Origin: Colwellia hornerae
GTDB taxonomy: Bacteria; Pseudomonadota; Gammaproteobacteria; Enterobacterales; Alteromonadaceae
Direction of reading: 5' to 3'
Assembly (NCBI RefSeq): GCF_007954355.1
Contig: NZ_VOLR01000011.1
Location: forward strand, 32,620-96,619
Length of the DNA stretch: 64,000 bases
The notes under the pieces: model-generated
The model's input: the letters and a program-made list of their open reading frames with translations, nothing else
Told to the model about the DNA's origin: nothing
Database searches by the model: none
Part shown: positions 1-64,000 of the stretch, piece by piece
How the letters are laid out: each line of letters opens with the position of its first letter
Position numbering within the stretch: the first letter of the stretch is position 1
Translations under genes and position numbers: made by a program

Positions 1-414
1 TCGGTTACTTTTAAATGCAATTGAATATCAGGGTAGCACTTTAAAAACTCAACAAAGAGTGGTCGCAATACCCGATTGGCGAGCGATTTCGGTGCCGCCA
101 CTCTCAACAAGCCACTAACCGTCGATGTTGTCGAGCTACTGGCATTAACGGCTTGCTCTGCAGACTCTATCATCTGTTTACAATAATTAAAGGTTAATGT
201 TCCTGACTCTGTTAACGCTAGTTGCCGTGTAGTGCGTTGTAATAGTTTTATGCCTAGAGCATCTTCTAATCGGCTAATTTGACGACTAACCGCTGAGGGG
301 GTTACCCCCAGTTTTATTGCCGCTTTACTAAAGTTGCCCTGCTCAACGACAGTTACCAAAATAGCCATGTCAGACAATAAGGGGATTAGTTTATTTGTGT
401 CCATTAAGCACAAG
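1..414 (-). CDS. LysR-family transcriptional regulator, N-terminal HTH portion; the gene continues beyond the window start
   Basis: My own translation of the reverse strand from the ATG complement at 412-414 gives MDTNKLIPLLSDMAILVTVVEQGNFSKAAIKLGVTPSAVSRQISRLEDALGIKLLQRTTRQLALTESG..., a typical LysR HTH. It is divergent from a LysE-type exporter, the classic LysR/LysE arrangement. It is not in the ORF track because it is truncated. Confidence 0.7.
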
Positions 415-519
415 TCCTTTTACAAATAGGTGTATTGTTTTAAATTTCTCATAGATTAACATAGCCGCACAGTAACAAGTGAGTTGCTACGAAACTATTT
501 TAAATGATGAGAGAGAAAT

Positions 520-1161
520 ATGGAGTTGTTAATAAGTACTTATATGACAGAAATTATTGCAGTAAGCACCATCGCTATTTTTATGGCTATGCTACCTGGT
601 GCTGATTTTGTCATGGTGACTCGCACGAGTATCTATAATGGCCGTTTATCAGGTTTATATATGAGCTTAGGTATGTGTTTATCGGTTTGTATACATGCTA
701 GCTATTCGATTGCAGGATTAGCTGTTGTGATTGCAAATTCAGCGTGGTTATTTTCGACAATCAAATATTTAGGCGCGGCTTACCTTATCTATATTGCTTG
801 GCAGTTATTAACAACACGCGATCTGTTAAATAATGATCAAAACAATCAAACCTTAGCAATGTCGCCCTTAAACGCGATGCGTCGAGGCTTTACTTGCAAC
901 ATATTAAATCCTAAAACATCTATCTTCTTCTTAAGTATTTTTACGCAAGTGGTTTCAGTAGATACCCCAGTGATAATGCAAGTCAGTTATGGGATGATTA
1001 TTATGTTGGCTCATTTTATTTGGTACAGTGGTGTGGCTTTATTGTTATCACATCCTAGTATAATGCCTAGCTTCAATCGTCAAAAAAAGAAGATAGATAA
1101 AGTGGCAGGACTGATATTGATGATAATAGCCGTAAAGCTCATTTTAATGAATGCGGTTTAA
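520..1161 (+). CDS. LysE/RhtB-family amino-acid efflux transporter
   Basis: 213 aa with about six hydrophobic helices. The N-terminal LPGADFVMV and overall composition fit the LysE translocator family. Divergent from the LysR gene. Confidence 0.75.
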   Translation: MELLISTYMTEIIAVSTIAIFMAMLPGADFVMVTRTSIYNGRLSGLYMSLGMCLSVCIHASYSIAGLAVVIANSAWLFSTIKYLGAAYLIYIAWQLLTTRDLLNNDQNNQTLAMSPLNAMRRGFTCNILNPKTSIFFLSIFTQVVSVDTPVIMQVSYGMIIMLAHFIWYSGVALLLSHPSIMPSFNRQKKKIDKVAGLILMIIAVKLILMNAV

Positions 1162-1281
1162 GTAAACCTGCATCCTAGGTTGATTTTGCACGCTATTGCA
1201 TAGTGATAATGTGCGCAATCTGACCAACCGGAGTTAAATCTTGAGACTTAATTTGTGGACGTAAAGTCGTTCTGTATTTAT

Positions 1282-4200
1282 TTAAGTCTGCCAACTCACA
1301 TCAGGCCTCCAGTGACTAAGCCAAGCAGGAAAGTCGCTGGCAGGCATAGGTTTGGCAATGCCGTAACCTTGGGCTAAATCACAACCCATTTTTATTAGAG
1401 CTGTGCCATGTTCTACCGTTTCTACACCTTCAGCAATTACCTCACGTTTGAATGATTTAGCTAAGGCTATCACACTCTCAACAATGGCCAGATCATCAGC
1501 GTTATCCAACATATCACGGACAAAACTCTGGTCTATCTTAATCAGGTTGGCAGGTAATCGTCTCAGGTATGTCAGGGAAGAATAGCCAGTACCAAAATCA
1601 TCTAAGGCAAAATTTACACCTAGCGCCAGACAATCAGTCATTATATCTGAAATATGTGCTACATCATCCAAGGCACTTGTTTCCAAGACCTCTAACTCTA
1701 AATAGCGGGGCTCTACATGAGGGTGTGCTGCTAAAAGCGCGGTTAATCGCTGAGTAAATTCAGGTTGCTGTAGCTGTACGGCTGCAATATTTACGCTAGT
1801 GTTGACAGGGATATCAACACCCATTGCTAACCATTGGCTGATTTGTGTCAGGGTGGCGTCAATAACCCACTCACCTACTTCAATCATCATAGGATTACTT
1901 TCAATGATAGGTAAAAATTCTATTGGATTTAATAGTCCTCGTTCTGGATGCTGCCAGCGAATAAGTGCCTCAGTACCGATCACCTTGCCTGTGCGCATAT
2001 TCACCTTGGGCTGATAATGGAGTACAAATTGCTGATTATCTAATGCGCTGCGAATAGCTTCTAAGCTTTCCCTTCTTATTTTAATCGCGTCATCTTGAAC
2101 CGTATCAAATAAGTGATAACGATTCTTCCCTGACTCTTTAGCCACATACATGGCTTGGTCTGCATGGCGCATGAGTAAATCAGCATCGACATTATCTTGA
2201 GGATAAAGGGTTACACCAATACTAGCTGATACATTTAAAACCACATCACCTATTGTGGCAGGCTCTGATGCGGCCAATAAAAAGCGTTCTAATATCGGCT
2301 CACAATCATCAACGGTCGTTAAATCAGTCAACACAGCAACAAATTCGTCACCACCAATACGAGCTAAGCTATCGCCTTCACGTAACGCCGCTTTCATGCG
2401 AGCAGACAGTGTAATCAACAACTCATCACCCACATCATGTCCATGAGTATCGTTGACATGTTTAAACCCATCTAAATCTAAAAACACAACAGCGAGTGAC
2501 TTCCCGTGTCGTTTGCAGTGCAACTTGGCTTGAGATAATCGGTCTGACAGTAATACGCGATTGGGTAAATTGGTGAGTATGTCGTAATGGGCAATATGCT
2601 CCAATTGGTCTTGATGCGCTTTCATTGGAGTGATGTCGTAACCTAGAGCAACATAATGAGTAGTAACACCATTTTCATCACTTACTGCACTGATCGTTTT
2701 AAATTCGGCATATATTTCATCATTTTTTCGCCTATTCCATATTTCGCCAGACCAATAGCCTTCTTTGAGTAAGGCTTGCCACATCTCCACGTAAAACTCA
2801 GATGATTGTAGTCCAGATTGGAAAATACGTGGGTTGTTGCCCATAGATTCTTCAAGGCTATATCCTGTGGTCTTTGAGAAGGTATGATTAACATCAAGTA
2901 TTACGCCTGAAGCATCGGTGATAGCGATGCTTTCACGTGCGTGCGTAAATACGCTGGCGGCAAGTTTAAGTTTTTCTTCTGATAGTTTACGTTCAGCAAG
3001 TAGCCTTGATTGTTTAATGGCACTAAAACTCGACGTTGAAATAATGTCGGCAAGTTTGGCATAAAAATGCATTCCTTTAGACACTTCTTCATGGGTAAAA
3101 CGAGGGACTTTATCTAATGCGGCAAGGTAAGTTTTTTCGTCAAAACCATAACGCTTTGCTTGCGTTTTAAATAACGCAACATCGGGAACTTCATCCTTAT
3201 AAAAGAATTGGCCAATAAAAACATTACCGAGGTGCTTGCCTCCTATAATAATGGGAGTGGCCATGTCCCACATATTATTCTTACAATGGTATGCCTTAAA
3301 TTTACCGTGTTGTATTCCTAGTGTGAGAATCGTATCACTTTCAATGCAATTTTTTCTCGTTTCATGGTTACAACGATGAAATTGATTACAGATATCCTGC
3401 CAACCAACAGCAACTAAAACATTCCCTTTAATATCAAGTATCGCGCCTAACATGCCAGTGAGGTGATAAAAATCATCCATCAAAGATTGAAGTACCTCAG
3501 CATCAATGATGTCGGATAATTCTAATGCATCAATGTTAGCATCGGGCTCTAATATTGCTTTTAGCTTTTTTCGAATAGTGGCTTCGCTTTGGCGTAAAGT
3601 ATCTTCTGCATTTTTACGCTCAGTAATATCCTGGATAAAACCAGTCATTATTTGGGGTATTCCATCACTGTTAGTGACAACTTTACCTCGAGACTCTATC
3701 CAGCGCTCTTCTCCATCATTGGGTCTAGTAATTCGATATTCGACATGATGCTCATGACCACTAGAGAAACATGCCTTAACGGATGCAATAAAGGTTGGGA
3801 AATCACTTTCATTAATAACATCTCTTAATGTTTCTACGCCAGCGTTAGACTCTCGAACGAGTCCAAATAAAGTATACATTTGATCAGACCAAGAGGCATT
3901 TTCCTGATCAGAATATAACTCCCAAGAACCTATTTTTGCATAAGCTTGGGCCTCTTTTAACTTAGACTCACTTTTTTTAAGTTGTACCAAAGAATTTTTA
4001 TAGTTAGTAATATCTCTGGCGACACCTAATATGCCGATTAAGTTACCATCACTATCTTTTATCGGTGTTTTTATTGTTTCGACAATTTCACTGCGGCCAT
4101 CATCTGCAAAAGTAAGTGACTCTTCATTGATAATCGATCCATCTGCAAGCATGGCATTCTTATCATCTTCCTGAAAAAAATTGGCAAGTTTTTTATCTAC

Positions 4201-5238
4201 AAAATCATTATCAGTCTTACCTATAATGTTACCTTCTTGCTCACCAAACATTCTTGCAAATTTAGAGTTGCAGAAAAGATAAACACCTTTTTTATCTTTT
4301 AGCCAAATCATATCTGGCACAGTATTGATCAATTTATTTATCAGTGCTTGGCTTGATTCTAATTCTCTATAAGAGTTTTTTAGTATTCGCTGTATCGATT
4401 TTTCTGCGCTTATATCCTGAAAAATACCGACTAGTTTAGCTATTTTTCCTGCCTCTTTTTTTACTATGCAGGTCGTTCTTACATCAATTAATTTTCCCTT
4501 TGTGGTGTATGTTTCTAATTCTAAATCATAGCCTATCCCTTGGTTAATCGCGGCATCTAAAGCTTTTGTAATCATGTGTTTTGATTTCGGCGAAAAGTAA
4601 TTTACACCGGCATCTACCGTAGGATTAAATTCTTCCGGAGATGTTTCATATATACGATAAGTTTCTGCTGTCCAAAATAAATCACCTGATAGTAAATCTA
4701 ACTGCCAGCCACCTACTTTTGCGATTTTTTGAGATTCATCTAAAAGATGGCTCGTTGTTATTATTTTTTGATCATTTAGCTTTCGTTGAGCAATATTTTG
4801 ATGAATACCTATCATGCGTTTAGGTAAACCATTTTCATGCCATTCAATCGTTTTACCGGTCGCTAATACCCAAACATATTGCCCTTGTTTGTGCTTCATT
4901 CGTACTTCTACTTCAAAGCGCTTATTTTGTCCTTGAAAGTGCTTTTCTAAAAGCTTATTTGCTATGATAAAATCTTCAGGATGAATATACTCAGTCCATT
5001 TTTCAAATTGAATGGGTTGTAATTCTGTTAAACTATAGCCAATAATATCAGCGCAGTCGCCATTAAAAAAAATCTCACCCGTTTGAATTTGCCAGTCCCA
5101 AAGACCTACTTCTGTAGCTTGTATAACTAATTCAAGATGTTCTAACTTTGATTTTTCAGATTCTTGCATAGAATCAAGATTCCTATAAGAGCGTATTGGT
5201 AAATATATGAACAAGACTAAGTAAGATAACTTAAGCAT
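1282..5238 (-). CDS. Multi-PAS/PAC sensor with GGDEF diguanylate cyclase and EAL phosphodiesterase domains (1318 aa)
   Basis: Several PAS/PAC-like segments. An intact GGDEF motif is present (ARIGGDEFVAVL). EAL signatures are present (EALIRWQHPERG, ELEVLETSAL, DDFGTGYSSL, QGYGIAKP). Confidence 0.9.
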   Translation of the reverse strand: MLKLSYLVLFIYLPIRSYRNLDSMQESEKSKLEHLELVIQATEVGLWDWQIQTGEIFFNGDCADIIGYSLTELQPIQFEKWTEYIHPEDFIIANKLLEKHFQGQNKRFEVEVRMKHKQGQYVWVLATGKTIEWHENGLPKRMIGIHQNIAQRKLNDQKIITTSHLLDESQKIAKVGGWQLDLLSGDLFWTAETYRIYETSPEEFNPTVDAGVNYFSPKSKHMITKALDAAINQGIGYDLELETYTTKGKLIDVRTTCIVKKEAGKIAKLVGIFQDISAEKSIQRILKNSYRELESSQALINKLINTVPDMIWLKDKKGVYLFCNSKFARMFGEQEGNIIGKTDNDFVDKKLANFFQEDDKNAMLADGSIINEESLTFADDGRSEIVETIKTPIKDSDGNLIGILGVARDITNYKNSLVQLKKSESKLKEAQAYAKIGSWELYSDQENASWSDQMYTLFGLVRESNAGVETLRDVINESDFPTFIASVKACFSSGHEHHVEYRITRPNDGEERWIESRGKVVTNSDGIPQIMTGFIQDITERKNAEDTLRQSEATIRKKLKAILEPDANIDALELSDIIDAEVLQSLMDDFYHLTGMLGAILDIKGNVLVAVGWQDICNQFHRCNHETRKNCIESDTILTLGIQHGKFKAYHCKNNMWDMATPIIIGGKHLGNVFIGQFFYKDEVPDVALFKTQAKRYGFDEKTYLAALDKVPRFTHEEVSKGMHFYAKLADIISTSSFSAIKQSRLLAERKLSEEKLKLAASVFTHARESIAITDASGVILDVNHTFSKTTGYSLEESMGNNPRIFQSGLQSSEFYVEMWQALLKEGYWSGEIWNRRKNDEIYAEFKTISAVSDENGVTTHYVALGYDITPMKAHQDQLEHIAHYDILTNLPNRVLLSDRLSQAKLHCKRHGKSLAVVFLDLDGFKHVNDTHGHDVGDELLITLSARMKAALREGDSLARIGGDEFVAVLTDLTTVDDCEPILERFLLAASEPATIGDVVLNVSASIGVTLYPQDNVDADLLMRHADQAMYVAKESGKNRYHLFDTVQDDAIKIRRESLEAIRSALDNQQFVLHYQPKVNMRTGKVIGTEALIRWQHPERGLLNPIEFLPIIESNPMMIEVGEWVIDATLTQISQWLAMGVDIPVNTSVNIAAVQLQQPEFTQRLTALLAAHPHVEPRYLELEVLETSALDDVAHISDIMTDCLALGVNFALDDFGTGYSSLTYLRRLPANLIKIDQSFVRDMLDNADDLAIVESVIALAKSFKREVIAEGVETVEHGTALIKMGCDLAQGYGIAKPMPASDFPAWLSHWRPDVSWQT

Positions 5239-5447
5239 CTAAAAAAAAATTTATTACAGATCAATAAATTGCTGTATTTACAATCATTTCTTCTTGCGTA
5301 ATTTACTGATTTTTTATGGTTGTTTTTATTGTTGGGGGATTTATATTAATAAATTGGCTTACTGAAGCGCTCAAGTTTGATTTAAAGCTGTATTAGCATT
5401 ACATTTATTAGACATGGTTAAATAATAAACATATTTACGGATTAAAT

Positions 5448-7700
5448 GTGGCTGAATCTTTGATATCAGAACTGAAAAGGCGAAATGTTTTCAAGGTTGG
5501 GGTTGCCTACCTTGTACTTGCTTGGGTCGTTGTTCAAATTACGTCTATTGCTGTTCCGGCATTACATTTGCCTAATTGGATTAATACCGCAGTATTTTTC
5601 TTTGGTCTTATTGGTTTTCCCTTTGCTCTTTTTTTTGCTTGGGCGTTTGAAATAACACCCGACGGTATTAAACTTGAATCAGGCATATCATCTGGAGATT
5701 CCACCGCTGCTCTTACGGGGCGTAGGTTAGATTTTATCATTATAGGTCTTATGTCAATTGCCTTGCTCTACTTTATTTATGAGAGCCGTTTTCAATCAGC
5801 CACTGCTCTAGTCTTACCAACGGATCAAGCTGAAGTTATTGCCCAAGTTTCCATCAAGGTTAATACAAATAATCCATCAATATCAGAGTCAAAGGGCACT
5901 TCTATTGCAGTCCTTCCTTTTGTAAATATGTCTTCTGACAAAGAACAAGAATACTTTTCAGACGGTATTTCAGAAGAAATATTAAATGTTTTAGCAAAGA
6001 TACCTAAGTTACAAGTGACCTCTCGTTCTTCTGCGTTTGCCTACAAAGATACCAAGATTAATATTTCGGAGGTTGCCAAAGTCTTAGGTGTAAAAAATGT
6101 ACTCGAAGGCAGTGTGAGAAAATCAGGTGCGAGAGTGCGCATAACCGCACAGCTTATTAATGCGGAAACAGATAAACACTTGTGGTCTGAGTCATATGAT
6201 CGCGAGCTCGACGACATTTTTCAAGTACAAGATGAAATATCAGCAGAAATTGTCGATGCACTAAAGGAAACGTTAGGCATAGTCTTAGTTAAGACCGTAT
6301 CGTCTGTGCAAACCATCAACCCTAAAGCTTATGATTTATATCTGCAAGGGCTGAGGGGACTGCATACCTATACCTTTGAAAGTTTAGATAATGCCGCGGC
6401 TGCCCTTGAGTCAGCAACAGATATAGCACCTGGTTTTTTGATGGCGCGCATTAAGTTGGCTGAAACATATGCACGTCAAATTATTACTGGCAGTCGCTTT
6501 GATTGGCAGATACTTGATAAGGCTGAAGCGCTAATTAAGGATGTTCTTAGTATTAATCCAAACTCCGCAGAAGCTTATTTTGTTCGATCATTAATTATAA
6601 AAACAGATCGTAAGCTACGTAACCAGTATGCCAAAGAAGCTTATCGACTAAATCCTAATAATGTCGACATCATCATCAGGCATGCACAATCTAATGGTGC
6701 TGGCATGGGGGAAGATAATGCCAGAGCCTTATTTAAAAGGGCACAAAAAGTTGACCCTCTTAATGCTGATCTACCGTATTTTTTTGCGGTATATTTAGTA
6801 CAAACATTACAAAAATATTCAGAAGCGGAACAAACCCTTAAGCAAGCTATTAAGGTTAACCCGAAGAATACCTTTTACCCTTTTTATTTAGGGCAAATCT
6901 ATGCGCAGCACATGGGTAAAATTGTTGATGCTATTAAGCTGGCTGAAAATGGTGCAAGATTAGACCCTAACGACCCTTATTTTCCTCAAGCACTGTCGGT
7001 CTACTACTTGTCTTTGGGTTCTGGCCTTAAATCTCTTGAGTATGCAGACAAGGCAATGTCGATTAATGCCAATAACGCGGAAATTATCAATCAAAAAGTG
7101 AATAGCCTTATTTATCTTGGCCAAACAGCTAAGGCGTTGAAACTTATTAACGATACCGTAGCCGATGCTAATACGGTATATCCCAGTAAACAACTGAAAG
7201 AGCGCTTTATTACTGGCGCAATATACGTATTAATTAAGCAGAATAAACTTGCTGAGGCAGAAACACTAATTAATCAACATATCCCCAAAATAATTGAACG
7301 GATTAATCAACCATACCCTGCAACATTGAATGATATAGAAAATATAAATGGTCTTTTGTTACTTGCCTGTGTTTATCAGGCACAAGGTCAATTAGCTAAG
7401 GCTGAAAAGCTTGTCAAGAGAGTAAAGCAACGAGACGAATCTTTTTATCTAACAGGTCAATCACGCTTATTAGGTATTGAATACATGAATCTTGCTATAA
7501 GCAGCTCACTAGAAAATAATGATGAGCAGACTATTAAATATCTCGAAGCTGCCATCGATAATGGTTATTTATATAATTGGCGTGCTCACTTATTACAATC
7601 ACCCTATTTTATCGATCTAGCGCAACGGCCAGATTTTATGGCATTAATTGGCAGACTAGAAACCGAAATGCTAAAACAAATAGCGCTACTTAAGCAATAG
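5448..7700 (+). CDS. Membrane-anchored TPR-repeat protein with TolB-N-like ('adenylate-cyclase-associated') module
   Basis: GTG start. The N-terminus ELKRRNVFKVGVAYLVLAWVVVQ and the block IAVLPFVNMSSDKEQEYFSDGISEEI...GVKNVLEGSVRKSGARVRITAQLINAETDKHLWSESYDREL.DIFQVQDEI match the conserved TolB-N-like domain seen in TPR/cyclase-family proteins. The remainder is TPR-like helical repeats. Confidence 0.7.
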   Translation: MAESLISELKRRNVFKVGVAYLVLAWVVVQITSIAVPALHLPNWINTAVFFFGLIGFPFALFFAWAFEITPDGIKLESGISSGDSTAALTGRRLDFIIIGLMSIALLYFIYESRFQSATALVLPTDQAEVIAQVSIKVNTNNPSISESKGTSIAVLPFVNMSSDKEQEYFSDGISEEILNVLAKIPKLQVTSRSSAFAYKDTKINISEVAKVLGVKNVLEGSVRKSGARVRITAQLINAETDKHLWSESYDRELDDIFQVQDEISAEIVDALKETLGIVLVKTVSSVQTINPKAYDLYLQGLRGLHTYTFESLDNAAAALESATDIAPGFLMARIKLAETYARQIITGSRFDWQILDKAEALIKDVLSINPNSAEAYFVRSLIIKTDRKLRNQYAKEAYRLNPNNVDIIIRHAQSNGAGMGEDNARALFKRAQKVDPLNADLPYFFAVYLVQTLQKYSEAEQTLKQAIKVNPKNTFYPFYLGQIYAQHMGKIVDAIKLAENGARLDPNDPYFPQALSVYYLSLGSGLKSLEYADKAMSINANNAEIINQKVNSLIYLGQTAKALKLINDTVADANTVYPSKQLKERFITGAIYVLIKQNKLAEAETLINQHIPKIIERINQPYPATLNDIENINGLLLLACVYQAQGQLAKAEKLVKRVKQRDESFYLTGQSRLLGIEYMNLAISSSLENNDEQTIKYLEAAIDNGYLYNWRAHLLQSPYFIDLAQRPDFMALIGRLETEMLKQIALLKQ

Positions 7701-7805
7701 TTAAAGCGGCAGAACGTTCGGTTTATTACTGATATTATCGAGGTGACAACGGCATCTAATCGCACTGTGATTTTGATAGTGCGAATGATGCAGTTTTTAT
7801 GGTGT

Positions 7806-8101
7806 TTTTATTCTTCTTGCAAAGCAATAGCAGCCATTTTCATGGTACTTTCAAAAGACTCTGCACCGGTTATAAATAAAACTATTTAAGCGACAAAACT
7901 TTCGGTTTTATCATGTTTTTATTCTTCTTGCAAAGCAATAGTAGCCATTTTCATGGTACTTTCAAAGGATTCTGCACCGGCTATAAATAAATCTATTTAA
8001 GCGACAAAACTTTCGGTTTTATAGGGTTTTTATTCTTCTTGCAAAGCAATAGCAGCCATTTTCATGGTACTTTCAAAGGATTCTGCACCGGCTATAAATA
8101 G
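7806..8101. repeat. Tandem repeat of about 110 bp in three copies (starting near 7806, 7916 and 8027). The third copy is the native 3' end of the MYG1-family gene
   Basis: The strings tttttattcttcttgcaaagcaatagcagccattttcatggtactttcaaaggattctgcaccggctataaata and atctatttaagcgacaaaactttcggttttat recur with a few mismatches. A diverged partial spacer (taaagcggcagaacgttcggtttatt) sits at 7701-7730. Confidence 0.9.
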
Positions 8102-8914
8102 TCCGTTATGACAGAACATTGCATCATCAATGCCGGTTACGGCTTTAAGCGCATCATCAGATAAGCCAGCCCATGCTTTAGGCAGCGATTTTCTATCTTC
8201 GAATGAACCTGGCTCAACAGGCACTGTTTGGATCCTCCATGGACCAGAACCAGAAGGATAAACCATATATAAAGCCTGTGTCGACAAAGCATGAACGGTT
8301 CTTTTCCATGGCGTGTATTTCTCTAATACAATCACTCTTGGATCTTCTGCATTCTCAATCGCTTTAGCAACAATTTCTTTGGCACTAATTCCGCCATTTG
8401 CAGAGGCAATAAATCGTGTCAAAATACGTGTTGCAAACTCAACCGCTTCATCAAAACAGCTATCAAAGTGACTATCTTCTTGCCACGTTGGGTTGAACAT
8501 TGAAATGGTTTGGCTAAGGCTAATGCCTTGGTTTATGCCTTTAGAAGCGCCTTCGGTATAGCCACAGTCAATAGCGTCAATGGTTGAAACTAAACCTGCA
8601 TCAACAGCGTTTGCTACGTCTTGGTTACCCTGACATATTTCTACGCCATATTTCTGCCAAACCAAGCCAAATGAAGAATAAGGAATACCATTTTCGCGCT
8701 CACCGGCACCACCACGTTGATGATGATCGAATCGACCGGCATCTGCGTTATATTCACCACCAACATCAATAACAAGATCTGCTTTACTGATAAGCTCTAA
8801 ATTACGCGTGCGTATGAGGTTAAAGTTAGGAAAAATGTTTTTAAGAGCAGCGATACTAAATACGTCATCTGCATGAAAATTACCGTTGTGAGTTGCTATA
8901 GTTATATCATTCAT
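8030..8914 (-). CDS. MYG1/UPF0160-family metal-dependent hydrolase
   Basis: The N-terminal HNGNFHADDVF plus DVGG...DHHQ motifs are diagnostic of the MYG1 (GAMM1) family. Confidence 0.8.
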   Translation of the reverse strand: MNDITIATHNGNFHADDVFSIAALKNIFPNFNLIRTRNLELISKADLVIDVGGEYNADAGRFDHHQRGGAGERENGIPYSSFGLVWQKYGVEICQGNQDVANAVDAGLVSTIDAIDCGYTEGASKGINQGISLSQTISMFNPTWQEDSHFDSCFDEAVEFATRILTRFIASANGGISAKEIVAKAIENAEDPRVIVLEKYTPWKRTVHALSTQALYMVYPSGSGPWRIQTVPVEPGSFEDRKSLPKAWAGLSDDALKAVTGIDDAMFCHNGLFIAGAESFESTMKMAAIALQEE

Positions 8915-9170
8915 TTTTTATATCATTTTAGAAGGGAATAAGAAGGTGTTGCTAGTTTACTTCACTATTTTGACTGGCCCATTTGGGATAACGTCAAGAT
9001 GTAGAAATTATAAGGCGGATTCTATACGAAGACAGCTCACAAAAACAGTGGGCTATTAATAGCTGTAGTTGCCAAATCCAGTAAATAACATGAGTACACT
9101 TGTTTATAATGTTGATTGAGACTGAGTTTAGTTAAAGGTTAACAGTCGATTTTTATTTTCTAATCATAGG

Positions 9171-9368
9171 TTAAAACGCATCATCTTCGCTGTAAACATT
9201 AACATCAAGGTCACCGTCGATACTTTCAGAAACTAAAAAAATTATTGGTTTACAGCACACTTGGCAATCTTCGATATATTGCTGGTCTACGTCGGCTGAA
9301 TCGATGAGTACTTTAATTGTTTCGCCACAGTAAGGACATCCTATGCGCTTTTTAGTCAATTGATTCAA
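9171..9368 (-). CDS. Cysteine-rich CPXCG-type small zinc-binding protein
   Basis: 65 aa with CPYCGE...CQVCC and an acidic C-terminus, as in the CPXCG family. Confidence 0.55.
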   Translation of the reverse strand: MNQLTKKRIGCPYCGETIKVLIDSADVDQQYIEDCQVCCKPIIFLVSESIDGDLDVNVYSEDDAF

Positions 9369-9505
9369 TTGTTACGGTTTCCTATATTTGTGGGCAATAT
9401 AATCATTTATTATTGAGGCTTATTTCAAATAATGTCTAGATAAAAGTGGGGCACTGATAAAGTCATATTCAAGCACAGCGTTAGGCTATGCTTGAATAGT
9501 TGTGA

Positions 9506-9877
9506 TTAACCGAAATGATTAAAAACGATTTTGTTACCATCTAAATCACGGAAGTAAGCACCATAAAATACGTCGGGTATCCGCTGCCCTGGTTCGCCAT
9601 CGCAGGTCGCACCTAAGGCAATGGCTTTATGATACATTTCATCGCACTGCTCTTTTGAGCCAGGAGAAATAGCAAGCATATTGCCGTTACCACAGTTTTG
9701 AGGTTCTTCGTTATATGGCACACAAATAGCGAGCATGGGTTCTTTCATACTTTTACCAATAAATATAATGCGTTCCATTTTTATTAACGTTTTTGCGCCT
9801 ATAGGTGCCAAGAGTTCATTATAAAAGGCTTCTGATTTTTCTAAATCGGTTACACCGATGGTGGCATAGCTAAGCAT
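9506..9877 (-). CDS. VOC (glyoxalase/bleomycin-resistance) family protein
   Basis: 123 aa. The IGVTDLEKSEAFY N-terminus and its size fit the VOC fold. Confidence 0.7.
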   Translation of the reverse strand: MLSYATIGVTDLEKSEAFYNELLAPIGAKTLIKMERIIFIGKSMKEPMLAICVPYNEEPQNCGNGNMLAISPGSKEQCDEMYHKAIALGATCDGEPGQRIPDVFYGAYFRDLDGNKIVFNHFG

Positions 9878-10059
9878 ATCTATTCCTTTTTAATTCTGAT
9901 TAAGGTGATTCATTTTAAGTAGAATGTTAACTACAACAGGTTAGCCAAATCATGTCAATAATCCTTGTTATTCAGATATTACCCTATGGATTTATAACTA
10001 GTACAAGATAAGGAATATTGGCTGTTATTCAAAATACCGCTATACATTAATTGATTGAT

Positions 10060-10896
10060 TTATTGGTATTTAGCAATGATTTTTTCAATGCTTTTATCGT
10101 TAATCATTTGTTGTAATGCTTTATTTAATCTCGGTATAAGTTCGAGTTTTGTTGGGTGTACACGCATCATAACTTCTACAGAGCTAACCACATCTCCAAC
10201 GACAATATCATTCAAAGCCGGAAGATGTCTTTTCATATATTCTATCGAGGATTTACTGATAAAAATTTGGTCAATGCGCTCAGCCAACAATTGCTTAATC
10301 AGCAAACTTTCTGATTTATTTAATATCCTGTTAATTTCATCCTTGGCAAAGGATGACTCAAATCTAGGATAAATGAAGCCTCTAACTATGCCTACTTTGT
10401 GTCCAAATAAATCTTTTGGTGTTTTTACATCAAATTGATCACCAGCGCGAAAAACAATGACTTCCTCAACCCTTTCATAGGCAATTGAATACAAGCCTAT
10501 TTCTTTTGAATTACTGCGCCAAACAGGGTTAATTCCGGGTTCAATGTCCACTCGGCCAAGATCAAATTCAAGCATAGCTCTAGCGGCAGGCATTTTAACC
10601 ATTATAAAGGTATCGCCGGTAATCTCTCCAATTTGAAGAAACATGTCTGCAAATATGCCTGATATTTTAGTATTGCCTTGTTGATCTATTGTAGAGATAT
10701 TGTGTGGGGGATTTGCAGGGTCGTAAGAAACAACCTTGTAGGTATTAGCAATGACTGACCATGAAGTGATTAGGAGGATATTGAAAAAGCATAAATTTAT
10801 TTTCCTATTGATAGTCATTCTCCTTTTTACAATCACTGATCTTATCGTAAATATAGCAGAATATACGTAGTGAAGCTTATAAAGATCATTGTGCAA
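10060..10896 (-). CDS. Orphan periplasmic solute-binding protein (SBP family 3-like)
   Basis: A hydrophobic signal-like N-terminus, then two-lobe SBP_bac_3-like composition. No adjacent permease or ATPase gene. Confidence 0.5.
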   Translation of the reverse strand: MHNDLYKLHYVYSAIFTIRSVIVKRRMTINRKINLCFFNILLITSWSVIANTYKVVSYDPANPPHNISTIDQQGNTKISGIFADMFLQIGEITGDTFIMVKMPAARAMLEFDLGRVDIEPGINPVWRSNSKEIGLYSIAYERVEEVIVFRAGDQFDVKTPKDLFGHKVGIVRGFIYPRFESSFAKDEINRILNKSESLLIKQLLAERIDQIFISKSSIEYMKRHLPALNDIVVGDVVSSVEVMMRVHPTKLELIPRLNKALQQMINDKSIEKIIAKYQ

Positions 10897-11155
10897 TTAT
10901 AAATGTTGAGTGGGTGTTTAACCCTGCTAAGTAAGTGGTGTTATGGTAGACAAGCTAATATCTATAAGGCTAACTGACTTAAATATATCGCCAAGGTGAT
11001 ACTGCGAAATAATAGCAATCTTCGCTAAAGCTTAGCTAATATAACCAGACCCTTAAGTTGTTGTTTTATAAGTGATTGAAATAATGTTAAAATATATAAG
11101 GAATAGATTTTGCAGTACAACATTTTTATTTAATAAATAATGAGTCAACCTAACC

Positions 11156-11419
11156 ATGAATATAAACCTTTGGGTATTTTTAAGTATCGCTGTGATTTTT
11201 TTAGTGAGTTTTTTAATTATTTTGGTATTAAGTACCAATAAAAAGAAAATAAAAGAATTAGAAGTAGAAGCGTTGAAATTAGAAAAAGCTAATTTAGAGA
11301 CAGAAGTCGCCACAGCGGTTAATAAGATACTCGGTGATCAACTCAGTCGAATAGAGGTATTGGAAGCCATCGTTACCGATAAACAATACGACTTGAACGA
11401 AAAAATAACTCGATTATAA
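11156..11419 (+). CDS. Small single-TM protein with coiled-coil tail (hypothetical)
   Basis: One N-terminal TM helix, then the charged heptad-like KIKELEVEALKLEKANLETEV. Confidence 0.4.
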   Translation: MNINLWVFLSIAVIFLVSFLIILVLSTNKKKIKELEVEALKLEKANLETEVATAVNKILGDQLSRIEVLEAIVTDKQYDLNEKITRL

Positions 11420-11677
11420 GCACTAATCCTATTAATTTTGTTTAATACATTAATAGTATAAAATATTGATGTTGTAGAAGTTAAGAAAGGCTGACCAGCC
11501 AATAAAAATAGGCGATTAGTTAATAGCCATAGAAGGATGTAAAATTCCTGGCGGTCCGGCACATGAAGGCAAAGCACTAATGAGCAAACCCAAAGGGGCT
11601 GCTATTAAATTTAACTCTTTTACGTGCTGACAGCTCAGAATATTCGGTGAGCTTACTGCTAAAATAAGCCCTAATGA

Positions 11678-11866
11678 TTAATCTTTCAGACCTACTTTTT
11701 TTAATAAGACCATCATTGGGCACCATTTGGTGAATGAAGACTGTATTAAATTGGCCGCAATAAAAGCAGTAAACCATAGCCAGTTTATTGATAATGTTAC
11801 GGTTAAAATAAGTGAAATAAGTATCATTGTGCCTGCTATTAGTCTTAATGCATCGTTCTTATTCAT
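11678..11866 (-). CDS. DUF2892 (YgaP-like) small membrane protein
   Basis: 62 aa, two TM segments. The motif NLIQSSFTKWCPMMVLLKKVG resembles the DUF2892 signature. Confidence 0.5.
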   Translation of the reverse strand: MNKNDALRLIAGTMILISLILTVTLSINWLWFTAFIAANLIQSSFTKWCPMMVLLKKVGLKD

Positions 11867-12336
11867 AGTAACTCCGTTATATTGGTATGGTTAAATTAGT
11901 ATTATATTAGGTTTTGTTAAATTAGCAAGTGCTAATGTAGTTATTGGCAGGTCAATAATCAATAGTACTAATAACGGTTTAATATTTATATTAAACGATA
12001 TCGATAGTCGTTAAATATAGAGTACACAGAGTCTTTAATAACAAGCTTAATTTGCAATGATTTTGATAAAGGTATGGCCAAGTTTATTGAAAAATAGTTG
12101 ATCACAGTGAGTGATTTTTTGTGTCACTGCTAATTTGAGTCATGCTCGTAAGATAAAGTCTCGTATTTTTGAGCTCTAGTGCAGTAATCGACAGGAATTT
12201 AATCAAAGGATTGTAGGTAAAAAATGGTAAATATAAAATTTCAGGCATTCACCTTTTGCCCAAAAAATAAAATTGTCACACCTTCTTTAATGTTGCCAAT
12301 CATTTCTTTTGACAACAGTTTATTAGGCAATAATAA

Positions 12337-14274
12337 ATGAATAATAAAGCCATTTGTCGTTCTAGTACTTTCTTCTTTTGTGTTTTTATATTATTTATCA
12401 ATAATGTTGTTGCAGTAGAGTTACCTGTTGAAGCATTTAGTCGATTGCCAAGTATTAAATCGCCAATATTATCTCCCGATGGAAGTAAAATCGCTTATCT
12501 GAAAAATGTAGAAGATCCAGATTTAACGTTACTTATTTATATTGATTTAAAGAGCGGTGAGTTTAAGACGTTACTGCAGACAGATAATCTGACTAATCAA
12601 ATAAGGTGGTTCAAGTGGGCCAATAATGAAACCGTATTACTGGCGGCAAAATTTTCTAGACATATGAATACAGAAAAAGTTGATCACACTCAGTTGTTAG
12701 CTATTGATGTCGGCGCTGAAAAAACAAAACAACGAAGATTAATCAATGCTTCAACGATTTATAGCCGGCGACACTATTCTCAACATGAAGATAATTTGAT
12801 TGATTTATTACCCGATGACCCCGCGCATATCCTTATTGCTCTCGATGCTGAAAATGCAAATTTACCTAGCGTATTTAAACTCAACATAAATACTGCTAAG
12901 GCTAATAAAGTAGAAAACCATAAATTAAAAATTAGACAATGGATGACCGATCAGCAGAGCTTCGTAAGGTTAGGTCGTGCTTTAAACTATAAAACAGGGG
13001 CAGCCAAAATATTTGTCCGTAAAGGTGGTAACCAAAATTGGCAAGTTTTATTTCAATATAACAGTTTGGAAGATGCCCCCATAACGGCGCTTGGTTTTGA
13101 TAACAACCCTAATATTCTTTATTACACTCAATACAATAATGATAAGAAAGCGCTTTATAAGGTTGACCTAAGTACTGATACCCATCAATTAGTCTTTGCC
13201 GATAAAGATTATGATGTTGATGGCACACTTATTTATTCAAAAAAAACACGTAGTGTTATTGGTATTCGCCATATCAGCGGGAATATTTATTGGGATGAAA
13301 GTCGTAAGAGCCTTCAACAAAGGTTAAATACAGCGCGACCTAAAACAACGAATTATCTTGTTGACTTTAGTGAGGATGAATATGTTTATATTTTTTATGT
13401 TGAGAATGATTACACACCAGGTATTTATTATTTAGCTAATAGAAAAACAGGTAAAGTAAATCGTTTGATGACTCAATACCCAGCACTTAAAGATGCTAAT
13501 TTAACCGCGCATAAACTTGTAAAATACACAGCATCGGATGGGACAAAGATAGAGGGTTTTCTTAGCTTACCAATAGGTAATGAAGGGCCAACCGCAACTA
13601 TATTGTTTCCACACGGCGGTCCAGGTGCTCGTGATAGTAACGGCTTTGATTATTGGAGCTCATTTTTTGTTAATCGGGGATATGCAGTATTTCGACCTAA
13701 CTTTCGTGGGTCATCTGGTTACGGCTATGAATTTTCTCAAAGCCAAATGAGAAACTGGGGCTTGATTATGCAAGATGATTTAACCGATGCCGCAAACTGG
13801 TTAGTTACAGAGAAAATTGCTGATCGAAAGCGTATCTGTATTGTTGGCGCAAGTTATGGTGGCTATGCGGCGGCCATGGCGGCGGTCAAAACACCTGACT
13901 TATTTCGGTGCGCAGTCAGTTTTGCCGGAGTGAGTGACCTTCGAAATATTGTTTTTAAAAGTCGTTACTACACTAACAAGAAATTTGTAGAGTACCAAAT
14001 GGGCAAAGATGTTGACAACTTAATCGCCCGATCACCCTTTTATCAGGCAAAGAAAATTAATATACCTATGTTATTACTCCATGGTGCTAACGATACCGTG
14101 GTTAATGTTCGTCAAAGTCAAAGATTTTACCAGCAGCTAATAGACTTAAGTAAGCCAGTTGAATATATTGAATTGGCAGACGGCGACCACTATTTGTCTA
14201 TTCAGCGAAATCGACACAAAGCTTTTACAGCCATTGACGAATTTTTGAAACAACATTTAGTCAGCCCAAAGTGA
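12337..14274 (+). CDS. S9-family serine peptidase (prolyl oligopeptidase/dipeptidyl peptidase-like), secreted
   Basis: Signal peptide and a beta-propeller-like N-half. The C-terminal alpha/beta hydrolase carries the GASYGGY nucleophile elbow and HGGPGARD. Confidence 0.85.
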   Translation: MNNKAICRSSTFFFCVFILFINNVVAVELPVEAFSRLPSIKSPILSPDGSKIAYLKNVEDPDLTLLIYIDLKSGEFKTLLQTDNLTNQIRWFKWANNETVLLAAKFSRHMNTEKVDHTQLLAIDVGAEKTKQRRLINASTIYSRRHYSQHEDNLIDLLPDDPAHILIALDAENANLPSVFKLNINTAKANKVENHKLKIRQWMTDQQSFVRLGRALNYKTGAAKIFVRKGGNQNWQVLFQYNSLEDAPITALGFDNNPNILYYTQYNNDKKALYKVDLSTDTHQLVFADKDYDVDGTLIYSKKTRSVIGIRHISGNIYWDESRKSLQQRLNTARPKTTNYLVDFSEDEYVYIFYVENDYTPGIYYLANRKTGKVNRLMTQYPALKDANLTAHKLVKYTASDGTKIEGFLSLPIGNEGPTATILFPHGGPGARDSNGFDYWSSFFVNRGYAVFRPNFRGSSGYGYEFSQSQMRNWGLIMQDDLTDAANWLVTEKIADRKRICIVGASYGGYAAAMAAVKTPDLFRCAVSFAGVSDLRNIVFKSRYYTNKKFVEYQMGKDVDNLIARSPFYQAKKINIPMLLLHGANDTVVNVRQSQRFYQQLIDLSKPVEYIELADGDHYLSIQRNRHKAFTAIDEFLKQHLVSPK

Positions 14275-14312
14275 TGATATATTGTTAACATAAAAATAGG
14301 CAAAAGAGCTGA

Positions 14313-15119
14313 ATGATGAAAATTTTATTCTTGGCTAATAAAGATTTAGCGAGTAATTTCGCGCTGAATAAATTACTACCAAAGGTCTGTAAAAACCATG
14401 AGGTTCATCTGTGGTTATCCGCTAAAGTAGGTAAGATCAGTGTGTTACCTACGCCATTAAAGACGCTAAAGTTTTTCGAGCAAGACTTGTTTAACCAACT
14501 GCTAAGTCCGCTAATTCCTAGGAATAAAAGTAATAACAATACTTATAGAAACTTTGATGGCTTTAGTGTCTTTTTAAAGTCAGCGATTCTAGACGTCAAT
14601 CAAATCAATTCGCCTGAGATGATTAATGATTTAAAAGCATTGGCGCCTGAACTTATTGTTTCGATACGCTTTGGTGGCATTCTAAAGGAAGCGGTCATTA
14701 ATATTCCTACCAAAGGCATTATTAATCTGCACTCTGGCATATTACCTAAGTATAAAGGCGTGATGGCGACGTTTTGGGCAATGAAAAATAACGACGATAA
14801 AATAGGTACTACACTGCACACCATTGACGATGGTTCGATAGATACAGGACAAATAATCAAGACTTCTACCGTACTGGTTAATAGAGAGAAATCTTATTTA
14901 TGGCATGTGCTTGAGCTTTATAAGCAAGGTGCAATCGATATATTAGCGGCTATTGAAACGCTTGAAAATGATGAGTTACTTTGTTCTCAGCCACAAGAAA
15001 AGAGTGATAGCTATTTTACCTTTCCAAGCGAAAATGAATGTCTAGACTTTGAAAGAAGTGGCTTTAAAATCACCGATGAACAAGAGTACATTGAATTTAT
15101 ACAACAACATTATCTGTAA
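14313..15119 (+). CDS. Formyltransferase-family protein (Fmt N-domain-like)
   Basis: INLHSGILPKYKGVMATFWAMKN...GTTLHTIDDGSIDTGQII matches the formyl-transferase catalytic region (N, H, D triad context). 39 bp downstream of the S9 peptidase. Confidence 0.55.
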   Translation: MMKILFLANKDLASNFALNKLLPKVCKNHEVHLWLSAKVGKISVLPTPLKTLKFFEQDLFNQLLSPLIPRNKSNNNTYRNFDGFSVFLKSAILDVNQINSPEMINDLKALAPELIVSIRFGGILKEAVINIPTKGIINLHSGILPKYKGVMATFWAMKNNDDKIGTTLHTIDDGSIDTGQIIKTSTVLVNREKSYLWHVLELYKQGAIDILAAIETLENDELLCSQPQEKSDSYFTFPSENECLDFERSGFKITDEQEYIEFIQQHYL

Positions 15120-15250
15120 GTATAATAAAGGCTAATTTAACGAATATATTGTTGTCCGGTTAAACCAATCAAGTCCAACGCTTCATTATATCTTAAGTAT
15201 TATTGGTTACTTTAATAGGTTAACTATCCGCTTGATACTGTGTCGTTGCT

Positions 15251-15288
15251 ATCAATAAAAAAGGGGAGCATTATTAATGCTCCCCTTG
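15251..15288 (-). terminator. Rho-independent terminator for the first subtilase gene (minus strand), possibly bidirectional
   Basis: Perfect hairpin aaggggagcat-tatta-atgctcccctt. On the minus strand it is followed by TTTTTTATT. It lies between convergent genes. Confidence 0.75.
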
Positions 15289-15326
15289 GTCTTTACGATA
15301 AATATAATCGCATAATTTATGATGTT

Positions 15327-17696
15327 CTAAGGATTATAAACAACATCCAAGCTTACGCCACTAGCAGCTGAATAACCGTAAATACCGATATGCCAAGTGT
15401 CTGCTGCAGGGTTAGTAAATGCACATGCTTCATTATTGCCACCTTTGTACGGACGACAATCATAAGTAGATGATGTTGGCTGTGCGCCACGTCGAATATA
15501 CAAGTCAGCATCACCAGTGCCACCACTCATAGTGAAGTCTAATGTTGCCATGCCGGCTGGTACGTCAATGGTGTAATAAGTCCATGCTTGACGAGCAACA
15601 CTAATATCCGTTACAGATGCACTGCCACCGGTTGCTCCGCCACCCGTTGCAGGTTCAGTAAAACTACCGGTTAAGTTAACACCGGAGAATGCAGAATAGG
15701 CAACAATTTTCACATAGTAAGTACCTGCTTGTGCAGTACTAATTGGACAGCTTTCACTATTACCGCCAGCATAAGGACGACAGTCATAGCTAGAACTTGT
15801 TGGCGCTGAGCCAAATTTAACGTATAAATCAGCATCACCCGTTCCACCAGCCATAGCGAAGTTTAAATCTGTTGCTCCTGCAGGTACTTCCATGGTGAAG
15901 CTAAGTTCAGTACTAGATGTTAGGCCTGTTTTTGCCACGCCATTATCCAGTGTATTTCCTGTTGGCGGTGGCGGTGTTACGCTGCCACCACAAGTTGCAG
16001 CTAATGCATCAGACGCTGCTTTGGCTTGTACTAAACCAAAACCAGTTTTGTCGTCGCGACCAGCAACATCAAGATCGATAGCTGTTGATTTTAAAGCACT
16101 TCTCACTTGGTCAGCGCTACAATCAATGTTATTACTCCAGACAATTGCTGCGACACCGGTTACATGAGGCGTTGCCATTGAAGTGCCATTGTAATATGCA
16201 TAGTTTTGCGAACCGTTAACCGTTAACGTTGCTGAACTGCCTAACTGCGTTAATAATTGTTGGCCTAAAGCACGACTCACCGAAACACTTGGCACTGAAA
16301 CAGCGTTAGTAGAATCAACTAAGAATGGGTTTTGTAAGCCAGGACGAGTACTGTCACTATAAACAATAACACCAGAGGCACCAGCGTCAGCACAAGCTTT
16401 AGCTGGGTTTATTTCTGGATAATCACTGCCTTTTTGATTGCCATTACGCTCTGCCAAACAAATGTTACCAGCAACATTACTACAGCTGTAGCTACTTCCT
16501 GAAAGTGTACAACTTGCTAGGACTCCGTTGGCGCTACTATCTACATTACTTACTACGAAGCTACCACCGCTTTCAATGTAATGCGTTTGAGGCACGATAT
16601 CGTTAGCATAAGTTGTTGAACCTAAGTTAATAAAACCTAAGCGACCATCACCAGCAACAGTTGATAAAACAGCTTCACCGGGCGCAGAAATTTCAACTTG
16701 TGGAGTGTATTGAGAGAACTCAGCATGTTGATTGTTGCTATCAAGTGCGCCAACAGCCATAACAGCGTCATAAGATGCTGGGTAAGATAATGTGGTGTTG
16801 CCATCGTTACCTGAAGCGGCAACTAATAATACGCCAGAATCTGCAGCGGCTTGTAATGCGTTTTTCTCAGTAACACTTGAACCAGCACCACCTAAACTCA
16901 TGTTAATAACTTTTGCGCCATTATTAACACAAGTATCAACGGCATCACTTAACTCGCCAACATAACCCCAGCCAGCTTCATTAAATACTTTAACAATATG
17001 AAGATTTACATTGGTGTTTGGCATAATACCAACAACACCTTCACTGTTATTAACACCCGCAATAGTTCCGGCTACGTGAGTACCGTGAGAACCCCCGTTT
17101 TGATACCAATTGCCTGTACCTGAATTATTAGTACCTGATGCATTGTTAGCATTTAAATCAGGGTTTGCTTGTTCATAACCAGAGTCGATAATACACACGG
17201 TCATGTTTGCGCCGTCGTTATCAGTTAATTGGTCTGATTGTGTTTGTGCGATACCCCAAGGTTGATTTTGCGCCATTAAAAAGCGTTTGTAATCTGGCTC
17301 GATGAACTCAATTGACGAGTCTTTTTTCATGCGTTTGATCATGTTTTTCACATCTTTAATGTTCTTTTCTTTACCAAAAGAAATAATGTGATGACCATTT
17401 TTCAAAATCTTTTCGTGTTTTAACGACAAGCCTGCTTTCTTCGCTAATCCTGGAGGGATTGCTTTGCCGTTCTTCTTGTTTTTATATTTAACAATTAAAC
17501 GATCAGTAAAATCCTGCTTTTCGAGCATTTGTTGTGCACGCCAATCAGCAAAACTTAATGTTGTTGATTGGGCAGATTCCATTCCGCTTTGATTTACTTT
17601 ATTAATTTTAGCTTGGCTCGCATAACTTGCCGCGCTAGTTACGGTTAGAATAGATAAGGCTATTGCACTAAGTGCAAGGCGTTTGTTATTTCTCAT
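15327..17696 (-). CDS. Secreted S8 subtilisin-like serine protease with two C-terminal pre-peptidase (PPC) domains
   Basis: D/H/S catalytic blocks are present (DSGY, HGTHVAGTIAG, GTSMATPHVTG). Two C-terminal GTGDADLY.. PPC-like modules. The likely start is MRNNKRL (signal peptide) rather than the ORF-track start at 17759. Confidence 0.85.
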   Translation of the reverse strand: MRNNKRLALSAIALSILTVTSAASYASQAKINKVNQSGMESAQSTTLSFADWRAQQMLEKQDFTDRLIVKYKNKKNGKAIPPGLAKKAGLSLKHEKILKNGHHIISFGKEKNIKDVKNMIKRMKKDSSIEFIEPDYKRFLMAQNQPWGIAQTQSDQLTDNDGANMTVCIIDSGYEQANPDLNANNASGTNNSGTGNWYQNGGSHGTHVAGTIAGVNNSEGVVGIMPNTNVNLHIVKVFNEAGWGYVGELSDAVDTCVNNGAKVINMSLGGAGSSVTEKNALQAAADSGVLLVAASGNDGNTTLSYPASYDAVMAVGALDSNNQHAEFSQYTPQVEISAPGEAVLSTVAGDGRLGFINLGSTTYANDIVPQTHYIESGGSFVVSNVDSSANGVLASCTLSGSSYSCSNVAGNICLAERNGNQKGSDYPEINPAKACADAGASGVIVYSDSTRPGLQNPFLVDSTNAVSVPSVSVSRALGQQLLTQLGSSATLTVNGSQNYAYYNGTSMATPHVTGVAAIVWSNNIDCSADQVRSALKSTAIDLDVAGRDDKTGFGLVQAKAASDALAATCGGSVTPPPPTGNTLDNGVAKTGLTSSTELSFTMEVPAGATDLNFAMAGGTGDADLYVKFGSAPTSSSYDCRPYAGGNSESCPISTAQAGTYYVKIVAYSAFSGVNLTGSFTEPATGGGATGGSASVTDISVARQAWTYYTIDVPAGMATLDFTMSGGTGDADLYIRRGAQPTSSTYDCRPYKGGNNEACAFTNPAADTWHIGIYGYSAASGVSLDVVYNP

Positions 17697-18129
17697 CTGA
17701 TATAAACTCCATCGTTTATTTTTACGTTTAATTTGAACGTTTGCCGAGGCTACCTTCAACGTATTTTATTATGTATTGCTTTAATGAGTGAAAACCCATG
17801 CCAAAAATAATGGCTTGTTTACGATGTTTTAACTAGCAATTGACAGACTGTTTTTGCTAATTAAACGACGTTTTTATTTTTTTTAATATTTTATCTTACT
17901 GATAAATATAGTTTTGTCTGTTTTTTGTCGCCTTTGTGCGAAAAGCTGTCGCTATATTACTAGGGATTATTTGCTGAGTTGATATTATCGAATTATGCAA
18001 GATGCACGATACTGATTTAAGCAAAGATAAATAAGTCATCATCAAGATAGTAAGGACTACTCAATACAACATAACGTTGATAATTAAAACAATATAAACA
18101 ACGCCCCTATATAAGAGAGAGTGGAACAT

Positions 18130-19977
18130 ATGAAAGCTTCTAAATTTACGACATCAATTATTGCCTTAGCCGTTACCGCAGCATTTTCAGCACACGCTGC
18201 CGATGATCGATACATTATTAAAGTAGACGAAAGTAAGAAAGGCCTTGTTAAAGCACTTGCTAAAAAATTAGGCGGCGAATTAAAAGTCGATGGCAAAGGT
18301 TTTATCGCGGCTTCATTCGCTGGAAAAGATTTAAGCCAAGTTAAAGGTTTATTAAACAACCCACATATTCAAATGATTGAAGAAGATCAACGCCGTCTAC
18401 CACTTTCTGTTTATAGTGATACCGCAGGCAACCCTGCAACAACACAACTTACTCCTTATGCTGTTGTTCAATCTCAAGCGGACCAAGTTAACTTTAACGC
18501 TGGCGCAGGCATGAAAGTATGTATCATCGATTCAGGTTTAGATCGCTCTAACCAAGATTTTATCTGGAACAACATTACAGGTACTAACGATTCAGGCACA
18601 GGGAACTGGGACGAAAACGGTGGTCCACACGGAACTCACGTAGCTGGTACTATTGGTGCGGCAGATAACGGTTTTGGTGTGGTTGGTATGGCACCAGGCG
18701 TTGATATGCACATTGTAAAAGTATTTAACGAGGCAGGTTGGGGATATTCTTCTGACTTAGCTTACGCAGCAAACATCTGTTCAGGCGCAGGCGCTAACAT
18801 CATTAGCATGAGTTTGGGCGGCGGCGGTGCTAACAGCACTGAAGAAAACGCCTTTAAAGCTTTTACCGATTCAGGTGGTTTAGTGGTAGCGGCAGCAGGT
18901 AACGATGGTAATAATGTCCGTTCATTCCCAGCAGGCTATTCATCGGTAATGATGGTTGGTGCGAACGACAATAACAATGCTATTGCAGACTTCTCACAAT
19001 TTCCAAGCTGTACGTCAACAACGACAACAGGCAAAGGTAAAAATCGCACGACAACGACAACGACAGACGAAACTGTTTGTGTTGAAGTAACAGCTGGCGG
19101 TGTTGACACGTTGTCAACTTACCCTGCAGGAATGGCAACAAGTGCTTCAATGAGTGCCGATGGCGTAGCTTATGCTTCATCTGCTATGGAAAATTCAGGT
19201 TCGGTTACAGCGAACACTTTCTACATGGGCACTGCTGAGTCAACTAATTCAGGCGCAAATGGTAACGTTTGTCTGATTGACCGTGGCGTAATTTCTTTCC
19301 ATGACAAAGTACAAAATTGTCAAAACTCTGGTGGTGTTGGTGCGGTTATCATTAATAATGAAGCAGGTATGTTATCAGCGACATTAGGTGATACGAACGC
19401 GACAACTATTCCTGCAGTAGGCGTAGCACTAGAAGACCGTGCAGCATTATTAGCGTCAAATACAGTAGATATAGCGATTGGCGCTAGCGATTATGGTTTC
19501 ATGAGTGGTACTTCAATGGCGACACCTGCAGTATCAGGTATGGCTGCATTAGTATGGTCTAACCATAATGGCTGTACAGGTACAGAAATTCGTGATGCAT
19601 TAAAAGCAACGGCTGAAGATAATGGCGCTGCAGGCCACGATGACTACTTTGGTCACGGTATTGTTAAAGCAAAAGCGGCTAATGATTACTTAACTGCTAA
19701 TGGTTGTGGTGGTGGTGTTACACCTCCTCCAGTAGAAGGTGGTGATATTACTGCTGACGCATCAGGATACAAGGCTAAAGGTAAAAATAAAGTTGACGTA
19801 ACTTGGTCAGGTGCAGCTACTTCAAGTGTTGACATTATTCGTAACGGTTCTTTAAGAACAACAACGGCAAACGATGGCGCTTATACCGACAGTTTTAGAA
19901 CGTCAGGTTCATTTACTTATAAAGTATGTGATCAAGGAACAAGTAATTGTTCTGCGGACATTACCGTTAATTTCTAG
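18130..19977 (+). CDS. Secreted S8 subtilisin-like serine protease (second paralogue) with PA-like insert and poly-Thr linker
   Basis: Catalytic blocks DSGLD, HGTHVAGTIGA and GTSMATPAVSGMAALV. A signal peptide begins at MKASKF (ATG at 18130, GAGAG RBS-like upstream). A TTTTGKGKNRTTTTTTD low-complexity stretch is present. Confidence 0.85.
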   Translation: MKASKFTTSIIALAVTAAFSAHAADDRYIIKVDESKKGLVKALAKKLGGELKVDGKGFIAASFAGKDLSQVKGLLNNPHIQMIEEDQRRLPLSVYSDTAGNPATTQLTPYAVVQSQADQVNFNAGAGMKVCIIDSGLDRSNQDFIWNNITGTNDSGTGNWDENGGPHGTHVAGTIGAADNGFGVVGMAPGVDMHIVKVFNEAGWGYSSDLAYAANICSGAGANIISMSLGGGGANSTEENAFKAFTDSGGLVVAAAGNDGNNVRSFPAGYSSVMMVGANDNNNAIADFSQFPSCTSTTTTGKGKNRTTTTTTDETVCVEVTAGGVDTLSTYPAGMATSASMSADGVAYASSAMENSGSVTANTFYMGTAESTNSGANGNVCLIDRGVISFHDKVQNCQNSGGVGAVIINNEAGMLSATLGDTNATTIPAVGVALEDRAALLASNTVDIAIGASDYGFMSGTSMATPAVSGMAALVWSNHNGCTGTEIRDALKATAEDNGAAGHDDYFGHGIVKAKAANDYLTANGCGGGVTPPPVEGGDITADASGYKAKGKNKVDVTWSGAATSSVDIIRNGSLRTTTANDGAYTDSFRTSGSFTYKVCDQGTSNCSADITVNF

Positions 19978-20022
19978 ATTTAAACGTTTTAGTACAAGGA
20001 AGTAGTCTCAATTAACTAGTTG

Positions 20023-20062
20023 ATATCCAGTTCATTATTTGAGCTGGATATTTTTATTTTTG
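20023..20062 (+). terminator. Rho-independent terminator after the second subtilase
   Basis: Stem atatccag...ctggatat followed by ttttatttttg. Confidence 0.7.
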
Positions 20063-20270
20063 CAACATGTAATAACTTATAGCTATATATATATATCCAT
20101 AAGTATTGCATGTTAGGTGTCGTTTGGTTTATGTTCACAATCAATGTGTATTTTGTCACTAATGATTAAAAACTGTTTTAATGTACAATTTTTAAAATTT
20201 GAATGACAAACATTAAGTTAAACCACCCTGACGTTTTTAAAAGATGTAACGGGAAAAGGGGATAAATATT

Positions 20271-21971
20271 TTGAATATTTCTGTAAAAAACATTATAAAA
20301 CCACTCTCACTGCTAGGGCTTATTAGTCTTACCGCTTGGTTTATCAATACCAGTATAGATAAAAATGCTGGCGGACAAGAAAAGTCGTATATTATTTCGG
20401 CAAGCAGCTATCAATTATTACAAACAGAGTTAGCCTCACTTAACGTTCAACCAACGCATCAATTAGCTATCATCAATGCTGTTGCCGTTTCCCTTAATAT
20501 TGAACAGTTAGCTCAGTTACATGCACAGTTAGACATTCAGGTTACTGAAAATTATAAAGTAGAAATGTCAGGTGGTAATGCCTGGGGTAAACGTAAATGG
20601 CAGCCAAAGTCTGTCGTGAATGACTTGATTGAAGCCTCTGCGGCGCATTCGGCCTACAATTTTGGCGATGGGGTAACCATTGGCTTTTTGGATACTGGGC
20701 TAGATCAACTAGAAGGAACCTCTTCAGGTCTTGGTTTATCGACTGATTTATACGGAAAAGATAAGTTCTGGGGAACTTATGACGCGATAAATAATAGTAT
20801 TAGTAACTATAGTAATGAAGAAAGTGGCCACGGTACTCATGTCGCCAGTATTGCCGGTAACGCCGATTATGATGTTTACGGTAAAGTTTATGGTGTTGCT
20901 CCCAATGCTTCGTTAGTCGGCATTAAAGCTTTTGATGCCGAAGGCAAGGCAACCTATGCAGATGTAATTCGTGGTATTGATTGGGCGTTACAAGTTAAAG
21001 ATCAAATCAATTTAAAAGTATTGAATATGTCGTTTAGCGGGCCTGCTCGTTCTTACTACTGGGAAGATCCACTAAACCAAGCGGTAATGAAAGCATGGCA
21101 AGCAGGTATCGTTGTAGTTGCTTCTGCAGGCAACAGCGGTCCTGATCCGATGACGATTGGCGTACCTGGTAATGTTCCTTATATAATTACGGTAGGTGCG
21201 ATGACAGATAATTACACTGCCTCTTATGTAAACGACGACAAAGTAGCAACTTTTAGTGCCGCAGGCCCGACAGTGGAAGGCTTTGTTAAGCCAGAAATTG
21301 TTGCGCCCGGTGGTCATCTATCAGGTTTGATGGCTTTTGATACGCAAATAGTTCAAGACCATCCTGAATTTCACGATGGTGGTCGTTATTTTGAAATGTC
21401 AGGCACCTCACAAGCGGCTGGCGTAATATCAGGTGTTGTCGCACTGATGTTAACGCAAGATCCAACGCTAACACCGGATGAAGTTAAATGTCGCTTAATG
21501 GACAGTGCTCATGCGGCATTCAATAATAGTGGTGAGTTAGCCTATAGTGTTTTTCAGCAAGGTTCCGGCATGGTTAATGTTGCGGATGCTTTACTCAGTA
21601 CCGCTTCAGGCTGTGCGAATCAAGCTTTAGATATTGCCCAAGATTTAGCAGGCAGTGATCATTTCTTTGGACCAGCTAACATTAATAGCGATGGTAATTT
21701 TTATGTTGAAGGTTTAGGCGATGAATATGTCTGGAAATTAAATGAAAGCAACCTTGATGGTGATACGATTATCTGGCGGATGAATTATGCTGTAAATGCT
21801 TTAGATTGGAAAAACACAGCCTCTACCGATACGATAATTTGGCGAATGAATGTAGAAACAGATACCATAATTTGGCGGATGAATTTCGAAACGGATACCA
21901 TAATTTGGAGAATGAGTGTAGCGGATAGCTCTACAGGTATCGATGTTAATAATTGGGTTGAACAGCAATAA
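20271..21971 (+). CDS. S8 subtilisin-like serine protease (third paralogue) with C-terminal TDTIIWRMN tandem peptide repeats
   Basis: Blocks DTGLD, HGTHVASIAG and GTSQAAGVISGVVALM. TTG start as in the ORF track, with AAGGGGA upstream. The C-terminus carries five DTIIWRM(N/S) repeats. Confidence 0.8.
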   Translation: MNISVKNIIKPLSLLGLISLTAWFINTSIDKNAGGQEKSYIISASSYQLLQTELASLNVQPTHQLAIINAVAVSLNIEQLAQLHAQLDIQVTENYKVEMSGGNAWGKRKWQPKSVVNDLIEASAAHSAYNFGDGVTIGFLDTGLDQLEGTSSGLGLSTDLYGKDKFWGTYDAINNSISNYSNEESGHGTHVASIAGNADYDVYGKVYGVAPNASLVGIKAFDAEGKATYADVIRGIDWALQVKDQINLKVLNMSFSGPARSYYWEDPLNQAVMKAWQAGIVVVASAGNSGPDPMTIGVPGNVPYIITVGAMTDNYTASYVNDDKVATFSAAGPTVEGFVKPEIVAPGGHLSGLMAFDTQIVQDHPEFHDGGRYFEMSGTSQAAGVISGVVALMLTQDPTLTPDEVKCRLMDSAHAAFNNSGELAYSVFQQGSGMVNVADALLSTASGCANQALDIAQDLAGSDHFFGPANINSDGNFYVEGLGDEYVWKLNESNLDGDTIIWRMNYAVNALDWKNTASTDTIIWRMNVETDTIIWRMNFETDTIIWRMSVADSSTGIDVNNWVEQQ

Positions 21972-21983
21972 CTTATTAACACT

Positions 21984-22013
21984 AGCCACTGTGTCCACAG
22001 TGGCTTTTTTATT
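21984..22013 (+). terminator. Rho-independent terminator after the third subtilase
   Basis: agccactgtg-tc-cacagtggct followed by tttttatt. It lies inside the N-terminal extension of the next ORF in the ORF track, which argues that the next gene starts later. Confidence 0.75.
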
Positions 22014-22068
22014 ACCTATATTTCTTACATTAAATTTCAATATCTCATTACTCTATAAGAGCCCTCTT

Positions 22069-25000
22069 GTGAAAAAAACACTCCTTTTATTATTAATTAT
22101 CTTTAGCTGTAATATTTCGGCACAAGAAGTAAAACTGTTTAAAAACTTTGGTATTGATAACCCGATGTCATACAACTTTGTGAGAACCATCGCTCAAGAT
22201 GAAGATGGCTTTATGTGGTTTGGCTCTTCGGAAGGCTTAGACCGTTTTGATGGTCACCAAACGTTAAGTTTCCATCATGATAGTGCTCAACCACACTCAT
22301 TAAGCTCTAATGTTATTAGCCGTATCCTTATTGATAAGCAACAAAGACTTTGGGTTGGTACCTTCGGTGGCGGCTTAAATTTATATCGGGAGAAAAGCCA
22401 AGATTTCCTCCATTTCACCAGTAAGACAACAAATACTACGCTGACTAATGATACCGTAAATGCCTTATTTGAAGACAGTGAAGGTAAAATTTGGATCGCT
22501 ACCGAAAATGGGGTAAATATTCTCAGTACTGATGAAGGGAAATGGTCAACTCAACACATTTTTCAAGAATTAGGCAACCCGAATAGCCTGACCCATAATG
22601 TTGCGCTGTCAATTATTGAAACCCGTGAGCAAGAAATTTGGGTAGGTACTAATGGTGGTGGGATTTCGGTATTTGATCTACAGGGAAATTTTATTAAATC
22701 GATTAAATATGGCGATCAAAACAGTGCGACTTATATTAATAAATTTGTCAGTAGTTTGTATTTAGATATTAATGGAGATATTTGGATAGGCACAGTTGAT
22801 AGTGGCTTATTAAAATATACCCCGAGTACAGAGCAGTTTATTCACTATCAAAATAATATAGATAATCAGTTAACGATTAGTAGCAATGCAATAAGCAGTA
22901 TTTATCAAGACTCAGCACAAAATATTTGGATTGCTACTGACAATGGTCTATCTATTTATGATTATAAAACTAACCATTTTAGTCGCTATAATAACTCTCC
23001 TAATAACCCTTACAGTATAAGTAATGATTTTGTGCTTACTTTTTATGAAGACAACCATAAGATGATGTGGGTAGGAACTTTTTCAGGCGTTAATCGATGG
23101 GATCCTAATATGGCGACCTTTCGACAATATAGTACGCAAACAAATCCTATTTTAAAAAATCACAATGTCACTAGTTTTACGCAGTTTAATCAAGGAAATG
23201 TATATTTTAGTACCTACAGTGGTGGAATTTATCAGTTGTCAGAAGTGGATAATTCAATATCACCTGTCGCTTTTAATAATGAATTTTTAGAATATAGAAT
23301 CATGGATTTGTTTGCCGATGGCAATATATTATGGATTGGGACGCGAGGCTCTGGATTGTATTCAGTCAATTTAACGACTAATAAAGTGACTGAATATAGG
23401 CATGACGAAGATGAATCTTCTATTTCAGCCAATAGTATTACCGATATTATTAAAGATAGACATGGTAATATTTGGGTCTCTACTTTTCATCAAGGACTCA
23501 ATTTACTTAACAAAAATGGTACTTTTAAACGCTTTATAAGTAATAAGTCAAACCTAGAGAAAGGACCGGGAAGTAACCATGTTGTACAATTACTAGAGGA
23601 TGATCAAGGTTTTATTTGGTTGGCTACCTTTGGTGGTGGTCTTAGTCGTTTTGATCCTAGCCTTGAAACGTTTCGACATTTTAGTCATGAGGCAAATAAC
23701 CCTAATAGCCTTTCTGATGACTTCACTTGGATAATGTTGCTTGACCATGAGCAAAACCTTTGGTTCGGAACCCAGTCTTCTGGTTTGAGTATGTTAAGTC
23801 AAGAAAATCGTTACAATAATAATTTTTCATTTACTCACCTTAATACCAAAGATGGTATGAAAAGTTTAACCGTTTACGGTATTACTCAAGATGTTTATGA
23901 TGATATTTGGTTTAGTACCAATAAAGGCATTTCTCGTTATTCAACCAGTGATAAAAGTTTTAAGCACTTTAACCTGACTCATGGCTTAGTTGACTTAGAA
24001 TACACCCATTCTGCGGTATTTAGTTCAAAGGGTAGCACTTTATATTTTGGTGCGGGTAAAGGAATGAATAGTATTAATCCAGAAAAAATTAATACCAGCC
24101 TTTTGGCTCCAGAAGTACGTTTAACCAGTATTTTAAAGTTAAATGAGCCCATGCCACTTGGCAGTAAATTATCTAATTTAAGTCAGTTGGAATTTGATTA
24201 CAGTGATCAACTGATCTCCTTTGAATATGTCGGTTTAAACTATGCAAATCCAGAATCAACACGTTATAAATATCGTTTATTAGGCTTTGATGAAGAGTGG
24301 ATAGCTGCCGGTAAGTCTCGAAGAGCCACTTATACCAATTTACCGGCGGGTAGTTATCAGTTACAGGTTATTGCCGGTAATAGCGACAATATCTGGAGTG
24401 AACCTAGCCTGTCCCTTAATATTACTGTTCATCCTGCGCCGTGGAATACTTGGTGGGCCTATTTGTTGTATGCGATGGCCGTTGCGACAATTTTACTCGT
24501 CTATTCTCGCTTTTTAAATCGGAAATTGTTATTTGAACAACAACAAAAGTCTTACCTTGAAAAACAAGTAAAAGAGAAAACGCAAAAGCTACAATCGCAA
24601 AATAGCGAGCTTGAACATGCCAATGTATTACTAGAAAAATCGGCAACGGTAGACAAAGTAACTGGGGTGCGAAGTCGCCGTTATCTTGATATTTATATTG
24701 AGCAAACTAGTCAGTTAATGAATCAAATTCATCAAAATATTTTACCGGTACAGCGAGGCACCTTACCTCGTCTTTACGTATTAATGGTTCAGGTTAATGA
24801 GTTAAGCAATGTCAGTAATAGCCAGTTGATTAACATTACTGACTTATTACTGTTTAGCCGTAATAGCGATGATCTAGTGGTACGCTGGTCAGATGATACC
24901 TTTGCTGTCATCGGTTATGAAAAAGATAACAATGCCAGCGAATTAGCGGCACGGCTTGCCAGTAAATTTGAAAAACAATTCGACAATAAAATATCGATGA

Positions 25001-25227
25001 ATATTGCTTATTCTTTTTATCCGTTTAATCGAGAGCAACCTATGGAAATATCGTGGGATCAAGTCAGTGTGATGATTGAGCTTGGTTTGACGTTAACCAG
25101 CGAAGAGCCGGCGATTGCTTGGCTTGGCTTATGTGAGCCTAAGATACAGCCATTTAGCTACTTAGCAGTGGTTCAAGGCGCTGATCTGGCTACACTTAAG
25201 CACAACATCCAAATTAAACAAGGCTAG
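22069..25227 (+). CDS. Periplasmic two-component-regulator propeller (Reg_prop x many) + Y_Y_Y domain, one TM helix, cytoplasmic degenerate GGDEF domain
   Basis: Repeated ..W.GT.gGL..yd beta-propeller units. A TM helix (WAYLLYAMAVATILLVY), then a coiled coil. The C-terminus is GGDEF-like but the motif is replaced by RWSDDTFAVIG. The likely start is the in-frame GTG at 22069 (VKKTLLLLLIIFSCNISAQ signal peptide) downstream of the upstream terminator. The ORF track extends it to 21943. Confidence 0.7.
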   Translation: MKKTLLLLLIIFSCNISAQEVKLFKNFGIDNPMSYNFVRTIAQDEDGFMWFGSSEGLDRFDGHQTLSFHHDSAQPHSLSSNVISRILIDKQQRLWVGTFGGGLNLYREKSQDFLHFTSKTTNTTLTNDTVNALFEDSEGKIWIATENGVNILSTDEGKWSTQHIFQELGNPNSLTHNVALSIIETREQEIWVGTNGGGISVFDLQGNFIKSIKYGDQNSATYINKFVSSLYLDINGDIWIGTVDSGLLKYTPSTEQFIHYQNNIDNQLTISSNAISSIYQDSAQNIWIATDNGLSIYDYKTNHFSRYNNSPNNPYSISNDFVLTFYEDNHKMMWVGTFSGVNRWDPNMATFRQYSTQTNPILKNHNVTSFTQFNQGNVYFSTYSGGIYQLSEVDNSISPVAFNNEFLEYRIMDLFADGNILWIGTRGSGLYSVNLTTNKVTEYRHDEDESSISANSITDIIKDRHGNIWVSTFHQGLNLLNKNGTFKRFISNKSNLEKGPGSNHVVQLLEDDQGFIWLATFGGGLSRFDPSLETFRHFSHEANNPNSLSDDFTWIMLLDHEQNLWFGTQSSGLSMLSQENRYNNNFSFTHLNTKDGMKSLTVYGITQDVYDDIWFSTNKGISRYSTSDKSFKHFNLTHGLVDLEYTHSAVFSSKGSTLYFGAGKGMNSINPEKINTSLLAPEVRLTSILKLNEPMPLGSKLSNLSQLEFDYSDQLISFEYVGLNYANPESTRYKYRLLGFDEEWIAAGKSRRATYTNLPAGSYQLQVIAGNSDNIWSEPSLSLNITVHPAPWNTWWAYLLYAMAVATILLVYSRFLNRKLLFEQQQKSYLEKQVKEKTQKLQSQNSELEHANVLLEKSATVDKVTGVRSRRYLDIYIEQTSQLMNQIHQNILPVQRGTLPRLYVLMVQVNELSNVSNSQLINITDLLLFSRNSDDLVVRWSDDTFAVIGYEKDNNASELAARLASKFEKQFDNKISMNIAYSFYPFNREQPMEISWDQVSVMIELGLTLTSEEPAIAWLGLCEPKIQPFSYLAVVQGADLATLKHNIQIKQG

Positions 25228-25277
25228 CTGGAGTTTTAGCTTAACAAACGAAGACCAGGCTACTATTGCGTAGCTGG

Positions 25278-25340
25278 TTTTATGTGAACCTAAGGCATAA
25301 GCATTTAGCTACACTTAAGCACAACATCCAAATTAAACAA
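25278..25340. repeat. Degenerate direct duplication of the last ~100 bp of the preceding gene (with an internal deletion)
   Basis: ttatgtgaacctaaggcataagcatttagctacacttaagcacaacatccaaattaaacaaggttagc at 25278-25340 matches ttatgtgagcctaagatacagccatttagctac...ctacacttaagcacaacatccaaattaaacaaggctagc at 25130-25230. Confidence 0.8.
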
Positions 25341-25363
25341 GGTTAGCCGGAGTAGCTTTCTGG

Positions 25364-28363
25364 TTAGCTTTTAATGAACTGTTGTTGATATTGTTTTGGG
25401 GTGCAATTAAATGACTCTTTAAAACATCGACCAAAGTACGTTTGTGATGAAAAACCAACATCTAGGGCGATTCTGCCAATTTTAGAACCGTTTTGCAGCA
25501 GTATTTGTGCTTTCGCTAGGCGGAACTCTTTAATGAAATTATTAGGTGTTGTTCCCAAGGTTACTTTCATTTTTCGTTGCAGTTGACGCTCACTCATTGC
25601 CATATTACTGGCTAGCTCTTGAATACCTAAATCAGTTTCCAAGTACATTTTGGCGACAATAGTTTCTAACTTTTCTATAAACTTTTCATCAACGGATAAT
25701 ATTGCACTTTCGCTTGGGGTTAACTGCGACACTTTCTTTACGCTACTTTCTTTTTGTTGTTCTTTTTGATGATCCCTAAATTTATGTAAATAGTTTTGCT
25801 GCAACTGCTTACGATTTTCAATTAAATTTTCAATACGGATCAGTAATTCTTGTTGATTGAATGGCTTACTTAAATACTCATCCGCTTGCAAATTCAGGCC
25901 ATGCAGGCGGCTGTCTAGGTCTGAGCGCGCGGTCAGTAAAATAACAGGAATATGTGAGGTGAGTTCATTTCCTTTTAATTGTTTGAGCACTTCAAAACCG
26001 TCAATACCGGTCAGCATAATATCGCAGACGATAAGGTCAGGAATATATTCTTCAGCTAGAATTAGCCCCTGTTCACCACTAGTCGCCAATAAACAATGAT
26101 GTTGTTGTTCAACTACACGTTTAATATGGTTTTGCATATCAAGGTTATCTTCAATAACCAAAACGACATTTTGTAGGTGATTTTTAGCTTTAGTTTTATT
26201 ATTATTTTGTTCTAGCAAGAGTGAAGAAACTTCGCTTTCTGAGACACTCATCGGTACTTGGGCTTCAATCGCAACCGATTCTTTTGCAGGAATAGATAAA
26301 GAAAATTTACTGCCTTTATTATACTCACTGACTAAATTGATACGCCAGTTATGCGCTTTTACCAATTCATTAACTAGTGATAAACCAATACCAACACCAA
26401 AGACAGCATGATTTTTTTCATCATCGGCTCTTTGAAATCGTTCGAAAATCTTAACTTGTGATGCTTGATTAATACCAATGCCAGTATCGGTAATATCTAG
26501 AATAATATTATCTTGCTCGGCATAAGCGCAAACCTTGATACTGCCACCTGCAGGTGTATATTTAATCGCGTTAGCCAGTAAGTTGAAAATTATTTTTTCA
26601 AAACCTTGAGCGTCACACTCTAGCCAAAGATCATCAGAAATATCAGCGTCAAAGCTTAAATCATTTTGCTTAGCTAAGCGTGAAAATGAATCAATTGGCA
26701 TAGCCATTAGTTGGCTTAACCGATAAGTAGACAGCGAAAGCTTAGGGTTATCGGTCAGGCGCGAAAGCTCTAAAAGCTGTTCAACCATTCGCACTAACCT
26801 TAAACCATTGCGCTTAGCGGTGGTGAGCTCTAATCCTTCTTCTTTACTTTGAGCTTTTAGTAAGTACTGATCTAAAATGCCATTAATAATCGTTAACGGC
26901 GTTCTAAATTCATGAGAAATATTAGCGATAAATTTATCTTTTAAATCTAAAGTTTGTTTTTCAGCTAATTTTCGTGCGGTCAAATTAATAAAGGTAATAA
27001 CAATAAGCGGCTTTTCTTCGCGGTCTGCCCACTGTAATTCCGCCTGTACTGGAAATTCGGTGCCATCTGTTCTGCGCGCCATACACTCTACTGAAATACC
27101 AATATCTTTGCGTTGTAGTGCATAAACATTACTTTTAAAACCAAAAAAGTAATGCATGGTATCTTCAGATGAAAATAAGGTACTAACATTTTTGTCGGTT
27201 AACTCATGTTCTAAGCTCTGGAACATTTGCACGGCTGCAGGATTTGACGATAATATTTCACCGTCAATTGAAGTGGTTAAAATGGCATTACTTGATGCGC
27301 GAACAATGGCCTTATCTTCACTATTGAGGATAGAACTGATTAATTTATGATTCTTTTGTGTTAACGCTTTATTTTCTTTTTGCTGAGTAAAAACTTGTTG
27401 CTTAAAGTCCAAGGTGTGCTTTCTTTTATTGTAAGCAATTAGCACAACCAAAATAAAAGCAATAACACCCCAAATACCAATAACAAAAGACTGCCAGAAA
27501 GAATTGGTTATGTAGAACGTACCAAGTTCTAAACCAGCAACATGAATACTAAAAATAATACTCACCAGTAATAAAATGTAAAGTTCGGGATAGGTGTCTT
27601 TGGCGATAGGTTTAGCTGGGTTTTGTGTATTTAAAGAGGCACTAGCTGCAAAGATAAGCGCGCAATAAGGAATTAGCGCCACTAAACTTTTTATATAATC
27701 ATCGCTGTATAGTGCTTGACCTTGAATGAGAAAATAATAATTAACGTTAGCCATTAATAAGGCAAGTGAGCCAATAAATAGTGGCCAATAAATAGCGCGC
27801 CAAAACTTTTCTCGACAAAAAATAACACAGCTCATTAGTCTGATAAAAATAAGACCAGAAATGGTGATGTGAAATAATAATGACGGTAATAATCTGTGGT
27901 CTAATGCTTTTGAAAATTCTTCTGGCAATAAAACGAAATAACAAAAACAGGTTACGGTAAAAAATAGTGCCGGCATCCGACCAGCAATATATTTATTGAG
28001 AGGGGTTTCGCTGAGGTGTGGGTTGGTTTCTATGGCTAATAAGATAAAGAAGTAACTAAATAATGAGAAAAAATCTTGCAGTACCGGCGTGGTATTAATG
28101 TAGTCACCGGCAAAAATAATACCCGAAATAAGATCAACAATTATAGCGAGAGAGAAAAACTGCCAGAATAACTTTAATGAACGTGACTTGGTCTGTAGAT
28201 AGCTAAAAATAACAAAGAATACTGCAATAGCCTGCAACAAAATAGCGGGCAGCGATAACAAAAAAGAAGATGTAATATTCAAAGCGCTAGCTATCGTGGT
28301 ATAGGGTAATAGGGATAATATTATGGAGATAAATAAAAGGGTTAATTTATTAAAATATAGCAA
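25364..28363 (-). CDS. Hybrid sensor kinase: 7TM (7TMR-DISM-like) + PAS + HisKA/HATPase + receiver + AraC-type HTH
   Basis: About 8 TM helices at the N-terminus. H-box FIANISHEFRTPLT. N, G1 and G2 ATPase blocks (DTGIGI, GVGIGLSL). Receiver VLVIEDNLDM..D. The C-terminus GFSSQTYFGRCFKESFNCTPKQY is AraC-like. Confidence 0.9.
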   Translation of the reverse strand: MLYFNKLTLLFISIILSLLPYTTIASALNITSSFLLSLPAILLQAIAVFFVIFSYLQTKSRSLKLFWQFFSLAIIVDLISGIIFAGDYINTTPVLQDFFSLFSYFFILLAIETNPHLSETPLNKYIAGRMPALFFTVTCFCYFVLLPEEFSKALDHRLLPSLLFHITISGLIFIRLMSCVIFCREKFWRAIYWPLFIGSLALLMANVNYYFLIQGQALYSDDYIKSLVALIPYCALIFAASASLNTQNPAKPIAKDTYPELYILLLVSIIFSIHVAGLELGTFYITNSFWQSFVIGIWGVIAFILVVLIAYNKRKHTLDFKQQVFTQQKENKALTQKNHKLISSILNSEDKAIVRASSNAILTTSIDGEILSSNPAAVQMFQSLEHELTDKNVSTLFSSEDTMHYFFGFKSNVYALQRKDIGISVECMARRTDGTEFPVQAELQWADREEKPLIVITFINLTARKLAEKQTLDLKDKFIANISHEFRTPLTIINGILDQYLLKAQSKEEGLELTTAKRNGLRLVRMVEQLLELSRLTDNPKLSLSTYRLSQLMAMPIDSFSRLAKQNDLSFDADISDDLWLECDAQGFEKIIFNLLANAIKYTPAGGSIKVCAYAEQDNIILDITDTGIGINQASQVKIFERFQRADDEKNHAVFGVGIGLSLVNELVKAHNWRINLVSEYNKGSKFSLSIPAKESVAIEAQVPMSVSESEVSSLLLEQNNNKTKAKNHLQNVVLVIEDNLDMQNHIKRVVEQQHHCLLATSGEQGLILAEEYIPDLIVCDIMLTGIDGFEVLKQLKGNELTSHIPVILLTARSDLDSRLHGLNLQADEYLSKPFNQQELLIRIENLIENRKQLQQNYLHKFRDHQKEQQKESSVKKVSQLTPSESAILSVDEKFIEKLETIVAKMYLETDLGIQELASNMAMSERQLQRKMKVTLGTTPNNFIKEFRLAKAQILLQNGSKIGRIALDVGFSSQTYFGRCFKESFNCTPKQYQQQFIKS

Positions 28364-28483
28364 TGATGTCTTCCAATATTAAAGTGACGTTTATTATGTT
28401 GCCTAATCATGAGGCTTATTATTTTCTCCTTTAATTACTATAGTATACATTAATTTAACACCATATAAATGAATGAAAAATAT

Positions 28484-29014
28484 TCACTGGCTATCTATAA
28501 GGCTAAGTAAAGAAGCTAACTTTTCAATTTTTATATTCGACAATTGGCGATAATCAAAATAGGGACAGACCACTAAATTTTGAGCCTTATCAATAGCAAA
28601 CTCGTCATCTAACCAGATAAAATTAGCCGTTAGCTGGCCTGTTGCTAGCAAATGCTTGGCGTAGGTTTTTCCACAAATAATATGCAGAGTTTGCTTAGCG
28701 GTTGATAACAGAGGAGGAGAAAACAATAAAGCCGTTTGAGAATCTTGTTGCAGTAAAAAGCGCTCTCGATATTTTTGCCAAGTTGGTGCAAGGGTTGAAT
28801 AGGCGAATTGTGCTTTATCGAGTGCGTAAAGCAACTTTGCATAAACATTGAAAACTTTTCGCCAACCATTGCCGCAAGCTTGATTAACCATCTCTATTTC
28901 GCCCAAGGTTAGCGGCGATAGAGAAGATAATTGCTGATATTCAAGCATACTTGGTTTATTACCAATATAAACGGCAATGGTAAATTTTGAGCAACCTACA
29001 CCAATATTTTTCAC
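28484..29014 (-). CDS. Hypothetical protein (176 aa), third gene of a tight three-gene operon
   Basis: No recognisable motif. 22-bp gaps to its neighbours. Confidence 0.45.
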   Translation of the reverse strand: MKNIGVGCSKFTIAVYIGNKPSMLEYQQLSSLSPLTLGEIEMVNQACGNGWRKVFNVYAKLLYALDKAQFAYSTLAPTWQKYRERFLLQQDSQTALLFSPPLLSTAKQTLHIICGKTYAKHLLATGQLTANFIWLDDEFAIDKAQNLVVCPYFDYRQLSNIKIEKLASLLSLIDSQ

Positions 29015-29035
29015 GTGATATTACTGAACAACTGT

Positions 29036-29458
29036 CTATTCATTAGGTAAGGCATTATCTAAGGTTTTTAAAGAACGTAAAAATAAACCTAAGCCACCGA
29101 TGGCTAAAACAAGTATTACAATTAAATCAAAAGAACTCATGGTCTTAAAAGTAAACCTTATTGAAGATATTACCCCAAAGATTAATCCTGATATTGAGCC
29201 AATAGCTAACACCCAGCCTAAAATATTTTTACTGTTATAAAAAATAAGGCCGACACCAAACATGAAAGGGATCATTATCATGCCACTGGTTACATTATAG
29301 TTGCCGCCCATGGCGGAAAAACCATACAGGCGTATGCCCATGCCAAAACTAGAAGTCACTGTGATTGAATTTAGTAGCATATAAAAACCACCACACATCA
29401 TAATGATGCCAATAAAAAAGTGACTTAAGCCACCTGAAGTTCCACCTGCTCCTTTCAT
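29036..29458 (-). CDS. Hypothetical integral membrane protein (140 aa, about 4 TM, Gly-rich)
   Basis: Hydrophobic, Gly/Met-rich helices. Operonic spacing. Confidence 0.45.
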   Translation of the reverse strand: MKGAGGTSGGLSHFFIGIIMMCGGFYMLLNSITVTSSFGMGIRLYGFSAMGGNYNVTSGMIMIPFMFGVGLIFYNSKNILGWVLAIGSISGLIFGVISSIRFTFKTMSSFDLIVILVLAIGGLGLFLRSLKTLDNALPNE

Positions 29459-29479
29459 GGGTATTCCTTATGATCTTTG

Positions 29480-30028
29480 TTATTTTTCGGCTGAGTAGGG
29501 ATCTTCAGCAAGAAGATAAGCTCTTAAATCGGCTTTGTTTGGCTGCTGATATAGCCACTCTCTAAGGGCTTTAACTTTCGCATAATTTTCTTCACCAAAT
29601 TTATCTTGGTATATTTCTGCAAAGTTTTCTTTCGTACTATTAATACGAATGTTACGTTGCCAATGTGCGGTTAGTACCGTATTTAAGGAGCCAGCTAAAT
29701 TTTCTTTTTTGAGTAATTCCCATTCACCTTTGTCTAACCAAACACCACCGACATTTGCGCTGTAGTCGATACGATGATCTGTTGAGGCAGATAGTCGAAA
29801 TTTACGCATGATTGTACCTGTTACCGGGCATAACATTGCTTGTTTAGTTTCAACAACTTGACATTGAAGGTCGTTATCAAAAGAAAACTGCGGATTACGT
29901 TCCTTCCAAGCGACATAATCTTCAATTAAGATCCAATGACCACTACAATTTGAGCAAGTATGTGCTCTAAACAACCCTTCGATAAAACTGGGTGTTAACT
30001 CACCCTGCTTACAACTAGTACATTTCAT
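29480..30028 (-). CDS. Tandem zf-TFIIB-like zinc-ribbon protein (second ribbon degenerate)
   Basis: CTSCKQGEL...CSNCSGHWILIEDYVAWKE, then CPVTGTIM...VGGVWLDKGEWELL, which resembles the C-x2-C...GGvWLD.gEl zinc-ribbon family. The start was chosen at MKC (ATG at 30028) with an AGGGAG RBS 6 nt upstream. The ORF track extends it to 30079. Confidence 0.55.
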   Translation of the reverse strand: MKCTSCKQGELTPSFIEGLFRAHTCSNCSGHWILIEDYVAWKERNPQFSFDNDLQCQVVETKQAMLCPVTGTIMRKFRLSASTDHRIDYSANVGGVWLDKGEWELLKKENLAGSLNTVLTAHWQRNIRINSTKENFAEIYQDKFGEENYAKVKALREWLYQQPNKADLRAYLLAEDPYSAEK

Positions 30029-30299
30029 TATTATCTCCCTATTAAATGTTATCTTTGTAAATTTTACGTAAACCATCATATAATCATTGCTTGATATAAG
30101 TCACGAGTAAAATCAATTAAATCAGAATACTGTAGGCTTTTATTTTTATGATTTAATGTAAACAATATGCTAATTTGGTTTTTTGAAATTTTATAAAAAC
30201 TGTATTGTATTGACATATTATGTCACAGGTGTATGGTAAATATAAAGAATAAACACCATAATAATAGCGGGTGTTCGCTATGCGCTTTAAGGATAAACA

Positions 30300-30938
30300 A
30301 TGGAACAGCTGCTAGAAGTCGCTTCAAAATTTCCCACCGTTCTATATTCGACACTGCTAGGTGTCGTGGTTGTTTATTGGCTTATTGGCATGTTAGGGCT
30401 GGTCGATTTAGGTTTAGCTGGAGATGTAGACCTTGATGTAGAAGTCGATAGTGATGTTGATATTTCTGTCGGTGGCTTGACCGGTTTTATGCTGACCTTT
30501 GGAATAACTGGTGTGCCGTTTACCTTAGTTTTTAGCATTATTATCCTTATTTGCTGGTTAATCAGTTTTTACCTGCAATTCTATATTTTAGCTTGGTTAC
30601 CCGATGGTTGGTTATATTATCTGCTTGGCGCGGTTAGTAGCTTTATCGTATTTTTAATTTCTCTACCGTTAACCGCTATTGTTATTCGCCCCTTAAAAGG
30701 GATGTTTAAAAGTGTCGAAACCTCTAAAAGTAGCGAGTTGGTAGGAAAAAGTGCCACGATTGCTACAGGAACGGTTAGTGAAATTTTTGGTCAAGCTCGC
30801 ATATATAACAACGGCGCAGAAATCTTGCTTGATGTGCGCTGTGACCCAGAACACTGCTTAAAAAAGGGTGATAATGTGCTACTGATAGAATATTTAAAAG
30901 AAAAGCATGCTTACATTGTTGCGCCGTATGCTGACTGA
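30300..30938 (+). CDS. YqiJ/NfeD-like membrane protein with C-terminal OB-fold
   Basis: Multi-TM N-part with an acidic DVDLDVEVDSDVD loop. The C-terminal VGKSATIATGTVSE...GAEILLDVRCDPE...GDNVLLIEY is an NfeD-like OB fold. Immediately upstream of a flotillin, as in yqiJK. Confidence 0.7.
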   Translation: MEQLLEVASKFPTVLYSTLLGVVVVYWLIGMLGLVDLGLAGDVDLDVEVDSDVDISVGGLTGFMLTFGITGVPFTLVFSIIILICWLISFYLQFYILAWLPDGWLYYLLGAVSSFIVFLISLPLTAIVIRPLKGMFKSVETSKSSELVGKSATIATGTVSEIFGQARIYNNGAEILLDVRCDPEHCLKKGDNVLLIEYLKEKHAYIVAPYAD

Positions 30939-31009
30939 ATAACAAATAAATTATAATATACTTGGTCACACAGTAGTGACCATCGAATTTACATAAAAGG
31001 AAAAAAAAC

Positions 31010-32992
31010 ATGGTAATGGAACCACTTTATCTCGCGATTGGCATTGGCGTACTTTTAGTCTTTTCACTGTTAATCATGATGGCTAAGTTTTATCACAAAG
31101 TAGAGCAGGGCCAAGCATTAATCATCAACAAATTAGGCGCTGAACCAGAAATAAGTACCAATGGCGGCATGGTTATTCCGGTTATCCATAAAAAAGAAAT
31201 TATGGATATTTCTACCAAGCGCATGATGCTAGAACGAAAAGGGCGATCTGGGCTTATTTGTCAGGATAACATTCGTGCTGACATTACTATTACCTTTTAT
31301 ATTCGGGTTAATGAAACCAAAGAAGACATTCTACGTGTGGCAAAACAAGTTGGCTGTGAGCGCTCTTCTTTTCCTGAAACCTTGCAAGAACTTTTTGAAG
31401 CTAAATTCTCTGAAGCCCTTAAAACCGTAGGCAAACAATTAAATTTCACTGATCTTTTTACCCAGCGTGATATTTTTCGTGACAAAATTAAAGCGGTAAT
31501 TGGCCAAGATTTATCAGGTTATGTACTCGAAGATGTCGCCATTGATTTTCTTGAACAAACGTCGATAAACGATTTAGATCCTAATAACATTATGGATGCT
31601 GAAGGTATTAGGCGCATCACCGAGTTAACCGCTCAACAAAGTGTTGAAACCAATGACTTAAAACGCCAAGAAGAAATACGCATTAAACGACAAGATATTG
31701 ATGCTAAAGAAAAAGGCTTAGAACTTGATCGCCAATTAGCCGATGCCCAAGCTAAACAGACGCGAGAAATTTCTACCGTAGAAGCTCGAGAAGAAGCCGA
31801 AACGGCTAAAATAGTGCAAGAAGAATTCTGTAAGTCTGAACAGGCAAGAATAGCGACTGAACAGACCGTCGCTGTAGCCGAAGAAAATAAACAACGTGAA
31901 GCTGATATCGCACAACAAAATCGTTTTAGAGCTGTGGCTATCGAAGAAGAAAAAGTGAAACGTGCCCGTCAAGTTGAAGAAATAGATCGTGAAAAAGAAG
32001 TTGAAACACTACGAATCGACAAAGAAAAAGCCCTAGAAATAGAACGTAAAAATATTGCTGAAGTGCAGCGTGAACGCATCATGGTTGAAAAAGGCGTCGC
32101 TGAAGAAGAAGAGCTTATCAAAGATTTACGTGTGGTTTCAGAAGCTAACCGCCAAAAAGATGAATTGGTTATTAAAGCTAAAGGTGAAGCTGAGCAAGCA
32201 TTGGTTAAAGATATTGAATCAGCTAAAGCGCAAGAACAAGCGGCTGAGCATATCGCAAGAAAAATGCAAACCATTGCCGACGCTGAATTAAAAGCCGCGA
32301 GTAAACAGGCAGAGTCGAAGAAAATATTGGCTGAGGGTAACCAAGCAGAAGCGGCATCACAAGGGCTTGCTGAAGCTCAAATTACCTTAGCGCAAGCTGA
32401 TGCACACGAAAGACAAGGTGAGGCTGAAGCTAAAACACTCGAACTTAAGTTGACCGCTGAGGCTAAAGGTATACAAGAAAAAGCCTTAGCAGAAGCGACT
32501 GGTTTACGTGAAAAACAAGAGGTACTTAACGCAATGTCTGAACAAGCCAGAGAGTTTGAAACCTTTGGTTTACGTTTAAATCAAGAGCGTGAATTAACCC
32601 TAGCGAAACTAGAAAATAGTGTTGCGTTAGCTGAGAAGCAAGCGGGTGTATTAGCAACGGCATTAAGTGAAGCCAATATTAATATTATGGGCGGTGATGG
32701 CGAATTCTTGCGTCAGTTTATGAGCTCTATCACGGTTGGTAAGTCTATCGACGGCTTAGTCAATGAAAGTGAAACAGTAAAAACCTTGTTTAAAGATCAC
32801 TTAAATGGCGACCGCAATATTATGGACGATTTGGGTGGAGTGCTAGCAGGTGCTGCTCAAACGAGTGAAACCATGAAAAATTTCAACATGTCTAAGTTAT
32901 TGTCAACATTAAATAATGCCGATGACACCCAAAAAGGCGCATTGGCTAGTTTGTTAAACTTAGCGAACAAAAACTCGTCAGACGAAAAATAG
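31010..32992 (+). CDS. Flotillin-family SPFH (band-7) protein, YqiK-like
   Basis: N-terminal TM, then an SPFH domain, then a long E/A/K/Q-rich coiled coil (EA-repeat region) and a flotillin-type C-terminus. Confidence 0.9.
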   Translation: MVMEPLYLAIGIGVLLVFSLLIMMAKFYHKVEQGQALIINKLGAEPEISTNGGMVIPVIHKKEIMDISTKRMMLERKGRSGLICQDNIRADITITFYIRVNETKEDILRVAKQVGCERSSFPETLQELFEAKFSEALKTVGKQLNFTDLFTQRDIFRDKIKAVIGQDLSGYVLEDVAIDFLEQTSINDLDPNNIMDAEGIRRITELTAQQSVETNDLKRQEEIRIKRQDIDAKEKGLELDRQLADAQAKQTREISTVEAREEAETAKIVQEEFCKSEQARIATEQTVAVAEENKQREADIAQQNRFRAVAIEEEKVKRARQVEEIDREKEVETLRIDKEKALEIERKNIAEVQRERIMVEKGVAEEEELIKDLRVVSEANRQKDELVIKAKGEAEQALVKDIESAKAQEQAAEHIARKMQTIADAELKAASKQAESKKILAEGNQAEAASQGLAEAQITLAQADAHERQGEAEAKTLELKLTAEAKGIQEKALAEATGLREKQEVLNAMSEQAREFETFGLRLNQERELTLAKLENSVALAEKQAGVLATALSEANINIMGGDGEFLRQFMSSITVGKSIDGLVNESETVKTLFKDHLNGDRNIMDDLGGVLAGAAQTSETMKNFNMSKLLSTLNNADDTQKGALASLLNLANKNSSDEK

Positions 32993-33065
32993 TCATCAAG
33001 TATCAATCAGGCCATGCACAGTGATCCGTTCAAGGGTATCTGTGCATTAGCTCATGGAGTCTCAT

Positions 33066-36000
33066 ATGTCAGATAAGGATAGCGTCACTAATCAGGCTGT
33101 TGCAGAAGGAGGTTCATATGAACTTATTCAGCGCAGGTTGTCAGCCTTAGGCAGTGATCTTAATAGCCAAATTAAGCAGCTAAACGACGAGCGTATTGCC
33201 ACGTTTGGCTCCACCGATATGAAAGTTGATGCTCGTGTGCGGGTTAGAACTGAGCATAACTGTGTTGCTAGAGATATTGCCGCCATCGGAGATACCTTAC
33301 TTTTTGGCTATAACGTCTTTCTCGGTTTAAAGCGCAATATTACCGTCTCAGACGTTTTCAGTTTACACCAAATTAAAGGTGATAAAGATGATATTGAGAT
33401 TATTGATCTTCCGGTAAAGGATAGTTTTCTTGACGATGCTGAATTTGTCCGTGATTTTGATGAGTTATACACCTATTACAAAAAAACATTTCTAGCTCAT
33501 GTTTATCGACAAGGCAGTAAAGTATTTGCCATCTTTCGTATTGGTGAACGTCTTGACGATATTAGAGTATTTCGTTGGGGTATCGACGCTGATCAGCAAG
33601 TTAGCTATATCGATAATCGTGGTGAAAGAGATATAAAGCAGCCAGAAAATTTTGACTTTGAATGGCATAAAGTATCTCGAGAGCAACAAGAGCAAGGTAA
33701 ACACCCACATTATAATTTATATGACATCTTGTTTGTTGAAGCTATTGGTGGCTCAATTACCTTAAAAGTTGAGAATAATACCACCGCAGGTCAAGGCATA
33801 TATTCCGAGCCAGTCGAAGATGAACATCAGTCTATAGATGACGCCGAAATTCATTACGCCAGAGTTGGCGAGCTTATTTTATTGAAAATAAAGCCGTATC
33901 GTGAAACTGAGACCCGCCATTTAATTTTTAATGCTAAAACTCAGCAAGTGATCAGGCAAGATGCCATTGCCCATGCCTGTATTCAATTACCTGAAGACCA
34001 CGGTATTATTTTCCCCGGTGGTTACTATTTACAAAATGGCGAACACAAAAGTTTTGAAGATAATGCCGAAGATTTACAGTTACACCGCGTGATGAAATCA
34101 CCAAACGGTGAAGACTTTCTCTATATATTTTATGAACCAAACGAAGGGCAGTACGCTTTGTTCGGTTATAATTTGATCACGAGAACATTACAAAATCCCA
34201 TTTATGGTCATGGTCAAAGTTTATACAACAATGGTAGAGCGGTGGTTTTTAATGCCGAGTCTGAGCCATCACGTGTTCATGCTATGCAAATATGGCAAAC
34301 GCCTTTTTGTAGTGAAGAATTTGCCAGTAATCAACCAGTTGATAATAGCTTCTTTGGTAAAATAGGTAACCCTGAACTGGTTCGTGGTATTTCTGACTTA
34401 TTCAGTGTCGCTAAATTGATCTCGGTGCAAACACCAAGCGCGCAGCATTTTAATGATTTAGTGAAAGAGTCTAAGCAAATTTTTGACAAATATCATTGGC
34501 TTAATGATAAAGAGCTGAGTTTGCTGCATGATCTTATCAAGCAAATCGCGATCACCTCTGAATTGGTTATAGATGAATTTGAAAAAGTCACCAGCATTAA
34601 AGAAAACTCTGATCGGGCCTTAATTCAAGCAAAAGAAAAGCTAGCCAAGCTAGTAACACAAGTTCAAATTTCGGGTTTCGAGCATGCCTCACAATTCGTT
34701 GACTGCTTATCGGTTTTAGCCCAATTTAAAGGTGAATTGATCTCCCATAAAGATTTACGTTATATCGATGTTGACGCAATTAATGCCATGGAAACTCAGT
34801 TAGATACGTTAACGAAAGCACTTAGCCAAGCAACCGCTGATTTTCTCCAACAAGACGATGCTTTAACGCCTTATCAAAAGACCATAGTTGCATTAGAAAA
34901 AGCGATAGAAAAAAGTGAATCGGTTAGCTCATTAAAGCCGATTCGTACGGAAATTGAAGAACTTGTGCAAGGATTAGAATTGCTTAATCGCACTATGTTG
35001 TCACTAAAAATTGAAGATAGCCGACAAAGAACACGTATTCTAGAAGATATTTCCACTGTCTTTAGTCAAATAAACCGCGTTAAAGCTAATGCTGATTTGG
35101 CGGCTAAAAGTGTCGGTAGTGAAGAGGCGCGAGCAGAATTTGGTGCTCGATTTAAACTGTTAAGCCAAAGTGTCACCAGTGCTTTAAATGCCAGTGATTC
35201 ACCGCCAGCATGTGATGAGCAACTTTCTCAAATTTTAATTCAGTTAGAAGATTTAGAAAGCCAGTTTAGTGATTATGATGAATTTTATAATGAAATTATC
35301 ACTAAAAGGGATGAAATATACGATAACTTCGAACAACATAAGCAGCAGCTGATGGATGCACAGCAGCGTCGTTGTTTGAATTTGATGACGGCAGCCGAGC
35401 GTATTATCGAAGGTGTGATCAGACGGAGTCAATCGTTTAGTCTGCAAGACAAATTAAACAGCTATTTTGCTGGCGATCCTATGGTTGCCAAGCTTAGGCA
35501 ACTAATTGAACAGCTTAGAGAGCTTGATGACAATGTTAGAGCCGATGACATTGATGCGCAATTAAAAAATGCTAAAGAGCAAGGCATAAGAGCACTGAGA
35601 GATAAAACCGATATTTACTCTGCTGACGGTAGTTTAGTTAAAATAGGCGACCACCAATTTTCGGTGAATCGTCAAAAATTAGAACTGACCTTATTACCTC
35701 GTGATGGTGCCATGGTCTTGCATATCAGTGGTAGTGAATACTTTGAAACGCTACCCACTGAATTATTTGTTGGTACTGAATACCTTTGGCAACAAGCGCT
35801 GGTCTCAGAATCTGACAAGGTCTACCGAGGTGAGTATTTAGCGGCGACATTATTATTTGAGGCTGAATTTGCTGGCCAAGCGCAACTTGAACATTTAAAA
35901 GCGGCGGTAAAAAACAATGAATTAGGCAAGGTGGTCAGAAAAGCTGCTGAGCCACGTTATCAAGAAGGTTATGATAAGGGCGTACATGATGCCGATGCGG

Positions 36001-38285
36001 CATTAATTCTAACGCAATTACTTGCTTTAAGAGAATCTATTGGCTTGTTAGCTTATCCCGTCGCCGAAAGAAGACTAGCAGTACTTTTTTTCACCACAGA
36101 ATTAGCAGATAACGGCCGAAAAGATTTATTACAACGCAGTCATAATCTCCATATCATGGAAGAAACCTTTGGCGATAATCAATTACGTCATCAGCTTATT
36201 AAAGAACTGGCTACATTATTAGATAGTTATCTTGAAAGTCAGCCTTGGCTGAAATGTGACACGTTACTGTCAGCAACCTACCTATTGCAAGAGTTAGCTT
36301 TAGCCGAGCAGAAATTTGTTATTAAAGAAAGTAGCGTTGAGTTAGCCAACCAACTGAAGAGTCAGCTAAAGCATAAGAGCTTAGAAAAACAACTCAGTGG
36401 CGCATTATCGGGTTGTTTGACACTAGAGCAAAAATATCAACTTTACTGGGCGTGGTTGCAGGCTTTTTCTTCGCATCAGAGCATGAACATCCATCAAGAT
36501 ATTATTGCTGAAGCCGCAATCTTTATGCTGATGCAAGAGCAATGTGAATTCTATACTTCATTGGCTGACACCGAAGGTGTTGTTGATGGTTTATTGGGGC
36601 AGCACGGACAAATATCGGAGAGAAAAATTGCGATAAATTATCAAGAATTTATCACTCGACTACGCCAATTTAAAAATGAGCATGAACCGGCATTCAAAGG
36701 CTTTCATATTCAAAAGCAAAAGGTATTAGCGGCACAACGCAAACGCTTACGCTTAGAAGAGTTTAAACCAAGAGCGCTGTCTTCGTTTGTGCGTAATAAA
36801 TTAATTAATGATGTTTACTTCCCGATTATCGGTATTAATTTAGCTAAACAAATTGGTGCAGCTGGTAATAATAAACGTTCTGATTTAATGGGATTATTAC
36901 TGCTTATTTCTCCACCAGGTTATGGTAAAACAACGCTTATTGAATATGTTGCCAGCAAGCTAGGTATGACCTTTGTTAAAATAAACTGTCCTTCAATAGG
37001 ACACGATCAGTTGTCGCTAGATCCCGCTCAGGCAAATAACTCAACAGCAAAAAATGAAGTTGAAAAGATTAACTTAGCCTTTGAAATGGGTAACAATGTC
37101 ATGTTGTACCTTGATGATATTCAGCATACCAATCCTGAGTTCTTACAAAAGTTTATTTCCTTATGTGATGGCTCAAGAAAAGTGGATGGTGTCTGGAATG
37201 GCGAAAGTAAAACCTATGATATGCGCGGCAAAAAATTTGCAGTTGTCATGGCTGGTAACCCTTATACCGAATCAGGAGAAGCATTCAGTATTCCAGATAT
37301 GTTGGCTAACCGAGCCGATATTTATAATTTAGGTGATACCTTAAGTGGTCGAGAAGAAGAGTTCTCGTTAAGCTTTATTGAAAATAGCTTAACCAGTAAC
37401 CGCTACATCGCGCCACTAGCGACCCGAAATATGGACGATCTCTATAATCTGGTTAAAATTGCCGATGGTCAACAAGTTGCCACAACTGAGCTAAAACATA
37501 ATTATTCGCAAGCCGAAATCAATGAAATAGTTGCGGTTATTCAACGTATTCGTAAAATTCAAGCGACGGTATTAAAGGCTAATCAACAGTACATCGCCTC
37601 TGCCGCACAAGACGATAAATATCGCACTGAACCTTCGTTCAAGTTACAAGGAAGCTATCGCAATATGAATAAGATGGCGGAAAAAGTAGTGCCGGTTATG
37701 ACCGAAGAGGAAGTTGAACAGCTTATTGCCGATCATTATCGCGGCGAAGCGCAAACACTGACCATAGGCGCTGAAGAAAACTTACTTAAATTAGCGGAAC
37801 TGCGCAACAATCAAACCAGTGAAGAAAAAGTGCGTTGGCAACAAATTAAGGCGGATTTTGTTCGTCATCAAAACTTGGGCGACAGTGATAACCCCATTGC
37901 CGCGGTTGCGAGCCAAATATCGTTATTGCAAAAAGGCCTCAATCAAATAGGAGAGGCCTTGTTACAGCCTAAATCTGCAGCGTTAGCTACCTTAAATGAA
38001 ACGCTTGCAAGTCTTAAACTACAAGTGAATATTGAAAAGCCAGATGATTCGGCGTTAGCAGAAACTTTAGCGCTATTCAGCGAAAATATGGCGTCTTTTT
38101 TAACTCCACTGGTTAACACGTTACAAAGTAATAAGAACGTCGATTTGGCGATGATTGATACCTTAAAAACATTGAACCTGACGACTGAGAAATCAGTAAA
38201 AAGTTCTGAAAGCCATATTCAAAAAATTAGTCGAGAATTAGCATCAGGAAAACAACGTAATATTGATGTGCCGTCTGCTGACTAA
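33066..38285 (+). CDS. Giant (about 1740 aa) uncharacterised protein. The N-terminal ~1200 aa have no recognisable domain and include long helical/coiled-coil stretches. The C-terminus is a MoxR/dynein-like (AAA_5-type) AAA+ ATPase module
   Basis: Walker A LLLISPPGYGKTTLIEYVA. Walker B VMLYLDDIQHTNPEFLQKF (DD, not DE). Sensor-1/Arg region VVMAGNPYTESGEAFSIPDMLANRADIYNL. Start preferred at the ATG at 33066 (GGAG 6 nt upstream, MSDKDS..). The ORF-track ATG at 33054 lacks an RBS. 61 bp after the flotillin gene. Confidence 0.75.
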   Translation: MSDKDSVTNQAVAEGGSYELIQRRLSALGSDLNSQIKQLNDERIATFGSTDMKVDARVRVRTEHNCVARDIAAIGDTLLFGYNVFLGLKRNITVSDVFSLHQIKGDKDDIEIIDLPVKDSFLDDAEFVRDFDELYTYYKKTFLAHVYRQGSKVFAIFRIGERLDDIRVFRWGIDADQQVSYIDNRGERDIKQPENFDFEWHKVSREQQEQGKHPHYNLYDILFVEAIGGSITLKVENNTTAGQGIYSEPVEDEHQSIDDAEIHYARVGELILLKIKPYRETETRHLIFNAKTQQVIRQDAIAHACIQLPEDHGIIFPGGYYLQNGEHKSFEDNAEDLQLHRVMKSPNGEDFLYIFYEPNEGQYALFGYNLITRTLQNPIYGHGQSLYNNGRAVVFNAESEPSRVHAMQIWQTPFCSEEFASNQPVDNSFFGKIGNPELVRGISDLFSVAKLISVQTPSAQHFNDLVKESKQIFDKYHWLNDKELSLLHDLIKQIAITSELVIDEFEKVTSIKENSDRALIQAKEKLAKLVTQVQISGFEHASQFVDCLSVLAQFKGELISHKDLRYIDVDAINAMETQLDTLTKALSQATADFLQQDDALTPYQKTIVALEKAIEKSESVSSLKPIRTEIEELVQGLELLNRTMLSLKIEDSRQRTRILEDISTVFSQINRVKANADLAAKSVGSEEARAEFGARFKLLSQSVTSALNASDSPPACDEQLSQILIQLEDLESQFSDYDEFYNEIITKRDEIYDNFEQHKQQLMDAQQRRCLNLMTAAERIIEGVIRRSQSFSLQDKLNSYFAGDPMVAKLRQLIEQLRELDDNVRADDIDAQLKNAKEQGIRALRDKTDIYSADGSLVKIGDHQFSVNRQKLELTLLPRDGAMVLHISGSEYFETLPTELFVGTEYLWQQALVSESDKVYRGEYLAATLLFEAEFAGQAQLEHLKAAVKNNELGKVVRKAAEPRYQEGYDKGVHDADAALILTQLLALRESIGLLAYPVAERRLAVLFFTTELADNGRKDLLQRSHNLHIMEETFGDNQLRHQLIKELATLLDSYLESQPWLKCDTLLSATYLLQELALAEQKFVIKESSVELANQLKSQLKHKSLEKQLSGALSGCLTLEQKYQLYWAWLQAFSSHQSMNIHQDIIAEAAIFMLMQEQCEFYTSLADTEGVVDGLLGQHGQISERKIAINYQEFITRLRQFKNEHEPAFKGFHIQKQKVLAAQRKRLRLEEFKPRALSSFVRNKLINDVYFPIIGINLAKQIGAAGNNKRSDLMGLLLLISPPGYGKTTLIEYVASKLGMTFVKINCPSIGHDQLSLDPAQANNSTAKNEVEKINLAFEMGNNVMLYLDDIQHTNPEFLQKFISLCDGSRKVDGVWNGESKTYDMRGKKFAVVMAGNPYTESGEAFSIPDMLANRADIYNLGDTLSGREEEFSLSFIENSLTSNRYIAPLATRNMDDLYNLVKIADGQQVATTELKHNYSQAEINEIVAVIQRIRKIQATVLKANQQYIASAAQDDKYRTEPSFKLQGSYRNMNKMAEKVVPVMTEEEVEQLIADHYRGEAQTLTIGAEENLLKLAELRNNQTSEEKVRWQQIKADFVRHQNLGDSDNPIAAVASQISLLQKGLNQIGEALLQPKSAALATLNETLASLKLQVNIEKPDDSALAETLALFSENMASFLTPLVNTLQSNKNVDLAMIDTLKTLNLTTEKSVKSSESHIQKISRELASGKQRNIDVPSAD

Positions 38286-38467
38286 CATCGGCTATTGGGG
38301 TCAAAAATATTTCCCCCTTATCAAGAGCGCATCGGCTTATACTGCTCGGTAGAAGTAACATGACTATAGAACCAAAGCCGTGCTTTAAAAAATATGGTGA
38401 CGTCTCTTTTAAAAAGTGAGTAAAACGTCAATAATTAACCTGTAAAATAAAATGATGGAGCGAAGTT

Positions 38468-39280
38468 ATGAATGAAAAAATTGCAGCACTTAAATCAGAC
38501 TTAGCGCTCCTTAAAGCGCAATTTACTAAAAAAATTACCGATGTCGAAATTCGTTTAAAAAATATGATTGAACAAGAAATTTTAGAGAATTCAGTTAAAA
38601 ATAAAAAACAAGCGGCTTCACCCGAACATACACAAACTTTGTCTAATGGCGAGTGTGTTATTTTACTTCATGGACTAGCGCGCTCTGCTAGCTCAATGAA
38701 GGTTATTGAAAAGCGTCTTAGCGAAGAAGGCTACTTTGTTATTAACATTAACTATCCATCGAGGGAGTATTCGATAGAAGAGTTAGCCGAAAAAGTTATT
38801 TCGAGCGCCTTGTTAACCTGTGAAGACCGTCCTGTTAATTTTGTTACCCATTCAATGGGTGGCATTTTAGTGCGTCAGTATTTAAGTGTGCATAAAATAC
38901 CTCATTTAAATAAAGTGGTTATGCTTGGCCCACCCAATAAGGGTAGTGAAGTGGTCGACAAGCTGCGCAATGCGCCTGGCTTTAGTTTTATCAATGGCGA
39001 TGCAGGTATGCAGCTAGGTACCGGTGAATTAAGCGTGCCAAGTAATCTCGGTAATGCGAATTTTGATTTGGGTGTTATTGCCGGTAATCAAAGTATTAAT
39101 TGGATATTATCAACACTTATTCCAGATAAAGATGATGGTAAAGTTTCTGTCGCCAGTACCAAACTTGACGGTATGAATGATCACATTGAAATGGAAACAA
39201 CTCATCCTTTTATGATGAGAAATGACAAAGTTATTGAACAAGTTATTCATTACTTAAAATCAGGTAGTTTTCAAAAATAA
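38468..39280 (+). CDS. Alpha/beta-hydrolase (putative serine esterase/lipase, GHSMGG nucleophile elbow) with N-terminal coiled coil
   Basis: ILLHGLARSASSM ... VTHSMGGILVRQY. The N-terminal ~40 aa are a heptad-like coiled coil. Confidence 0.65.
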   Translation: MNEKIAALKSDLALLKAQFTKKITDVEIRLKNMIEQEILENSVKNKKQAASPEHTQTLSNGECVILLHGLARSASSMKVIEKRLSEEGYFVININYPSREYSIEELAEKVISSALLTCEDRPVNFVTHSMGGILVRQYLSVHKIPHLNKVVMLGPPNKGSEVVDKLRNAPGFSFINGDAGMQLGTGELSVPSNLGNANFDLGVIAGNQSINWILSTLIPDKDDGKVSVASTKLDGMNDHIEMETTHPFMMRNDKVIEQVIHYLKSGSFQK

Positions 39281-39311
39281 TTCTGCTAGAAAGCTTGCCT
39301 TTACTAACGAC

Positions 39312-39349
39312 CTGTATATACTGACAGTAACCACTGTGTAAATTTACAG
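39312..39349 (+). promoter_or_regulatory. Two adjacent LexA (SOS) boxes in the lexA promoter
   Basis: CTGTATATACTGACAG (39312-39327) and CTGTGTAAATTTACAG (39334-39349). Both fit CTGT-N8-ACAG, immediately upstream of the lexA ATG, as for E. coli lexA. Confidence 0.85.
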
Positions 39350-39357
39350 GCTACCCT

Positions 39358-39993
39358 ATGCTAAATGAAATCAGCGAATTACGCCCACTAACGAACCGAC
39401 AACAACAAGTTTTTGATCTGATCAAAGACAAAATAAGCGATACGGGTATGCCACCAACGCGTGCTGAAATAGCAAAGTTTTTTGGCTTTAAATCAGCAAA
39501 TGCCGCAGAGGAACATTTAAAAGCTTTGGCTAAAAAAGGCTATATAGAAATGTTACCGGGCACTTCTCGTGGCATTCGTTTAACTGAAAAGTTAATGGAA
39601 GAAGCCGGTTTACCTCTAATCGGTAGAGTTGCTGCCGGTGAGCCTATTTTAGCTGCAGAGCATGTTGAAGACCATTATAAAGTTGATGGTAATTTGTTTC
39701 ACCCAGCTGCTGATTACTTACTGAGGGTTAATGGCGAAAGCATGAAAAACATCGGTATACTTGATGGTGACTTGTTAGCCGTTCATCAAACTACAGATGT
39801 ACAAAATGGCCAGGTAATTGTGGCTCGTGTCGAAGAAAATGTTACGGTTAAACGTTATAAACGTGAAGGTAATATCGTTTATTTACATGCTGAAAATGAT
39901 GATTTCTCTCCTATTAAAGTCGATTTATCCGCTCAAGAATTTAATATTGAAGGGCTAGCTGTTGGCGTTATTCGCTCGGCAGACTGGATGTAA
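39358..39993 (+). CDS. lexA: LexA repressor
   Basis: Collinear with E. coli LexA: [21 protein letters not shown]...[14 protein letters not shown], the AG cleavage site in VAAGEP, and the catalytic S/K (GESM...VKRYK). Confidence 0.95.
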
Positions 39994-40076
39994 TTAAGTG
40001 AATCTTCTCGACAAAATTACTGTGAACTAAGCTCTCCTACCCCGAAAACTTGTTAATAATTAAGTTGACCTACTCC

Positions 40077-40120
40077 GCAAACTTTAGTGCACAAAGCTGA
40101 CTAAAGTTTGCTTTTCTCTG
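40077..40120 (+). terminator. Rho-independent terminator downstream of lexA
   Basis: 11-bp perfect stem gcaaactttag...ctaaagtttgc followed by ttttctctgcttt. Confidence 0.7.
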
Positions 40121-40558
40121 CTTTCGTATACTTTTCGTGCAAACCTTTCTCTTTACTAAGAATAATTCTCATTCTAAACCCCATTAAGACGACTTTATCT
40201 TTTTTTGTTTAAAAAACAACCAGTGCCTTTTGTTGTTATCGTCGCATTTATACACAGTTGTTTATTTTTAACACTAGGGCTACAGCCCTTTGTTATTAGA
40301 CCTTTGTCTGTATTAGAGTTGATACTCTATTGTTTTTGTTGGTTTTTATTTTGAAATAGCTCTATTTTTAAATTGACCCAGATCAACTTTTAAGTAATTC
40401 TAGTTTGGAAAATGTACAAATATAAATATAAGGCGATGTTGTCGATGCTTACTGGTCGATAACCAAATTGCTAAGAAAATAATAAAAATCCGTACTAAAG
40501 GATGCATTTTGTCCTTGGTATCAAGTTTTAAACTTTTATAGGGTGAAGGAGATGTCGT

Positions 40559-42103
40559 GTGAAAAGACGTAACCTAGGTTGGCTGTCGTTGGGGAGTGTT
40601 CTTTCCAGTTCAGCTTGGGCAGATATGCAATTAAATCTGACCAAGGGTGTAACAGAAGTAAGTAGAGATGTTTACGATTTACATATGCTCGCAATGTATA
40701 TATGTGTAGCAATAGGTGTGGTCGTATTTGGCGCTATGTTTTGGTCAATGGTTTTCCATCGAAAATCCAAAGGGGCTAAATCAGCAGATTTTCATGAAAG
40801 TACAAAAGTAGAAATTCTCTGGACAGCAATTCCTATTGTCATTCTTATCGCTATGGCTGTACCAGCAACAAAAACACTGATCGAAATGGAAAATAACGAC
40901 GACTCTGACGTTACCATTCAAGTTACTGGCTCTCAGTGGAAATGGCATTATAAATATTTTGATCAAGATATTGAGTTTTATTCAGTACTGTCAACGCCTC
41001 GTGAACAATATGAAAATCAAGATGGTACGACCGCGACTAAAGGTGAGAATTATTTACTTGAAGTTGATAAACATCTTGTCATTCCAACTAATAAAAAAGT
41101 GCGTTTTTTAATCACCTCGGATGATGTTATTCATGCTTGGTGGGTACCTGCTTTTGCTGTTAAGCAAGATGCTAATCCAGGGTTCATTAATGAAGCTTGG
41201 ACTAAGGTCGATAAACCGGGTATTTACCGAGGCCAGTGTGCTGAACTTTGTGGTAAAGATCATGGTTTTATGCCGATTGTTGTCGAAGTAAAATCTGAAG
41301 CTGACTATGCAATATGGCTAGAAGAGCAACATCAAATTAATGCGCAAGCCGCTGCCGCTGAAAAAGCATCTCTTAACGCTTCAGTGTCGATGGAAGAATT
41401 AATGACCTTGGGTGAAACCACCTATGTTGCCTATTGTGCTGCATGTCATCAAGTTTCTGGTGCTGGCTTACCTCCTGCATTTCCTGCACTCAAAGGTAGT
41501 ACAGTCGCAACGGGCGACATCGCCGCGCATATTGATATTGTACTCAATGGTAAAGCAGGCACAGGTATGCAAGCTTATGGCAAGCAGTTAAGTATGAAAC
41601 AAATTGCTGCTGTTGTGACATACGAGCGTAATGCTTGGGGTAACAATACCGGCGATGCAGTACAAGCTGCCGATGTTAAAGATGTTGCTAAGGGTTCAGA
41701 AAGTGATACGGCGGCACCTGCAAAAGTGGCAGAAGTCGTCGCCATAGTTGCCGAAGAAGCTCCAGTAGAAGATTTAACTAAAGTGTATAGCGAAGATGAG
41801 TTGATGGTAATGGGTGAGCAAGTTTATATGAAAGCTTGTGCTGCATGTCATCAAGTTTCTGGTGCTGGTTTACCTCCGGCATTTCCTGCACTGAAAGGTA
41901 GTGCAATTGCACTGGGTGACATTGCTGTGCATATAGATATGGTTGTTAATGGCAGCAAGAAAAATCCTGCCATGGCTGCTTTTGGTAGCCAGTTAACTAA
42001 AACCGAAATAGCGGCTGTTGTTACTTATGAGCGTAATGCTTGGGGTAATAACACCGGTGATTTAGTACAACCTGCAGCTGTTGATGCTGCTAGTGCGAAG
42101 TAG
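40559..42103 (+). CDS. coxB: Cytochrome c oxidase subunit II fused to two c-type cytochrome domains
   Basis: GTG start after a GAAGGAG RBS. Signal peptide plus two TM helices. CuA motif HAWWVPAF...CAELCG. Two CAACHQVSG heme-c sites. Confidence 0.9.
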   Translation: MKRRNLGWLSLGSVLSSSAWADMQLNLTKGVTEVSRDVYDLHMLAMYICVAIGVVVFGAMFWSMVFHRKSKGAKSADFHESTKVEILWTAIPIVILIAMAVPATKTLIEMENNDDSDVTIQVTGSQWKWHYKYFDQDIEFYSVLSTPREQYENQDGTTATKGENYLLEVDKHLVIPTNKKVRFLITSDDVIHAWWVPAFAVKQDANPGFINEAWTKVDKPGIYRGQCAELCGKDHGFMPIVVEVKSEADYAIWLEEQHQINAQAAAAEKASLNASVSMEELMTLGETTYVAYCAACHQVSGAGLPPAFPALKGSTVATGDIAAHIDIVLNGKAGTGMQAYGKQLSMKQIAAVVTYERNAWGNNTGDAVQAADVKDVAKGSESDTAAPAKVAEVVAIVAEEAPVEDLTKVYSEDELMVMGEQVYMKACAACHQVSGAGLPPAFPALKGSAIALGDIAVHIDMVVNGSKKNPAMAAFGSQLTKTEIAAVVTYERNAWGNNTGDLVQPAAVDAASAK

Positions 42104-42114
42104 GGGGATATAAA

Positions 42115-43707
42115 ATGACTACAGACGTTATAGAACAAGAATCGCACGACGATCATCATGATGACCATAAAATGAAAGGCATCAAACGTTGGTTGTACAC
42201 AACAAACCATAAAGATATAGGTACGTTATATTTATGGTTTGCTTTTATTATGCTGTTAACTGGTGGCGCTTTAGCCATGGTTATTCGAGCCGAGTTATTT
42301 CAACCCGGTTTGCAAATAGTAGAACCTGACTTTTTTAACCAATTAACTACCGTACATGGTTTGATCATGGTGTTTGGTGCCATAATGCCGGCCTTTACTG
42401 GCTTTGCAAACTGGATGATACCTATGATGGTTGGTGCTCCAGATATGGCCCTACCACGCATGAATAACTGGAGCTTTTGGATTCTACCTTTTGCTTTTGC
42501 GATTCTTTTGTCTACATTCTTTATGGAGTCAGGTGCGCCTAACTTTGGTTGGACATTCTACGCACCACTTTCTACAACCTATTCAAATGGTAGTACGGCA
42601 TTTTTTGTTTTTGCGGTTCATATTATGGGTATCTCATCAATAATGGGCGCAATTAATATTGTTGTTACTATTATGAATATGCGTGCGCCGGGTATGACTT
42701 ACATGAAAATGCCATTATTTGTTTGGACATTTTTTATTACCGCCTATTTATTGATTGCGGTGATGCCCGTGCTCGCAGGTGTGGTGACTATGTTGTTAAC
42801 CGACACTTATTTTGGCACGAGTTTCTTTGATGCCGCTGGCGGCGGTGACCCGGTATTGTTCCAGCATCTTTTCTGGTTCTTTGGGCATCCTGAAGTTTAC
42901 ATCATGATCTTACCTGCTTTTGGTATTGTATCGACGATTATCCCAGCGTTTGCTCGTAAAAAATTATTTGGCTACAGCTCAATGGTTTATGCAACGGCAT
43001 CTATTGCTTTGTTGTCATTTATTGTTTGGGCGCATCACATGTTCACAACAGGTATGCCGTTATTTGGTGAATTGTTTTTCATGTATTGTACGATGTTAAT
43101 TGCTGTGCCTACCGGTGTTAAAGTATTCAACTGGGTCGCAACTATGTGGCGTGGTTCAATGAGTTTTGAAACGCCGATGCTTTTTTCTATCGCGTTTGTC
43201 ATCTTATTTACTATAGGTGGATTCTCTGGCTTGATGTTGGCATTAACGCCTGTTGATTTCCAATACCATGATACCTACTTTGTTGTTGCTCACTTTCATT
43301 ATGTGTTAGTCACCGGTTCATTATTCTCGATTTATGCTGGCGCATACTTTTGGTTACCAAAATGGACAGGCCATATGTATAACGAGTCGTTAGCTAAATG
43401 GCATTTTTGGTGTTCACTGGTTTCGGTTAATTTACTTTTCTTCCCGATGCACTTTTTAGGATTAGCGGGCATGCCTCGTCGTATCCCGGATTATGCGTTG
43501 CAGTTTGCTGACTTCAACAAATGGGTGAGTATTGGTGGTTTTGCCTTTGGTCTTTCGCAATTAATATTCTTAGCAGTAGTTATTAAGTGTATTAGAGGCG
43601 GAGAAAAAGCACCGGCTAAACCTTGGGATGGTGCTGAAGGTTTAGAGTGGACTGTTGCAAGTCCTGCTCCGTACCATACATTTTCAACACCACCAAAAAT
43701 TGATTAA
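42115..43707 (+). CDS. coxA: Cytochrome c oxidase subunit I
   Basis: 12-TM protein with canonical GHPEVYI and WAHHMF motifs. Confidence 0.95.
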   Translation: MTTDVIEQESHDDHHDDHKMKGIKRWLYTTNHKDIGTLYLWFAFIMLLTGGALAMVIRAELFQPGLQIVEPDFFNQLTTVHGLIMVFGAIMPAFTGFANWMIPMMVGAPDMALPRMNNWSFWILPFAFAILLSTFFMESGAPNFGWTFYAPLSTTYSNGSTAFFVFAVHIMGISSIMGAINIVVTIMNMRAPGMTYMKMPLFVWTFFITAYLLIAVMPVLAGVVTMLLTDTYFGTSFFDAAGGGDPVLFQHLFWFFGHPEVYIMILPAFGIVSTIIPAFARKKLFGYSSMVYATASIALLSFIVWAHHMFTTGMPLFGELFFMYCTMLIAVPTGVKVFNWVATMWRGSMSFETPMLFSIAFVILFTIGGFSGLMLALTPVDFQYHDTYFVVAHFHYVLVTGSLFSIYAGAYFWLPKWTGHMYNESLAKWHFWCSLVSVNLLFFPMHFLGLAGMPRRIPDYALQFADFNKWVSIGGFAFGLSQLIFLAVVIKCIRGGEKAPAKPWDGAEGLEWTVASPAPYHTFSTPPKID

Positions 43708-43718
43708 GTTAATAAAAT

Positions 43719-44300
43719 ATGAATAAAGGTGACGAAGTGCAAAATTTAAATAACAAAGATAGCGCTGCTATAACGAAAAACAATCAAGTTATAAAAAAGC
43801 TGGTGTTGATTGTTTTTGGTATGTTTGGTTTTGGTTTTGCACTTGTCCCTTTATATGATGTGTTTTGTGATATTACTGGTTTGAATGGAAAAACGTCAAC
43901 CACTGCCGCCGCTGTCTATAATGTTGAGCAGATTGACACAAAAAGAATTGTTACGGTGCAGTTTATTAGTCGAACCGCCCAAGGTATACCTTGGCAGTTT
44001 GAACCTATGGTCCGTGAAATAAAAGTTCACCCCGGTGAAATGAAACTTGTTAAATTTTATGCAAAAAATGAATCGACCCGCGATATTATTGGCCAAGCAG
44101 TTCCGTCAGTATCGCCCGGTTTAGCGGCCGCGTATTTTCAAAAAATTGAATGTTTTTGTTTTACGCAGCAACCGTTAAAAGCGAATGAAGAGGTAGAAAT
44201 GGCGTTACAGTTTTATGTTGACCCAGAATTACCTGAAGATATTTCAACGCTAACTTTGTCATACACTTTGTATGACGTGACCGGAAAAGTGGAATCGTAA
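43719..44300 (+). CDS. ctaG: Cytochrome c oxidase assembly protein CtaG/Cox11
   Basis: Single TM helix and the CFCF copper-binding motif (IECFCFTQQ). Confidence 0.85.
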   Translation: MNKGDEVQNLNNKDSAAITKNNQVIKKLVLIVFGMFGFGFALVPLYDVFCDITGLNGKTSTTAAAVYNVEQIDTKRIVTVQFISRTAQGIPWQFEPMVREIKVHPGEMKLVKFYAKNESTRDIIGQAVPSVSPGLAAAYFQKIECFCFTQQPLKANEEVEMALQFYVDPELPEDISTLTLSYTLYDVTGKVES

Positions 44301-44352
44301 CAATTTATACCGAGCACTTAATGTGTAACGGTATTTGTTTAGGGGAATAATA

Positions 44353-45237
44353 ATGACAACAAAAGAATATGAAAGTTATTACGTACCATCGCAAAGTCAT
44401 TGGCCGATTGTCGGTGCAGTGGCGCTATTTTTAATTGCTGTTGGCGCAGGGAACTATGTTTCTACGCTAAATAGTGGTGAAGGTGGCATTGGCGGTTATA
44501 TATTGCTTGCTGGGGTATGTTTAGTTATCTACATGCTTTACGGTTGGTTTAGTAATGTGATTAATGAGTCGATGGCGGGTAAGTATAGCCATCAAATGGA
44601 TAACTCATTTCGTCAAGGTATGAGTTGGTTTATCTTTTCTGAAGTGATGTTCTTTGCGGCATTCTTTGGTGCATTATTTTATGCCCGCACTTTATCTGTA
44701 CCTTGGTTAGGTGGTGCAGATAATAATGCTATGACCGGCGCTGTTTTATGGCCTGAGTTTGTGGCAAGTTGGCCGTTATTAGTAACACCAGATGGGACAG
44801 AAACGACTCAAATGGGCTGGTATGGCTTACCGTTAATTAATACTATTTTGTTATTAACGTCTTCGATCACTGCACATTTAGCGCATTCAGCTTTAGAAAA
44901 AGATAATCGTAAAATGCTGAAAATATGGTTAGGTTTTACCATATTACTCGGTGTAGTCTTTTTGTTCTTGCAAGTGGTCGAGTATATGCACGGCTATTCT
45001 GAAGAAATGAAATTGTACTTAACCAGCGGTATCTATGGTTCAACTTTTTACTTACTCACTGGCTTTCATGGTATGCACGTTACCTTAGGTACCATCATGC
45101 TTATTGTGGTGTTTTTAAGAGTGTTAAAAGGCCACTTTACTCCAACAAATGCTTTTGCTTTTGAAGCTGCAAGTTGGTATTGGCATTTTGTCGATGTGGT
45201 TTGGGTAATACTGTTTGTTTTTGTTTATATTGTATAA
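44353..45237 (+). CDS. coxC: Cytochrome c oxidase subunit III
   Basis: 7-TM CoxC-like. Preferred start is MTTKEY (ATG at 44353 after GGGGAATAATA). The ORF track begins at 44335. Confidence 0.85.
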   Translation: MTTKEYESYYVPSQSHWPIVGAVALFLIAVGAGNYVSTLNSGEGGIGGYILLAGVCLVIYMLYGWFSNVINESMAGKYSHQMDNSFRQGMSWFIFSEVMFFAAFFGALFYARTLSVPWLGGADNNAMTGAVLWPEFVASWPLLVTPDGTETTQMGWYGLPLINTILLLTSSITAHLAHSALEKDNRKMLKIWLGFTILLGVVFLFLQVVEYMHGYSEEMKLYLTSGIYGSTFYLLTGFHGMHVTLGTIMLIVVFLRVLKGHFTPTNAFAFEAASWYWHFVDVVWVILFVFVYIV

Positions 45238-45261
45238 ATAAAAATTTATTTAAAAAATTAA

Positions 45262-45308
45262 AAATAATTGTAGGTGAGGCTTGCTTCACCTACAATTTTT
45301 ATTTTTAA
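45262..45308. terminator. Bidirectional rho-independent terminator between coxC and the convergent DUF2909 gene
   Basis: 10-bp stem ttgtaggtga-ggcttgc-tcacctacaa, flanked by A-runs on the left and ttttatttttaag on the right. Confidence 0.8.
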
Positions 45309-45317
45309 GTGAGTAGA

Positions 45318-45533
45318 TTAGAACGGTCGTGGGTGTGGAGTAATAATGCCAGTTAAAATGGCGACTAACATAAGTATAATAATGAAAGCCGAAATCATCA
45401 CGCGTCGGCCAATAAATTTTGACATTGACGGTTTACTTGGGTCGTTTCTGTTTAAAATAAATAGCGCTTGAAACAGACTGAATACCATAAAGAGTAAGCA
45501 GCCAATAATAATTATTTTTATCGCAAATGCCAC
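45318..45533 (-). CDS. DUF2909-like twin-TM small protein (common in cox clusters)
   Basis: 71 aa, two TM helices, basic loop. Its position between coxC and surf1 is typical. Confidence 0.55.
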   Translation of the reverse strand: MAFAIKIIIIGCLLFMVFSLFQALFILNRNDPSKPSMSKFIGRRVMISAFIIILMLVAILTGIITPHPRPF

Positions 45534-45589
45534 TTAAAAATTTCCTATGTTGTAATATTCATGATGAATGTATTTAAGGAATTAATTGT

Positions 45590-46324
45590 TTGAAAAATTT
45601 TATATCAAACATTCGCCTACCTTGGTTGATATTTACCCTACTCGTTTTTTGCGGATTAGTAAAACTCGGATTATGGCAAAATGATCGCGCCTTACAAAAA
45701 GAGCAACGCATTGCAACCATAGCCCAACTAAGTCAAACGCAAGCCTTGTCACTTTCACAAGTACTCTTAGAAAAAAATGAAATTAATGATTTACCGATCA
45801 CTATGTTGGGTGAGTTTGATAATGACATCATTTTTTTATTAGATAACCAAACCAATAAAGGCCAATTAGGTTATCGTGTCTATCAAGTGTTTAATAGCGG
45901 CGAGCACGCGGTTTTAGTAAATTTAGGCTGGGTGTTAGGCTCAATTAACCGCCAAGAAATCCCCGATGTGCAAGCGATCACTGGCCAGTATCAACTTTCG
46001 GGTCACGTACGTAAAATTGAGCAAGGCATAATGTTAATGGAACAAGTCTTAGTCAAAGGTGAGTGGCCATTACGTGTGCAGCAAATAGAATTAGATAAAT
46101 TTTCTACATTAATTTCACGTCAACTCTTGCCCTTTGTCGTTTACTTAGATAAAACAGAGAGTGTCGGTTATGAAAAAAATTGGCAGCCAATTGTTATGCC
46201 ACCCGAGAAACATCGTGCTTACGCCTTTCAGTGGTTTAGTTTAGCGATTGCATGGTTGATGTTAATGATATGGGCGTCGATCAAGTTGGGTAAAAATAGT
46301 GAACAAGCGTTAAACCACAAATAA
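45590..46324 (+). CDS. surf1: SURF1-family cytochrome oxidase assembly protein
   Basis: N- and C-terminal TM helices. The LWQNDRALQKEQRI / GYRVYQVF blocks are typical of SURF1. Confidence 0.8.
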   Translation: MKNFISNIRLPWLIFTLLVFCGLVKLGLWQNDRALQKEQRIATIAQLSQTQALSLSQVLLEKNEINDLPITMLGEFDNDIIFLLDNQTNKGQLGYRVYQVFNSGEHAVLVNLGWVLGSINRQEIPDVQAITGQYQLSGHVRKIEQGIMLMEQVLVKGEWPLRVQQIELDKFSTLISRQLLPFVVYLDKTESVGYEKNWQPIVMPPEKHRAYAFQWFSLAIAWLMLMIWASIKLGKNSEQALNHK

Positions 46325-46347
46325 AAAAAATAATAAGGTGTAAGTGT

Positions 46348-46908
46348 ATGAGTGATGTATCACAGAAGAAATCTCGTCGTAGTATGATCATGGTCTTGGG
46401 CGCTTTTATCCTCCCTATCGTGTTAGCAAAACTAGCATTAACTCAAAATTGGCTTGATTATGGTGTCACCAATAAAGGCACGTTAATTGAAAATGAGCTG
46501 ACCTTAGAAAAGTTAGGCCTTAGTCAACCCGCGTTACAAAAAACCTGGTCAATTATTTATAGTCTGCCACAGCATTGTGACGCTCACTGTGAACAAACCT
46601 TACTCAGTGTTAATAACTCTTACATAGCCTTGGGCAGAGAAATGCCGAGAGTAAAGCGTGTCGCACTTTCTCCTAATCCGCTTTCACCACAACAAACTGA
46701 AAAATTATCAGAAAATAGCTGGGTGATTATTTCTACTCCAAGCCTAGTTAACGACTTTTTATCGCAGCCACAAGTCTTTGTTGTCGACCCTTTAGGTAAT
46801 GTCGTCTTATCACACAAACCACCATCTAATGATGATGCTCAAGCGATGTTTGGGAAAGAGATTTTGGCAGACATGAAGAAATTACTTAAGTATTCAAGGG
46901 TTGGTTAA
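46348..46908 (+). CDS. Hypothetical membrane-anchored protein of the cox cluster (contains CDAHCE motif)
   Basis: One N-terminal TM helix. The CDAHC motif suggests a metal or redox role. Conserved position between surf1 and ctaA. Confidence 0.45.
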   Translation: MSDVSQKKSRRSMIMVLGAFILPIVLAKLALTQNWLDYGVTNKGTLIENELTLEKLGLSQPALQKTWSIIYSLPQHCDAHCEQTLLSVNNSYIALGREMPRVKRVALSPNPLSPQQTEKLSENSWVIISTPSLVNDFLSQPQVFVVDPLGNVVLSHKPPSNDDAQAMFGKEILADMKKLLKYSRVG

Positions 46909-47917
46909 TATGAAAAGTCGTGTCAATCATCGCGTTCGTACCTTAGTTTTAATTAGTATTTTATTAGCGTTAATCGTGGTCAGCTTAGGTGCCTACACAC
47001 GCTTAACGCATGCGGGTTTAGGTTGTCCTGATTGGCCCGGCTGTTACGGCTTAATTGATGTGCCTGCAACCGCAGAACAAATTGTTAAAGCAGAGCAAGC
47101 ATTTCCAGAAAGAAAAGTTGAAACGCATAAAGCATGGAATGAAATGATCCATCGCTACTTTGCTGGTGCGTTAGGTTTATTAATTCTAGCCATCGCTGTC
47201 ATGTCTTACCGGCGTCGCGATCAAGGTACTCCTTTAAGGCTGCCGATGTTAATACTCGCGGTGGTTATTTTCCAAGCGGCATTAGGTATGTGGACCGTGA
47301 CCATGAAATTGATGCCGATCGTTGTGATGGGGCATTTACTCGGTGGCTTCACTACCTTGAGTTTATTGTTTTTACTATACCTACGCTTGGCTGATTTTAG
47401 GGTGCCAGGTGGTGATTTTGCCATTAAAAAATATGGCAGATATGGCTTGATTGGCATTGTACTGTTAACCGCGCAAATAGGTTTAGGTGGCTGGACGTCA
47501 TCAAACTATGCCGCCTTGGTTTGTACTGAATTACCGATTTGTCAATCAGGCTGGCAAGAACAACTGACTTTTGAAGATTCATTTGATTTGATCCCACCAG
47601 AAAAAGACAGTTACGAATTTGGCCACTTATCTCATGCTTCGCGTGTAACGATTCATGTTGTTCACCGATTAGGAGCTATTGTAACTGGGCTTTACCTTTT
47701 TTGGTTAGCGCTAATGGTATTTCGAAAATCTCAATCTGCATTTTTTAAGAATGCAGCTATTAGCTTAGCGTTTATTCTTAGTTGCCAAATATTATTGGGC
47801 ATTAGCAATATTTGGTTCTCATTACCGTTAGCAGTTGCGGTGAGTCATAACGTGGTAGCAGCATGTCTCATGTTGTCTTTGATCACCTTAACCTACAGTT
47901 TACGACGGAAATTATAA
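46901..47917 (+). CDS. ctaA: Heme A synthase (COX15/CtaA)
   Basis: 8-TM protein with conserved His residues. CPDWPGCYG near the N-terminus is typical of CtaA type 2. Confidence 0.8.
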   Translation: MVNMKSRVNHRVRTLVLISILLALIVVSLGAYTRLTHAGLGCPDWPGCYGLIDVPATAEQIVKAEQAFPERKVETHKAWNEMIHRYFAGALGLLILAIAVMSYRRRDQGTPLRLPMLILAVVIFQAALGMWTVTMKLMPIVVMGHLLGGFTTLSLLFLLYLRLADFRVPGGDFAIKKYGRYGLIGIVLLTAQIGLGGWTSSNYAALVCTELPICQSGWQEQLTFEDSFDLIPPEKDSYEFGHLSHASRVTIHVVHRLGAIVTGLYLFWLALMVFRKSQSAFFKNAAISLAFILSCQILLGISNIWFSLPLAVAVSHNVVAACLMLSLITLTYSLRRKL

Positions 47918-47926
47918 GGAATACTT

Positions 47927-48871
47927 ATGAGTGAAACAGTATCAACACAAAGCCCTGACGGGCTAGGAACTACACCTGAAGTGATAGAGGCTAAAACCGC
48001 TATTTGGCGAGATTATTATGAAATCACTAAGCCTCGTGTAGTGGCACTATTAGTGTTAACCGCTTTGGTGGGGATGTGTCTTTCTGTGCCGGGTACCATT
48101 CCATGGCAAGTGCTTATTCCTTCAATGGTGGGTATTGGATTTTTATCATCAGCCGCCGCCGCGATTAATCACATTGTTGATGAACGAATTGACAGTATTA
48201 TGGGGCGCACTTATAACCGTCCGGTTGCTACCGGACGGTTAACGCCAAGAAATGCGACCTTGTTTGCTATGTTCCTAGCAGTCAGTGGTTTTGCCATTTT
48301 ATATAGCTTAGTTAATCCCTTAACAGCATGGCTTACTTTTGCCGGTTTGGTGGGTTACAGCTTCGTTTATACTATGTATTTAAAACGTGCTACGCCTCAA
48401 AATATCACGATAGGCGGCCTAGCTGGAGCAATTCCTCCACTTTTAGGTTGGACAGCAATGACCAATGAAATACATCCTAATGCTCTGTTATTAGTGTTAT
48501 TGATTTTTACTTGGACACCTCCTCATTTTTGGGCATTAGCAATACACCGCAAAGATGAATATGCAAAAGTAAATATTCCCATGTTACCCGTTACCCATGG
48601 GGTAAATTTTACAAAAACGCAAATTTTACTTTATACCGTGTTACTTTTTGTTGTTGGCTTGTTACCTTATTTAGTGGGTATGAGTAACTGGTTATATTTA
48701 ATTGGCGCGGTAACATTGAATCTGATGTTTTTTGCTTACGCATGGAAACTTAAGTTTAATGCCAATGAGAATACGGCAATGGATACCTTTAAATTTTCAA
48801 TCGTACATTTAATGGGCTTGTTTATTATCCTATTGCTTGACCATTATTTATTACCTATGGTGCCAGGTTGA
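47927..48871 (+). CDS. cyoE: Protoheme IX farnesyltransferase (heme O synthase)
   Basis: UbiA-family motifs [18 protein letters not shown] and the [18 protein letters not shown] blocks. Confidence 0.9.
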
Positions 48872-48959
48872 TCAATGACCGGCACATTTTTACGATGAAA
48901 AAGTAGCTCACTACATGAGTCGAATTGGTCTTGCATAAGAGAAACGGAAATAATTAAAT

Positions 48960-49601
48960 ATGAACAAGTTGTTGTATGTCATTGTCGCCCTCGTTGCCGG
49001 TGCAATAGGTTTTTTTGTTTTTCAAAAATCGACAGTATTACCACAGCCCGAACATGCTTTATATTATCAGCAGGTTCGGGAAGTTAAACCGTTTCAATTA
49101 ACTGATCATCATAACCAGGTGTTTACCAAAGAACAGTTAGCCAATAAATGGTCGTGGGTATTTCTGGGGTATACTTCTTGCCCTGATGTTTGCCCGACGA
49201 CATTACAAGAACTAAACTTTGTTTATGACGACTTAAAAGCGATCAGTAAAGATACGCAAATTTTACTGGTCTCTGTTGATCCTAGTCGAGATACGCCAGA
49301 AAAATTAGCTCAGTATATAGCTTACTTTAATGAAGAGTTTATTGCGCTTACGGCTGACCATGGTGTGTTATTTCCGTTTGCTCGTAACCTTGGCATGATG
49401 TACGCGATTAACGAGCCTGAAGGTGATGAAGCCGACAATAATGGTTACTTGGTCGATCACAGTGCTTCTTTAGTGTTAATTAATCCACAGGGAGATATCG
49501 CGGCTATTTTTAAGCCGAGACAAGCCTTGGGTGTATTACCTACCATTGATGGCGAGAAGCTGGTCAGTGATTTTGCAAAAATTGTAAAATTAGCTGAATA
49601 A
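48960..49601 (+). CDS. SCO1/SenC-family copper chaperone
   Basis: Single TM helix. Thioredoxin fold with the CPDVCPTT copper-binding motif and a conserved His (LVDHSASL). Confidence 0.85.
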   Translation: MNKLLYVIVALVAGAIGFFVFQKSTVLPQPEHALYYQQVREVKPFQLTDHHNQVFTKEQLANKWSWVFLGYTSCPDVCPTTLQELNFVYDDLKAISKDTQILLVSVDPSRDTPEKLAQYIAYFNEEFIALTADHGVLFPFARNLGMMYAINEPEGDEADNNGYLVDHSASLVLINPQGDIAAIFKPRQALGVLPTIDGEKLVSDFAKIVKLAE

Positions 49602-49610
49602 AGGAAACTT

Positions 49611-49649
49611 GTCATCCTTAACTTTACTGGCTGACAAGTTTATCAAATC
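49611..49649. terminator. Convergent/bidirectional terminator hairpin between sco1 and the deacetylase gene
   Basis: aaacttgtca...tgacaagttt 10-bp inverted repeat. A T-rich tail on the minus-strand side (cctttattc). Confidence 0.5.
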
Positions 49650-49659
49650 GCTATATTTG

Positions 49660-50709
49660 TTAAAGTGGATACCACTGCATACCTTCTTTTAAGACAAACC
49701 AAGGCTTTGAATACCAGTAATAACGTCCTGGCTCACTAATACTTGGCGCGGTGCAGTTACAGCGAACACGGCCAATGGGCAAGGGGGCGCTATAATTAAT
49801 GGTAAAGCTATTTTCTTCTTGCCATTCTATCTTTTGTCGACCTAAACCTGAAATATAACAGTTCAATTGTGCGGGGTGAAAATCGTCAACAACCACATCA
49901 AAAGTTACTGATTTTGATTGGTTGTACTCGACAATAGTACTCGCATTTTCATTCCTTAAAGTCATAGTGAAAGGCAAAGATTTTAATTTATCACGCAGAC
50001 TAGATATTTGATCATAGGGCTTTGAAGCAGGAAAACGTGGCACACTGGTTAAGTCTGTCGCTAAGCCAACTGCCCCAGATTGTTGTGAAAAAGCAATAAA
50101 ATCGTGCTGTGTTATCCATTCTTGCACTGCTGGTGTGTATTCACCGTAAGGGTAAGCAAAATAGCGCCAACTTTGTCCGGTTTTTTCCTTAATAATACTT
50201 TCGGCATTTAATAACAGTTCAGTATGTTTTACTAGCCACTGTTGCTCAGTTAAACCATCACTAATACGCGCCATAGAGTCATGTTCCATACCGTGGTTGG
50301 CAATAATAACGCCCTGATCAGCCATCGTTTTAAGTTGTTGCCAAGTCAGGTAGTTACTTGAACCACGCTCAACAATGGCGGGATTGATAAAAATAGTAAA
50401 AGGATAATTAAATTTATCGAGAATTGGCTTACCATTGAGTAAAATATCAAGGTAAGCATCATCAAAGGTTATTGCGACCGTTTTGTCAGCAATGGGTTGC
50501 TGTTTTTTGATAGAATTCATTAAATCCGAAAGCGCGATAACATTGAAATTATTATCGGCCAAATACTGCATATGAATTTGAAACTGTTCGGGTGAAATAC
50601 TGGTACTTGCCGGTGTTTTGTCACTAACATGATGATATTGTAAAATTACAGCGGCAAAGCTAGAGAAGTGAAAGCAAGATAGCAGTAATGCGGGTAATAA
50701 AAATTTCAT
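49660..50709 (-). CDS. Polysaccharide deacetylase (CE4) family protein, secreted
   Basis: Signal peptide. The ITFDDAY motif (CE4 catalytic Asp pair) and HGMEHD His motifs. Confidence 0.75.
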   Translation of the reverse strand: MKFLLPALLLSCFHFSSFAAVILQYHHVSDKTPASTSISPEQFQIHMQYLADNNFNVIALSDLMNSIKKQQPIADKTVAITFDDAYLDILLNGKPILDKFNYPFTIFINPAIVERGSSNYLTWQQLKTMADQGVIIANHGMEHDSMARISDGLTEQQWLVKHTELLLNAESIIKEKTGQSWRYFAYPYGEYTPAVQEWITQHDFIAFSQQSGAVGLATDLTSVPRFPASKPYDQISSLRDKLKSLPFTMTLRNENASTIVEYNQSKSVTFDVVVDDFHPAQLNCYISGLGRQKIEWQEENSFTINYSAPLPIGRVRCNCTAPSISEPGRYYWYSKPWFVLKEGMQWYPL

Positions 50710-50803
50710 GAGTGAAGCCCTTGTTTAGTGATTCCTAAAAATAGCGCGTTTTACTTTCTTTTTATAGTAAATTTTCTGGTAATTTTTTATATGGAATACT
50801 TTT

Positions 50804-52171
50804 TTGAACGTTAATACCCTCAGTCAACATAAACAACTATTTCTCATCGCCTTGCCGATGATCTTTTCAAATATCACTATTCCTTTACTGGGCTTAGTTG
50901 ATACCGCAGTTTTAGGGCATTTAGACCAAGCCTATTATTTAGGTGGTAGTACAGTCGGTGCAATGATTATTACCTTTGTTACTTGGTTGTGTGGTTTCTT
51001 ACGTATGTCGACCACAGGTCTTACCGCTCAAGCATTAGGCGAACAAAACGGGCAAAAAAGTTTATTGGTTCTGCTGCGTGGTTTGTTAGTCGCTTGCCTT
51101 ATTGGTGGCACACTGATTCTATTACAGTCTTTTTATCTTGATCTGAGTTTGGGGTTAGCAGGAGGCTCTGAACAAATACAATTTTATGCTAAACAATATT
51201 GTGACATACGCATTTGGGGTTTACCTGCCGCATTATCAAACCTCGTTATTTTAGGATGGTTGTTGGGTAATCATAAAGCTAAGGCAGTAATGTGGATATT
51301 GATCGCGACTAACTTAATTAACTTGTCGCTAGATCTGTTGTTTGTTTTAGTGTTTGATTGGCAAGTTCAAGGGGTAGCGTCAGCAACGTTAATCGCTGAA
51401 TATTCGGGTGTTATTATAGGGTTATTTTATATCATCTTCGCGCAACAGACTGATAGCCAGAAATCACTAAAAAGTATATTAATAACAATGGCTGGAAAAC
51501 TTATTGATATCAAAGCACAGTTATTTGAGCAGTCGGCGCTGATCAATTACTTTCAACTTAACCGAGATATTCTTATTCGAACCCTATGCTTGGAGATTTG
51601 TTTTGTTTTTATTACTTTTCAAGGTGCTAGGTTAGGGGATGATGTTATAGCAACCAATGCCATTTTAATGAATTTTGTTTTGTTAATTTCATTTGGTTTA
51701 GACGGCATTGCCAATGCGGCAGAAGTGTTAGTGGGTAAAGCACAAGGGCAAAGAAATCTTAAAAAGCGGAATTTTGTGGTGAAAATCGCTTTATTTTGGA
51801 CCGGGCTCTTTGCGTTAATTTATAGTGCACTCTTTGCCGTAGCAGGCGATTTTTTGATTGGTTTATTGACGAATATTCCAGAGGTTGTTTTGTCTACCGA
51901 ACAATATGTTCATTGGATGATTATTTTACCTATATTAGGCTGCTGGTGTTATTTGTTTGATGGTGTATTTGTTGGTTTAATGAAAGCTAAAGTGATGCGC
52001 AATAGTATGATAATTGCGACCTTTGGTTGTTTTTTTCCGATGTGGTGGCTATTACAAGATTTTGGTAATCATGGTTTATGGGCTGCGTTCAGTGTGTTTT
52101 TGCTGGTACGTGGGGTGAGCTTGGCTTGGCATTATTATCGCGTTATAGAAAAACAGCCCATTAGCGTTTAA
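50804..52171 (+). CDS. MATE-family efflux transporter (DinF/NorM-like)
   Basis: 12 TM helices. The N-terminus LALPMIFSNITIPLLGLVDTAVLGHL is typical of MATE. Confidence 0.8.
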   Translation: MNVNTLSQHKQLFLIALPMIFSNITIPLLGLVDTAVLGHLDQAYYLGGSTVGAMIITFVTWLCGFLRMSTTGLTAQALGEQNGQKSLLVLLRGLLVACLIGGTLILLQSFYLDLSLGLAGGSEQIQFYAKQYCDIRIWGLPAALSNLVILGWLLGNHKAKAVMWILIATNLINLSLDLLFVLVFDWQVQGVASATLIAEYSGVIIGLFYIIFAQQTDSQKSLKSILITMAGKLIDIKAQLFEQSALINYFQLNRDILIRTLCLEICFVFITFQGARLGDDVIATNAILMNFVLLISFGLDGIANAAEVLVGKAQGQRNLKKRNFVVKIALFWTGLFALIYSALFAVAGDFLIGLLTNIPEVVLSTEQYVHWMIILPILGCWCYLFDGVFVGLMKAKVMRNSMIIATFGCFFPMWWLLQDFGNHGLWAAFSVFLLVRGVSLAWHYYRVIEKQPISV

Positions 52172-52425
52172 TTGTCTTTATTTTCCTGACGATCAAAAAT
52201 ATTGAGTAAGCGATTAGCAAAAATCCCACTATAACCCCAAGCTGAAATTAACAGGCCTACGGCTAAAAAAGCGATACCGGCAATTTGCCAAAAATAGTGA
52301 AAGTAGTAACCGATAAAAATTAAGCAAGCACCAATAGCAAAAAGACCAAGTCCGCGAGTAAAAAGCACTAAGCTTCTTTGCGGGTCTTGGCCTAATTTTT
52401 CAAGTATTCTCTTCACTTTAAGCAA
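52168..52425 (-). CDS. Small two-TM membrane protein (hypothetical)
   Basis: 85 aa with two hydrophobic helices. 10 bp downstream of nfuA on the same strand. Confidence 0.4.
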   Translation of the reverse strand: MLKVKRILEKLGQDPQRSLVLFTRGLGLFAIGACLIFIGYYFHYFWQIAGIAFLAVGLLISAWGYSGIFANRLLNIFDRQENKDN

Positions 52426-52434
52426 ATAAATAAC

Positions 52435-53016
52435 TTAATAGTAAGAATGATCACCACGTTCGTGTTCGGTCATGTCACGAACACCTTTTATTTCGCCAGC
52501 CATTGTTTCAAGCAGTTGTTTTTCGATACCATCTTTTACGGTGACATCAATTTGACTACAACCATTACAGCCACCACCAAATTGTAGAATAGCGAAACCG
52601 TCGTCAGTAATTTCCATTAACGTACACTCACCACCGTGGCCAGCTAACTGCGGATTAACTTCTGCTTTCAAAAAATAATCAACACGTTCAAATAATGGCG
52701 CATCGTCATTTACTTTTCTTAATTTAGCATTTGGCGCTTTTAAGGTTAACTGTGAACCCATTTGATCTGTAGTGAAATCAATTTCAGCATCTTCTAAGTA
52801 CAGCTTACTGTCTCCGTCGATATAAGCAGAGAAGTGTTCGAATTTCATTTCAATATCTTCAGGTTCTATCGCGTCAGCTGGGCAGTAAGACACGCCACAC
52901 TCTGCACTAGCAGTACCTGGGTTAACAACAAATACACGGATACTTGTGCCTTCAGCTTGTTGTTCTAATAATTTAGCGAAATGCGATTGTGCTGTTTCGG
53001 AAATATTGATCATCAC
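52435..53016 (-). CDS. nfuA: Fe-S biogenesis protein NfuA
   Basis: Nearly collinear with E. coli NfuA: [40 protein letters not shown]. Confidence 0.9.
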
Positions 53017-53081
53017 GGTTATTACTCTCTTACACTTGTAGCCAAAATTTCTCTAAAGTTTCTCACGGACCTTAAAGATTG

Positions 53082-53124
53082 AAAATATTAATACCTGACT
53101 AATTTAGTCAGGTATTAATATTTT
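53082..53124. promoter_or_regulatory. 43-bp near-perfect palindrome in the nfuA / M14-peptidase divergent promoter region
   Basis: aaaatattaatacctgactaatttagtcaggtattaatatttt. The arms are exact over about 19 bp each. Confidence 0.6.
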
Positions 53125-53257
53125 ACGCTGTTATCTACCTATACGCTAGTGAAATTATAGTTAATTGAACTAACCATATGATAAAAAGAGACAGTTATTC
53201 TGGTGTGTTTCGATAGATTTTGGTATTTTATTGCTATTGAATTCAAGGATATTTTTT

Positions 53258-55834
53258 ATGTTACCACGATTGTTTTTAGCCGTGCTGGTCGGTTTTTTTA
53301 CTTTGTTACCCATGAGCCATGCGGCAAAAGTTACCAACTATTTGCCAACCGATCACACTTACAATCAAGCTATTCCTACCCCCGAAAGCTCATTAGGCTT
53401 TGGTATTGGCGAACGACATATCCGTCATGATCAACTCCTTAACTACATAAAAGTATTAGCAAGTAGTTCAGAACGGATAACATTGACCGATATTGGACAA
53501 ACGCAAGAGCTACGCCAGCAAGTGTTATTAACTGTTTCTTCTAAAGCTAATCTAGCTAATTTGAATGAGATATTAGCGAAAAAATCGACAACGGCTGCAG
53601 CTGGAGACTCAACATTACCGCTAGTCATTTGGCTTGGCTACAGCGTGCATGGTGATGAAATTAGTGGCGCTAATGCAGCGATGGTCGTGGCATATCACTT
53701 AGCAGCAAGTGAAAATGCTGATATAAAAAAAATGCTAGAAAACACCTTGATTGTTATTGAGCCAAGTATAAATCCTGATGGCATGGATAGATTTGTGCAA
53801 TGGGCAAATATGCATCGTGGCAGTACACCTAATGCGGATCCCAATCATATCGAACATCACCAAGGTTGGCTCACCGGTCGTACTAATCATTTTGGTTTTG
53901 ATCTTAATCGTGATTGGCTATTACTCGCACAAAAAGAAAGCCAAAATAGATTAGCGTATTTTCACCAATACCAGCCCCACGTATTAGGTGACTTTCATGA
54001 GATGGGGGCAAATAATAGTTACTTTTTTCAGCCGGGCATTCCAACACGTACCCATCCATTAACCCCCAGTGCTAATAGTGCATTGACAAAGCTTTTGGCG
54101 ACTTTTCATGCCGCGGCATTAGATAAATCTAATCGCCTTTACTTTAGCGAAGAAAATTTCGATGATTTTTATTATGGCAAAGGCTCTACTTATCCAGATA
54201 TTAACGGTGGAGTCGGTATTTTATTTGAACAAGCAAGTAGTCGAGGTATGCAACAAAATAGTGATAATGGTTTATTAACTTTTGAATTTGGTATTCAAAA
54301 TCACGTGTTAACTTCACTCTCTACCATTGAGGGGGCATGGCAACATAAGGCCAAGCTACTCAGTTATCAGAAAAACTTTTATAAAGAGTCAGAAAAGTTG
54401 GCTAATAAAGAAAGTTTTAGCGGCTACTTATTACATGAAACCCATGATCTTTATCGCTTAAATGTCTTACTCGATAAATTAAAACAACATCAGATTAAGG
54501 CCTATCCACTCACTGAAGATTTTCGTTTAGCCGGCGTTGTTTATGCGAAAGAGCACAGCGTTTATGTGCCATTAGACCAGCGTCAGTATCGAGTTGTTCA
54601 AGCGTTGTTTTCTCAGCAAACTCAGTTCGAAGACAATACCTTCTATGATGTTTCGGGTTGGACAATGCCACTGGCAATGGATATAGACTTTTATCGGGTG
54701 GGTCGTACCTGGGGACTAAAATTGGCAGACAATGCCTGGGAAAAGCCAACAAAAATTGCCGATAACAGCAGTATTGAGCCACAAGCGTATGCCTATGCAT
54801 TTGAGTGGCATCATTTTTTAGCGCCAAAATTACTCAATGACCTGCTTAATAAAGGCATTAAGGCAAAAGTTGCCACAAAACCTTTTTCGTCACGATTAAA
54901 AATTGATGGCAAGATGTCTAATAAGTACTTTGCTCGCGGCAGTATTATTATTCCTGCCGGCATACAAACGCAATTAAATTGGCGAGATATTGTCACGCAA
55001 AGTAGTCAAGAAATTGATATTCCTATTAACAGTTTGTCTACCGGATTAACCGTTAAAGGTATAGATATAGGCAGTGGCTCTTTGCAGTTATTAGCACCGG
55101 TGAAGGTTTTAATGCTGGGTGGTAAAGGCGTTTCTCAATACGAAAGTGCCGAGATGTTATTTTATCTCGATGATACTCTGTCAATCCCTGTAACAGTTGT
55201 AGAGCAGCAGCGTTTAGCAAAAATTGAGTTAAGTGTTTATAGTCATATCATTATGGTCGATGGAAAATACGACTCTCTTGGTCAAGATGATGCTGATAAA
55301 ATAGCGGCATGGATAAAGAGTGGTGGTGTTATTTTTGGGCAAAAGCGTGGCGCTAAATTTTTGTCGGAATATCAATTACTGGCGATGAATTTTGTGACTA
55401 CTAATGAAATTAACCAGTTATTTGATACTGATGATTTACGCTATCAAGACAAAGATAAACTGGCTGGACGTAAACGTATTGCTGGCGCCATCTTTGAGTC
55501 AACACTCGATACCTCGCATCCATTAGCTTATGGTTATACGGATAATCGTTTACCGCTATTTCGCAACAGTACATTAATCTTGCAGCATAGTTCAAAGCCT
55601 TTTATCTCAGTGGCAAACTATAATGCCCGGCCGTTATTGAGCGGCTATGCTGATAAAAACATGGTCAACCGAGTAGCAAATTCTGCAGCTATAGTCGCGC
55701 ATGATTATGGCAATGGGCGAGTGATTGCCAGTACTGACAATTTAGCTTTTCGAGGCTATTGGTTAGGCAGTGCAAAGTTAATAGCAAACAGCTTATTTTT
55801 TGCCAAAGCCTTTAGCGCTTCAGCGACTCATTAA
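53258..55834 (+). CDS. M14-family zinc carboxypeptidase-like protein, secreted (about 860 aa)
   Basis: Signal peptide MLPRLFLAVLVGFFTLLPMSHA. The HGDEISG motif (Zn-binding H.xE of M14) plus NPDG and a large C-terminal extension. The ORF-track start TTG at 53231 is less likely. Confidence 0.75.
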   Translation: MLPRLFLAVLVGFFTLLPMSHAAKVTNYLPTDHTYNQAIPTPESSLGFGIGERHIRHDQLLNYIKVLASSSERITLTDIGQTQELRQQVLLTVSSKANLANLNEILAKKSTTAAAGDSTLPLVIWLGYSVHGDEISGANAAMVVAYHLAASENADIKKMLENTLIVIEPSINPDGMDRFVQWANMHRGSTPNADPNHIEHHQGWLTGRTNHFGFDLNRDWLLLAQKESQNRLAYFHQYQPHVLGDFHEMGANNSYFFQPGIPTRTHPLTPSANSALTKLLATFHAAALDKSNRLYFSEENFDDFYYGKGSTYPDINGGVGILFEQASSRGMQQNSDNGLLTFEFGIQNHVLTSLSTIEGAWQHKAKLLSYQKNFYKESEKLANKESFSGYLLHETHDLYRLNVLLDKLKQHQIKAYPLTEDFRLAGVVYAKEHSVYVPLDQRQYRVVQALFSQQTQFEDNTFYDVSGWTMPLAMDIDFYRVGRTWGLKLADNAWEKPTKIADNSSIEPQAYAYAFEWHHFLAPKLLNDLLNKGIKAKVATKPFSSRLKIDGKMSNKYFARGSIIIPAGIQTQLNWRDIVTQSSQEIDIPINSLSTGLTVKGIDIGSGSLQLLAPVKVLMLGGKGVSQYESAEMLFYLDDTLSIPVTVVEQQRLAKIELSVYSHIIMVDGKYDSLGQDDADKIAAWIKSGGVIFGQKRGAKFLSEYQLLAMNFVTTNEINQLFDTDDLRYQDKDKLAGRKRIAGAIFESTLDTSHPLAYGYTDNRLPLFRNSTLILQHSSKPFISVANYNARPLLSGYADKNMVNRVANSAAIVAHDYGNGRVIASTDNLAFRGYWLGSAKLIANSLFFAKAFSASATH

Positions 55835-56628
55835 TGATTAGGTAACGATAAACAAAGACTTAATACGGTAACTTTTTTAACACCATTAGCTTTCAGTAAA
55901 CGGCAAATTTCATTACATGTAGAACCTGTTGTTACCACATCATCGAGGAGCAATATGTGTTCAGGTAATCGAGATTGTTGATTACTTTTATTGTCTAGAA
56001 ACTCGCTTGAAAGTTTAAAAGCATGACGTAAATTTTTACGGCGGGTAACACCTGTTTGACCCGCTTGGCTTTTATTGTTACTTATACGCTGTAATGCATC
56101 TGGGTAATACGCCATTTGTGCAAGGTGGGCAAAACTTTTTGCCAATAAGTGAGCTTGGTTAAAGCCCCGTGTTTGCCACTTTTTTAAGTGTATTGGTACT
56201 GATAATAGTAAAGGTTGATGAAGTCGGTTTTTATAGGATTTATTTTCATCGGACAACGAACTTTTCCATTGTTTAAATAACAAAGTACTCAGTAAAGCCA
56301 CTAATTCAAAACGGCCATGATACTTCAGTTGTCTAACCCATAAGTCAATGGGCCATTGATAAGGAGATACTGAAATTAACTGATCAAAGATTCTTTTGGG
56401 TAACAAGGTGTTTATTGCCGGCCAGGTCAATAAATTTCCATGTAACTGCCTTAAATCAAAAAGTGGTAAATCAGCCAAGCAAAAATCACAAATTATGGCT
56501 TGGCTTTGACAGCGACCACCACATAAGTCACAACAACTCAGTTGTGCTTTAAAAGATTGTAAACGATCGATAAAGCAAAATGACTTTTGTTTTAAATATC
56601 GGGTAAATTTTAGCTGGTTAAATTCCAT
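55831..56628 (-). CDS. comF: ComF/GntX-family phosphoribosyltransferase-fold competence protein
   Basis: N-terminal Cys4 finger (CDLCGGRC...CDFCL) and C-terminal PRTase motif LLLDDVVTTGST. Between nfuA and bioH, as gntX is in E. coli. Confidence 0.8.
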   Translation of the reverse strand: MEFNQLKFTRYLKQKSFCFIDRLQSFKAQLSCCDLCGGRCQSQAIICDFCLADLPLFDLRQLHGNLLTWPAINTLLPKRIFDQLISVSPYQWPIDLWVRQLKYHGRFELVALLSTLLFKQWKSSLSDENKSYKNRLHQPLLLSVPIHLKKWQTRGFNQAHLLAKSFAHLAQMAYYPDALQRISNNKSQAGQTGVTRRKNLRHAFKLSSEFLDNKSNQQSRLPEHILLLDDVVTTGSTCNEICRLLKANGVKKVTVLSLCLSLPNH

Positions 56629-56697
56629 TTAATACCTTCTTTAAGTAAACTGTCGCTAACTTTCGTTTAATCAAAATTAACGGTAACACTCTCTATT

Positions 56698-57498
56698 ATG
56701 AGCATGGCAGAAACTTTAAAAATATCGAGTCAAGGGCGTGGACTTCCGCTCGTATTTATTCATGGCTGGGGGTTAAACTCAGGCGTTTGGCAACCTAGTG
56801 TTGAGGTATTAAAAGAGTACTTTGAAGTGATCACCGTTGATTTGCCTGGTTTTGGTGCCAATTTAGAACACTCATTATTTCCTTATACCTTAGCTGAAAT
56901 TGCAACCTTGATACAGGGATCTGTAGCCAAACCCGCGGTATATATAGGTTGGTCGTTAGGGGGCTTAGTTGCTAGTGAAATAGCATTGAATTTTCCAAAG
57001 CAAGTAAAAGCATTAATCACTGTCGCTAGTTCGCCTTGTTTCGTTGAGCAAGAAAATTGGTTAGGTATTAAGCCTAATGTTTTAACTTTATTTCATCGAC
57101 AACTAGCAGAAGACACCACCAAGACGATTAACAACTTTTTAAAAATTCAAGCGATGGGCAGTCCTCATTTGCGTCATGATATTAAGTTGTTACGAGAACT
57201 CGTTATGGGGTTTCCGCAGCCAACAAAAACAACTTTAGATGAGTCGCTAAAATTACTGACAACAGTCGATCAGCGCGAAAGTCTTGCTCAAATATCGATA
57301 CCATTTTTACGTTTATACGGAAAACTTGATGGCCTAGTGCCGCGTAAGGCCATTGCAGCTATTACGGCATTATCACCTAACAGTAATGTTGTTATTTTTG
57401 AACAAGCATCACATGCGCCTTTTATTTCTCACCCTGAGGCGTTTATAGAAACAGTCACTACTTGGCTAGCACCTTTAGATAGGCGTATCGATGGATAA
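56698..57498 (+). CDS. bioH: Pimeloyl-ACP methyl ester esterase BioH
   Basis: LVFIHGWGLNSGVW, GWSLGG nucleophile elbow and a C-terminal His. Conserved position next to gntX/comF. Confidence 0.8.
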   Translation: MSMAETLKISSQGRGLPLVFIHGWGLNSGVWQPSVEVLKEYFEVITVDLPGFGANLEHSLFPYTLAEIATLIQGSVAKPAVYIGWSLGGLVASEIALNFPKQVKALITVASSPCFVEQENWLGIKPNVLTLFHRQLAEDTTKTINNFLKIQAMGSPHLRHDIKLLRELVMGFPQPTKTTLDESLKLLTTVDQRESLAQISIPFLRLYGKLDGLVPRKAIAAITALSPNSNVVIFEQASHAPFISHPEAFIETVTTWLAPLDRRIDG

Positions 57499-57655
57499 AT
57501 CGCTGCTTTACTTTTTGATCATATTGTATGATAATTGAACAAAGGTGTTTCAGGATTTAATAGCAAAAATTGAGTACTTAAGCTGGGTATTTAAGTTAAG
57601 TATTTACATTATTTGTTCATTAATATGCTGTTAATGGGTACAGAGGAGTTTGTTA

Positions 57656-57969
57656 TGGAAATACAATCAGCATTAGCAAGTGGTCTACAAGGCTTTCAAA
57701 AAGCGCAAGGCGATGTAACAGAAGCGGCAGCAGATATTACAGCTAACTTAGCGGTTAGCCCTGAAGATTTTGGTATTGGCCAAGAAAATAACACTGATAA
57801 TGCAGCCACCCCAGATACAGCAAATAAGAATGCCAGTTCAGCAGAGTCCACTGACCTTAGCAAAGCCGTCGTTGATTTAAAAGTCGCAGAGTTTCAAGCT
57901 AAAGCTTCAGCCGATGTTATTCAAACGGCTGATGAAACCTTAGGTACGTTATTAGACGTTCGAGCATAA
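57656..57969 (+). CDS. Small acidic Ala/Thr-rich hypothetical protein
   Basis: Start chosen at MEIQSALASG (AGAGGAG RBS 6 nt upstream). Low complexity. Ends 3 bp before the next gene. Confidence 0.4.
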
Positions 57970-57972
57970 TTA

Positions 57973-58953
57973 ATGAATATCACGCCGCAAACGCCTACCC
58001 TGTCTATCCCTACCGCGGTTAATCCGCAAACGGATAGCTTGCGTCGTGAAAATAATATCCGTGAAGTTATTACAAAACCAACGGCCTCAAGCCAGTCCCC
58101 AGCAGAAAAAGGGGTAGCGTCTGATAAAGAAAGAGGCAGAACACCCGCACAGAATAACGAAAATGTTGATTTTGAAAGCATTCGTAAACAAGCTGAATCA
58201 GCAACCAAGACCATTAACGGTGATAGCAACCGCGAAAGTGGTTCATCGGACCAACAGTCGACAACTGACGGTTTTTATGCAAACGAAGATGCTATTGAAG
58301 ATGACAGTGAGAACGGTCAAAGTTCAACAGGGTCTCCTGATGGCACTGCTGCTAGCAGTCGAGAAGCTTTTACCGAACAAAGAATTATTAATGAGCTGCA
58401 ACTAAGAGATCAAGAAGTACGTGCTCATGAACTAGCGCATGCTTCTGTCGGGGGCGCATCGACAGGTTCGCCTTCTTATACTTTTGAAACGGGTCCTGAC
58501 GGAAAAAAGTATGCTGTTGGTGGTGAGGTTTCAGTAGACCTTTCTACGGTTAATGGTGATCCAAGAGCGACCATTAGCAAAATGCAAAAGGTCTATGCCG
58601 CTGCATTAGCACCTGCTGATCCTTCAATCCAAGACACCCGTGTTGCGGCTTCAGCATCAAAAGCTATTTTACAAGCGCAAACAGAACTGGTCGCGATTAG
58701 CTTAGCAGACAGCAGTGAAGCAAAAAATACCACGATTCAAGGTAAGTCTAGCGATGTTTTTTCAGCAGAAGAAAATCAAGAAACAGAAGATTTTGATACA
58801 CTAGTTAATCGCACGTTAGCGTCTCAGGACGAAATTGTACCTAACCGTGATAGCGCTGTTGATGAGCGAGCATTAAGAATTGAAAGCCTTTATTCTGGCA
58901 TAACGACAGCTTATGAAAAAGAACCTAGTTTTCATTTCCAATTAACCGCCTAA
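57973..58953 (+). CDS. SprA-related-family protein with HEXXH motif (putative metalloprotease-like)
   Basis: The LQLRDQEVRAHELAHASVGG...GPDGKKYAVGGEVSVD block resembles the SprA-related family. AHELAH gives an HEXXH motif. The N-terminal half is Ser/Thr/Gln-rich and low-complexity. Confidence 0.5.
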   Translation: MNITPQTPTLSIPTAVNPQTDSLRRENNIREVITKPTASSQSPAEKGVASDKERGRTPAQNNENVDFESIRKQAESATKTINGDSNRESGSSDQQSTTDGFYANEDAIEDDSENGQSSTGSPDGTAASSREAFTEQRIINELQLRDQEVRAHELAHASVGGASTGSPSYTFETGPDGKKYAVGGEVSVDLSTVNGDPRATISKMQKVYAAALAPADPSIQDTRVAASASKAILQAQTELVAISLADSSEAKNTTIQGKSSDVFSAEENQETEDFDTLVNRTLASQDEIVPNRDSAVDERALRIESLYSGITTAYEKEPSFHFQLTA

Positions 58954-58974
58954 AGCCTCTTAATTATTACCCTA

Positions 58975-59020
58975 TAAATAAAAACGCCTCATTATTAATA
59001 AATAATGAGGCGTTTTACTG
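58975..59020. terminator. Bidirectional terminator between the SprA-related gene and pyrE
   Basis: cgcctcattatt-aata-aataatgaggcg stem, flanked by aaaaa on the left and tttta on the right. Confidence 0.65.
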
Positions 59021-59061
59021 TGCTTGTTTAGTTAAGCTAAAGAAATTTTAATGGTTATTAG

Positions 59062-59715
59062 CTAGATACCGTAATTTTCACGGTATGTATTAATGCCGGC
59101 TAAACTTTTCGCTAATGCAGGTTGCAAAGCAAGGTTCTCTTCAAGGTAAGTGACAACATCTGCTAAGGTTACAATCGCGATAACTTGCGTACCAAAGTCA
59201 CGTTCAACTTCTTGAATAGCAGATAACTCACCTTGACCTTTTTCTTGGCGGTCAAGAGCGATTAATACACCTGATAATTCAGCGCCATGGGCTTTAATAA
59301 TTTCCATTGATTCACGAATAGCGGTACCCGCAGTAATAACGTCGTCAACCAACATTATTTTACCTTGTAAAGGTGAGCCAACTAAGCTGCCACCTTCACC
59401 GTGAGTTTTTGCTTCTTTACGGTTAAAGCAATAAGGCATATCCATACCGTGATGATCAGCTAATGCTACTGCTGTGGTAGTTGCAATCGGAATGCCCTTA
59501 TAAGCTGGACCGAAAAGTAAATCAAACTCGATAGTAGAATCAACGAGTGCCTGTGCGTAAAAACGACCCAAACGTGCTAAATCGCCACCAGTATTGAATA
59601 AGCCGGCATTAAAAAAATATGGACTGGTACGGCCTGACTTCAAAGTGAATTCACCAAAGCGTAATACTTCTTTCGCTAGAGCAAATTCAATAAATTCACG
59701 TTGATAATCTTTCAT
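59062..59715 (-). CDS. pyrE: Orotate phosphoribosyltransferase
   Basis: [13 protein letters not shown]..., PRPP-binding [14 protein letters not shown]. Adjacent to rph as in E. coli. The ORF-track start at 59727 adds 4 aa. Confidence 0.95.
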
Positions 59716-59741
59716 CATTATTCCCATTTTAATAAGAGTGT

Positions 59742-60455
59742 TTAGTTAAGCGCTAACTTTTGTATGTCAAATAGCTCATTAATACTGTCTTTTGCTAAAG
59801 CTAGCATGTTGTGCATTTCATCAAAACTAAACGGCGCTTCTTCGGCTGTTCCTTGAATTTCAATCAATTTACCTGTGTCTGTCATAACGACATTCATATC
59901 GGTATCGGCAGCAGAATCTTCTGGGTAATCAAGATCTGAAACAGCTTCACCTTTATAAATACCAACAGAAACTGCTGCTATCATGTGTTTTAACGGGTTA
60001 GTTTTAATAATATCTTTAGCGCGCATATAATTTAAAGCATCGACTAATGCGACACAAGCACCGGTAATTGAAGCAGTACGTGTTCCACCATCAGCTTGTA
60101 TAACATCACAATCAACACTAATGGTATTTTCACCTAGGGCTTTTAAATCGACAGCCGCACGCAATGCACGAGCGATTAAACGAGATATTTCTAAGGTACG
60201 ACCACTTTGTTTACCATTAGCGGCCTCTCTGCGCATACGAGTGTGGGTAGAGCGAGGTAACATGCCATATTCTGCAGTGATCCAACCTTTACCTTGCCCT
60301 TTTAAAAAGCGCGGTACACCGACTTCTACCGAGGCAGTACAAATAACTTTGGTGTCGCCAAATTCAATTAATACTGAACCTTCAGCATGAGTAGTAAATT
60401 GACGAGTAATGGTTACAGGACGTATTTGACCTGGAGTTCTGCCGCTTGGACGCAT
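59742..60455 (-). CDS. rph: Ribonuclease PH
   Basis: From [14 protein letters not shown] it is collinear with E. coli Rph ([36 protein letters not shown]). The ORF-track start at 60518 adds 21 non-conserved aa. Confidence 0.95.
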
Positions 60456-60597
60456 GTTGCTATACCTATGGTGAAATAATTGTTGCGCATTATAATCGTT
60501 CAGCAACAAATTTGACATAATGACGTGAAAACAATTTGAAATATAGTTAATCTAACTAAGGTCTATTTAGCCGTACTTTACAATATCCTATTTTTTA

Positions 60598-61107
60598 TTG
60601 AGTCTATTTATGAAAAGCTTTGCTGTTTTAATGCTTGTTATCTTCACCTCTTTTTTGCTAACAACACCCGCCGCAGCGATTAACGCTGATGATTTACCGA
60701 AATACAGTAAAGTCTATGATGACAAAAGTGATCCCTTTAAAGATGCGAATGCGGCAATTAAGCTCGCCCAACAAACTCAGCGCAATGTGCTAATTGAAAT
60801 TGGCGGCAACTGGTGCACTTGGTGTAAAAAAATGGATGCGTTTTTGGTTGAAAATCCAGAGGTTTATCAAAAGCTTCATAACGAGTTTGTTTTGTTAAAA
60901 GTAAGCGTTAGTGACAGTAATGAAAACGAAGCATTTATGAAATCGTTACCACCCGTTTTAGGCTATCCTCATATGTATGTCTCAACAAGCAGCGGTAAAA
61001 TGATTTTATCAAAAGATACCGCCGAATTGCTCGTTGGTGAACAATATTCTAAAAAACAGTGGTTAGCCTTTCTTAATAAATGGCAAAGCAGTGCGACAAA
61101 AGGGTAA
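60598..61107 (+). CDS. Secreted thioredoxin-fold protein (CxxC: WCTWCKKMD)
   Basis: Signal peptide and a single CXXC in a thioredoxin-like context. Confidence 0.65.
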   Translation: MSLFMKSFAVLMLVIFTSFLLTTPAAAINADDLPKYSKVYDDKSDPFKDANAAIKLAQQTQRNVLIEIGGNWCTWCKKMDAFLVENPEVYQKLHNEFVLLKVSVSDSNENEAFMKSLPPVLGYPHMYVSTSSGKMILSKDTAELLVGEQYSKKQWLAFLNKWQSSATKG

Positions 61108-61111
61108 ATAA

Positions 61112-61831
61112 ATGTCAGTGTCAGCATTAAATAAAATCAACAGCTTTTTTGATAAAAACTATCAAACACCTACGTGGTTATCACATAAATTTTCTCGTCG
61201 TAGATTATTGAAATCAGCAGCGGGAGCAACGGCAATCGCTACACTTCCTGCTTTGGCATTCAGTCAAAATGAGAAAGATAAATTACTGGAAACTTTGCAG
61301 GCTGATCCTTGGTTAACGCTGAATGCAGTGCTTGACCATTTGCTACCAGAATCGAGCAGTGGCCCAAGTGCGAAACAATTAAACGTTGTTATTTATTTAT
61401 ATAATGTTGTCTATCAACAACCGACAGAAAAAAGTGAAATTGACTTTATCTTTAAAGGTGTTGGTTGGTTAAATGGCTACACACAAAACCAATTACAAAA
61501 AACTTTCACTGAATTAAGTACAGTCGAAAAAGAAACCATGTTACGAGGTATTAGCGGCTCGAGAGCGGGAGAAAACTGGCTGAATAATCTATTGGGTTAT
61601 ATTTTTGAAGCCATGCTATCGCCACCTGCTTATGGGGGCAATCCAAAAGGTATGGGGTGGCAATGGTTAGAACACCAAGCGGGCTTCCCATTACCTGAAG
61701 TGGGCCAACGTTATTTCGAGTTACCTAAACGGTCAGTGGCCGGTGATAAAAGCGCCAATAACATCATTCAATCAAAAGACCTGTTAGCAAATAAAAAGTT
61801 GTCGACAGTTAAGGGAAGTAACAAAGCATGA
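61112..61831 (+). CDS. Gluconate 2-dehydrogenase subunit 3-family protein (Tat-exported small subunit of a GMC dehydrogenase)
   Basis: Twin-arginine signal SRRRLLKSAAGATAIATLPALA. Overlaps the downstream GMC gene by 4 bp. Confidence 0.7.
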   Translation: MSVSALNKINSFFDKNYQTPTWLSHKFSRRRLLKSAAGATAIATLPALAFSQNEKDKLLETLQADPWLTLNAVLDHLLPESSSGPSAKQLNVVIYLYNVVYQQPTEKSEIDFIFKGVGWLNGYTQNQLQKTFTELSTVEKETMLRGISGSRAGENWLNNLLGYIFEAMLSPPAYGGNPKGMGWQWLEHQAGFPLPEVGQRYFELPKRSVAGDKSANNIIQSKDLLANKKLSTVKGSNKA

Positions 61832-63537
61832 GTTTTGATATTTGCATAGTCGGCAGTGGTGCTGGGGCCTCACCTGTCGCTTATACGTTAGCGAAAGCGG
61901 GTGCTAAAGTATTAATACTGGAAAAAGGTCCGTGGTTAACCGAGAAAGAATTTTTCAAAGATGAATTAGCCATTAGTTTACGTGATTCCTATAACCCAAA
62001 ACTGGCTGATGAACAGCATGTTATTGAAGAGGAATATCAAACCGCTGACGGAGAAAACTATTGGCAAGGCGAGCCAACAAGTGAATCGGGTTGGAGCTTT
62101 TGGAACGGTAATGTTGTCGGTGGCTCATCTAACTTTATGAGCGGTTATTTTCATCGTTTAAAACCCGTAGATTTTAAATTAAAGTCAACCTTTGGTGATA
62201 TTGAAGGCGCTAATATTGTCGATTGGCCAATCAGCTACGACGAGCTTGAACCTTTTTATGCCCAAGTAGAACGAGATGTTGGTGTCTCGGGGAAAGTTGT
62301 TTCACATCCACACCAAGAGCCACGTTCAACGGATTTTCCTTACCCGCCATTAGTTGATCATCAAGTCTCAGACTGGATTGACAAAGCAGCAAAAAATATT
62401 GGCTATCATTCAATGCCCGTTCCTCGTGCCATCTTATCGACTCCAGCCATGGGACGAAAAAGCTGCGAATACTCAGGGTATTGTAGTAGTTATGGTTGTT
62501 CAACGGGCGCAAAAGGTAGTGGTCGAGCTGCTTTGTTAAACCATGCCGTGGCAACGGGAAATTTAACCATAAAAGCAAATGCTAAGGTTTATCATATAGC
62601 GAGTGATGATGAAGGTAAAATATCTGCCATTCATTATTACGACTCACAAGGTCGAGAGCAAACAGCAACAGCAAAAATTTATGTGGTGGCTTGCCAAGCG
62701 GTGGAGACATCACGTTTATTACTCGCTTCAAAAGGGAAAAAGTTTCCACAAGGGCTGGCGAACAATAGCGGGCAGGTCGGTAAAAACTTAGTGTTTAGCG
62801 GCGGTGGTACCGGCAAGGGTGACTTTTTGTTTGCTGATTTAACCACTGAAAAGCAAGCCCAATTAAAGCAAGTTGGCCCTTTTATAAATCGTGCTTTGCA
62901 AGACTGGTATCAAATTGACGATAAAAGTTTCTCTGGTGCTAATCAACAAGGTCAAGCGAAAGGCGGCACCATAGACTTTCTCTTTTATCAAAATCCTATT
63001 GCTCGTGCACAAGGGCAACAATTCAATGATGAAAATGAATTGGTGTGGGGCGAGCAATTACAGAAAAACTTAAAAGAAGAATTTACCTCCTATAAAACCT
63101 TACGTTTTGAAGTCTTTAATGACTGGTTACCCACCGACGATTGTTTTGTTAGTTTAGACACGGAAGTCACCGACAAATGGGGGCAAGCCGTTGCCAAGGT
63201 AAGAATTGGCGCACACCAGCACGATATGGTGGTTGGAGAGTATCTCGCTAAGAAAGGCGAGAAGTTGCTTGAAAGTATGGGCGCAAAAAATATTACTAGC
63301 TCTGTAAGTAGCTACCCACCAACAAACTTAATGGCTGGAGGTTGCCGGTTCGGTAATGACCCCAAAACCTCAGTATTGAATAAATACTGCCAAGCCCATG
63401 AAGTCAATAATTTATATGTTACCGATGGCTCATTTATGCCCACAGGGGGCAGTGTGCCTTACACATTTACCATTTATGCCAATGCCTTTCGAGTTGCAGA
63501 GCATATTAAACACCGTTGGCAGGAGTCTATTATTTAG
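61828..63537 (+). CDS. GMC-family FAD-dependent oxidoreductase (flavoprotein subunit)
   Basis: N-terminal Rossmann DICIVGSGAGASPVAYTLAKAGAKVLILEKG and C-terminal GMC block (NLYVTDGSFMPTGG). Confidence 0.85.
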   Translation: MSFDICIVGSGAGASPVAYTLAKAGAKVLILEKGPWLTEKEFFKDELAISLRDSYNPKLADEQHVIEEEYQTADGENYWQGEPTSESGWSFWNGNVVGGSSNFMSGYFHRLKPVDFKLKSTFGDIEGANIVDWPISYDELEPFYAQVERDVGVSGKVVSHPHQEPRSTDFPYPPLVDHQVSDWIDKAAKNIGYHSMPVPRAILSTPAMGRKSCEYSGYCSSYGCSTGAKGSGRAALLNHAVATGNLTIKANAKVYHIASDDEGKISAIHYYDSQGREQTATAKIYVVACQAVETSRLLLASKGKKFPQGLANNSGQVGKNLVFSGGGTGKGDFLFADLTTEKQAQLKQVGPFINRALQDWYQIDDKSFSGANQQGQAKGGTIDFLFYQNPIARAQGQQFNDENELVWGEQLQKNLKEEFTSYKTLRFEVFNDWLPTDDCFVSLDTEVTDKWGQAVAKVRIGAHQHDMVVGEYLAKKGEKLLESMGAKNITSSVSSYPPTNLMAGGCRFGNDPKTSVLNKYCQAHEVNNLYVTDGSFMPTGGSVPYTFTIYANAFRVAEHIKHRWQESII

Positions 63538-63778
63538 TCATTTTTTTATTAGGAGAGCGCTGAAAGGGGATAAAGGTATTCCCTTTTAGCTGTGTGATGA
63601 TTAGATGCTAACGAGGAGATAAACTTTTCAATGGCTAATTGATAAGTCTGATCTGAATTCGCTATTGCCACGTATTATTAATGGTTGTAAGAACAACCCA
63701 GTGTAATAAATTGCTAATCACAGCCAATATCATTATTACACTCAATGATTTTGTTCGAAATTGAGGAGTAATACAGTA

Positions 63779-64000
63779 TTGTTAGCACATAAACCGTTGG
63801 GCATTATATTTGATCTCGACAACACCTTGGTCTCTTCATCTTTAGATTTTGACAGTATAAGAGCTTCTTTAGGTTGTCCGAAAGGCATAGATTTATTAGA
63901 CTTTATTGATGCTTTACCCGCAAATCATCAAGTCGAAGCTAATGAGCTAGTAATAGAGTATGAAATTAATGATGCTCTGACGGCAAAGAAGTTGGCGGGC
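63779..64000 (+). CDS. HAD-superfamily hydrolase, N-terminal part (truncated by window end)
   Basis: My translation from the TTG at 63779 (GAGGAG upstream) gives LAHKPLGIIFDLDNTLVSSSLDF..., the HAD motif I DxDxT. Confidence 0.55.
   Translation, partial: MLAHKPLGIIFDLDNTLVSSSLDFDSIRASLGCPKGIDLLDFIDALPANHQVEANELVIEYEINDALTAKKLAG

Follow-up and report, generated by a model that had tools for sequence, protein, structure and literature searches.

MIRUs are minisatellites of the Mtb genome, and the variation in their copy number serves epidemiological typing (PMC3635867). Like the MIRU-VNTR loci of Mycobacterium tuberculosis, the array described here, which adjoins a MYG1-family gene of Colwellia hornerae, is made of intergenic head-to-tail units in the range of tens to about 100 bp that sit beside gene ends. 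Moreover, in both systems copy number varies between close strains, presumably by slippage or unequal recombination, and a function is not required. Unlike MIRUs, which are dispersed over about 40 loci, the Colwellia unit was found at a single locus, where it demonstrably copies the 3' coding end of the gene beside it, and concerted evolution maintains the similarity.

A second related class are tandem duplications. In bacteria, tandem duplication and amplification occur by RecA-dependent unequal crossing-over, and a breakpoint inside a gene leaves partial 3'-terminal fragments. The Colwellia array resembles such 3'-fragment duplications in that the gene survives intact with the first copy, the further copies are 3' fragments that lack a promoter, and amplification and collapse would proceed via the duplicated homology. 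However, typical tandem duplications are kb-scale and quickly lost, whereas the Colwellia unit measures 111 bp, persists through a species split and is homogenised. Finally, the attL/attR duplications of gene 3' ends (tRNA, tmRNA or protein genes) also leave orphan 3' ends downstream of an intact gene, and the single-copy allele of our locus resembles a recombinant of the outer copies, as in these systems. Here, in contrast, there is no element, recombinase or foreign DNA, and the DNA between the copies is gene-derived.

Results

The array repeats the 3' end of the MYG1 gene

We analysed a 64-kb stretch of C. hornerae DNA (termed the window) in which an initial annotation had described a head-to-tail multiplication of a gene's own 3' end. 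For positions 7795-8100 Tandem Repeats Finder gives a period of 111 with 2.8 copies, 94% matches and a score of 549, without indels, and a repeat search of the window agrees with it in finding three in-register copies. The multiplication is thus borne out, and with this period and identity the array shows the head-to-tail repetition of a bacterial minisatellite. The gene itself matches PF03690 (E=1e-80), and its product is identical to WP_146796778.1 (MYG1 family protein, Colwellia hornerae). Its flanking genes are TPR, PAS-GGDEF-EAL, CPXCG and glyoxalase. The region is organised as follows:

5448-7700, plus strand: TPR-repeat protein gene (750 aa), the convergent neighbour, whose stop codon bounds the repeat region
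7701-7727, minus strand: B0, apparently an older and more diverged copy of the spacer/junction, ATAAACCGAACGTTCTGCCGCTTTAAC in gene orientation, directly next to the TPR stop codon
7728-7794, plus strand: 67-nt hairpin segment, probable intrinsic terminator of the TPR gene (RNA/DNA fold)
7795-7878, minus strand: copy 3 (A3), stop 7808-7810, private SNPs 7856, 7859 and 7870, trinucleotide GGT 7801-7803
7879-7905, minus strand: spacer B2, one mismatch to B1
7906-7989, minus strand: copy 2 (A2), stop 7919-7921, private SNP 7942, private trinucleotide CAT 7912-7914
7990-8016, minus strand: spacer B1, CCGAAAGTTTTGTCGCTTAAATAGATT in gene orientation, putatively the last part of the native 3' flank with decayed AMFCHNGL codons
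8017-8100, minus strand: copy 1 (A1), the 23 final codons with the stop (8030-8032), then 13 nt of 3' flank
8030-8914, minus strand: MYG1/UPF0160-family gene (294 aa; open reading frame and PF03690), whose intact 3' end is copy 1
8101-8120, minus strand: MYG1 codons (A)MFCHNG(L) 5' of copy 1, probable intact counterpart of the decayed spacer (MAFFT; BRX spacers in frame)

In each unit the last 23 codons of MYG1 and the stop (71 nt) are followed by 13 nt of 3' flank and then by a 27-nt spacer, and the in-frame translation of the array reads ...LFIAGAESFESTMKMAAIALQEE followed by a stop three times. In-register identity is 104/111 for the units starting at 7795 and 7906, and 89/111 for those starting at 7906 and 8017, with only four mismatches within the first 84 nt of the latter pair. 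Between copies we count 4-7 mismatches, rather than the 3-5 first reported, and tracts of 47-52 nt within the 84-nt core are identical. The differences consist of C/T, A/G and T/C transitions and one trinucleotide block. This block, which directly follows the stop (CCT/ATG/ACC in gene orientation), contributes 5 of the about 11 inter-copy differences, a clustering that simple point mutation does not explain; the homologous stretch is hypervariable in the sister clade (Colwellia sp. BRX) as well.

The spacer as a decayed part of the gene

Sequence comparison indicates that the spacer is itself gene-derived, comprising 16 nt of native 3' flank and a decayed copy of the eight upstream codons, so that the original division into a gene end and a separate spacer has to be given up. 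In MAFFT alignments the spacers lie opposite the MYG1 codons just 5' of copy 1. In the BRX clade they are still in frame as MFCSLNSL: each extra unit translates as MFCSLNSLFIAG...QEE, and the extra units read MFCSLNSLFIAGAETFESTMKMAAIALQEE, compared to ...AMFCHNGLFIAGAETFESTMKMAAIALQEE in the MYG1 gene. Local-alignment shuffle tests of spacers against the gene codons give p values of 0.004-0.24. For the C. hornerae spacer (p 0.08-0.24) the match is statistically weak on its own, and its homology to the gene is argued from the BRX units, which carry it. That the spacer is foreign DNA (a mobile element or filler) had been considered. Searches of the window (at most three mismatches), of 80 related loci and of viral and metagenome contigs gave no further match, and the idea was dropped when MAFFT and the BRX mini-ORFs revealed decayed gene sequence.

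The decayed fourth spacer that had been noted at 7701-7730 is confirmed as B0. It matches the spacer at 20 of 24 ungapped positions, a value not attained in 5000 shuffles of the surrounding sequence; one chance match elsewhere in the window scores equally. Every BRX allele, even the one with a single copy, has a homologous B0, which there matches the gene codons at 12/15 positions (p=0.004). With B0 counted, the repeat region amounts to 3 x 111 + 67 = 400 nt. We also considered whether BRX has the remains of a fourth core between the TPR stop and B0, and rejected this because the alignment is not significant.

B0 is parted from copy 3 by a 67-nt segment, which interrupts the third unit and has TTTAT/TTTTAT at its flanks. 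On the plus strand its RNA is predicted to fold with -23.2 kcal/mol (z -3.0), followed by UUUUUAU (DNA TTTTTAT); on the minus strand the fold has -17.6 kcal/mol (z -4.4) and no U-run. This segment alone (7728-7794) thus combines the hairpin and U-run of an intrinsic (Rho-independent) terminator, and folding suggests that it is probably the terminator of the convergent TPR gene, although it is not among the predictions of a simple terminator scanner. It is also found in the single-copy allele and, in a diverged version, in BRX strains. We rejected a MITE, since neither the window nor the related loci contain a further copy of the segment and its terminal inverted match is only 6 nt.

Copy number varies within two clades

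The convergent TPR/MYG1 arrangement is also found in Colwellia sp. BRX isolates and in related metagenome contigs. BRX-clade arrays at this locus have one (contig L082), two (L087, L088, L091, L092) or six units (L083, L084), the last of which has an additional 11-nt internal duplication, and the flanks of these strains are ~99% identical. In C. hornerae, the read set SRR8475070 (Logan contigs L001/L095) shows no difference over 18.7 kb of flanks, yet it has a single copy. This copy is a chimera, combining the 5' SNP states of A1 with the 3' trinucleotide of A3, and it lacks a spacer. Among C. hornerae assemblies and read sets that are identical in their flanks, copy number therefore differs (1 vs 3); the count of three for the window's strain was taken from a single assembly and may be too low. 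With 1, 2, 3 and 6 copies counted at this locus among close relatives, the VNTR-like behaviour that had been proposed is seen from strain to strain.

A second C. hornerae read set, SRR8475071, gives a Logan contig (L096, k=31) that is identical to the window over positions 1-7833 and breaks off precisely 30 nt (k-1) inside the stretch common to copies 3 and 1. The same k-1 rule describes contig breaks at the BRX arrays (L085, L086, L089, L090) and at an unrelated repeat (window 25189-25218). A look-up via the CPXCG neighbour for the gene-side contig break returned only an unrelated 610-nt contig.

C. hornerae and the BRX clade differ by 6% of nucleotides in MYG1 and by 10% in TPR, and they have in common the 5' boundary, a GCTTAAATAG-type spacer and the 111-nt period, the latter despite compensating 1-nt indels. 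Every unit carries the substitutions of its own clade (GGTGCAG/ACCATG/GCTTTG vs GGAGCAG/ACTATG/GCATTG), which argues that the array is older than the clade split and has undergone concerted evolution. The duplication had been called recent. This applies to the changes in copy number, but not to the array, which must be old since its boundaries and decayed spacer are common to clades 6-10% apart. Single-copy alleles occur in both clades.

Origin and dynamics of the array

The reading that we prefer, with a probability of about 80%, is that the array is a neutral single-locus minisatellite (VNTR) which arose from the MYG1 3' end and whose copy number is varied by unequal recombination or slippage. 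We infer from the comparisons above neutrality, this mechanism and the following order of events, including those around the 67-nt segment and B0. In the common ancestor of C. hornerae and the BRX clade, a contiguous segment of ~108 bp would have been duplicated in tandem, running from the Met of ...DDAMFCHNGLF... through the ~31 final codons and the stop to about 16 nt beyond it. MYG1 would have stayed intact, being joined to the first copy, while the eight 5' codons of the extra copy may have decayed early into the apparent spacer, by small indels and, in C. hornerae, by loss of the ATG and an in-frame TAA. The long identical tracts of the core would then allow unequal homologous recombination or replication slippage to add or remove 111-bp units, and gene conversion would hold the extra cores near-identical to the functional end of MYG1. 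Collapse between the first and last core would leave one chimeric copy without any spacer, as in the near-clonal C. hornerae strain, and the extra copies would only lengthen the untranslated stretch from the MYG1 stop to the hairpin. Such a collapse, seen twice in a handful of genomes, would be irreversible, because the spacer is lost. Under strict neutrality, survival of the array through a species-level split is somewhat unexpected, and selection or recombinational re-introduction may have played a part.

A possible but unlikely function of the extra copies

The initial annotation had suggested that each extra copy encodes a stand-alone 23-aa peptide, or that the array is a module affecting mRNA stability or termination. 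The peptide is not supported by the C. hornerae extra copies: they lack a start codon (AAG for ATG), are shifted by +1 and have a TAA in frame within the spacer. In the BRX clade, an ATG-initiated 30-codon ORF is present in four out of five extra units, which some annotators called a gene, but these mini-ORFs have no clear ribosome-binding site. Between the clades, no ORF is conserved. The same holds for antisense small ORFs (25-26 aa in C. hornerae; 208 aa through a BRX array), which were dismissed as their starts and frame are not conserved between the clades.

The proposed RNA module fares no better. The repeat units give no fold signal (z -0.16 to -0.75), none of the 15 consensus pairs of a -5 kcal/mol consensus fold covary in eight sequences from two clades, a sample of low power, and the single Rfam match (E=0.95) lies far below gathering. 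By fold, covariation and Rfam, and within the power of these eight sequences, the array does not behave as a structured RNA or 3'-UTR element. The small AAAAC/GTTTT hairpin that had been noted is present, but it is not statistically distinguishable from shuffled sequence. Moreover, no terminator-like or enriched promoter-like sites were found in the array.

We therefore regard it as unlikely that the array is a functional, selected cis element, be it a 3'-UTR that tunes the stability or termination of the MYG1 mRNA, an insulator between MYG1 and TPR, or in BRX a source of a 30-aa MYG1 peptide. Such a role would fit the persistence of the array across clades 6-10% apart in their flanking genes, though collapse is irreversible and apparently frequent; it would also fit the constant unit length, the retained BRX ORFs and a G-U-compatible variant of the small hairpin on the sense strand. 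Weighed against this are the failed structure and signal searches, the destroyed mini-ORF of C. hornerae and the strains that do with one copy, near-clonal in C. hornerae and 99% identical in BRX. Slightly less probable still is the more specific proposal that selection keeps the array as a tunable 3'-UTR or insulator, or that the BRX 30-aa fragments, C-terminal pieces of an RNA exonuclease family protein, serve as a phase-variable modulator. The exact period of 111 nt corresponds to 37 codons.

Integration, dispersal and assembly

Elements that target the MYG1 3' end and bring a replacement end (attP) could have left tandem attL/attR-like copies as scars of site-specific integration. The layout resembles (n+1) cores with n spacers, and the 5'-A1/3'-A3 chimera of the single-copy allele is what an unoccupied attB would look like. 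In addition, nearly every one of 80 related genomes has different DNA downstream of MYG1, and the identity of the MYG1 protein is 82-90% across several orders, which suggests a hot spot of rearrangement or transfer. However, there is no integrase, transposase or foreign DNA between or beside the copies and no recombinase among the flanking genes, the inter-copy DNA aligns to MYG1 rather than coming from an element, the units do not vary in length, B0 fills out a simple tandem arrangement of 400 nt, and the spacer is not found in viral and metagenome contigs. We consider this explanation very unlikely. A Campbell-type integration had been considered in view of '2.76 copies' (three cores, two spacers) and was abandoned, as B0 supplies a further spacer beyond the 67-nt hairpin. 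Some relatives carry a palindromic element downstream of MYG1, which had prompted the idea of an attC site; an attC or integron cassette was rejected, the window having no palindromic element, GTTRRRY core or cassette-like gene organisation.

The initial annotation had excluded a REP element, an IS end and a CRISPR array, and we agree. Allowing up to three mismatches, the 29-nt spacer core occurs in the 64-kb window only at 7883 and 7994 (0 expected by chance), and no other copies of the unit were found in the window, in the 20-kb loci of 80 relatives or in viral and metagenome contigs, so that within these data it does not form a dispersed MIRU-like, REP or MITE family. Repeated units of ~100 nt with small inverted repeats at their junctions might recall such a family or a CRISPR-like array, and a 3'-end copy downstream of a gene is also the layout of a diversity-generating retroelement with its template/variable repeat pair. 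Yet the two 27-nt spacers differ from each other at one base only and are not unique, there are no cas genes among the neighbours and no reverse transcriptase among the Pfam-annotated ones, and the differences between copies are mostly transitions and not confined to adenines, which makes all three extremely improbable.

Equally slight is the chance that the triplication is an artefact of short reads mis-assembled from a single-copy locus, for which the otherwise identical one-copy SRR8475070 assembly might speak: each copy has private SNPs, the 27-nt spacer is missing from the single-copy allele and could therefore not have been invented by an assembler, the independent SRR8475071 contig (and one more read set) branches inside the repeat at the predicted k-1 position, and the sister clade has homologous arrays, both in independently assembled isolates and in JGI metagenomes.

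Discussion

If it is a neutral minisatellite, the MYG1 array would be a clean example of the birth of such a repeat from a gene's own 3' end, with proximal decay into an apparent spacer, and of how concerted evolution and collapse may shape it over a species split. Nothing points to a new biological mechanism. In practical terms the locus offers a VNTR marker for typing otherwise identical C. hornerae or BRX-clade sea-ice isolates, and it is a breakpoint for short-read assemblies, whose contigs stop there. The window also contains a second, simpler 3'-end duplication of another gene (25131-25353), which shows that such events are tolerated here.

Anatomy of the array downstream of MYG1

The initial annotation described a tandem triplication of the 3' end of a MYG1-family gene plus spacer, and this triplication is real. 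Tandem Repeats Finder reports 2.8 copies of 111 nt at 7795-8100 (94% matches, no indels, score 549), and a separate repeat search of the window recovered the same three in-register copies. When compared in register, the unit that begins at 7795 is identical to the next one, at 7906, in 104 of 111 positions, and the cores at 7906 and 8017 show four mismatches within their common 84 nt. The repeat-bearing gene encodes a MYG1/UPF0160 protein (PF03690, E=1e-80) that exactly matches WP_146796778.1 of Colwellia hornerae. Read in the MYG1 frame, the region gives ...DDAMFCHNGLFIAGAESFESTMKMAAIALQEE and a stop, then two more LFI(A/T)GAESFESTMKMA(A/T)IALQEE segments, each with a stop. In gene orientation (minus strand), cores (A) and spacers (B) follow each other as A1, B1, A2, B2, A3.

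Features of the TPR/MYG1 region
5448-7700, convergent with MYG1: TPR-repeat gene (TPR)
7701-7727: B0, spacer-like segment beside TPR
7728-7794: 67-nt segment, bounded by TTTAT/TTTTAT
7795-7878, minus: A3, last core of the array
8017-8100, minus: A1, core belonging to the MYG1 gene itself
8030-8914, minus: MYG1 gene
Core A, 84 nt per unit, minus: 23 codons with their TAA stop, then 13 nt (AAAC-NNN-ATAAAA)
Spacer B, 27 nt per unit, minus: CCGAAAGTTTTGTCGCTTAAATAGATT

A plain triplication would not be expected to leave three cores but just two spacers; the discrepancy is resolved because B0 is a further spacer. This segment, previously noted as a fourth, decayed spacer, matches B at 20 of 24 positions without gaps, and the ATAAA in front of it matches as well; in 5000 shuffles of the neighbourhood no score was as high, although one equal-scoring match occurs elsewhere in the 64-kb window. 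The 67-nt segment sits between B0 and A3, and therefore 7701-8100 comprises 400 nt, or 3 x 111 + 67. Its + strand RNA is predicted to fold into a strong hairpin with -23.2 kcal/mol (z -3.0) and is followed by UUUUUAU, while the minus-strand RNA (-17.6 kcal/mol, z -4.4) has no U-run. Most simply, the segment is a putative intrinsic terminator of the convergent TPR gene. B0 itself is nearer to MYG1 codons (12 of 15 in the BRX loci, see below) than to B. An earlier duplication is its probable source; the remainder of that duplication would have decayed since and was not detected by alignment.

Each of the three copies has its own trinucleotide 7 nt past the stop (AGG, CAT and GGT on the + strand, at 8023-8025, 7912-7914 and 7801-7803), and this trinucleotide carries five of the approximately 11 inter-copy differences in the window. 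Its BRX counterpart (CTGTG/CTATT/CTGTT in the units of locus L083) is likewise the most variable part of the units.

Distribution and copy number

In GTDB representative genomes, 80 MYG1 loci (82-90% amino acid identity) were compared, and all have one copy. The spacer is found in none of them, and the DNA downstream differs in almost all. Elsewhere in the MYG1 90% cluster the downstream genes differ and there is no array. Through the 90% cluster of the TPR protein, we reached loci of the sister clade of C. hornerae, termed BRX (Colwellia sp. BRX isolates, metagenome contigs and one MAG; JGI, NCBI). They show the same convergent TPR/MYG1 layout as the window, with varying intergenic distance.

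Copy-number alleles in BRX
One copy: L082
Two copies: L087, L088, L091, L092; period 105; a 6-nt deletion shifts the stop and MYG1 ends QEEK
Six copies: L083; period 111; Tandem Repeats Finder 5.7 copies, 92% matches
Six copies: L084; like L083, but with one 122-nt unit through an 11-nt internal duplication

In L087 (6528-6560, compared with L083) the normal TAA is lost to the 6-nt deletion, and MYG1 gains one residue (295 aa).

The BRX strains are approximately 99% identical to each other in TPR and MYG1, and 89-90% (TPR) and 94% (MYG1) identical to the window. Their units share the 5' boundary and the period with the window and have a homologous spacer (CCAAATGTTTTGTAGCTTAAATAGCC); homologues of B0 and of the hairpin segment lie between array and TPR. 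In either clade, the substitutions of each unit match the functional gene end of that clade. This is the signature of an array that originated once, long ago, and has evolved in concert since. Copy numbers of 1, 2, 3 and 6 at the TPR/MYG1 locus bear out the suggestion of a VNTR.

MYG1 is 82-90% identical across families and orders (Colwellia, Psychromonas, Paraglaciecola, Neptunomonas and Pseudoalteromonas denitrificans, among loci L002-L081), and hardly any two genomes have the same DNA 3' of its stop, which suggests that MYG1 spread horizontally or that its 3' end is a rearrangement hot spot. Moreover, about one in five of the 80 related loci, spread over several genera, carry a conserved imperfect palindrome of approximately 75 nt (ATAACAATTCAAATTAACATGGACATTTTGTTACGC...CAAAATTCCAGTTATTTGGGTCGTTAT; L021 7085-7185, also L008, L011, L013, L014, L026, L030, L031, L041, L049, L054-L056, L058, L059, L071 and L074) within approximately 20 nt past the MYG1 stop. 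It folds with -23 kcal/mol (z -4.6), matches no Rfam family, is absent from the window and looks attC- or REP-like.

The spacer is derived from the gene

MAFFT places the spacers opposite the MYG1 codons directly 5' of the core (AATGTTCTGTCAT---AATGGCC versus AATGTTTTGTAGCTTAAATAGCC). In BRX, four extra units are intact 30-codon ORFs (MFCSLNSLFIAGAETFESTMKMAAIALQEE), and the gene itself ends ...DDAMFCHNGLFIAGAETFESTMKMAAIALQEE; thus, the spacer reproduces MFCHNGL with one codon inserted, and its initial description as a spacer is not supported. Shuffle tests of the short spacer segments alone gave p = 0.004-0.02 for BRX but 0.08-0.24 for C. hornerae, so that its origin in the window rests on homology with the BRX units. 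The whole unit is therefore an uninterrupted stretch of the MYG1 3' end (approximately 31 codons, the stop and approximately 16 nt of flank), with no foreign DNA.

The ATG-initiated BRX ORFs lie at 6536-6961 (minus) in L083, 6426-6518 in L088 and L091, and 5562-5654 in L092; gene callers annotated the 30-aa protein in three records. The C. hornerae spacer has AAG in place of ATG, is one base longer and contains an in-frame TAA. Therefore the extra units there encode nothing, contrary to the proposed stand-alone peptides.

Copy-number polymorphism

Across 18.7 kb, the Logan assembly of SRR8475070 (L001/L095) differs from the window in the repeat only. It has a single copy, with the A1 states at three 5' SNP sites and the A3 trinucleotide at the 3' end, trailed by the 67-nt segment and B0. 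The SRR8475071 contig (L096) follows the window without a difference from 1 to 7833 and terminates there, exactly k-1=30 nt inside a 52-nt stretch common to A3 and A1. One further run breaks at the same position, contigs of related strains (L085, L086, L089, L090) stop at their own arrays, and the SRR8475070 contig stops 30 nt into an unrelated repeat (25189-25218). Repeats of this kind therefore interrupt the Logan assemblies and are not collapsed by them, and the SRR8475070 run-through is most likely a true single-copy allele. Conversely, an assembler could not have invented the array, because its copies have private SNPs and a spacer missing from the single-copy allele; an assembly artefact is excluded.

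The flanks show no substitutions in 18.7 kb, compared with approximately 11 differences among the copies. The array therefore predates the strain split and, with an origin common to the BRX clade, is not recent, as had been suggested. What is recent is the single copy of SRR8475070, probably formed when A1 and A3 recombined and the array collapsed.

Mechanism and possible function

The gene-derived unit, the variable copy number, the chimeric single-copy allele and the homogenisation within clades are observed, as are small slippage-type changes (the 11-nt duplication in L084 and the 6-nt deletion in the two-copy allele). A tandem duplication with breakpoints in MYG1 and in its 3' flank may have come first, leaving the gene intact, and the 5' end of the extra copy would have decayed early. 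Unequal homologous recombination or replication slippage across identical tracts of 47-52 nt could then have expanded and contracted the array, with gene conversion from or to the functional end keeping the cores alike.

The array qualifies as, and works like, a bacterial minisatellite/VNTR, of which MIRU-VNTR loci are the textbook example (PMC3635867). Unlike these, it is confined to a single locus and visibly derived from, and homogenised with, the coding end of the neighbouring gene.

A selected cis element would fit the persistence of the array although collapse is irreversible, the strict conservation of the 111-nt period and the high variability of the post-stop trinucleotide. Folds of units and junctions are not separable from shuffles (z -0.16 to -0.75), and an alignment fold of eight junctions reaches -5 kcal/mol with no covarying pairs. 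The only Rfam match is sub-threshold (E=0.95), and the suggested regulatory hairpin is not borne out. Terminator-like sites are absent from the repeat, and promoter-like sites do not exceed background; antisense ORFs of 25-26 aa (window) and 208 aa (BRX array) lack conservation between clades. Both clades also include single-copy alleles. We consider selection for a cis function very improbable, and the array is probably an ordinary, neutral, copy-number-variable repeat. As such it can serve as a marker to tell strains apart, and it neatly illustrates how a minisatellite is born and evolves in concert.

Integration scars are unlikely, since the locus lacks a recombinase and element DNA, and what lies between the copies is gene-derived. 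A dispersed repeat (no other copies in the 64-kb window, the 80 related loci, or viral and metagenome contigs), a CRISPR array (spacers identical to one another, no cas gene among the neighbours) and a DGR (no RT among the neighbours, differences that are transitions) are excluded.

The 208-aa ORF (L083 6435-7061, +, TTG start), antisense to MYG1, spans the entire six-unit array, which it reads through because the period is exactly 37 codons. Its frame is shut by TAA in every C. hornerae unit, and it was not called as a gene.

Other repeats in the window

A second, simpler 3'-end duplication lies at 25122-25353, also between convergent genes (partner: HK/RR/AraC gene, 25364-28363, minus); 3'-end duplications are therefore tolerated here. 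The last approximately 105 nt of a Reg_prop/Y_Y_Y/GGDEF gene (21943-25227, +) and approximately 45 nt downstream, including a terminator-like hairpin (CCAGGCTAC...GTAGCTGG, then TTTTAT), are repeated once with a period of approximately 150. The second copy (approximately 25281-25353) lacks 32 nt between GCTAC repeats through a deletion, and the SRR8475070 contig ends at 25218, 30 nt inside the stretch common to both copies. Moreover, a 33-nt period recurs approximately 3-5 times at 21762-21923, inside an ORF of the subtilase family (20271-21971) and close to its 3' end. Finally, a pair of direct repeats of approximately 402-405 nt (41434-42089, 77-85% identity) inside a 514-aa ORF (40559-42103) probably represents duplicated protein domains.

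What the first reader, a model, noticed from the sequence alone, without database searches (positions are those of the whole stretch)
22069..28363. Split sensory system: periplasmic Y_Y_Y propeller fused to a degenerate GGDEF, convergent with a 7TM-PAS-HK-REC-AraC hybrid kinase
Y_Y_Y/Reg_prop sensors are normally the periplasmic input of hybrid HK-AraC regulators. Here the propeller protein instead ends in a GGDEF-like domain whose active-site motif is RWSDDTF, so it is probably catalytically dead and may act as a c-di-GMP receptor or interaction domain. The HK-REC-AraC output sits in a separate convergent 7TMR-DISM protein. This may be a two-protein signalling relay controlling the adjacent protease island.
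Basis: partly seen in the sequence, partly recalled or inferred. Interest (0 to 1): 0.5.

Follow-up and report, generated by a model that had tools for sequence, protein, structure and literature searches.

The report
Split propeller sensor with dead GGDEF
A marine Colwellia carries a conserved three-gene signalling unit (a secreted-type protease with a tryptophan-repeat tail, a periplasmic propeller sensor ending in a dead cyclase domain, and a sensor-less kinase/transcription factor) in which the protease tail and the propellers are swapped together between strains, as matched signal-receptor pairs are.

Summary
Gene A (22069-25227, +) encodes signal peptide, Reg_prop propellers, Y_Y_Y, one TM helix, a coiled coil and a GGDEF-fold domain. 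That domain has lost the GGDEF motif (SDDTF), the DxD/Lys of strand 1 and, through an 8-residue deletion, the guanine-binding segment. Its RxxD I-site is not in the canonical register.

Gene B (25364-28363, -) is a hybrid kinase: about 10 TM segments, PAS, HisKA, HATPase, REC and AraC. Its membrane part is not 7TMR-DISM.

Co-conservation holds. The convergent kinase is present in 55 of 58 orthologous loci, and an S8 protease lies directly upstream in 55 of 55.

Three things go beyond the finding:
- Homologues at about 30% identity keep RWGGDEF and the same protease partner, so the dead domain is a derived state of one monophyletic Alteromonadales clade.
- Every partner protease ends in a periodic Trp-repeat array.
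- The protease tail plus the propellers form a sharply bounded hypervariable cassette. The dead GGDEF half instead co-varies with the kinase (rho 0.91).

The best reading is a split HTCS-like relay in which the dead GGDEF domain acts as an adaptor to the kinase and the input is tied to the protease tail. Physical contact, the ligand and the target genes are all inferred.

The parts
20271..21971 (+). S8 subtilase ('S8b'), 566 aa. It has an N-terminal hydrophobic signal or anchor, a propeptide-like region and an intact catalytic triad (D141, H187-H190 box, S380). It is the constant upstream partner of the sensor gene.
   Evidence: Pfam Peptidase_S8, E 6.9e-49. Triad motifs found and invariant in 31 orthologues. 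Present upstream in 55 of 55 degenerate-clade loci and 16 of 18 active-clade loci.
21726..21971 (+). C-terminal Trp-repeat tail of S8b: YVWKLN, then 4 copies of DTIIWRM(N/S) with an 11-residue period, then the conserved terminal motif VNNWVEQQ. It matches no Pfam or NCBIfam family.
   Evidence: Sequence. A 33-bp DNA tandem array at 21828-21921. No family hit. Periodic Trp arrays (period 6-14, 3-12 copies) are present in all 71 partner proteases.
21984..22005 (+). Terminator-like hairpin (9-bp stem followed by a T run) between the S8b stop codon and the sensor start codon.
   Evidence: An equivalent hairpin with compensatory stem changes occurs in 48 of 69 loci.
21500..24200 (+). Hypervariable, recombining cassette: the post-catalytic C-terminus and Trp tail of S8b, plus the signal peptide and both propellers of the sensor. 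The boundaries are approximate.
   Evidence: Identity to the close relative L042 drops from 84-97% to 59-72% only in this stretch. Within it the window is closer to L002 (75-87%). The same trough appears in three further pairs of loci.
22069..25227 (+). Sensor protein, 1052 aa: signal peptide (1-20), Reg_prop propellers (about 21-720), Y_Y_Y (724-788), TM helix (795-817), coiled coil (818-858), dead GGDEF-fold domain (859-1020) and a tail (1021-1052).
24643..25128 (+). Degenerate GGDEF-fold domain. SDDTF replaces GGDEF (motif RWSDDTF at nt 24883-24903). VQV replaces DxD. An 8-residue deletion removes ND..GH..GD. The I-site region reads SRNSDD (nt 24856-24873).
   Evidence: alignments; fold; 65% mean identity within the clade against 52% for the propellers.
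25265..25353 (+). Decayed partial tandem duplicate of the last ~120 bp of the sensor gene. It fills the convergent intergenic spacer and is absent from the close relative L042.
   Evidence: Direct repeats 25184-25234 / 25303-25353 (92% identical) and 25114-25161 / 25265-25312 (77% identical). Single copy in L042.
25364..28363 (-). Hybrid kinase and transcription factor, 999 aa. Nucleotide ranges: ~10-TM domain 27428-28363; PAS 26978-27313; HisKA 26753-26941; HATPase 26282-26614; REC 25832-26164; AraC HTH 25379-25615.

Best explanation
This is a conserved three-gene signalling module.

The parts:
1. An exported, catalytically intact S8 subtilase whose C-terminus carries an array of short Trp-centred repeats.
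2. An inner-membrane sensor. It has HTCS-type propellers plus Y_Y_Y in the periplasm, one TM helix, a coiled coil and a GGDEF-fold domain. That domain is a pseudo-enzyme: it has no A-site, no metal or GTP ligands and no canonical I-site.
3. A convergent ~10-TM PAS-HisKA-HATPase-REC-AraC hybrid kinase with no periplasmic domain.

Most likely mechanism:
- The propellers read a periplasmic cue tied to the partner protease, either its Trp-repeat tail or peptides cut from it.
- The signal passes through the TM helix and coiled coil to the dead GGDEF domain.
- That domain acts as a protein-protein adaptor on the cytoplasmic PAS/kinase part of the hybrid kinase.
- The kinase phosphorylates its own receiver and switches its AraC output on or off at the neighbouring protease genes.

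In evolutionary terms, an ancestral protease-coupled propeller diguanylate cyclase already paired with this kinase. It then lost c-di-GMP synthesis in one Alteromonadales clade and kept the domain as a scaffold.

Shown here: domain anatomy, loss of catalytic residues, purifying selection on the dead domain, synteny, and two linkage blocks with a breakpoint at the membrane.

Inferred: the contact between the dead GGDEF domain and the kinase, the identity of the ligand, and the regulated genes.
For: Anatomy:
- Domain composition.
- Both halves are homologous to HTCS parts: 4a2l/3v9f at E 8e-80 and 12aw at E 4.7e-49.

Dead enzyme:
- Family-internal alignment against RWGGDEF relatives.
- The motif [SA]x[DN]xF is kept in about 120 orthologues and 60 genome loci.
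- The GGDEF fold is retained.

The domain is not decaying:
- Within the clade, mean identity is 65% for the dead GGDEF domain, 66% for the TM helix and 66% for the coil, against 52% for the propellers.
- There are long runs of invariant residues.

Synteny:
- The kinase is convergent within 10 kb in 55 of 58 loci, and directly adjacent in 44.
- S8b is upstream in 55 of 55 loci.
- The nearest active-GGDEF clade (L066, L067, L072, L078, L080) has the same convergent HK-REC-AraC.
- Other active clades carry a convergent GGDEF-sigma54 activator instead. A dedicated transcription regulator is therefore part of the module's ground plan.

Two linkage blocks:
- Pairwise-identity correlations over 51 loci are 0.91 for sensor cytoplasmic half against kinase, and 0.58 for sensor periplasmic half against its own cytoplasmic half.
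- Nucleotide profiles show a cassette bounded by the S8b tail and the end of the propellers in four independent pairs.
- The tail repeat type follows the propeller allele.

Precedent for a c-di-GMP-enzyme protein acting on HTCS proteins by contact, independent of catalysis: RpfG with HtsH1-3 (PMC8463545).
Against: - No experiment or model shows contact between the two proteins.
- The 0.91 correlation could come from physical linkage alone. The two coding regions abut, so they tend to be co-transferred.
- The kinase's membrane domain is its least conserved part (39% identity), which argues against a conserved TM-TM interface.
- Three loci with ample flank lack the kinase (L001, L034, L035). In 11 others, further genes lie between sensor and kinase.
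- A conserved terminator-like hairpin separates S8b from the sensor gene, so they need not be co-expressed one to one.
- Tail and propeller coding regions are only ~100 bp apart. Their co-inheritance could therefore also be linkage rather than matched specificity.
- The AlphaFold model of S8b failed (pLDDT 40.7), so nothing is known about the structure of the tail.
Confidence: 0.45

Rival explanations
1. c-di-GMP receptor with inside-out signalling, LapD-like. The dead GGDEF domain binds c-di-GMP made elsewhere, for example by the PAS-PocR-GGDEF-EAL protein at 1282-5238. Through the TM helix it changes how the periplasmic propellers hold or release the S8 protease by its Trp tail, and so controls periplasmic or secreted proteolysis.
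For: - The layout parallels LapD-LapG (PMC3032553): a membrane receptor with a degenerate GGDEF domain encoded next to an exported protease.
- LapD's GGDEF domain is among the structural hits (6pwk).
- Asp at -6 is invariant, and an Arg sits one residue out of register (RNxxD).
- Co-diversification of tail and propellers fits a binding pair.
Against: - The canonical I-site Arg (-9) is an invariant Asn. The Arg at -10 is lost in L053 (Cys). The closest active relatives have no RxxD at all.
- There is no EAL domain, which is the c-di-GMP-binding element in LapD.
- The ancestors were active cyclases with the same protease partner, which implies outside-in signalling as the ground state.
- This reading leaves the tight co-variation with the kinase unexplained.
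Confidence: 0.12
2. Neighbours without a relay. The hybrid kinase senses its own membrane or PAS cue and regulates the protease genes. The propeller protein works separately with S8b, for example as its anchor, chaperone, substrate or inhibitor. The dead GGDEF domain serves only for dimerisation or stability. Synteny then reflects a shared regulon, not contact.
For: - The kinase has its own candidate inputs: a 10-TM domain and a well conserved PAS domain (72% identity).
- Genes are inserted between the two in 11 loci, and the kinase is absent in 3.
- Most active-GGDEF relatives pair with the protease but not with this kinase.
- Linkage alone can produce the correlation.
Against: - Convergent adjacency has been kept across at least eight genera, and in a sister clade at ~30% identity.
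- The dead domain, TM helix and coil are more conserved than the sensing domain. That is hard to explain for a mere stabiliser.
- The recombination breakpoint falls at the membrane boundary in four independent pairs rather than between the genes.
- Together the two proteins reconstitute the full HTCS domain set.
Confidence: 0.25
3. The propellers sense an exogenous oligosaccharide or other environmental ligand, as Bacteroides HTCS do. The S8 protease is merely a regulated target. The hypervariable cassette reflects adaptation to different substrates.
For: - Strong homology to the glycan-sensing HTCS periplasmic domains 4a2l and 3v9f. That these domains bind glycans is my own knowledge of BT4663.
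- LchP's Reg_prop/Y_Y_Y domain was likewise guessed to sense unsaturated disaccharides (PMC6182147).
Against: - No carbohydrate-active enzymes or transporters are in the conserved neighbourhood. The only universal partner is the protease.
- The left boundary of the variable cassette lies at the start of the protease tail, not at the start of the sensor gene.
- The tail repeat type tracks the propeller allele.
Confidence: 0.15

Closest known systems
Bacteroides hybrid two-component systems (HTCS; e.g. BT4663, PDB 4a2l/4a2m)
   Same: The periplasmic Reg_prop propellers plus Y_Y_Y are clearly homologous (E 8e-80). The HisKA-HATPase-REC-AraC output set is the same. The REC-AraC part best matches an HTCS structure, 12aw.
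   Different: Here the system is split over two convergent genes. The sensor half ends in a dead GGDEF domain instead of a kinase. The kinase half has its own ~10-TM and PAS N-terminus. The conserved partner is a protease, not a polysaccharide utilisation locus.
Reg_prop/Y_Y_Y-linked c-di-GMP enzymes (Lysobacter LchP, PMC6182147; Xanthomonas oryzae GdpX2/GdpX3, PMC6637768)
   Same: The same periplasmic sensor type is fused through one TM helix to a GGDEF-family domain. The ~30%-identical relatives found here (L059-L080) have intact RWGGDEF.
   Different: LchP has PAS-PAS-GGDEF-EAL and is an active phosphodiesterase. The window protein has no catalytic residues and no EAL domain. The papers I searched do not mention a protease partner or an HK-AraC partner for those proteins.
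RpfG with HtsH1-3 in Lysobacter enzymogenes (PMC8463545)
   Same: A protein with a c-di-GMP-enzyme domain binds the cytoplasmic part of HTCS-type proteins and regulates through them independently of catalysis. This is the same logic proposed here for the dead GGDEF domain and the hybrid kinase.
   Different: RpfG is a soluble REC-HD-GYP protein and still an active enzyme. The HtsH proteins carry their own propellers. In the window the propellers sit on the pseudo-enzyme partner.
LapD-LapG inside-out signalling (PMC3032553)
   Same: An inner-membrane protein with a degenerate GGDEF domain is encoded next to an exported protease. Communication across the membrane is by one protein.
   Different: LapD binds c-di-GMP through its EAL domain, has a HAMP domain and a small periplasmic domain, and its partner LapG is a cysteine protease. 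Here there is no EAL or HAMP domain, the periplasmic part is a propeller pair, the protease is an S8 subtilase, and there is no canonical I-site.
Degenerate-GGDEF c-di-GMP receptors (PelD, PopA, CdgA; my own knowledge)
   Same: The GGDEF fold is retained with a lost A-site, and the domain is kept under selection.
   Different: Those receptors keep the RxxD I-site in register. Here position -9 is Asn, and the nearest Arg is out of register and not universally conserved.
Pherotype loci of Gram-positive peptide quorum sensing (agrBDCA, comQXPA; my own knowledge)
   Same: There is a sharply bounded hypervariable cassette. It covers the signal-bearing or signal-processing gene end and the receptor's sensing domain. 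The receptor's cytoplasmic part and the regulator stay conserved. Alleles are exchanged between lineages.
   Different: No released peptide has been shown. The 'precursor' would be the tail of the protease itself. The organism is Gram-negative, the receptor is a periplasmic propeller, and the output goes through a pseudo-cyclase and a hybrid HK-AraC.

Membership tests
Active diguanylate cyclase (GGDEF, PF00990) | GGDEF alpha/beta fold | tested here: met
   The AlphaFold model (pLDDT 78.8) hits WspR, GcbC, PleD and DgcZ. TM-score normalised to the target is about 0.7 for isolated domains. The Pfam hit is weak at 26.6 bits.
Active diguanylate cyclase (GGDEF, PF00990) | GG[D/E]EF active-site motif | tested here: not met
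   SDDTF aligns to GGEEF/GGDEF. [SA]x[DN]xF is found in all 60 clade loci.
Active diguanylate cyclase (GGDEF, PF00990) | Metal-binding Asp and Lys of strand 1 (DxDxFK), and the guanine-binding Asn/Asp (ND..GH..GD) | tested here: not met
   MVQVNEL replaces l.DlD.fK, and an 8-residue deletion removes ND..GH..GD, relative to active family members.
Degenerate-GGDEF c-di-GMP receptor (I-site type) | RxxD with Arg at -9 and Asp at -6 from the first G of GGDEF | tested here: not met
   Asn932 at -9 is invariant and Asp935 at -6 is invariant. Arg931 at -10 is out of register and replaced by Cys in L053.
Degenerate-GGDEF c-di-GMP receptor (I-site type) | Measured c-di-GMP binding | not testable with these tools
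   Needs ITC or DRaCALA on residues 859-1052.
Hybrid two-component system (HTCS) | Periplasmic Reg_prop propellers plus Y_Y_Y | tested here: met
   Pfam. PDB 4a2l and 3v9f at E 8e-80 and 6e-78.
Hybrid two-component system (HTCS) | HisKA, HATPase, REC and AraC-type HTH | tested here: met
   All four are in gene B. PDB 12aw at E 4.7e-49. His484 and Asp781 are present.
Hybrid two-component system (HTCS) | All modules in one polypeptide | tested here: not met
   There are two convergent genes separated by a 136-bp spacer. The same split is seen in 55 loci.
7TMR-DISM receptor | 7TMR-DISM_7TM membrane module and an extracellular DISMED domain | tested here: not met
   No Pfam hit at E<=10 for residues 1-330. 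About 10 hydrophobic segments, with no loop longer than 22 aa. Only 33 related representative clusters, all N-termini of hybrid kinases without an annotated membrane domain.
LapD/LapG-type inside-out system | HAMP-GGDEF-EAL receptor with c-di-GMP bound at the EAL domain, and a LapG-type cysteine protease partner | tested here: not met
   No HAMP or EAL domain. The partner is an S8 serine protease.
Pherotype-like signal/receptor locus | Hypervariable cassette limited to the signal-bearing region and the receptor's sensing domain, with incongruent phylogeny | tested here: met
   (four pairs of loci). Nearest-neighbour incongruence.
Pherotype-like signal/receptor locus | A released peptide that activates the cognate receptor allele only | not testable with these tools
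   Needs peptidomics of supernatant or periplasm, and binding or reporter assays.

The most novel reading that the evidence does not exclude
The module is a Gram-negative, protease-borne peptide signalling system with specificity groups. The S8 subtilase carries its own multi-copy signal, the Trp-repeat array. This array is presented to, or cut off for, the cognate periplasmic propeller receptor. Tail and propellers co-diversify and are exchanged as one cassette, like agr or com pherotypes. The ancestral output was c-di-GMP synthesis. In Colwelliaceae and Pseudoalteromonas it has been rewired, through a pseudo-cyclase adaptor, to a hybrid HK-AraC regulator.
Probability: 0.2. Interest if true: 0.85.

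Novelty: new variant of a known kind. Interest (0 to 1): 0.62.

Why it matters
No ligand is known for any Reg_prop/Y_Y_Y sensor outside the Bacteroides glycan sensors. The proteobacterial Y_Y_Y-GGDEF proteins are catalogued as having 'unknown function'.

This locus supplies a concrete and testable candidate input: the Trp-repeat tail of a constant protease partner. It also supplies natural allele swaps that predict which tail matches which propeller.

It is also a clean natural example of an enzyme-to-pseudo-enzyme transition in second-messenger signalling:
- the same three-gene module exists with a live cyclase in sister clades and a dead one here;
- the dead domain is more conserved than the sensing domain.

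If the adaptor reading is right, GGDEF domains can transmit signals to histidine kinases without c-di-GMP. Genome counts of 'diguanylate cyclases' would then overstate c-di-GMP capacity; several orthologues here are annotated 'diguanylate cyclase'.

If the module controls the S8 proteases, it bears on how cold-marine heterotrophs regulate extracellular proteolysis.

Tried and rejected
- AlphaFold model of S8b from 31 orthologues. Mean pLDDT was 40.7, with the tail below 35. It says nothing about the tail's structure or about docking into the active site.
- The search for homologous proteins with the kinase N-terminus (residues 1-470). It returned only 11, mostly partial, hits. This was useless for the reverse test of whether kinase homologues always sit next to a sensor, so that direction remains untested.
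- The exhaustive representative search with the kinase membrane domain found only 33 clusters. Pfam on ten of them shows other hybrid kinases with unannotated membrane N-termini. No named domain family emerged.
- 7TMR-DISM and MASE3 were considered and rejected. There is no Pfam hit. The NCBIfam MASE3_PAS_HK hit scores 219.8 bits against a cut-off of 560 and covers residues 171-712, which takes in the PAS and kinase domains.
- Pfam and NCBIfam on the S8b tail gave nothing.
- Literature searches for Y_Y_Y plus GGDEF plus propeller, for 'regulator propeller' plus diguanylate cyclase, and for degenerate GGDEF plus subtilisin found no description of this module.
- Phylogenetic footprinting upstream of S8b found conserved blocks. 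I could not assign them to AraC binding, so they are reported only in passing.
- An operon of S8b and the sensor was considered. A conserved terminator-like hairpin between them makes simple co-transcription uncertain.
- A conserved TM-TM interface with the kinase was considered. It is disfavoured because the kinase membrane domain is only 39% conserved, and the PxPWxTWWAY start of the TM helix is family-wide rather than specific to kinase-linked members.
Full report
**Organism and coordinates**

The window is from Colwellia hornerae: gene A is 100% identical to a protein of that species. The two ORFs named in the finding are exactly where stated. Gene A runs 22069-25227 (+), with a GTG start, and encodes 1052 aa. 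Gene B runs 25364-28363 (-) and encodes 999 aa. They converge on a 136-bp spacer.

**Gene A anatomy**

Pfam finds eight Reg_prop stretches (E 3.6e-52), Y_Y_Y at residues 724-788 (E 8.8e-20), and a weak partial GGDEF match at 859-972 (26.6 bits, profile positions 1-115 of 161). Hydropathy shows an N-terminal signal peptide and a single TM helix at 795-817.

The periplasmic part is clearly homologous to the solved sensor domains of Bacteroides hybrid two-component systems: 4a2l at E 8e-80 and 3v9f at E 6e-78.

An AlphaFold model of residues 788-1052, built on 15 orthologues (pLDDT 78.8), shows one long helix covering the TM segment and coiled coil, followed by a compact alpha/beta domain. Foldseek matches that domain to WspR, GcbC, PleD, DgcZ and the GGDEF domain of LapD. 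TM-scores normalised to the target are about 0.7 for isolated GGDEF domains, at 10-20% sequence identity. The domain therefore has the GGDEF fold.

**Is the domain dead?**

Yes. The most useful comparison is inside the family. Among 80 genome loci recovered with a profile of gene A, the ~30%-identical relatives (L059-L080) carry RWGGDEF or RWGGEEF. All 60 closer loci carry RW[SA]x[DN]xF, as do nearly all of the 120 database orthologues.

Aligned to the active relatives, the window protein shows these losses:
- SDDTF in place of GGDEF.
- MVQVNEL in place of the DxDxFK strand, so both metal-binding Asp residues and the Lys are lost.
- An 8-residue deletion that removes the ND..GH..GD guanine-binding segment.
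- Ser in place of the Asn of the LTGLxNRR turn.

Neither cyclase activity nor GTP binding is plausible.

**The I-site**

Active relatives L060, L061, L068, L069, L074, L076 and L077 have RxxD with Arg at -9 and Asp at -6. In the window protein, -9 is Asn932 (invariant) and -6 is Asp935 (invariant). The Arg (931) sits at -10, and it is Cys in Pseudoalteromonas locus L053. The nearest active clade (L066, L067, L072, L078) has no RxxD at all. A canonical I-site receptor role is therefore not supported, although binding cannot be excluded without an assay.

**The dead domain is under selection**

Within the degenerate clade, mean pairwise identity is 65% for the GGDEF-like domain, 66% for the TM helix and 66% for the coiled coil. 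It is 52% for the propellers. Long invariant runs are present, for example DKxTGVxSRRYLDIYIEQ. This is a maintained pseudo-enzyme, not a decaying one.

**Gene B anatomy**

The domains are PAS (351-462), HisKA (475-537), HATPase_c (584-694), REC (734-844) and HTH_18/AraC (917-995). The phospho-acceptor His484 and Asp781 are present. The REC-AraC part best matches a solved 'hybrid two-component system protein', 12aw, at E 4.7e-49.

The N-terminal 312 residues contain about ten hydrophobic segments with no loop longer than 22 aa, so there is no periplasmic domain. They match no Pfam family even at E<=10. An exhaustive search of 1.84 billion representative proteins finds only 33 related clusters. 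Those tested are N-termini of other hybrid kinases without an annotated membrane domain.

**Co-conservation**

In the degenerate clade, 55 of 58 loci with enough downstream sequence have the kinase convergent within 10 kb, and 44 have it directly adjacent, under 600 bp away. The clade includes loci labelled Colwellia, Cognaticolwellia, Thalassotalea, Litorilituus, Psychrosphaera, Algicola, Thalassomonas and Pseudoalteromonas. It is monophyletic on a neighbour-joining tree.

Its closest active-GGDEF relatives (L066, L067, L072, L078, L080) also have a convergent protein of the same architecture at 28-36% identity. Pfam on the L066 and L072 proteins confirms HisKA-HATPase-REC-AraC. The pairing therefore predates the death of the cyclase.

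**The constant partner is a protease**

The S8 subtilase immediately upstream (20271-21971) is present in 55 of 55 degenerate-clade loci and 16 of 18 active-clade loci. The latter include loci labelled Acidobacteriota and Thermoanaerobaculia.

It has an intact catalytic triad, an N-terminal hydrophobic signal or anchor, and a propeptide-like region. Every one of the 71 partner proteases ends in a periodic array of short Trp-centred repeats followed by a conserved terminal W[VIT]xxx motif, usually preceded by Nx. Examples:
- the window has 4 copies of DTIIWRM(N/S), period 11;
- L066 has 9 copies of DGVLWR;
- L060 has a run of EGMTWN repeats (12 evenly spaced Trp);
- L061 has about 10 copies of DGYLWS.

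The period is 6 in all but two of the active-clade partners, and 7, 11, 12 or 14 in the degenerate clade. The tail matches no Pfam or NCBIfam model. In the window it is a 33-bp DNA tandem array.

A terminator-like hairpin follows the protease stop codon (21984-22005). Equivalent hairpins, with compensatory stem changes, occur in 48 of 69 loci. Expression of protease and sensor is therefore probably uncoupled or attenuated.

**Other versions of the module**

In L059, L060, L069 and L075, where the sensor has an active GGDEF with an I-site, the convergent ~1000-aa gene is a GGDEF plus sigma-54 activator. In L059 and L069 a REC-GGDEF-EAL gene directly follows the sensor.

The ground plan is thus protease, then propeller sensor, then a dedicated transcription regulator. 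Output goes through c-di-GMP in some lineages and, by inference, through contact in the window's lineage.

**Mosaic structure**

Colwellia sp. MB3u-41 (L042) is 84-97% identical to the window at the DNA level across 22 kb. The exceptions are the spacer bin 25123-25422 (0.56), which reflects the window-specific 3'-end duplication, and one sharply bounded trough of 59-72%. The trough runs from about 21.5 kb, where the protease tail begins, to about 24.2 kb, at the end of the propellers.

Inside that trough the window is closer to C. psychrerythraea isolate L002 (75-87%). Outside it the window is far closer to L042. The same trough, with the same boundaries, appears in three unrelated pairs: L016/L018, L019/L021 and L047/L005.

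Over 51 loci, pairwise identities give these rank correlations:
- sensor cytoplasmic half against kinase: 0.91;
- sensor periplasmic half against its own cytoplasmic half: 0.58;
- tail repeat type against propellers: 0.53;
- tail repeat type against cytoplasmic half: 0.33;
- tail repeat type against kinase: 0.31.

Nearest-neighbour lists show repeated cases of 88-97% identical cytoplasmic halves joined to 51-58% identical propellers. In those cases the tail motif follows the propeller allele.

There are two linkage blocks: [protease tail + propellers] and [TM helix, dead GGDEF + kinase]. The breakpoint falls at the membrane.

The distance from the periplasmic block to the cytoplasmic half is similar to the distance from the cytoplasmic half to the kinase, so distance alone does not explain the difference. 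Adjacency nevertheless contributes, and the data cannot separate linkage from co-adaptation.

**Interpretation**

The best-supported reading is a split, HTCS-like relay. A periplasmic propeller sensor has an input tied to the partner protease's tail. Its dead GGDEF domain serves as an adaptor to a kinase/AraC regulator that has no periplasmic sensor of its own.

Precedent exists for a c-di-GMP-enzyme protein acting on HTCS proteins by contact and independently of catalysis: RpfG with HtsH1-3 (PMC8463545). Reg_prop/Y_Y_Y sensors on c-di-GMP enzymes are also known, in LchP (PMC6182147) and in GdpX2/3, the latter listed with 'unknown function' (PMC6637768).

Contact, ligand and target genes are inferred. 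Rivals that remain open:
- a LapD-like c-di-GMP receptor, weakened by the I-site data;
- independent neighbours sharing a regulon;
- an exogenous glycan ligand.

**Novelty**

The domain families are all known, and degenerate GGDEF domains are common.

Four things appear not to be described in the literature I could search:
- the constant protease partner with a Trp-repeat tail;
- the pherotype-like cassette;
- the live and dead cyclase versions of one module;
- the splitting of an HTCS domain set over two genes.

I rate it a new variant of a known kind, with a minority chance (about 0.2) that it is a new type of protease-borne peptide signalling.

Noticed in passing
window 21726-21971 (and the 3' ends of the upstream S8 genes in L001-L080): The S8 protease upstream of the sensor ends in a periodic Trp-repeat array. 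The window has 4 copies of DTIIWRM(N/S). Elsewhere the array has 3-12 copies with a period of 6-14, e.g. DGVLWR, EGMTWN, DGYLWS. A conserved terminal W[VIT]xxx motif, usually preceded by Nx, follows. There is no Pfam or NCBIfam match.
   Followed up: yes
window ~21500-24200; also L016/L018, L019/L021, L047/L005: There is a sharply bounded hypervariable, recombining cassette made of the protease tail plus the sensor's propellers. Identity falls from 84-97% to 59-72% against a close relative, and phylogenetic affinity switches inside the cassette.
   Followed up: yes
window 25265-25353 (copies of 25114-25234): The convergent intergenic spacer is a decayed partial tandem duplication of the last ~120 bp of the sensor gene (92% and 77% identical segments). 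The close relative L042 has a single copy.
   Followed up: partly
window 21984-22005; equivalent positions in 48 of 69 loci: A terminator-like hairpin directly follows the protease stop codon, about 60 bp before the sensor start. It is conserved with compensatory stem changes (AAGCCACTG...CAGTGGCTT variants). It may be an attenuator that sets the protease:sensor ratio.
   Followed up: partly
L059:15109-18177(-), L060:14734-17730(-), L069:15071-18133(-), L075:13325-16357(-); L059:13228-15114(+), L069:13254-15047(+): In modules related to this one that have an active GGDEF, the convergent regulator is a ~1000-aa GGDEF plus sigma-54 activator fusion. L060 is such a module in a Colwellia psychrerythraea genome that also carries a degenerate-clade locus (L009). 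In L059 and L069 a REC-GGDEF-EAL gene follows the sensor. This is a c-di-GMP-wired version of the same ground plan.
   Followed up: partly
window ~20110-20250 (upstream of the S8b start): Sequence blocks are conserved across about 46 orthologous loci: TGTTTAGTTTATGTT, TTTGTAAC..TTAACA and CACCCTAATGTTT. They are candidate promoter or AraC-type operator elements. The S8a terminator at 20022-20052 is also conserved.
   Followed up: partly
window 1282-5238 (-): A 1318-aa protein with multiple PAS domains, PocR, GGDEF and EAL, all with strong Pfam scores. It is a probably active c-di-GMP enzyme about 17 kb from the module.
   Followed up: no
window 12337-19977: The rest of the protease island: an S9 prolyl-oligopeptidase-family gene (12337-14274), an S8 + PA + 2x PPC protease (15327-17759, minus strand) and an S8 + PA protease (18121-19977). 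The last two are syntenic in most Colwelliaceae loci but not beyond.
   Followed up: partly
L034 (JBLGCB010000124.1, labelled MAG: Phenylobacterium sp.): A Colwelliaceae-type locus (56% identical sensor, RWSEDTF) sits in a bin labelled as an alphaproteobacterium. This is probably a binning error rather than horizontal transfer.
   Followed up: no
window 28484-30079 (-): Three small genes lie downstream of the kinase start on the same strand: DUF6942, a 4-TM protein without a family, and a zinc-ribbon protein. They are conserved next to the kinase only in the window's closest relatives (L010, L042, L044), so they are not part of the module.
   Followed up: partly

Follow-up and report, generated by a model that had tools for sequence, protein, structure and literature searches.

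Operons that combine genes for a band-7/flotillin protein, a YqiJ/YuaF-type membrane protein, and an AAA+ ATPase were described by Ravi et al. in 2024 (mSystems, PMC11237479), including an "abbreviated" form without PspA, and chaperone-like membrane dynamics was proposed as their function. The Pseudomonas aeruginosa PA14 representative, bacABCDEF (PA14_16140-16200), gave RT-PCR products across every junction, including the one between the flotillin gene and the gene for a giant ATPase, and all bac products were 6- to 13-fold more abundant in a bacA mutant (PMC10948618). PA3731 (PspA) increased on osmotic shock, and its mutant was defective in biofilm formation, swarming, and virulence (PMC2587700); the counterpart of the giant by gene order is PA3728. 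Deletion of the flotillin gene PaFlo3 in PA14 lowered biofilm formation by only ~20% and changed nothing else that was measured (PMC13086221). In Escherichia coli (yqiJ-yqiK) and Bacillus subtilis (yuaF-floT), a gene for a membrane protein of the NfeD/YqiJ type also precedes a flotillin gene, and the profile homology to the proteins studied here is significant. However, no giant ATPase gene follows yqiK in E. coli K-12, and our proteins, when searched singly, are too divergent for a match to the Pfam families Band_7, Flot, or NfeD.

At the superfamily level, pairs of an SPFH scaffold and an AAA+ machine at the membrane are well known, as in HflK/C-FtsH, prohibitin-m-AAA, and the mitochondrial SLP2-PARL-YME1L hub, the last of which also includes a rhomboid. 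In these pairs the AAA+ partner is a classical-clade protease anchored in the membrane, whereas the giant described below is a soluble protein with a propeller and a helical region but no detectable protease domain. The likeness is only an analogy; homology goes no further than the AAA+ and SPFH folds.

The Colwellia locus

In the 64-kb stretch of Colwellia DNA that was analyzed (here called the window), positions 30300 to 38285 of the forward strand encode a membrane protein resembling YqiJ/NfeD, a flotillin of divergent sequence, and a giant soluble ATPase of 1,739 or 1,743 amino acids (Table 1). The three proteins are orthologues of P. aeruginosa BacC, BacD, and BacE, encoded in the same order and on the same strand; their identities to the Pseudomonas paraeruginosa copies are ~37%, 49%, and 47%, respectively. 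The locus is a Colwellia representative of a module that is already known and widely conserved, and it shows no essential difference from the operons of Ravi et al. (2024). According to the original prediction, no characterized system links a flotillin to a giant AAA+ protein, but the published operon, which corresponds to bacC-bacD-bacE, does so, and because this linkage was published in 2024, the window reveals no new kind of system. Unlike bacABCDEF, the window has no bacA (DUF2170/CesT-like), bacB (PspA), or bacF (PLD) gene, and it contains a divergent Zn-ribbon gene. The CesT-like (DUF2170) and PspA pair is absent from the entire window, and the locus therefore represents the abbreviated rather than the full form.

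Table 1. Features of the module and of its surroundings in the window
Feature	Coordinates	Strand	Description
Zn-ribbon protein	29480..30028	-	182 aa from ATG at 30028; divergent from operon; Pfam Zn_ribbon_TFIIB, E 1.2e-11
Predicted sigma-70-like promoter	30210..30237	+	TTGACA, 16 nt, TATGGT; consensus scan, 10/12 matches
Perfect palindrome, putative operator	30211..30225	+	TGACATA-T-TATGTCA; overlaps -35 box
YqiJ/NfeD-like inner-membrane protein	30300..30938	+	212 aa; BacC orthologue; 3-4 hydrophobic segments (hydropathy), C-terminal OB-like domain
Divergent flotillin-family (SPFH) protein	31010..32992	+	660 aa; BacD/PaFlo3 orthologue
Giant soluble ATPase	33054..38285	+	1743 aa; BacE/PA14_16190 orthologue; Pfam DUF3686, DUF7902, AAA, AAA_5
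DUF3686 domain	33156..34496	+	giant residues 35-481; Pfam E 2e-192; predicted beta-propeller
DUF7902	34857..35099	+	giant residues 602-682; Pfam E 1.3e-22; within long helical/coiled-coil region (~440-850)
AAA+ ATPase module	36741..37913	+	giant residues ~1230-1620; Pfam, Foldseek, orthologue alignment
Alpha/beta hydrolase	38468-39280		270 aa
lexA	39358-39993		

The predicted open reading frame coordinates and the gaps of 71, 61, and 182 bp were all correct. The translation start of the giant is probably the ATG at 33066, giving 1739 amino acids, since GGAG lies 7 nt upstream of it and this length equals that of the orthologues in Colwellia psychrerythraea. A scan of the two internal gaps bore out the predicted absence of terminators, with no terminator-like site on the plus strand, and no plus-strand promoter-like site was found in them either. 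Together with the short gaps and a conserved promoter upstream, this points indirectly to cotranscription of the three genes.

The module is flanked by genes for a histidine kinase and DUF6942, by lexA, and by the cox operon; the flanking genes do vary among Colwellia relatives. The downstream alpha/beta hydrolase had been considered together with the system, but among the relatives its gene adjoins the operon in the closest one only, and both it and lexA are local neighbors outside the module.

Architecture of the three proteins

Profile comparisons confirmed the predicted identities of the two membrane proteins. The orthologue profile of the 212-aa protein aligned with E. coli YqiJ (hhalign probability 93.9%, E 1.6e-7, 141 columns), while Pfam matches in this family were weak (YqiJ_N in 3 of 22 orthologues; YqiJ_OB at E 0.047); the Hymenobacter orthologue is annotated as DUF1449. 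For the 660-aa protein, a profile of 25 orthologues matched E. coli YqiK (hhalign probability 99.9%, E 1.4e-33, 406 columns). By itself the window protein had no match in Pfam or PDB, and among its 25 orthologues Band_7 was found in four and Flot in one; those of Streptomyces are annotated as flotillin family proteins. Its layout comprises a single N-terminal transmembrane segment (residues 1 to 29), the SPFH domain, an E/A-rich coiled coil, and the flotillin C-terminal region, and from the K/H-rich sequence that follows the hydrophobic segment we infer that the bulk of the protein is cytoplasmic.

Hydropathy analysis found no transmembrane segment in the giant, whereas both partner proteins have such segments. 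Its database names are "DNA repair ATPase" (NCBI) and "MoxR-like ATPase" (JGI). The N-terminal region, previously thought to be without recognizable motifs, contains DUF3686 and DUF7902 according to a Pfam profile search. In the AlphaFold model of DUF3686, model residues 53 to 411 contain ~27 strands, for the most part with a pLDDT of 70 to 85, and Foldseek searches with this region returned WD40, clathrin-terminal-domain, and nucleoporin propellers. Helices in the model of the helical region reach ~50 residues, and in fold searches the propeller-plus-helical N-terminal part weakly resembled eukaryotic membrane-coat proteins. More than 4,236 homologues of the giant were found, its residues 1 to 1200 were matched by 1,291 clusters at 50% identity, and relatives are encoded in more than 572 species-representative genomes of the scanned set.

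The AAA+ module that the original prediction placed at the C terminus is present, but it is not the very end of the protein, as a variable tail of ~120 to 150 residues with a low-confidence model follows; the C-terminal structure model as a whole is of low quality (pLDDT 61). Pfam matched AAA (E 6e-9) and AAA_5 (E 1.4e-6) at residues 1282 to 1405. The module contains Walker A (SPPGYGKTT, 1286 to 1294), Walker B (LDD, 1353 to 1355), sensor-1 N1402, and the arginine R1420, and in an alignment of 25 orthologues from several phyla, with a mean column identity of 79%, GYGKTT, LDD, N1402, and R1420 are invariant. As Walker B ends in DD and not in the usual DE, the rate of hydrolysis is uncertain. 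Foldseek gave probabilities of 0.99 to 1.00 to many AAA+ hexamers, including MCM, NorQ/CbbQ, RuvB, Skd3, and ClpA/X.

Of the proposed MoxR/dynein-like AAA_5 assignment, the AAA_5 match holds, being above the cutoff, while the clade is plausible only. In common with the MoxR family (RavA, NorQ, CbbQ), the giant matches AAA_5 nearly end to end (2 to 125 of 139), its model has a beta-hairpin-like insert before sensor-1, and NorQ and CbbQ rank near the top of its fold matches, although MCM, RuvB, and Clp score about equally. However, the giant profile reached a probability of only 12% against E. coli RavA (hhalign), over the stretch from Walker A to Walker B, the locus has no VWA-domain partner, and Walker B has the DD variant. 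Against PDB, the profile matched only the P-loop regions of classical AAA proteins. We also considered a Vps4-like giant of the classical/meiotic clade and rejected it: no MIT or Vps4_C match was found in Pfam, and the likeness to classical AAA proteins is confined to the P-loop. A Vps4-like role of the giant would be by analogy only.

Conservation and regulation of the module

The giant had been predicted to be tied to the YqiJ/flotillin pair, and the neighborhood analysis agrees with this, as do the RT-PCR results for the orthologues in PA14, the only strain examined in this way. A flotillin gene lies immediately 5' of the giant gene in all 77 related loci with enough upstream DNA and again in five of five distant loci (Bacteroidota, Actinomycetota, Deinococcota, and Vibrio), and a YqiJ-like gene adjoins the flotillin gene in all 73 loci where the DNA extends far enough. 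This adjacency of flotillin and giant is far beyond chance. Gene order and strand are kept across at least six phyla, and the pairwise identities of the flotillins and the giants are closely correlated (r = 0.95; 69 loci). The three genes have been passed on together.

Accessory genes were identified with Pfam in 80 loci. DUF2170/CesT-like and PspA genes lie upstream in 45 to 46 of the 80 loci, opening the operon in ~60% of the relatives examined. Rhomboid genes occur in 30 loci, mostly directly 3' of the giant gene, whose stop codon several of them overlap, and PLD-family genes are linked in 23. Homologues of the Zn-ribbon protein, a recurrent but facultative neighbor, are found in 20 loci, mostly just 3' of the giant gene and on the same strand. 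The invariant core is the pair of flotillin and giant and not PspA. Ravi et al. (2024) report a PLD partner; rhomboid (no occurrences) and the common palindrome described below were not found in that paper.

A sigma-54 site was proposed for the bac operon, whereas the window operon has a predicted sigma-70-like promoter that overlaps a palindrome. The second hexamer of this promoter ends 63 bp 5' of the ATG of the yqiJ-like gene, and both hexamers are kept in the alignment of the Colwellia clade. The palindrome occurs only once in the window and forms an invariant island amid diverged intergenic DNA in five Colwellia-clade loci. With at most one mismatch it is present in one or two copies per locus in 16 related loci, and it lies directly 5' of the first gene of the operon in every related locus examined. 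TGACATA-N-TATGTCA precedes both abbreviated and full PspA-type operons and so appears to link the two forms by regulation. This conserved palindrome overlapping the -35 box of the predicted operon promoter is new here.

Proposed function and alternatives

We propose the following scheme. The flotillin and the YqiJ-like protein would form an SPFH scaffold at the cytoplasmic face of the inner membrane, on which the soluble giant may dock through its beta-propeller and long helical region; that the giant contacts the flotillin we infer from gene order alone. The giant would assemble an AAA+ ring, and ATP hydrolysis could then remodel the scaffold or a client held there. As the client, the PspA (ESCRT-III-type) polymer is the foremost candidate; most relatives encode it in cis, and this genome presumably does so at another site. 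As no PspA gene is present in the window, the link to PspA is indirect for this locus. The module as a whole would serve as an envelope-stress or membrane-maintenance response. We regard this reading, a scaffold-docked giant AAA+ protein acting in envelope stress or membrane maintenance with PspA as the leading client, as reasonably probable, although its mechanism is deduced. The earlier idea that a membrane-anchored ATPase machine acts in envelope stress or membrane remodeling agrees with the published inference. A more specific proposal, that the DUF3686 giant is a bacterial ATP-driven PspA/ESCRT-III remodeler and a functional, nonhomologous counterpart of Vps4 on a flotillin/YqiJ platform, or, in a variant, the motor of an SPFH-rhomboid-AAA+ extraction hub analogous to mitochondrial SLP2-PARL-YME1L, is speculative and rather unlikely to hold.

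The invariance of the flotillin-giant pair, and not of PspA, would also suit a hub for the quality control or extraction of membrane proteins, in which the flotillin gathers clients, the giant unfolds or extracts them, and a rhomboid, where present, cleaves them, PspA being an accessory and not the substrate. Such hubs have parallels in HflK/C-FtsH, the mitochondrial SLP2-PARL-YME1L hub, and erlin/p97 ERAD. The fold matches of the giant include unfoldase and disaggregase hexamers (Skd3/ClpB, ClpA, and ClpX), the rhomboid gene is mostly placed directly 3' of the giant gene in the 30 loci that have it, and Staphylococcus aureus FloA/NfeD is reported to stabilize unfolded proteins (cited in PMC13086221). 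However, no rhomboid gene was found within the 64-kb window and a Pfam search of the giant showed no protease domain, and we consider this alternative doubtful. An antiphage or conflict system, with a flotillin/ATPase complex as the sensor of infection and PLD or rhomboid proteins as effectors of cell death or arrest, is much less probable still. Points in its favor are the size of the giant, an NTPase that carries a propeller; the linkage of PLD-family genes in the loci counted above; the response of PspA systems to phage secretins; and a patchy distribution, for example within Pseudomonas, that suggests horizontal transfer (PMC13086221). On the other hand, the AAA+ module is 65% to 82% identical across phyla, which is unusually slow for a defense gene, and the window locus has neither defense-island neighbors nor a candidate effector. 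In PADLOC, three of the four proteins had no match, and the giant had a single marginal one, at the P-loop (mad8, E 0.01, 13.4 bits); no phage record matched, and the matches among plasmid records (13 of 72,556) were mostly to very large replicons, namely, megaplasmids, chromids, or mislabeled chromosomes.

The database name implies a DNA repair ATPase, which could be coupled to the SOS response through the neighboring lexA, and the Pfam text for DUF3686 reads "ATPase involved in DNA repair." It is true that lexA lies 1 kb 3' of the module in the window, that recJ is two genes downstream in P. paraeruginosa, and that a gene for a LexA-family regulator is oriented divergently to the operon in Hymenobacter, but neither lexA nor recJ is a conserved neighbor, and the obligate partners of the giant are membrane proteins. 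Near the module, intergenic SOS boxes occur only before lexA itself, where there are two, and none lies 5' of the operon. No mention of DUF3686 or PF12458 was found in the literature searched, and the name is therefore without a traceable experimental basis; we judge this explanation to be the least credible, with hardly any probability. The module had also been suggested to be an inserted accessory cassette, but it shows no G+C anomaly and no signs of mobile elements. Given the single marginal PADLOC match, the absence of matches to phage records, and the lack of an upstream SOS box, we found no support for phage defense, DNA repair, or an inserted cassette.

The module is widespread and strongly conserved. 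A Vps4-like ATPase appears to be absent in bacteria according to a 2025 review (PMC7619361). The giant ATPase is an obvious candidate for a factor that disassembles or regulates PspA/ESCRT-III polymers and flotillin assemblies in bacteria. To the published description of the module, this analysis adds a quantified invariant core of flotillin and giant, the recurrent rhomboid and Zn-ribbon partners, the finding that "DNA repair" is a name without support, and the palindromic promoter element, which could serve to find the regulator.

Gene layout and protein identities

The YqiJ-like, flotillin, giant ATPase and alpha/beta hydrolase ORFs lie co-directionally where the original prediction had placed them, and the spacers between the five plus-strand genes from the YqiJ-like gene to lexA are, in order, 71, 61, 182, and 77 bp (see the table). 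A consensus scan of the 71- and 61-bp internal gaps found no terminator-like or promoter-like sites on the plus strand. The 71-bp gap does contain a 7-bp inverted repeat, not followed by a T-run on the plus strand, with a possible role in RNA stability or processing; an Rfam search of positions 28000 to 41000 gave no match. No terminator was found in the 182-bp spacer after the giant gene, where folding was no better than that of shuffles (z = -0.61). The true start of the giant is probably the second ATG (33066), because GGAG is found 7 nt upstream of it and the resulting 1739 aa equal the length of the Colwellia psychrerythraea orthologues. The best matches of the giant share 97% identity with it in a metagenome and 84% in C. 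psychrerythraea.

Single-sequence searches of Pfam, NCBIfam, and PDB returned nothing significant for the 212-aa and 660-aa proteins, because both are too divergent, and a profile of flotillin orthologues found nothing among PDB sequences. Their identities were settled by hhalign comparison with the Escherichia coli proteins only: the 25-orthologue profile of the 660-aa protein aligned with flotillin YqiK over 406 columns (99.9% probability; E, 1.4e-33), and the 212-aa family aligned with YqiJ (93.9%; E, 1.6e-7). Some orthologues of the 660-aa protein also reach Pfam Band_7 or Flot. By hydropathy, the YqiJ-like protein has three to four hydrophobic segments, the flotillin has one at its N terminus, and the giant has none.

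The N-terminal region of the giant, which the original prediction took to lack recognizable motifs, contains the Pfam domains DUF3686 and DUF7902. The family defined by residues 1 to 1200 comprises 1,291 clusters at the 50% identity level, 406 of them with E <= 1e-30, and full-length alignments within it hold down to 28% identity. The AlphaFold model of residues 5 to 1204 (mean pLDDT, 76) comprises, in order, an N-terminal helix, ~27 strands, long helices over ~400 residues, a small beta domain, and a well-modelled helical domain (pLDDT, ~88). The strands are consistent with a beta-propeller, and Foldseek matched this predicted propeller to WD40 and clathrin-type propellers. Propeller and helices together matched nucleoporins, IFT-A subunits, clathrin, and Vps11 at E values of ~1e-6 and TM-scores of just ~0.1, so that the resemblance to coat-protein-type folds is no more than a lead. 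Confidence is lower in the model of the C-terminal part (pLDDT, 61; AAA core, 70 to 84), which matched the AAA+ hexamers MCM, NorQ/CbbQ, RuvB, Skd3/ClpB, and ClpA/X. In an alignment of 25 orthologues that represent several phyla, mean column identity within the AAA+ block is 79%, and the Walker A (SPPGYGKTT) and Walker B (LDD, with Asp where Glu is usual) motifs, the sensor-1 Asn, and the Arg in NRAD are invariant. The MoxR/AAA_5-like label given to this domain is plausible but not established: a profile search of PDB matched P-loops only, and hhalign comparisons with RavA and FtsH did not place the domain in a clade.

Features of the operon, its neighbours, and related loci (L numbers denote related loci with a giant homologue, followed by positions within that locus)
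Feature	Position	Strand	Details
Hybrid PAS-histidine kinase/receiver/AraC-HTH protein	25364-28363	-	999 aa
DUF6942 protein	28484-29014	-	
140-aa protein	29036-29458	-	~4 hydrophobic segments; no Pfam match
Zn-ribbon protein	29480-30028	-	Zn_ribbon_TFIIB; longest ORF to 30079
Putative sigma-70-like promoter	30210-30237	+	TTGACA-16-TATGGT
Perfect palindrome	30211-30225	+	TGACATA-T-TATGTCA; overlaps -35 box of predicted operon promoter
YqiJ-like ORF	30300-30938	+	212 aa
Inverted repeat	30963-30982	+	TGGTCAC-ACAGTA-GTGACCA
Flotillin ORF	31010-32992	+	660 aa
CTGT-N8-ACAG match	31828		within flotillin ORF
Giant ATPase ORF	33054-38285	+	1743 aa
DUF3686	giant residues 35-481		Pfam, E 2e-192; description "ATPase involved in DNA repair"
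DUF7902	giant residues 602-682		Pfam
AAA/AAA_5/AAA_22	giant residues 1280-1405		Pfam
Alpha/beta hydrolase ORF	38468-39280	+	270 aa; ~56-residue coiled-coil N-terminal extension
Consensus SOS boxes	39312-39327, 39334-39349	+	CTGT-N8-ACAG
lexA	39358-39993	+	
Palindrome TGACATA-N-TATGTCA	L001 7158, L003 7155, L004 7176, L005 7011, L006 7080, L007 5416, L012 5437, L014 5326, L068 5294		
Palindrome, two copies	L054 5629/5659, L055 5117/5135		TGACATA-N-TATGTCA
LexA-family (S24-type) regulator	L082 3574-4359		Hymenobacter plasmid NZ_CP010056.1

Conservation, shared palindrome, and partner genes

One genome per species was scanned with the giant alignment, and the best 80 of at least 572 loci found were analysed; they come from Colwellia, Pseudoalteromonas, Pseudomonas, Cellvibrionales, methanotrophs, Lysobacter, Xenorhabdus/Pragia, Myxococcota, and Longimicrobium. 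Within this set, 77 of the 77 loci that extend far enough have a co-directional flotillin gene immediately 5' of the giant (in the other three, the locus DNA starts <300 bp from the match), and all 73 with enough DNA carry a YqiJ-like gene. The flotillin-giant order is also kept in five further distant loci (Hymenobacter, two Streptomyces, Deinococcus, and Vibrio campbellii), four of which retain an at least partial YqiJ-like gene. Across 69 loci, the pairwise identity of the flotillin correlates with that of the giant (r = 0.95), a value to which shared phylogeny adds and which fits inheritance of the two sequences as a unit. The functional link of the giant with the YqiJ-like/flotillin pair is real.

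The 271-bp spacer 5' of the YqiJ-like gene carries a putative promoter overlapped by a palindrome that is single-copy within the window, and in five Colwellia-clade loci the two form an invariant island amid diverged DNA. With at most one mismatch, the palindrome was found in the window and 16 related loci, from Colwellia, Psychrobium, Pseudoalteromonas, Aliikangiella, Marinicella, and Zooshikella, at one to two copies per 25-kb locus. Wherever its position was worked out (L005, L007, L010, L054, L055, L068, and the Colwellia clade), the palindrome precedes the first operon gene: full operons start with DUF2170 or PspA, abbreviated operons such as that of the window with the YqiJ-like gene. 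This placement recurs in several groups of marine gammaproteobacteria. The common palindrome thereby links the abbreviated operon with those of the PspA type, via a putative regulator that both would share. No description of the palindrome was found in the literature on the operon. A 106-aa protein (cluster 11) was rejected as this regulator, its co-occurrence with the palindrome being partial and the protein missing from Colwellia.

Facultative partners were counted among the same best 80 of at least 572 loci by a tblastn census with Pfam checks. The operon is headed by DUF2170 (YjfI, CesT-like) and PspA/IM30 in 45 to 46 of the 80; a rhomboid gene, mostly directly after the giant, occurs in 30, a PLD (HKD) protein gene downstream in 23, and a Zn-ribbon gene in 20. 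The rhomboid-family gene begins ~0 to 460 bp past the giant (e.g., L016, L019, L020, L022, and L024 to L029), overlapping its stop codon in several loci; no mention of this partner was found in the literature on the operon. PspA, DUF2170, rhomboid, and PLD genes are absent from the entire 64-kb window, where the sole census partner is the Zn-ribbon gene, divergent from the operon, whose longest ORF runs beyond the start backed by homologues. Because in those 20 loci the homologue is mostly co-directional with the giant and just 3' of it, the Zn-ribbon protein probably belongs to the system as a facultative component.

The hydrolase, initially grouped with the system, was rejected as a fourth member: it is not a conserved neighbour, and L002, the closest relative, is the only locus in which it adjoins the operon. 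In the Cellvibrionales loci L016 and L023, sequences homologous to its catalytic part (~60% identity) lie 3.7 to 7 kb 3' of the giant. The gene for the 140-aa protein adjoins the operon in L001, L003, and L004 of the Colwellia clade and lies 6 kb downstream in L006, a pattern that may reflect either a companion specific to this lineage or mere synteny. No link to the operon was found for the histidine kinase hybrid and DUF6942 genes upstream of the module. In Hymenobacter, a LexA-family regulator gene is divergent from a Tir-PspA-DUF1449-flotillin-giant operon and may encode a local repressor of that copy.

Relation to the bac system and alternative readings

The original prediction knew of no characterised system linking a flotillin to a giant AAA+ protein. 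The flotillin-YqiJ-AAA+ operon, including its abbreviated form, has in fact been described by Ravi et al., who also found PLD in some Proteobacteria operons (PMC11237479), and it is known as bac in Pseudomonas aeruginosa. That cluster was originally delimited as PA3732 to PA3729 (PMC2587700) and later widened to bacABCDEF (PA14_16140 to PA14_16200), with RT-PCR products across each junction, all bac products up 6- to 13-fold in a bacA mutant, and a suggested sigma-54 site (PMC10948618). Deletion of PaFlo3 (PA14_16180) lowered biofilm by ~20% with no other measured effect (PMC13086221). PA3728, next by number, is given as "ATPase" (PMC8190622), and from gene order only we infer that it is BacE. 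The P. paraeruginosa locus L043 matches the bac order: DUF2170, PspA, 213 aa, 688 aa, DUF3686/AAA+ (1746 aa), and PLD. The window operon is thus the Colwellia instance of an already described system.

Phage defence, suggested by the original prediction, was not supported: PADLOC gave no meaningful match, phage records gave none, matches among 72,556 plasmid records numbered just 13 (mostly very large replicons), and the ATPase evolves slowly, as the identity within its AAA+ block indicates. An inserted accessory cassette would agree with flanks that vary among Colwellia relatives, but G+C is unremarkable and no mobility genes flank the module. The Pfam description would make the giant a DNA-repair ATPase, but that name has no traceable basis, no literature was found with "DUF3686" or "PF12458", and lexA and recJ are not conserved neighbours; lexA, followed by the cox operon in the window, adjoins the operon only in L002. 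Near the module, intergenic SOS boxes occur only just 5' of lexA, as in the usual autoregulation of that gene. SOS regulation of the operon was rejected, as boxes occur only before lexA or inside the flotillin ORF, where the match is probably due to chance, and none lies upstream of the operon.

SLP2-PARL-YME1L is an SPFH-rhomboid-AAA+ hub of mitochondria. By analogy, the frequent rhomboid partner (30 of the best 80 of at least 572 loci) would also permit a reading of the system as a quality-control hub of this kind.

Gene order is conserved, the ATPase motifs are intact, and the genes are co-transcribed in PA14. In the proposed mechanism, the soluble giant would be recruited to a scaffold of flotillin and YqiJ-like protein, and its AAA+ ring would remodel either polymers of PspA, which are of the ESCRT-III type, or the scaffold together with its clients. 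The system would thereby respond to envelope stress; osmotic shock induces PA3731 (PspA) (PMC2587700). Since a Vps4-like ATPase is apparently absent in bacteria according to a 2025 review (PMC7619361), the giant is a candidate for a non-homologous substitute for Vps4.
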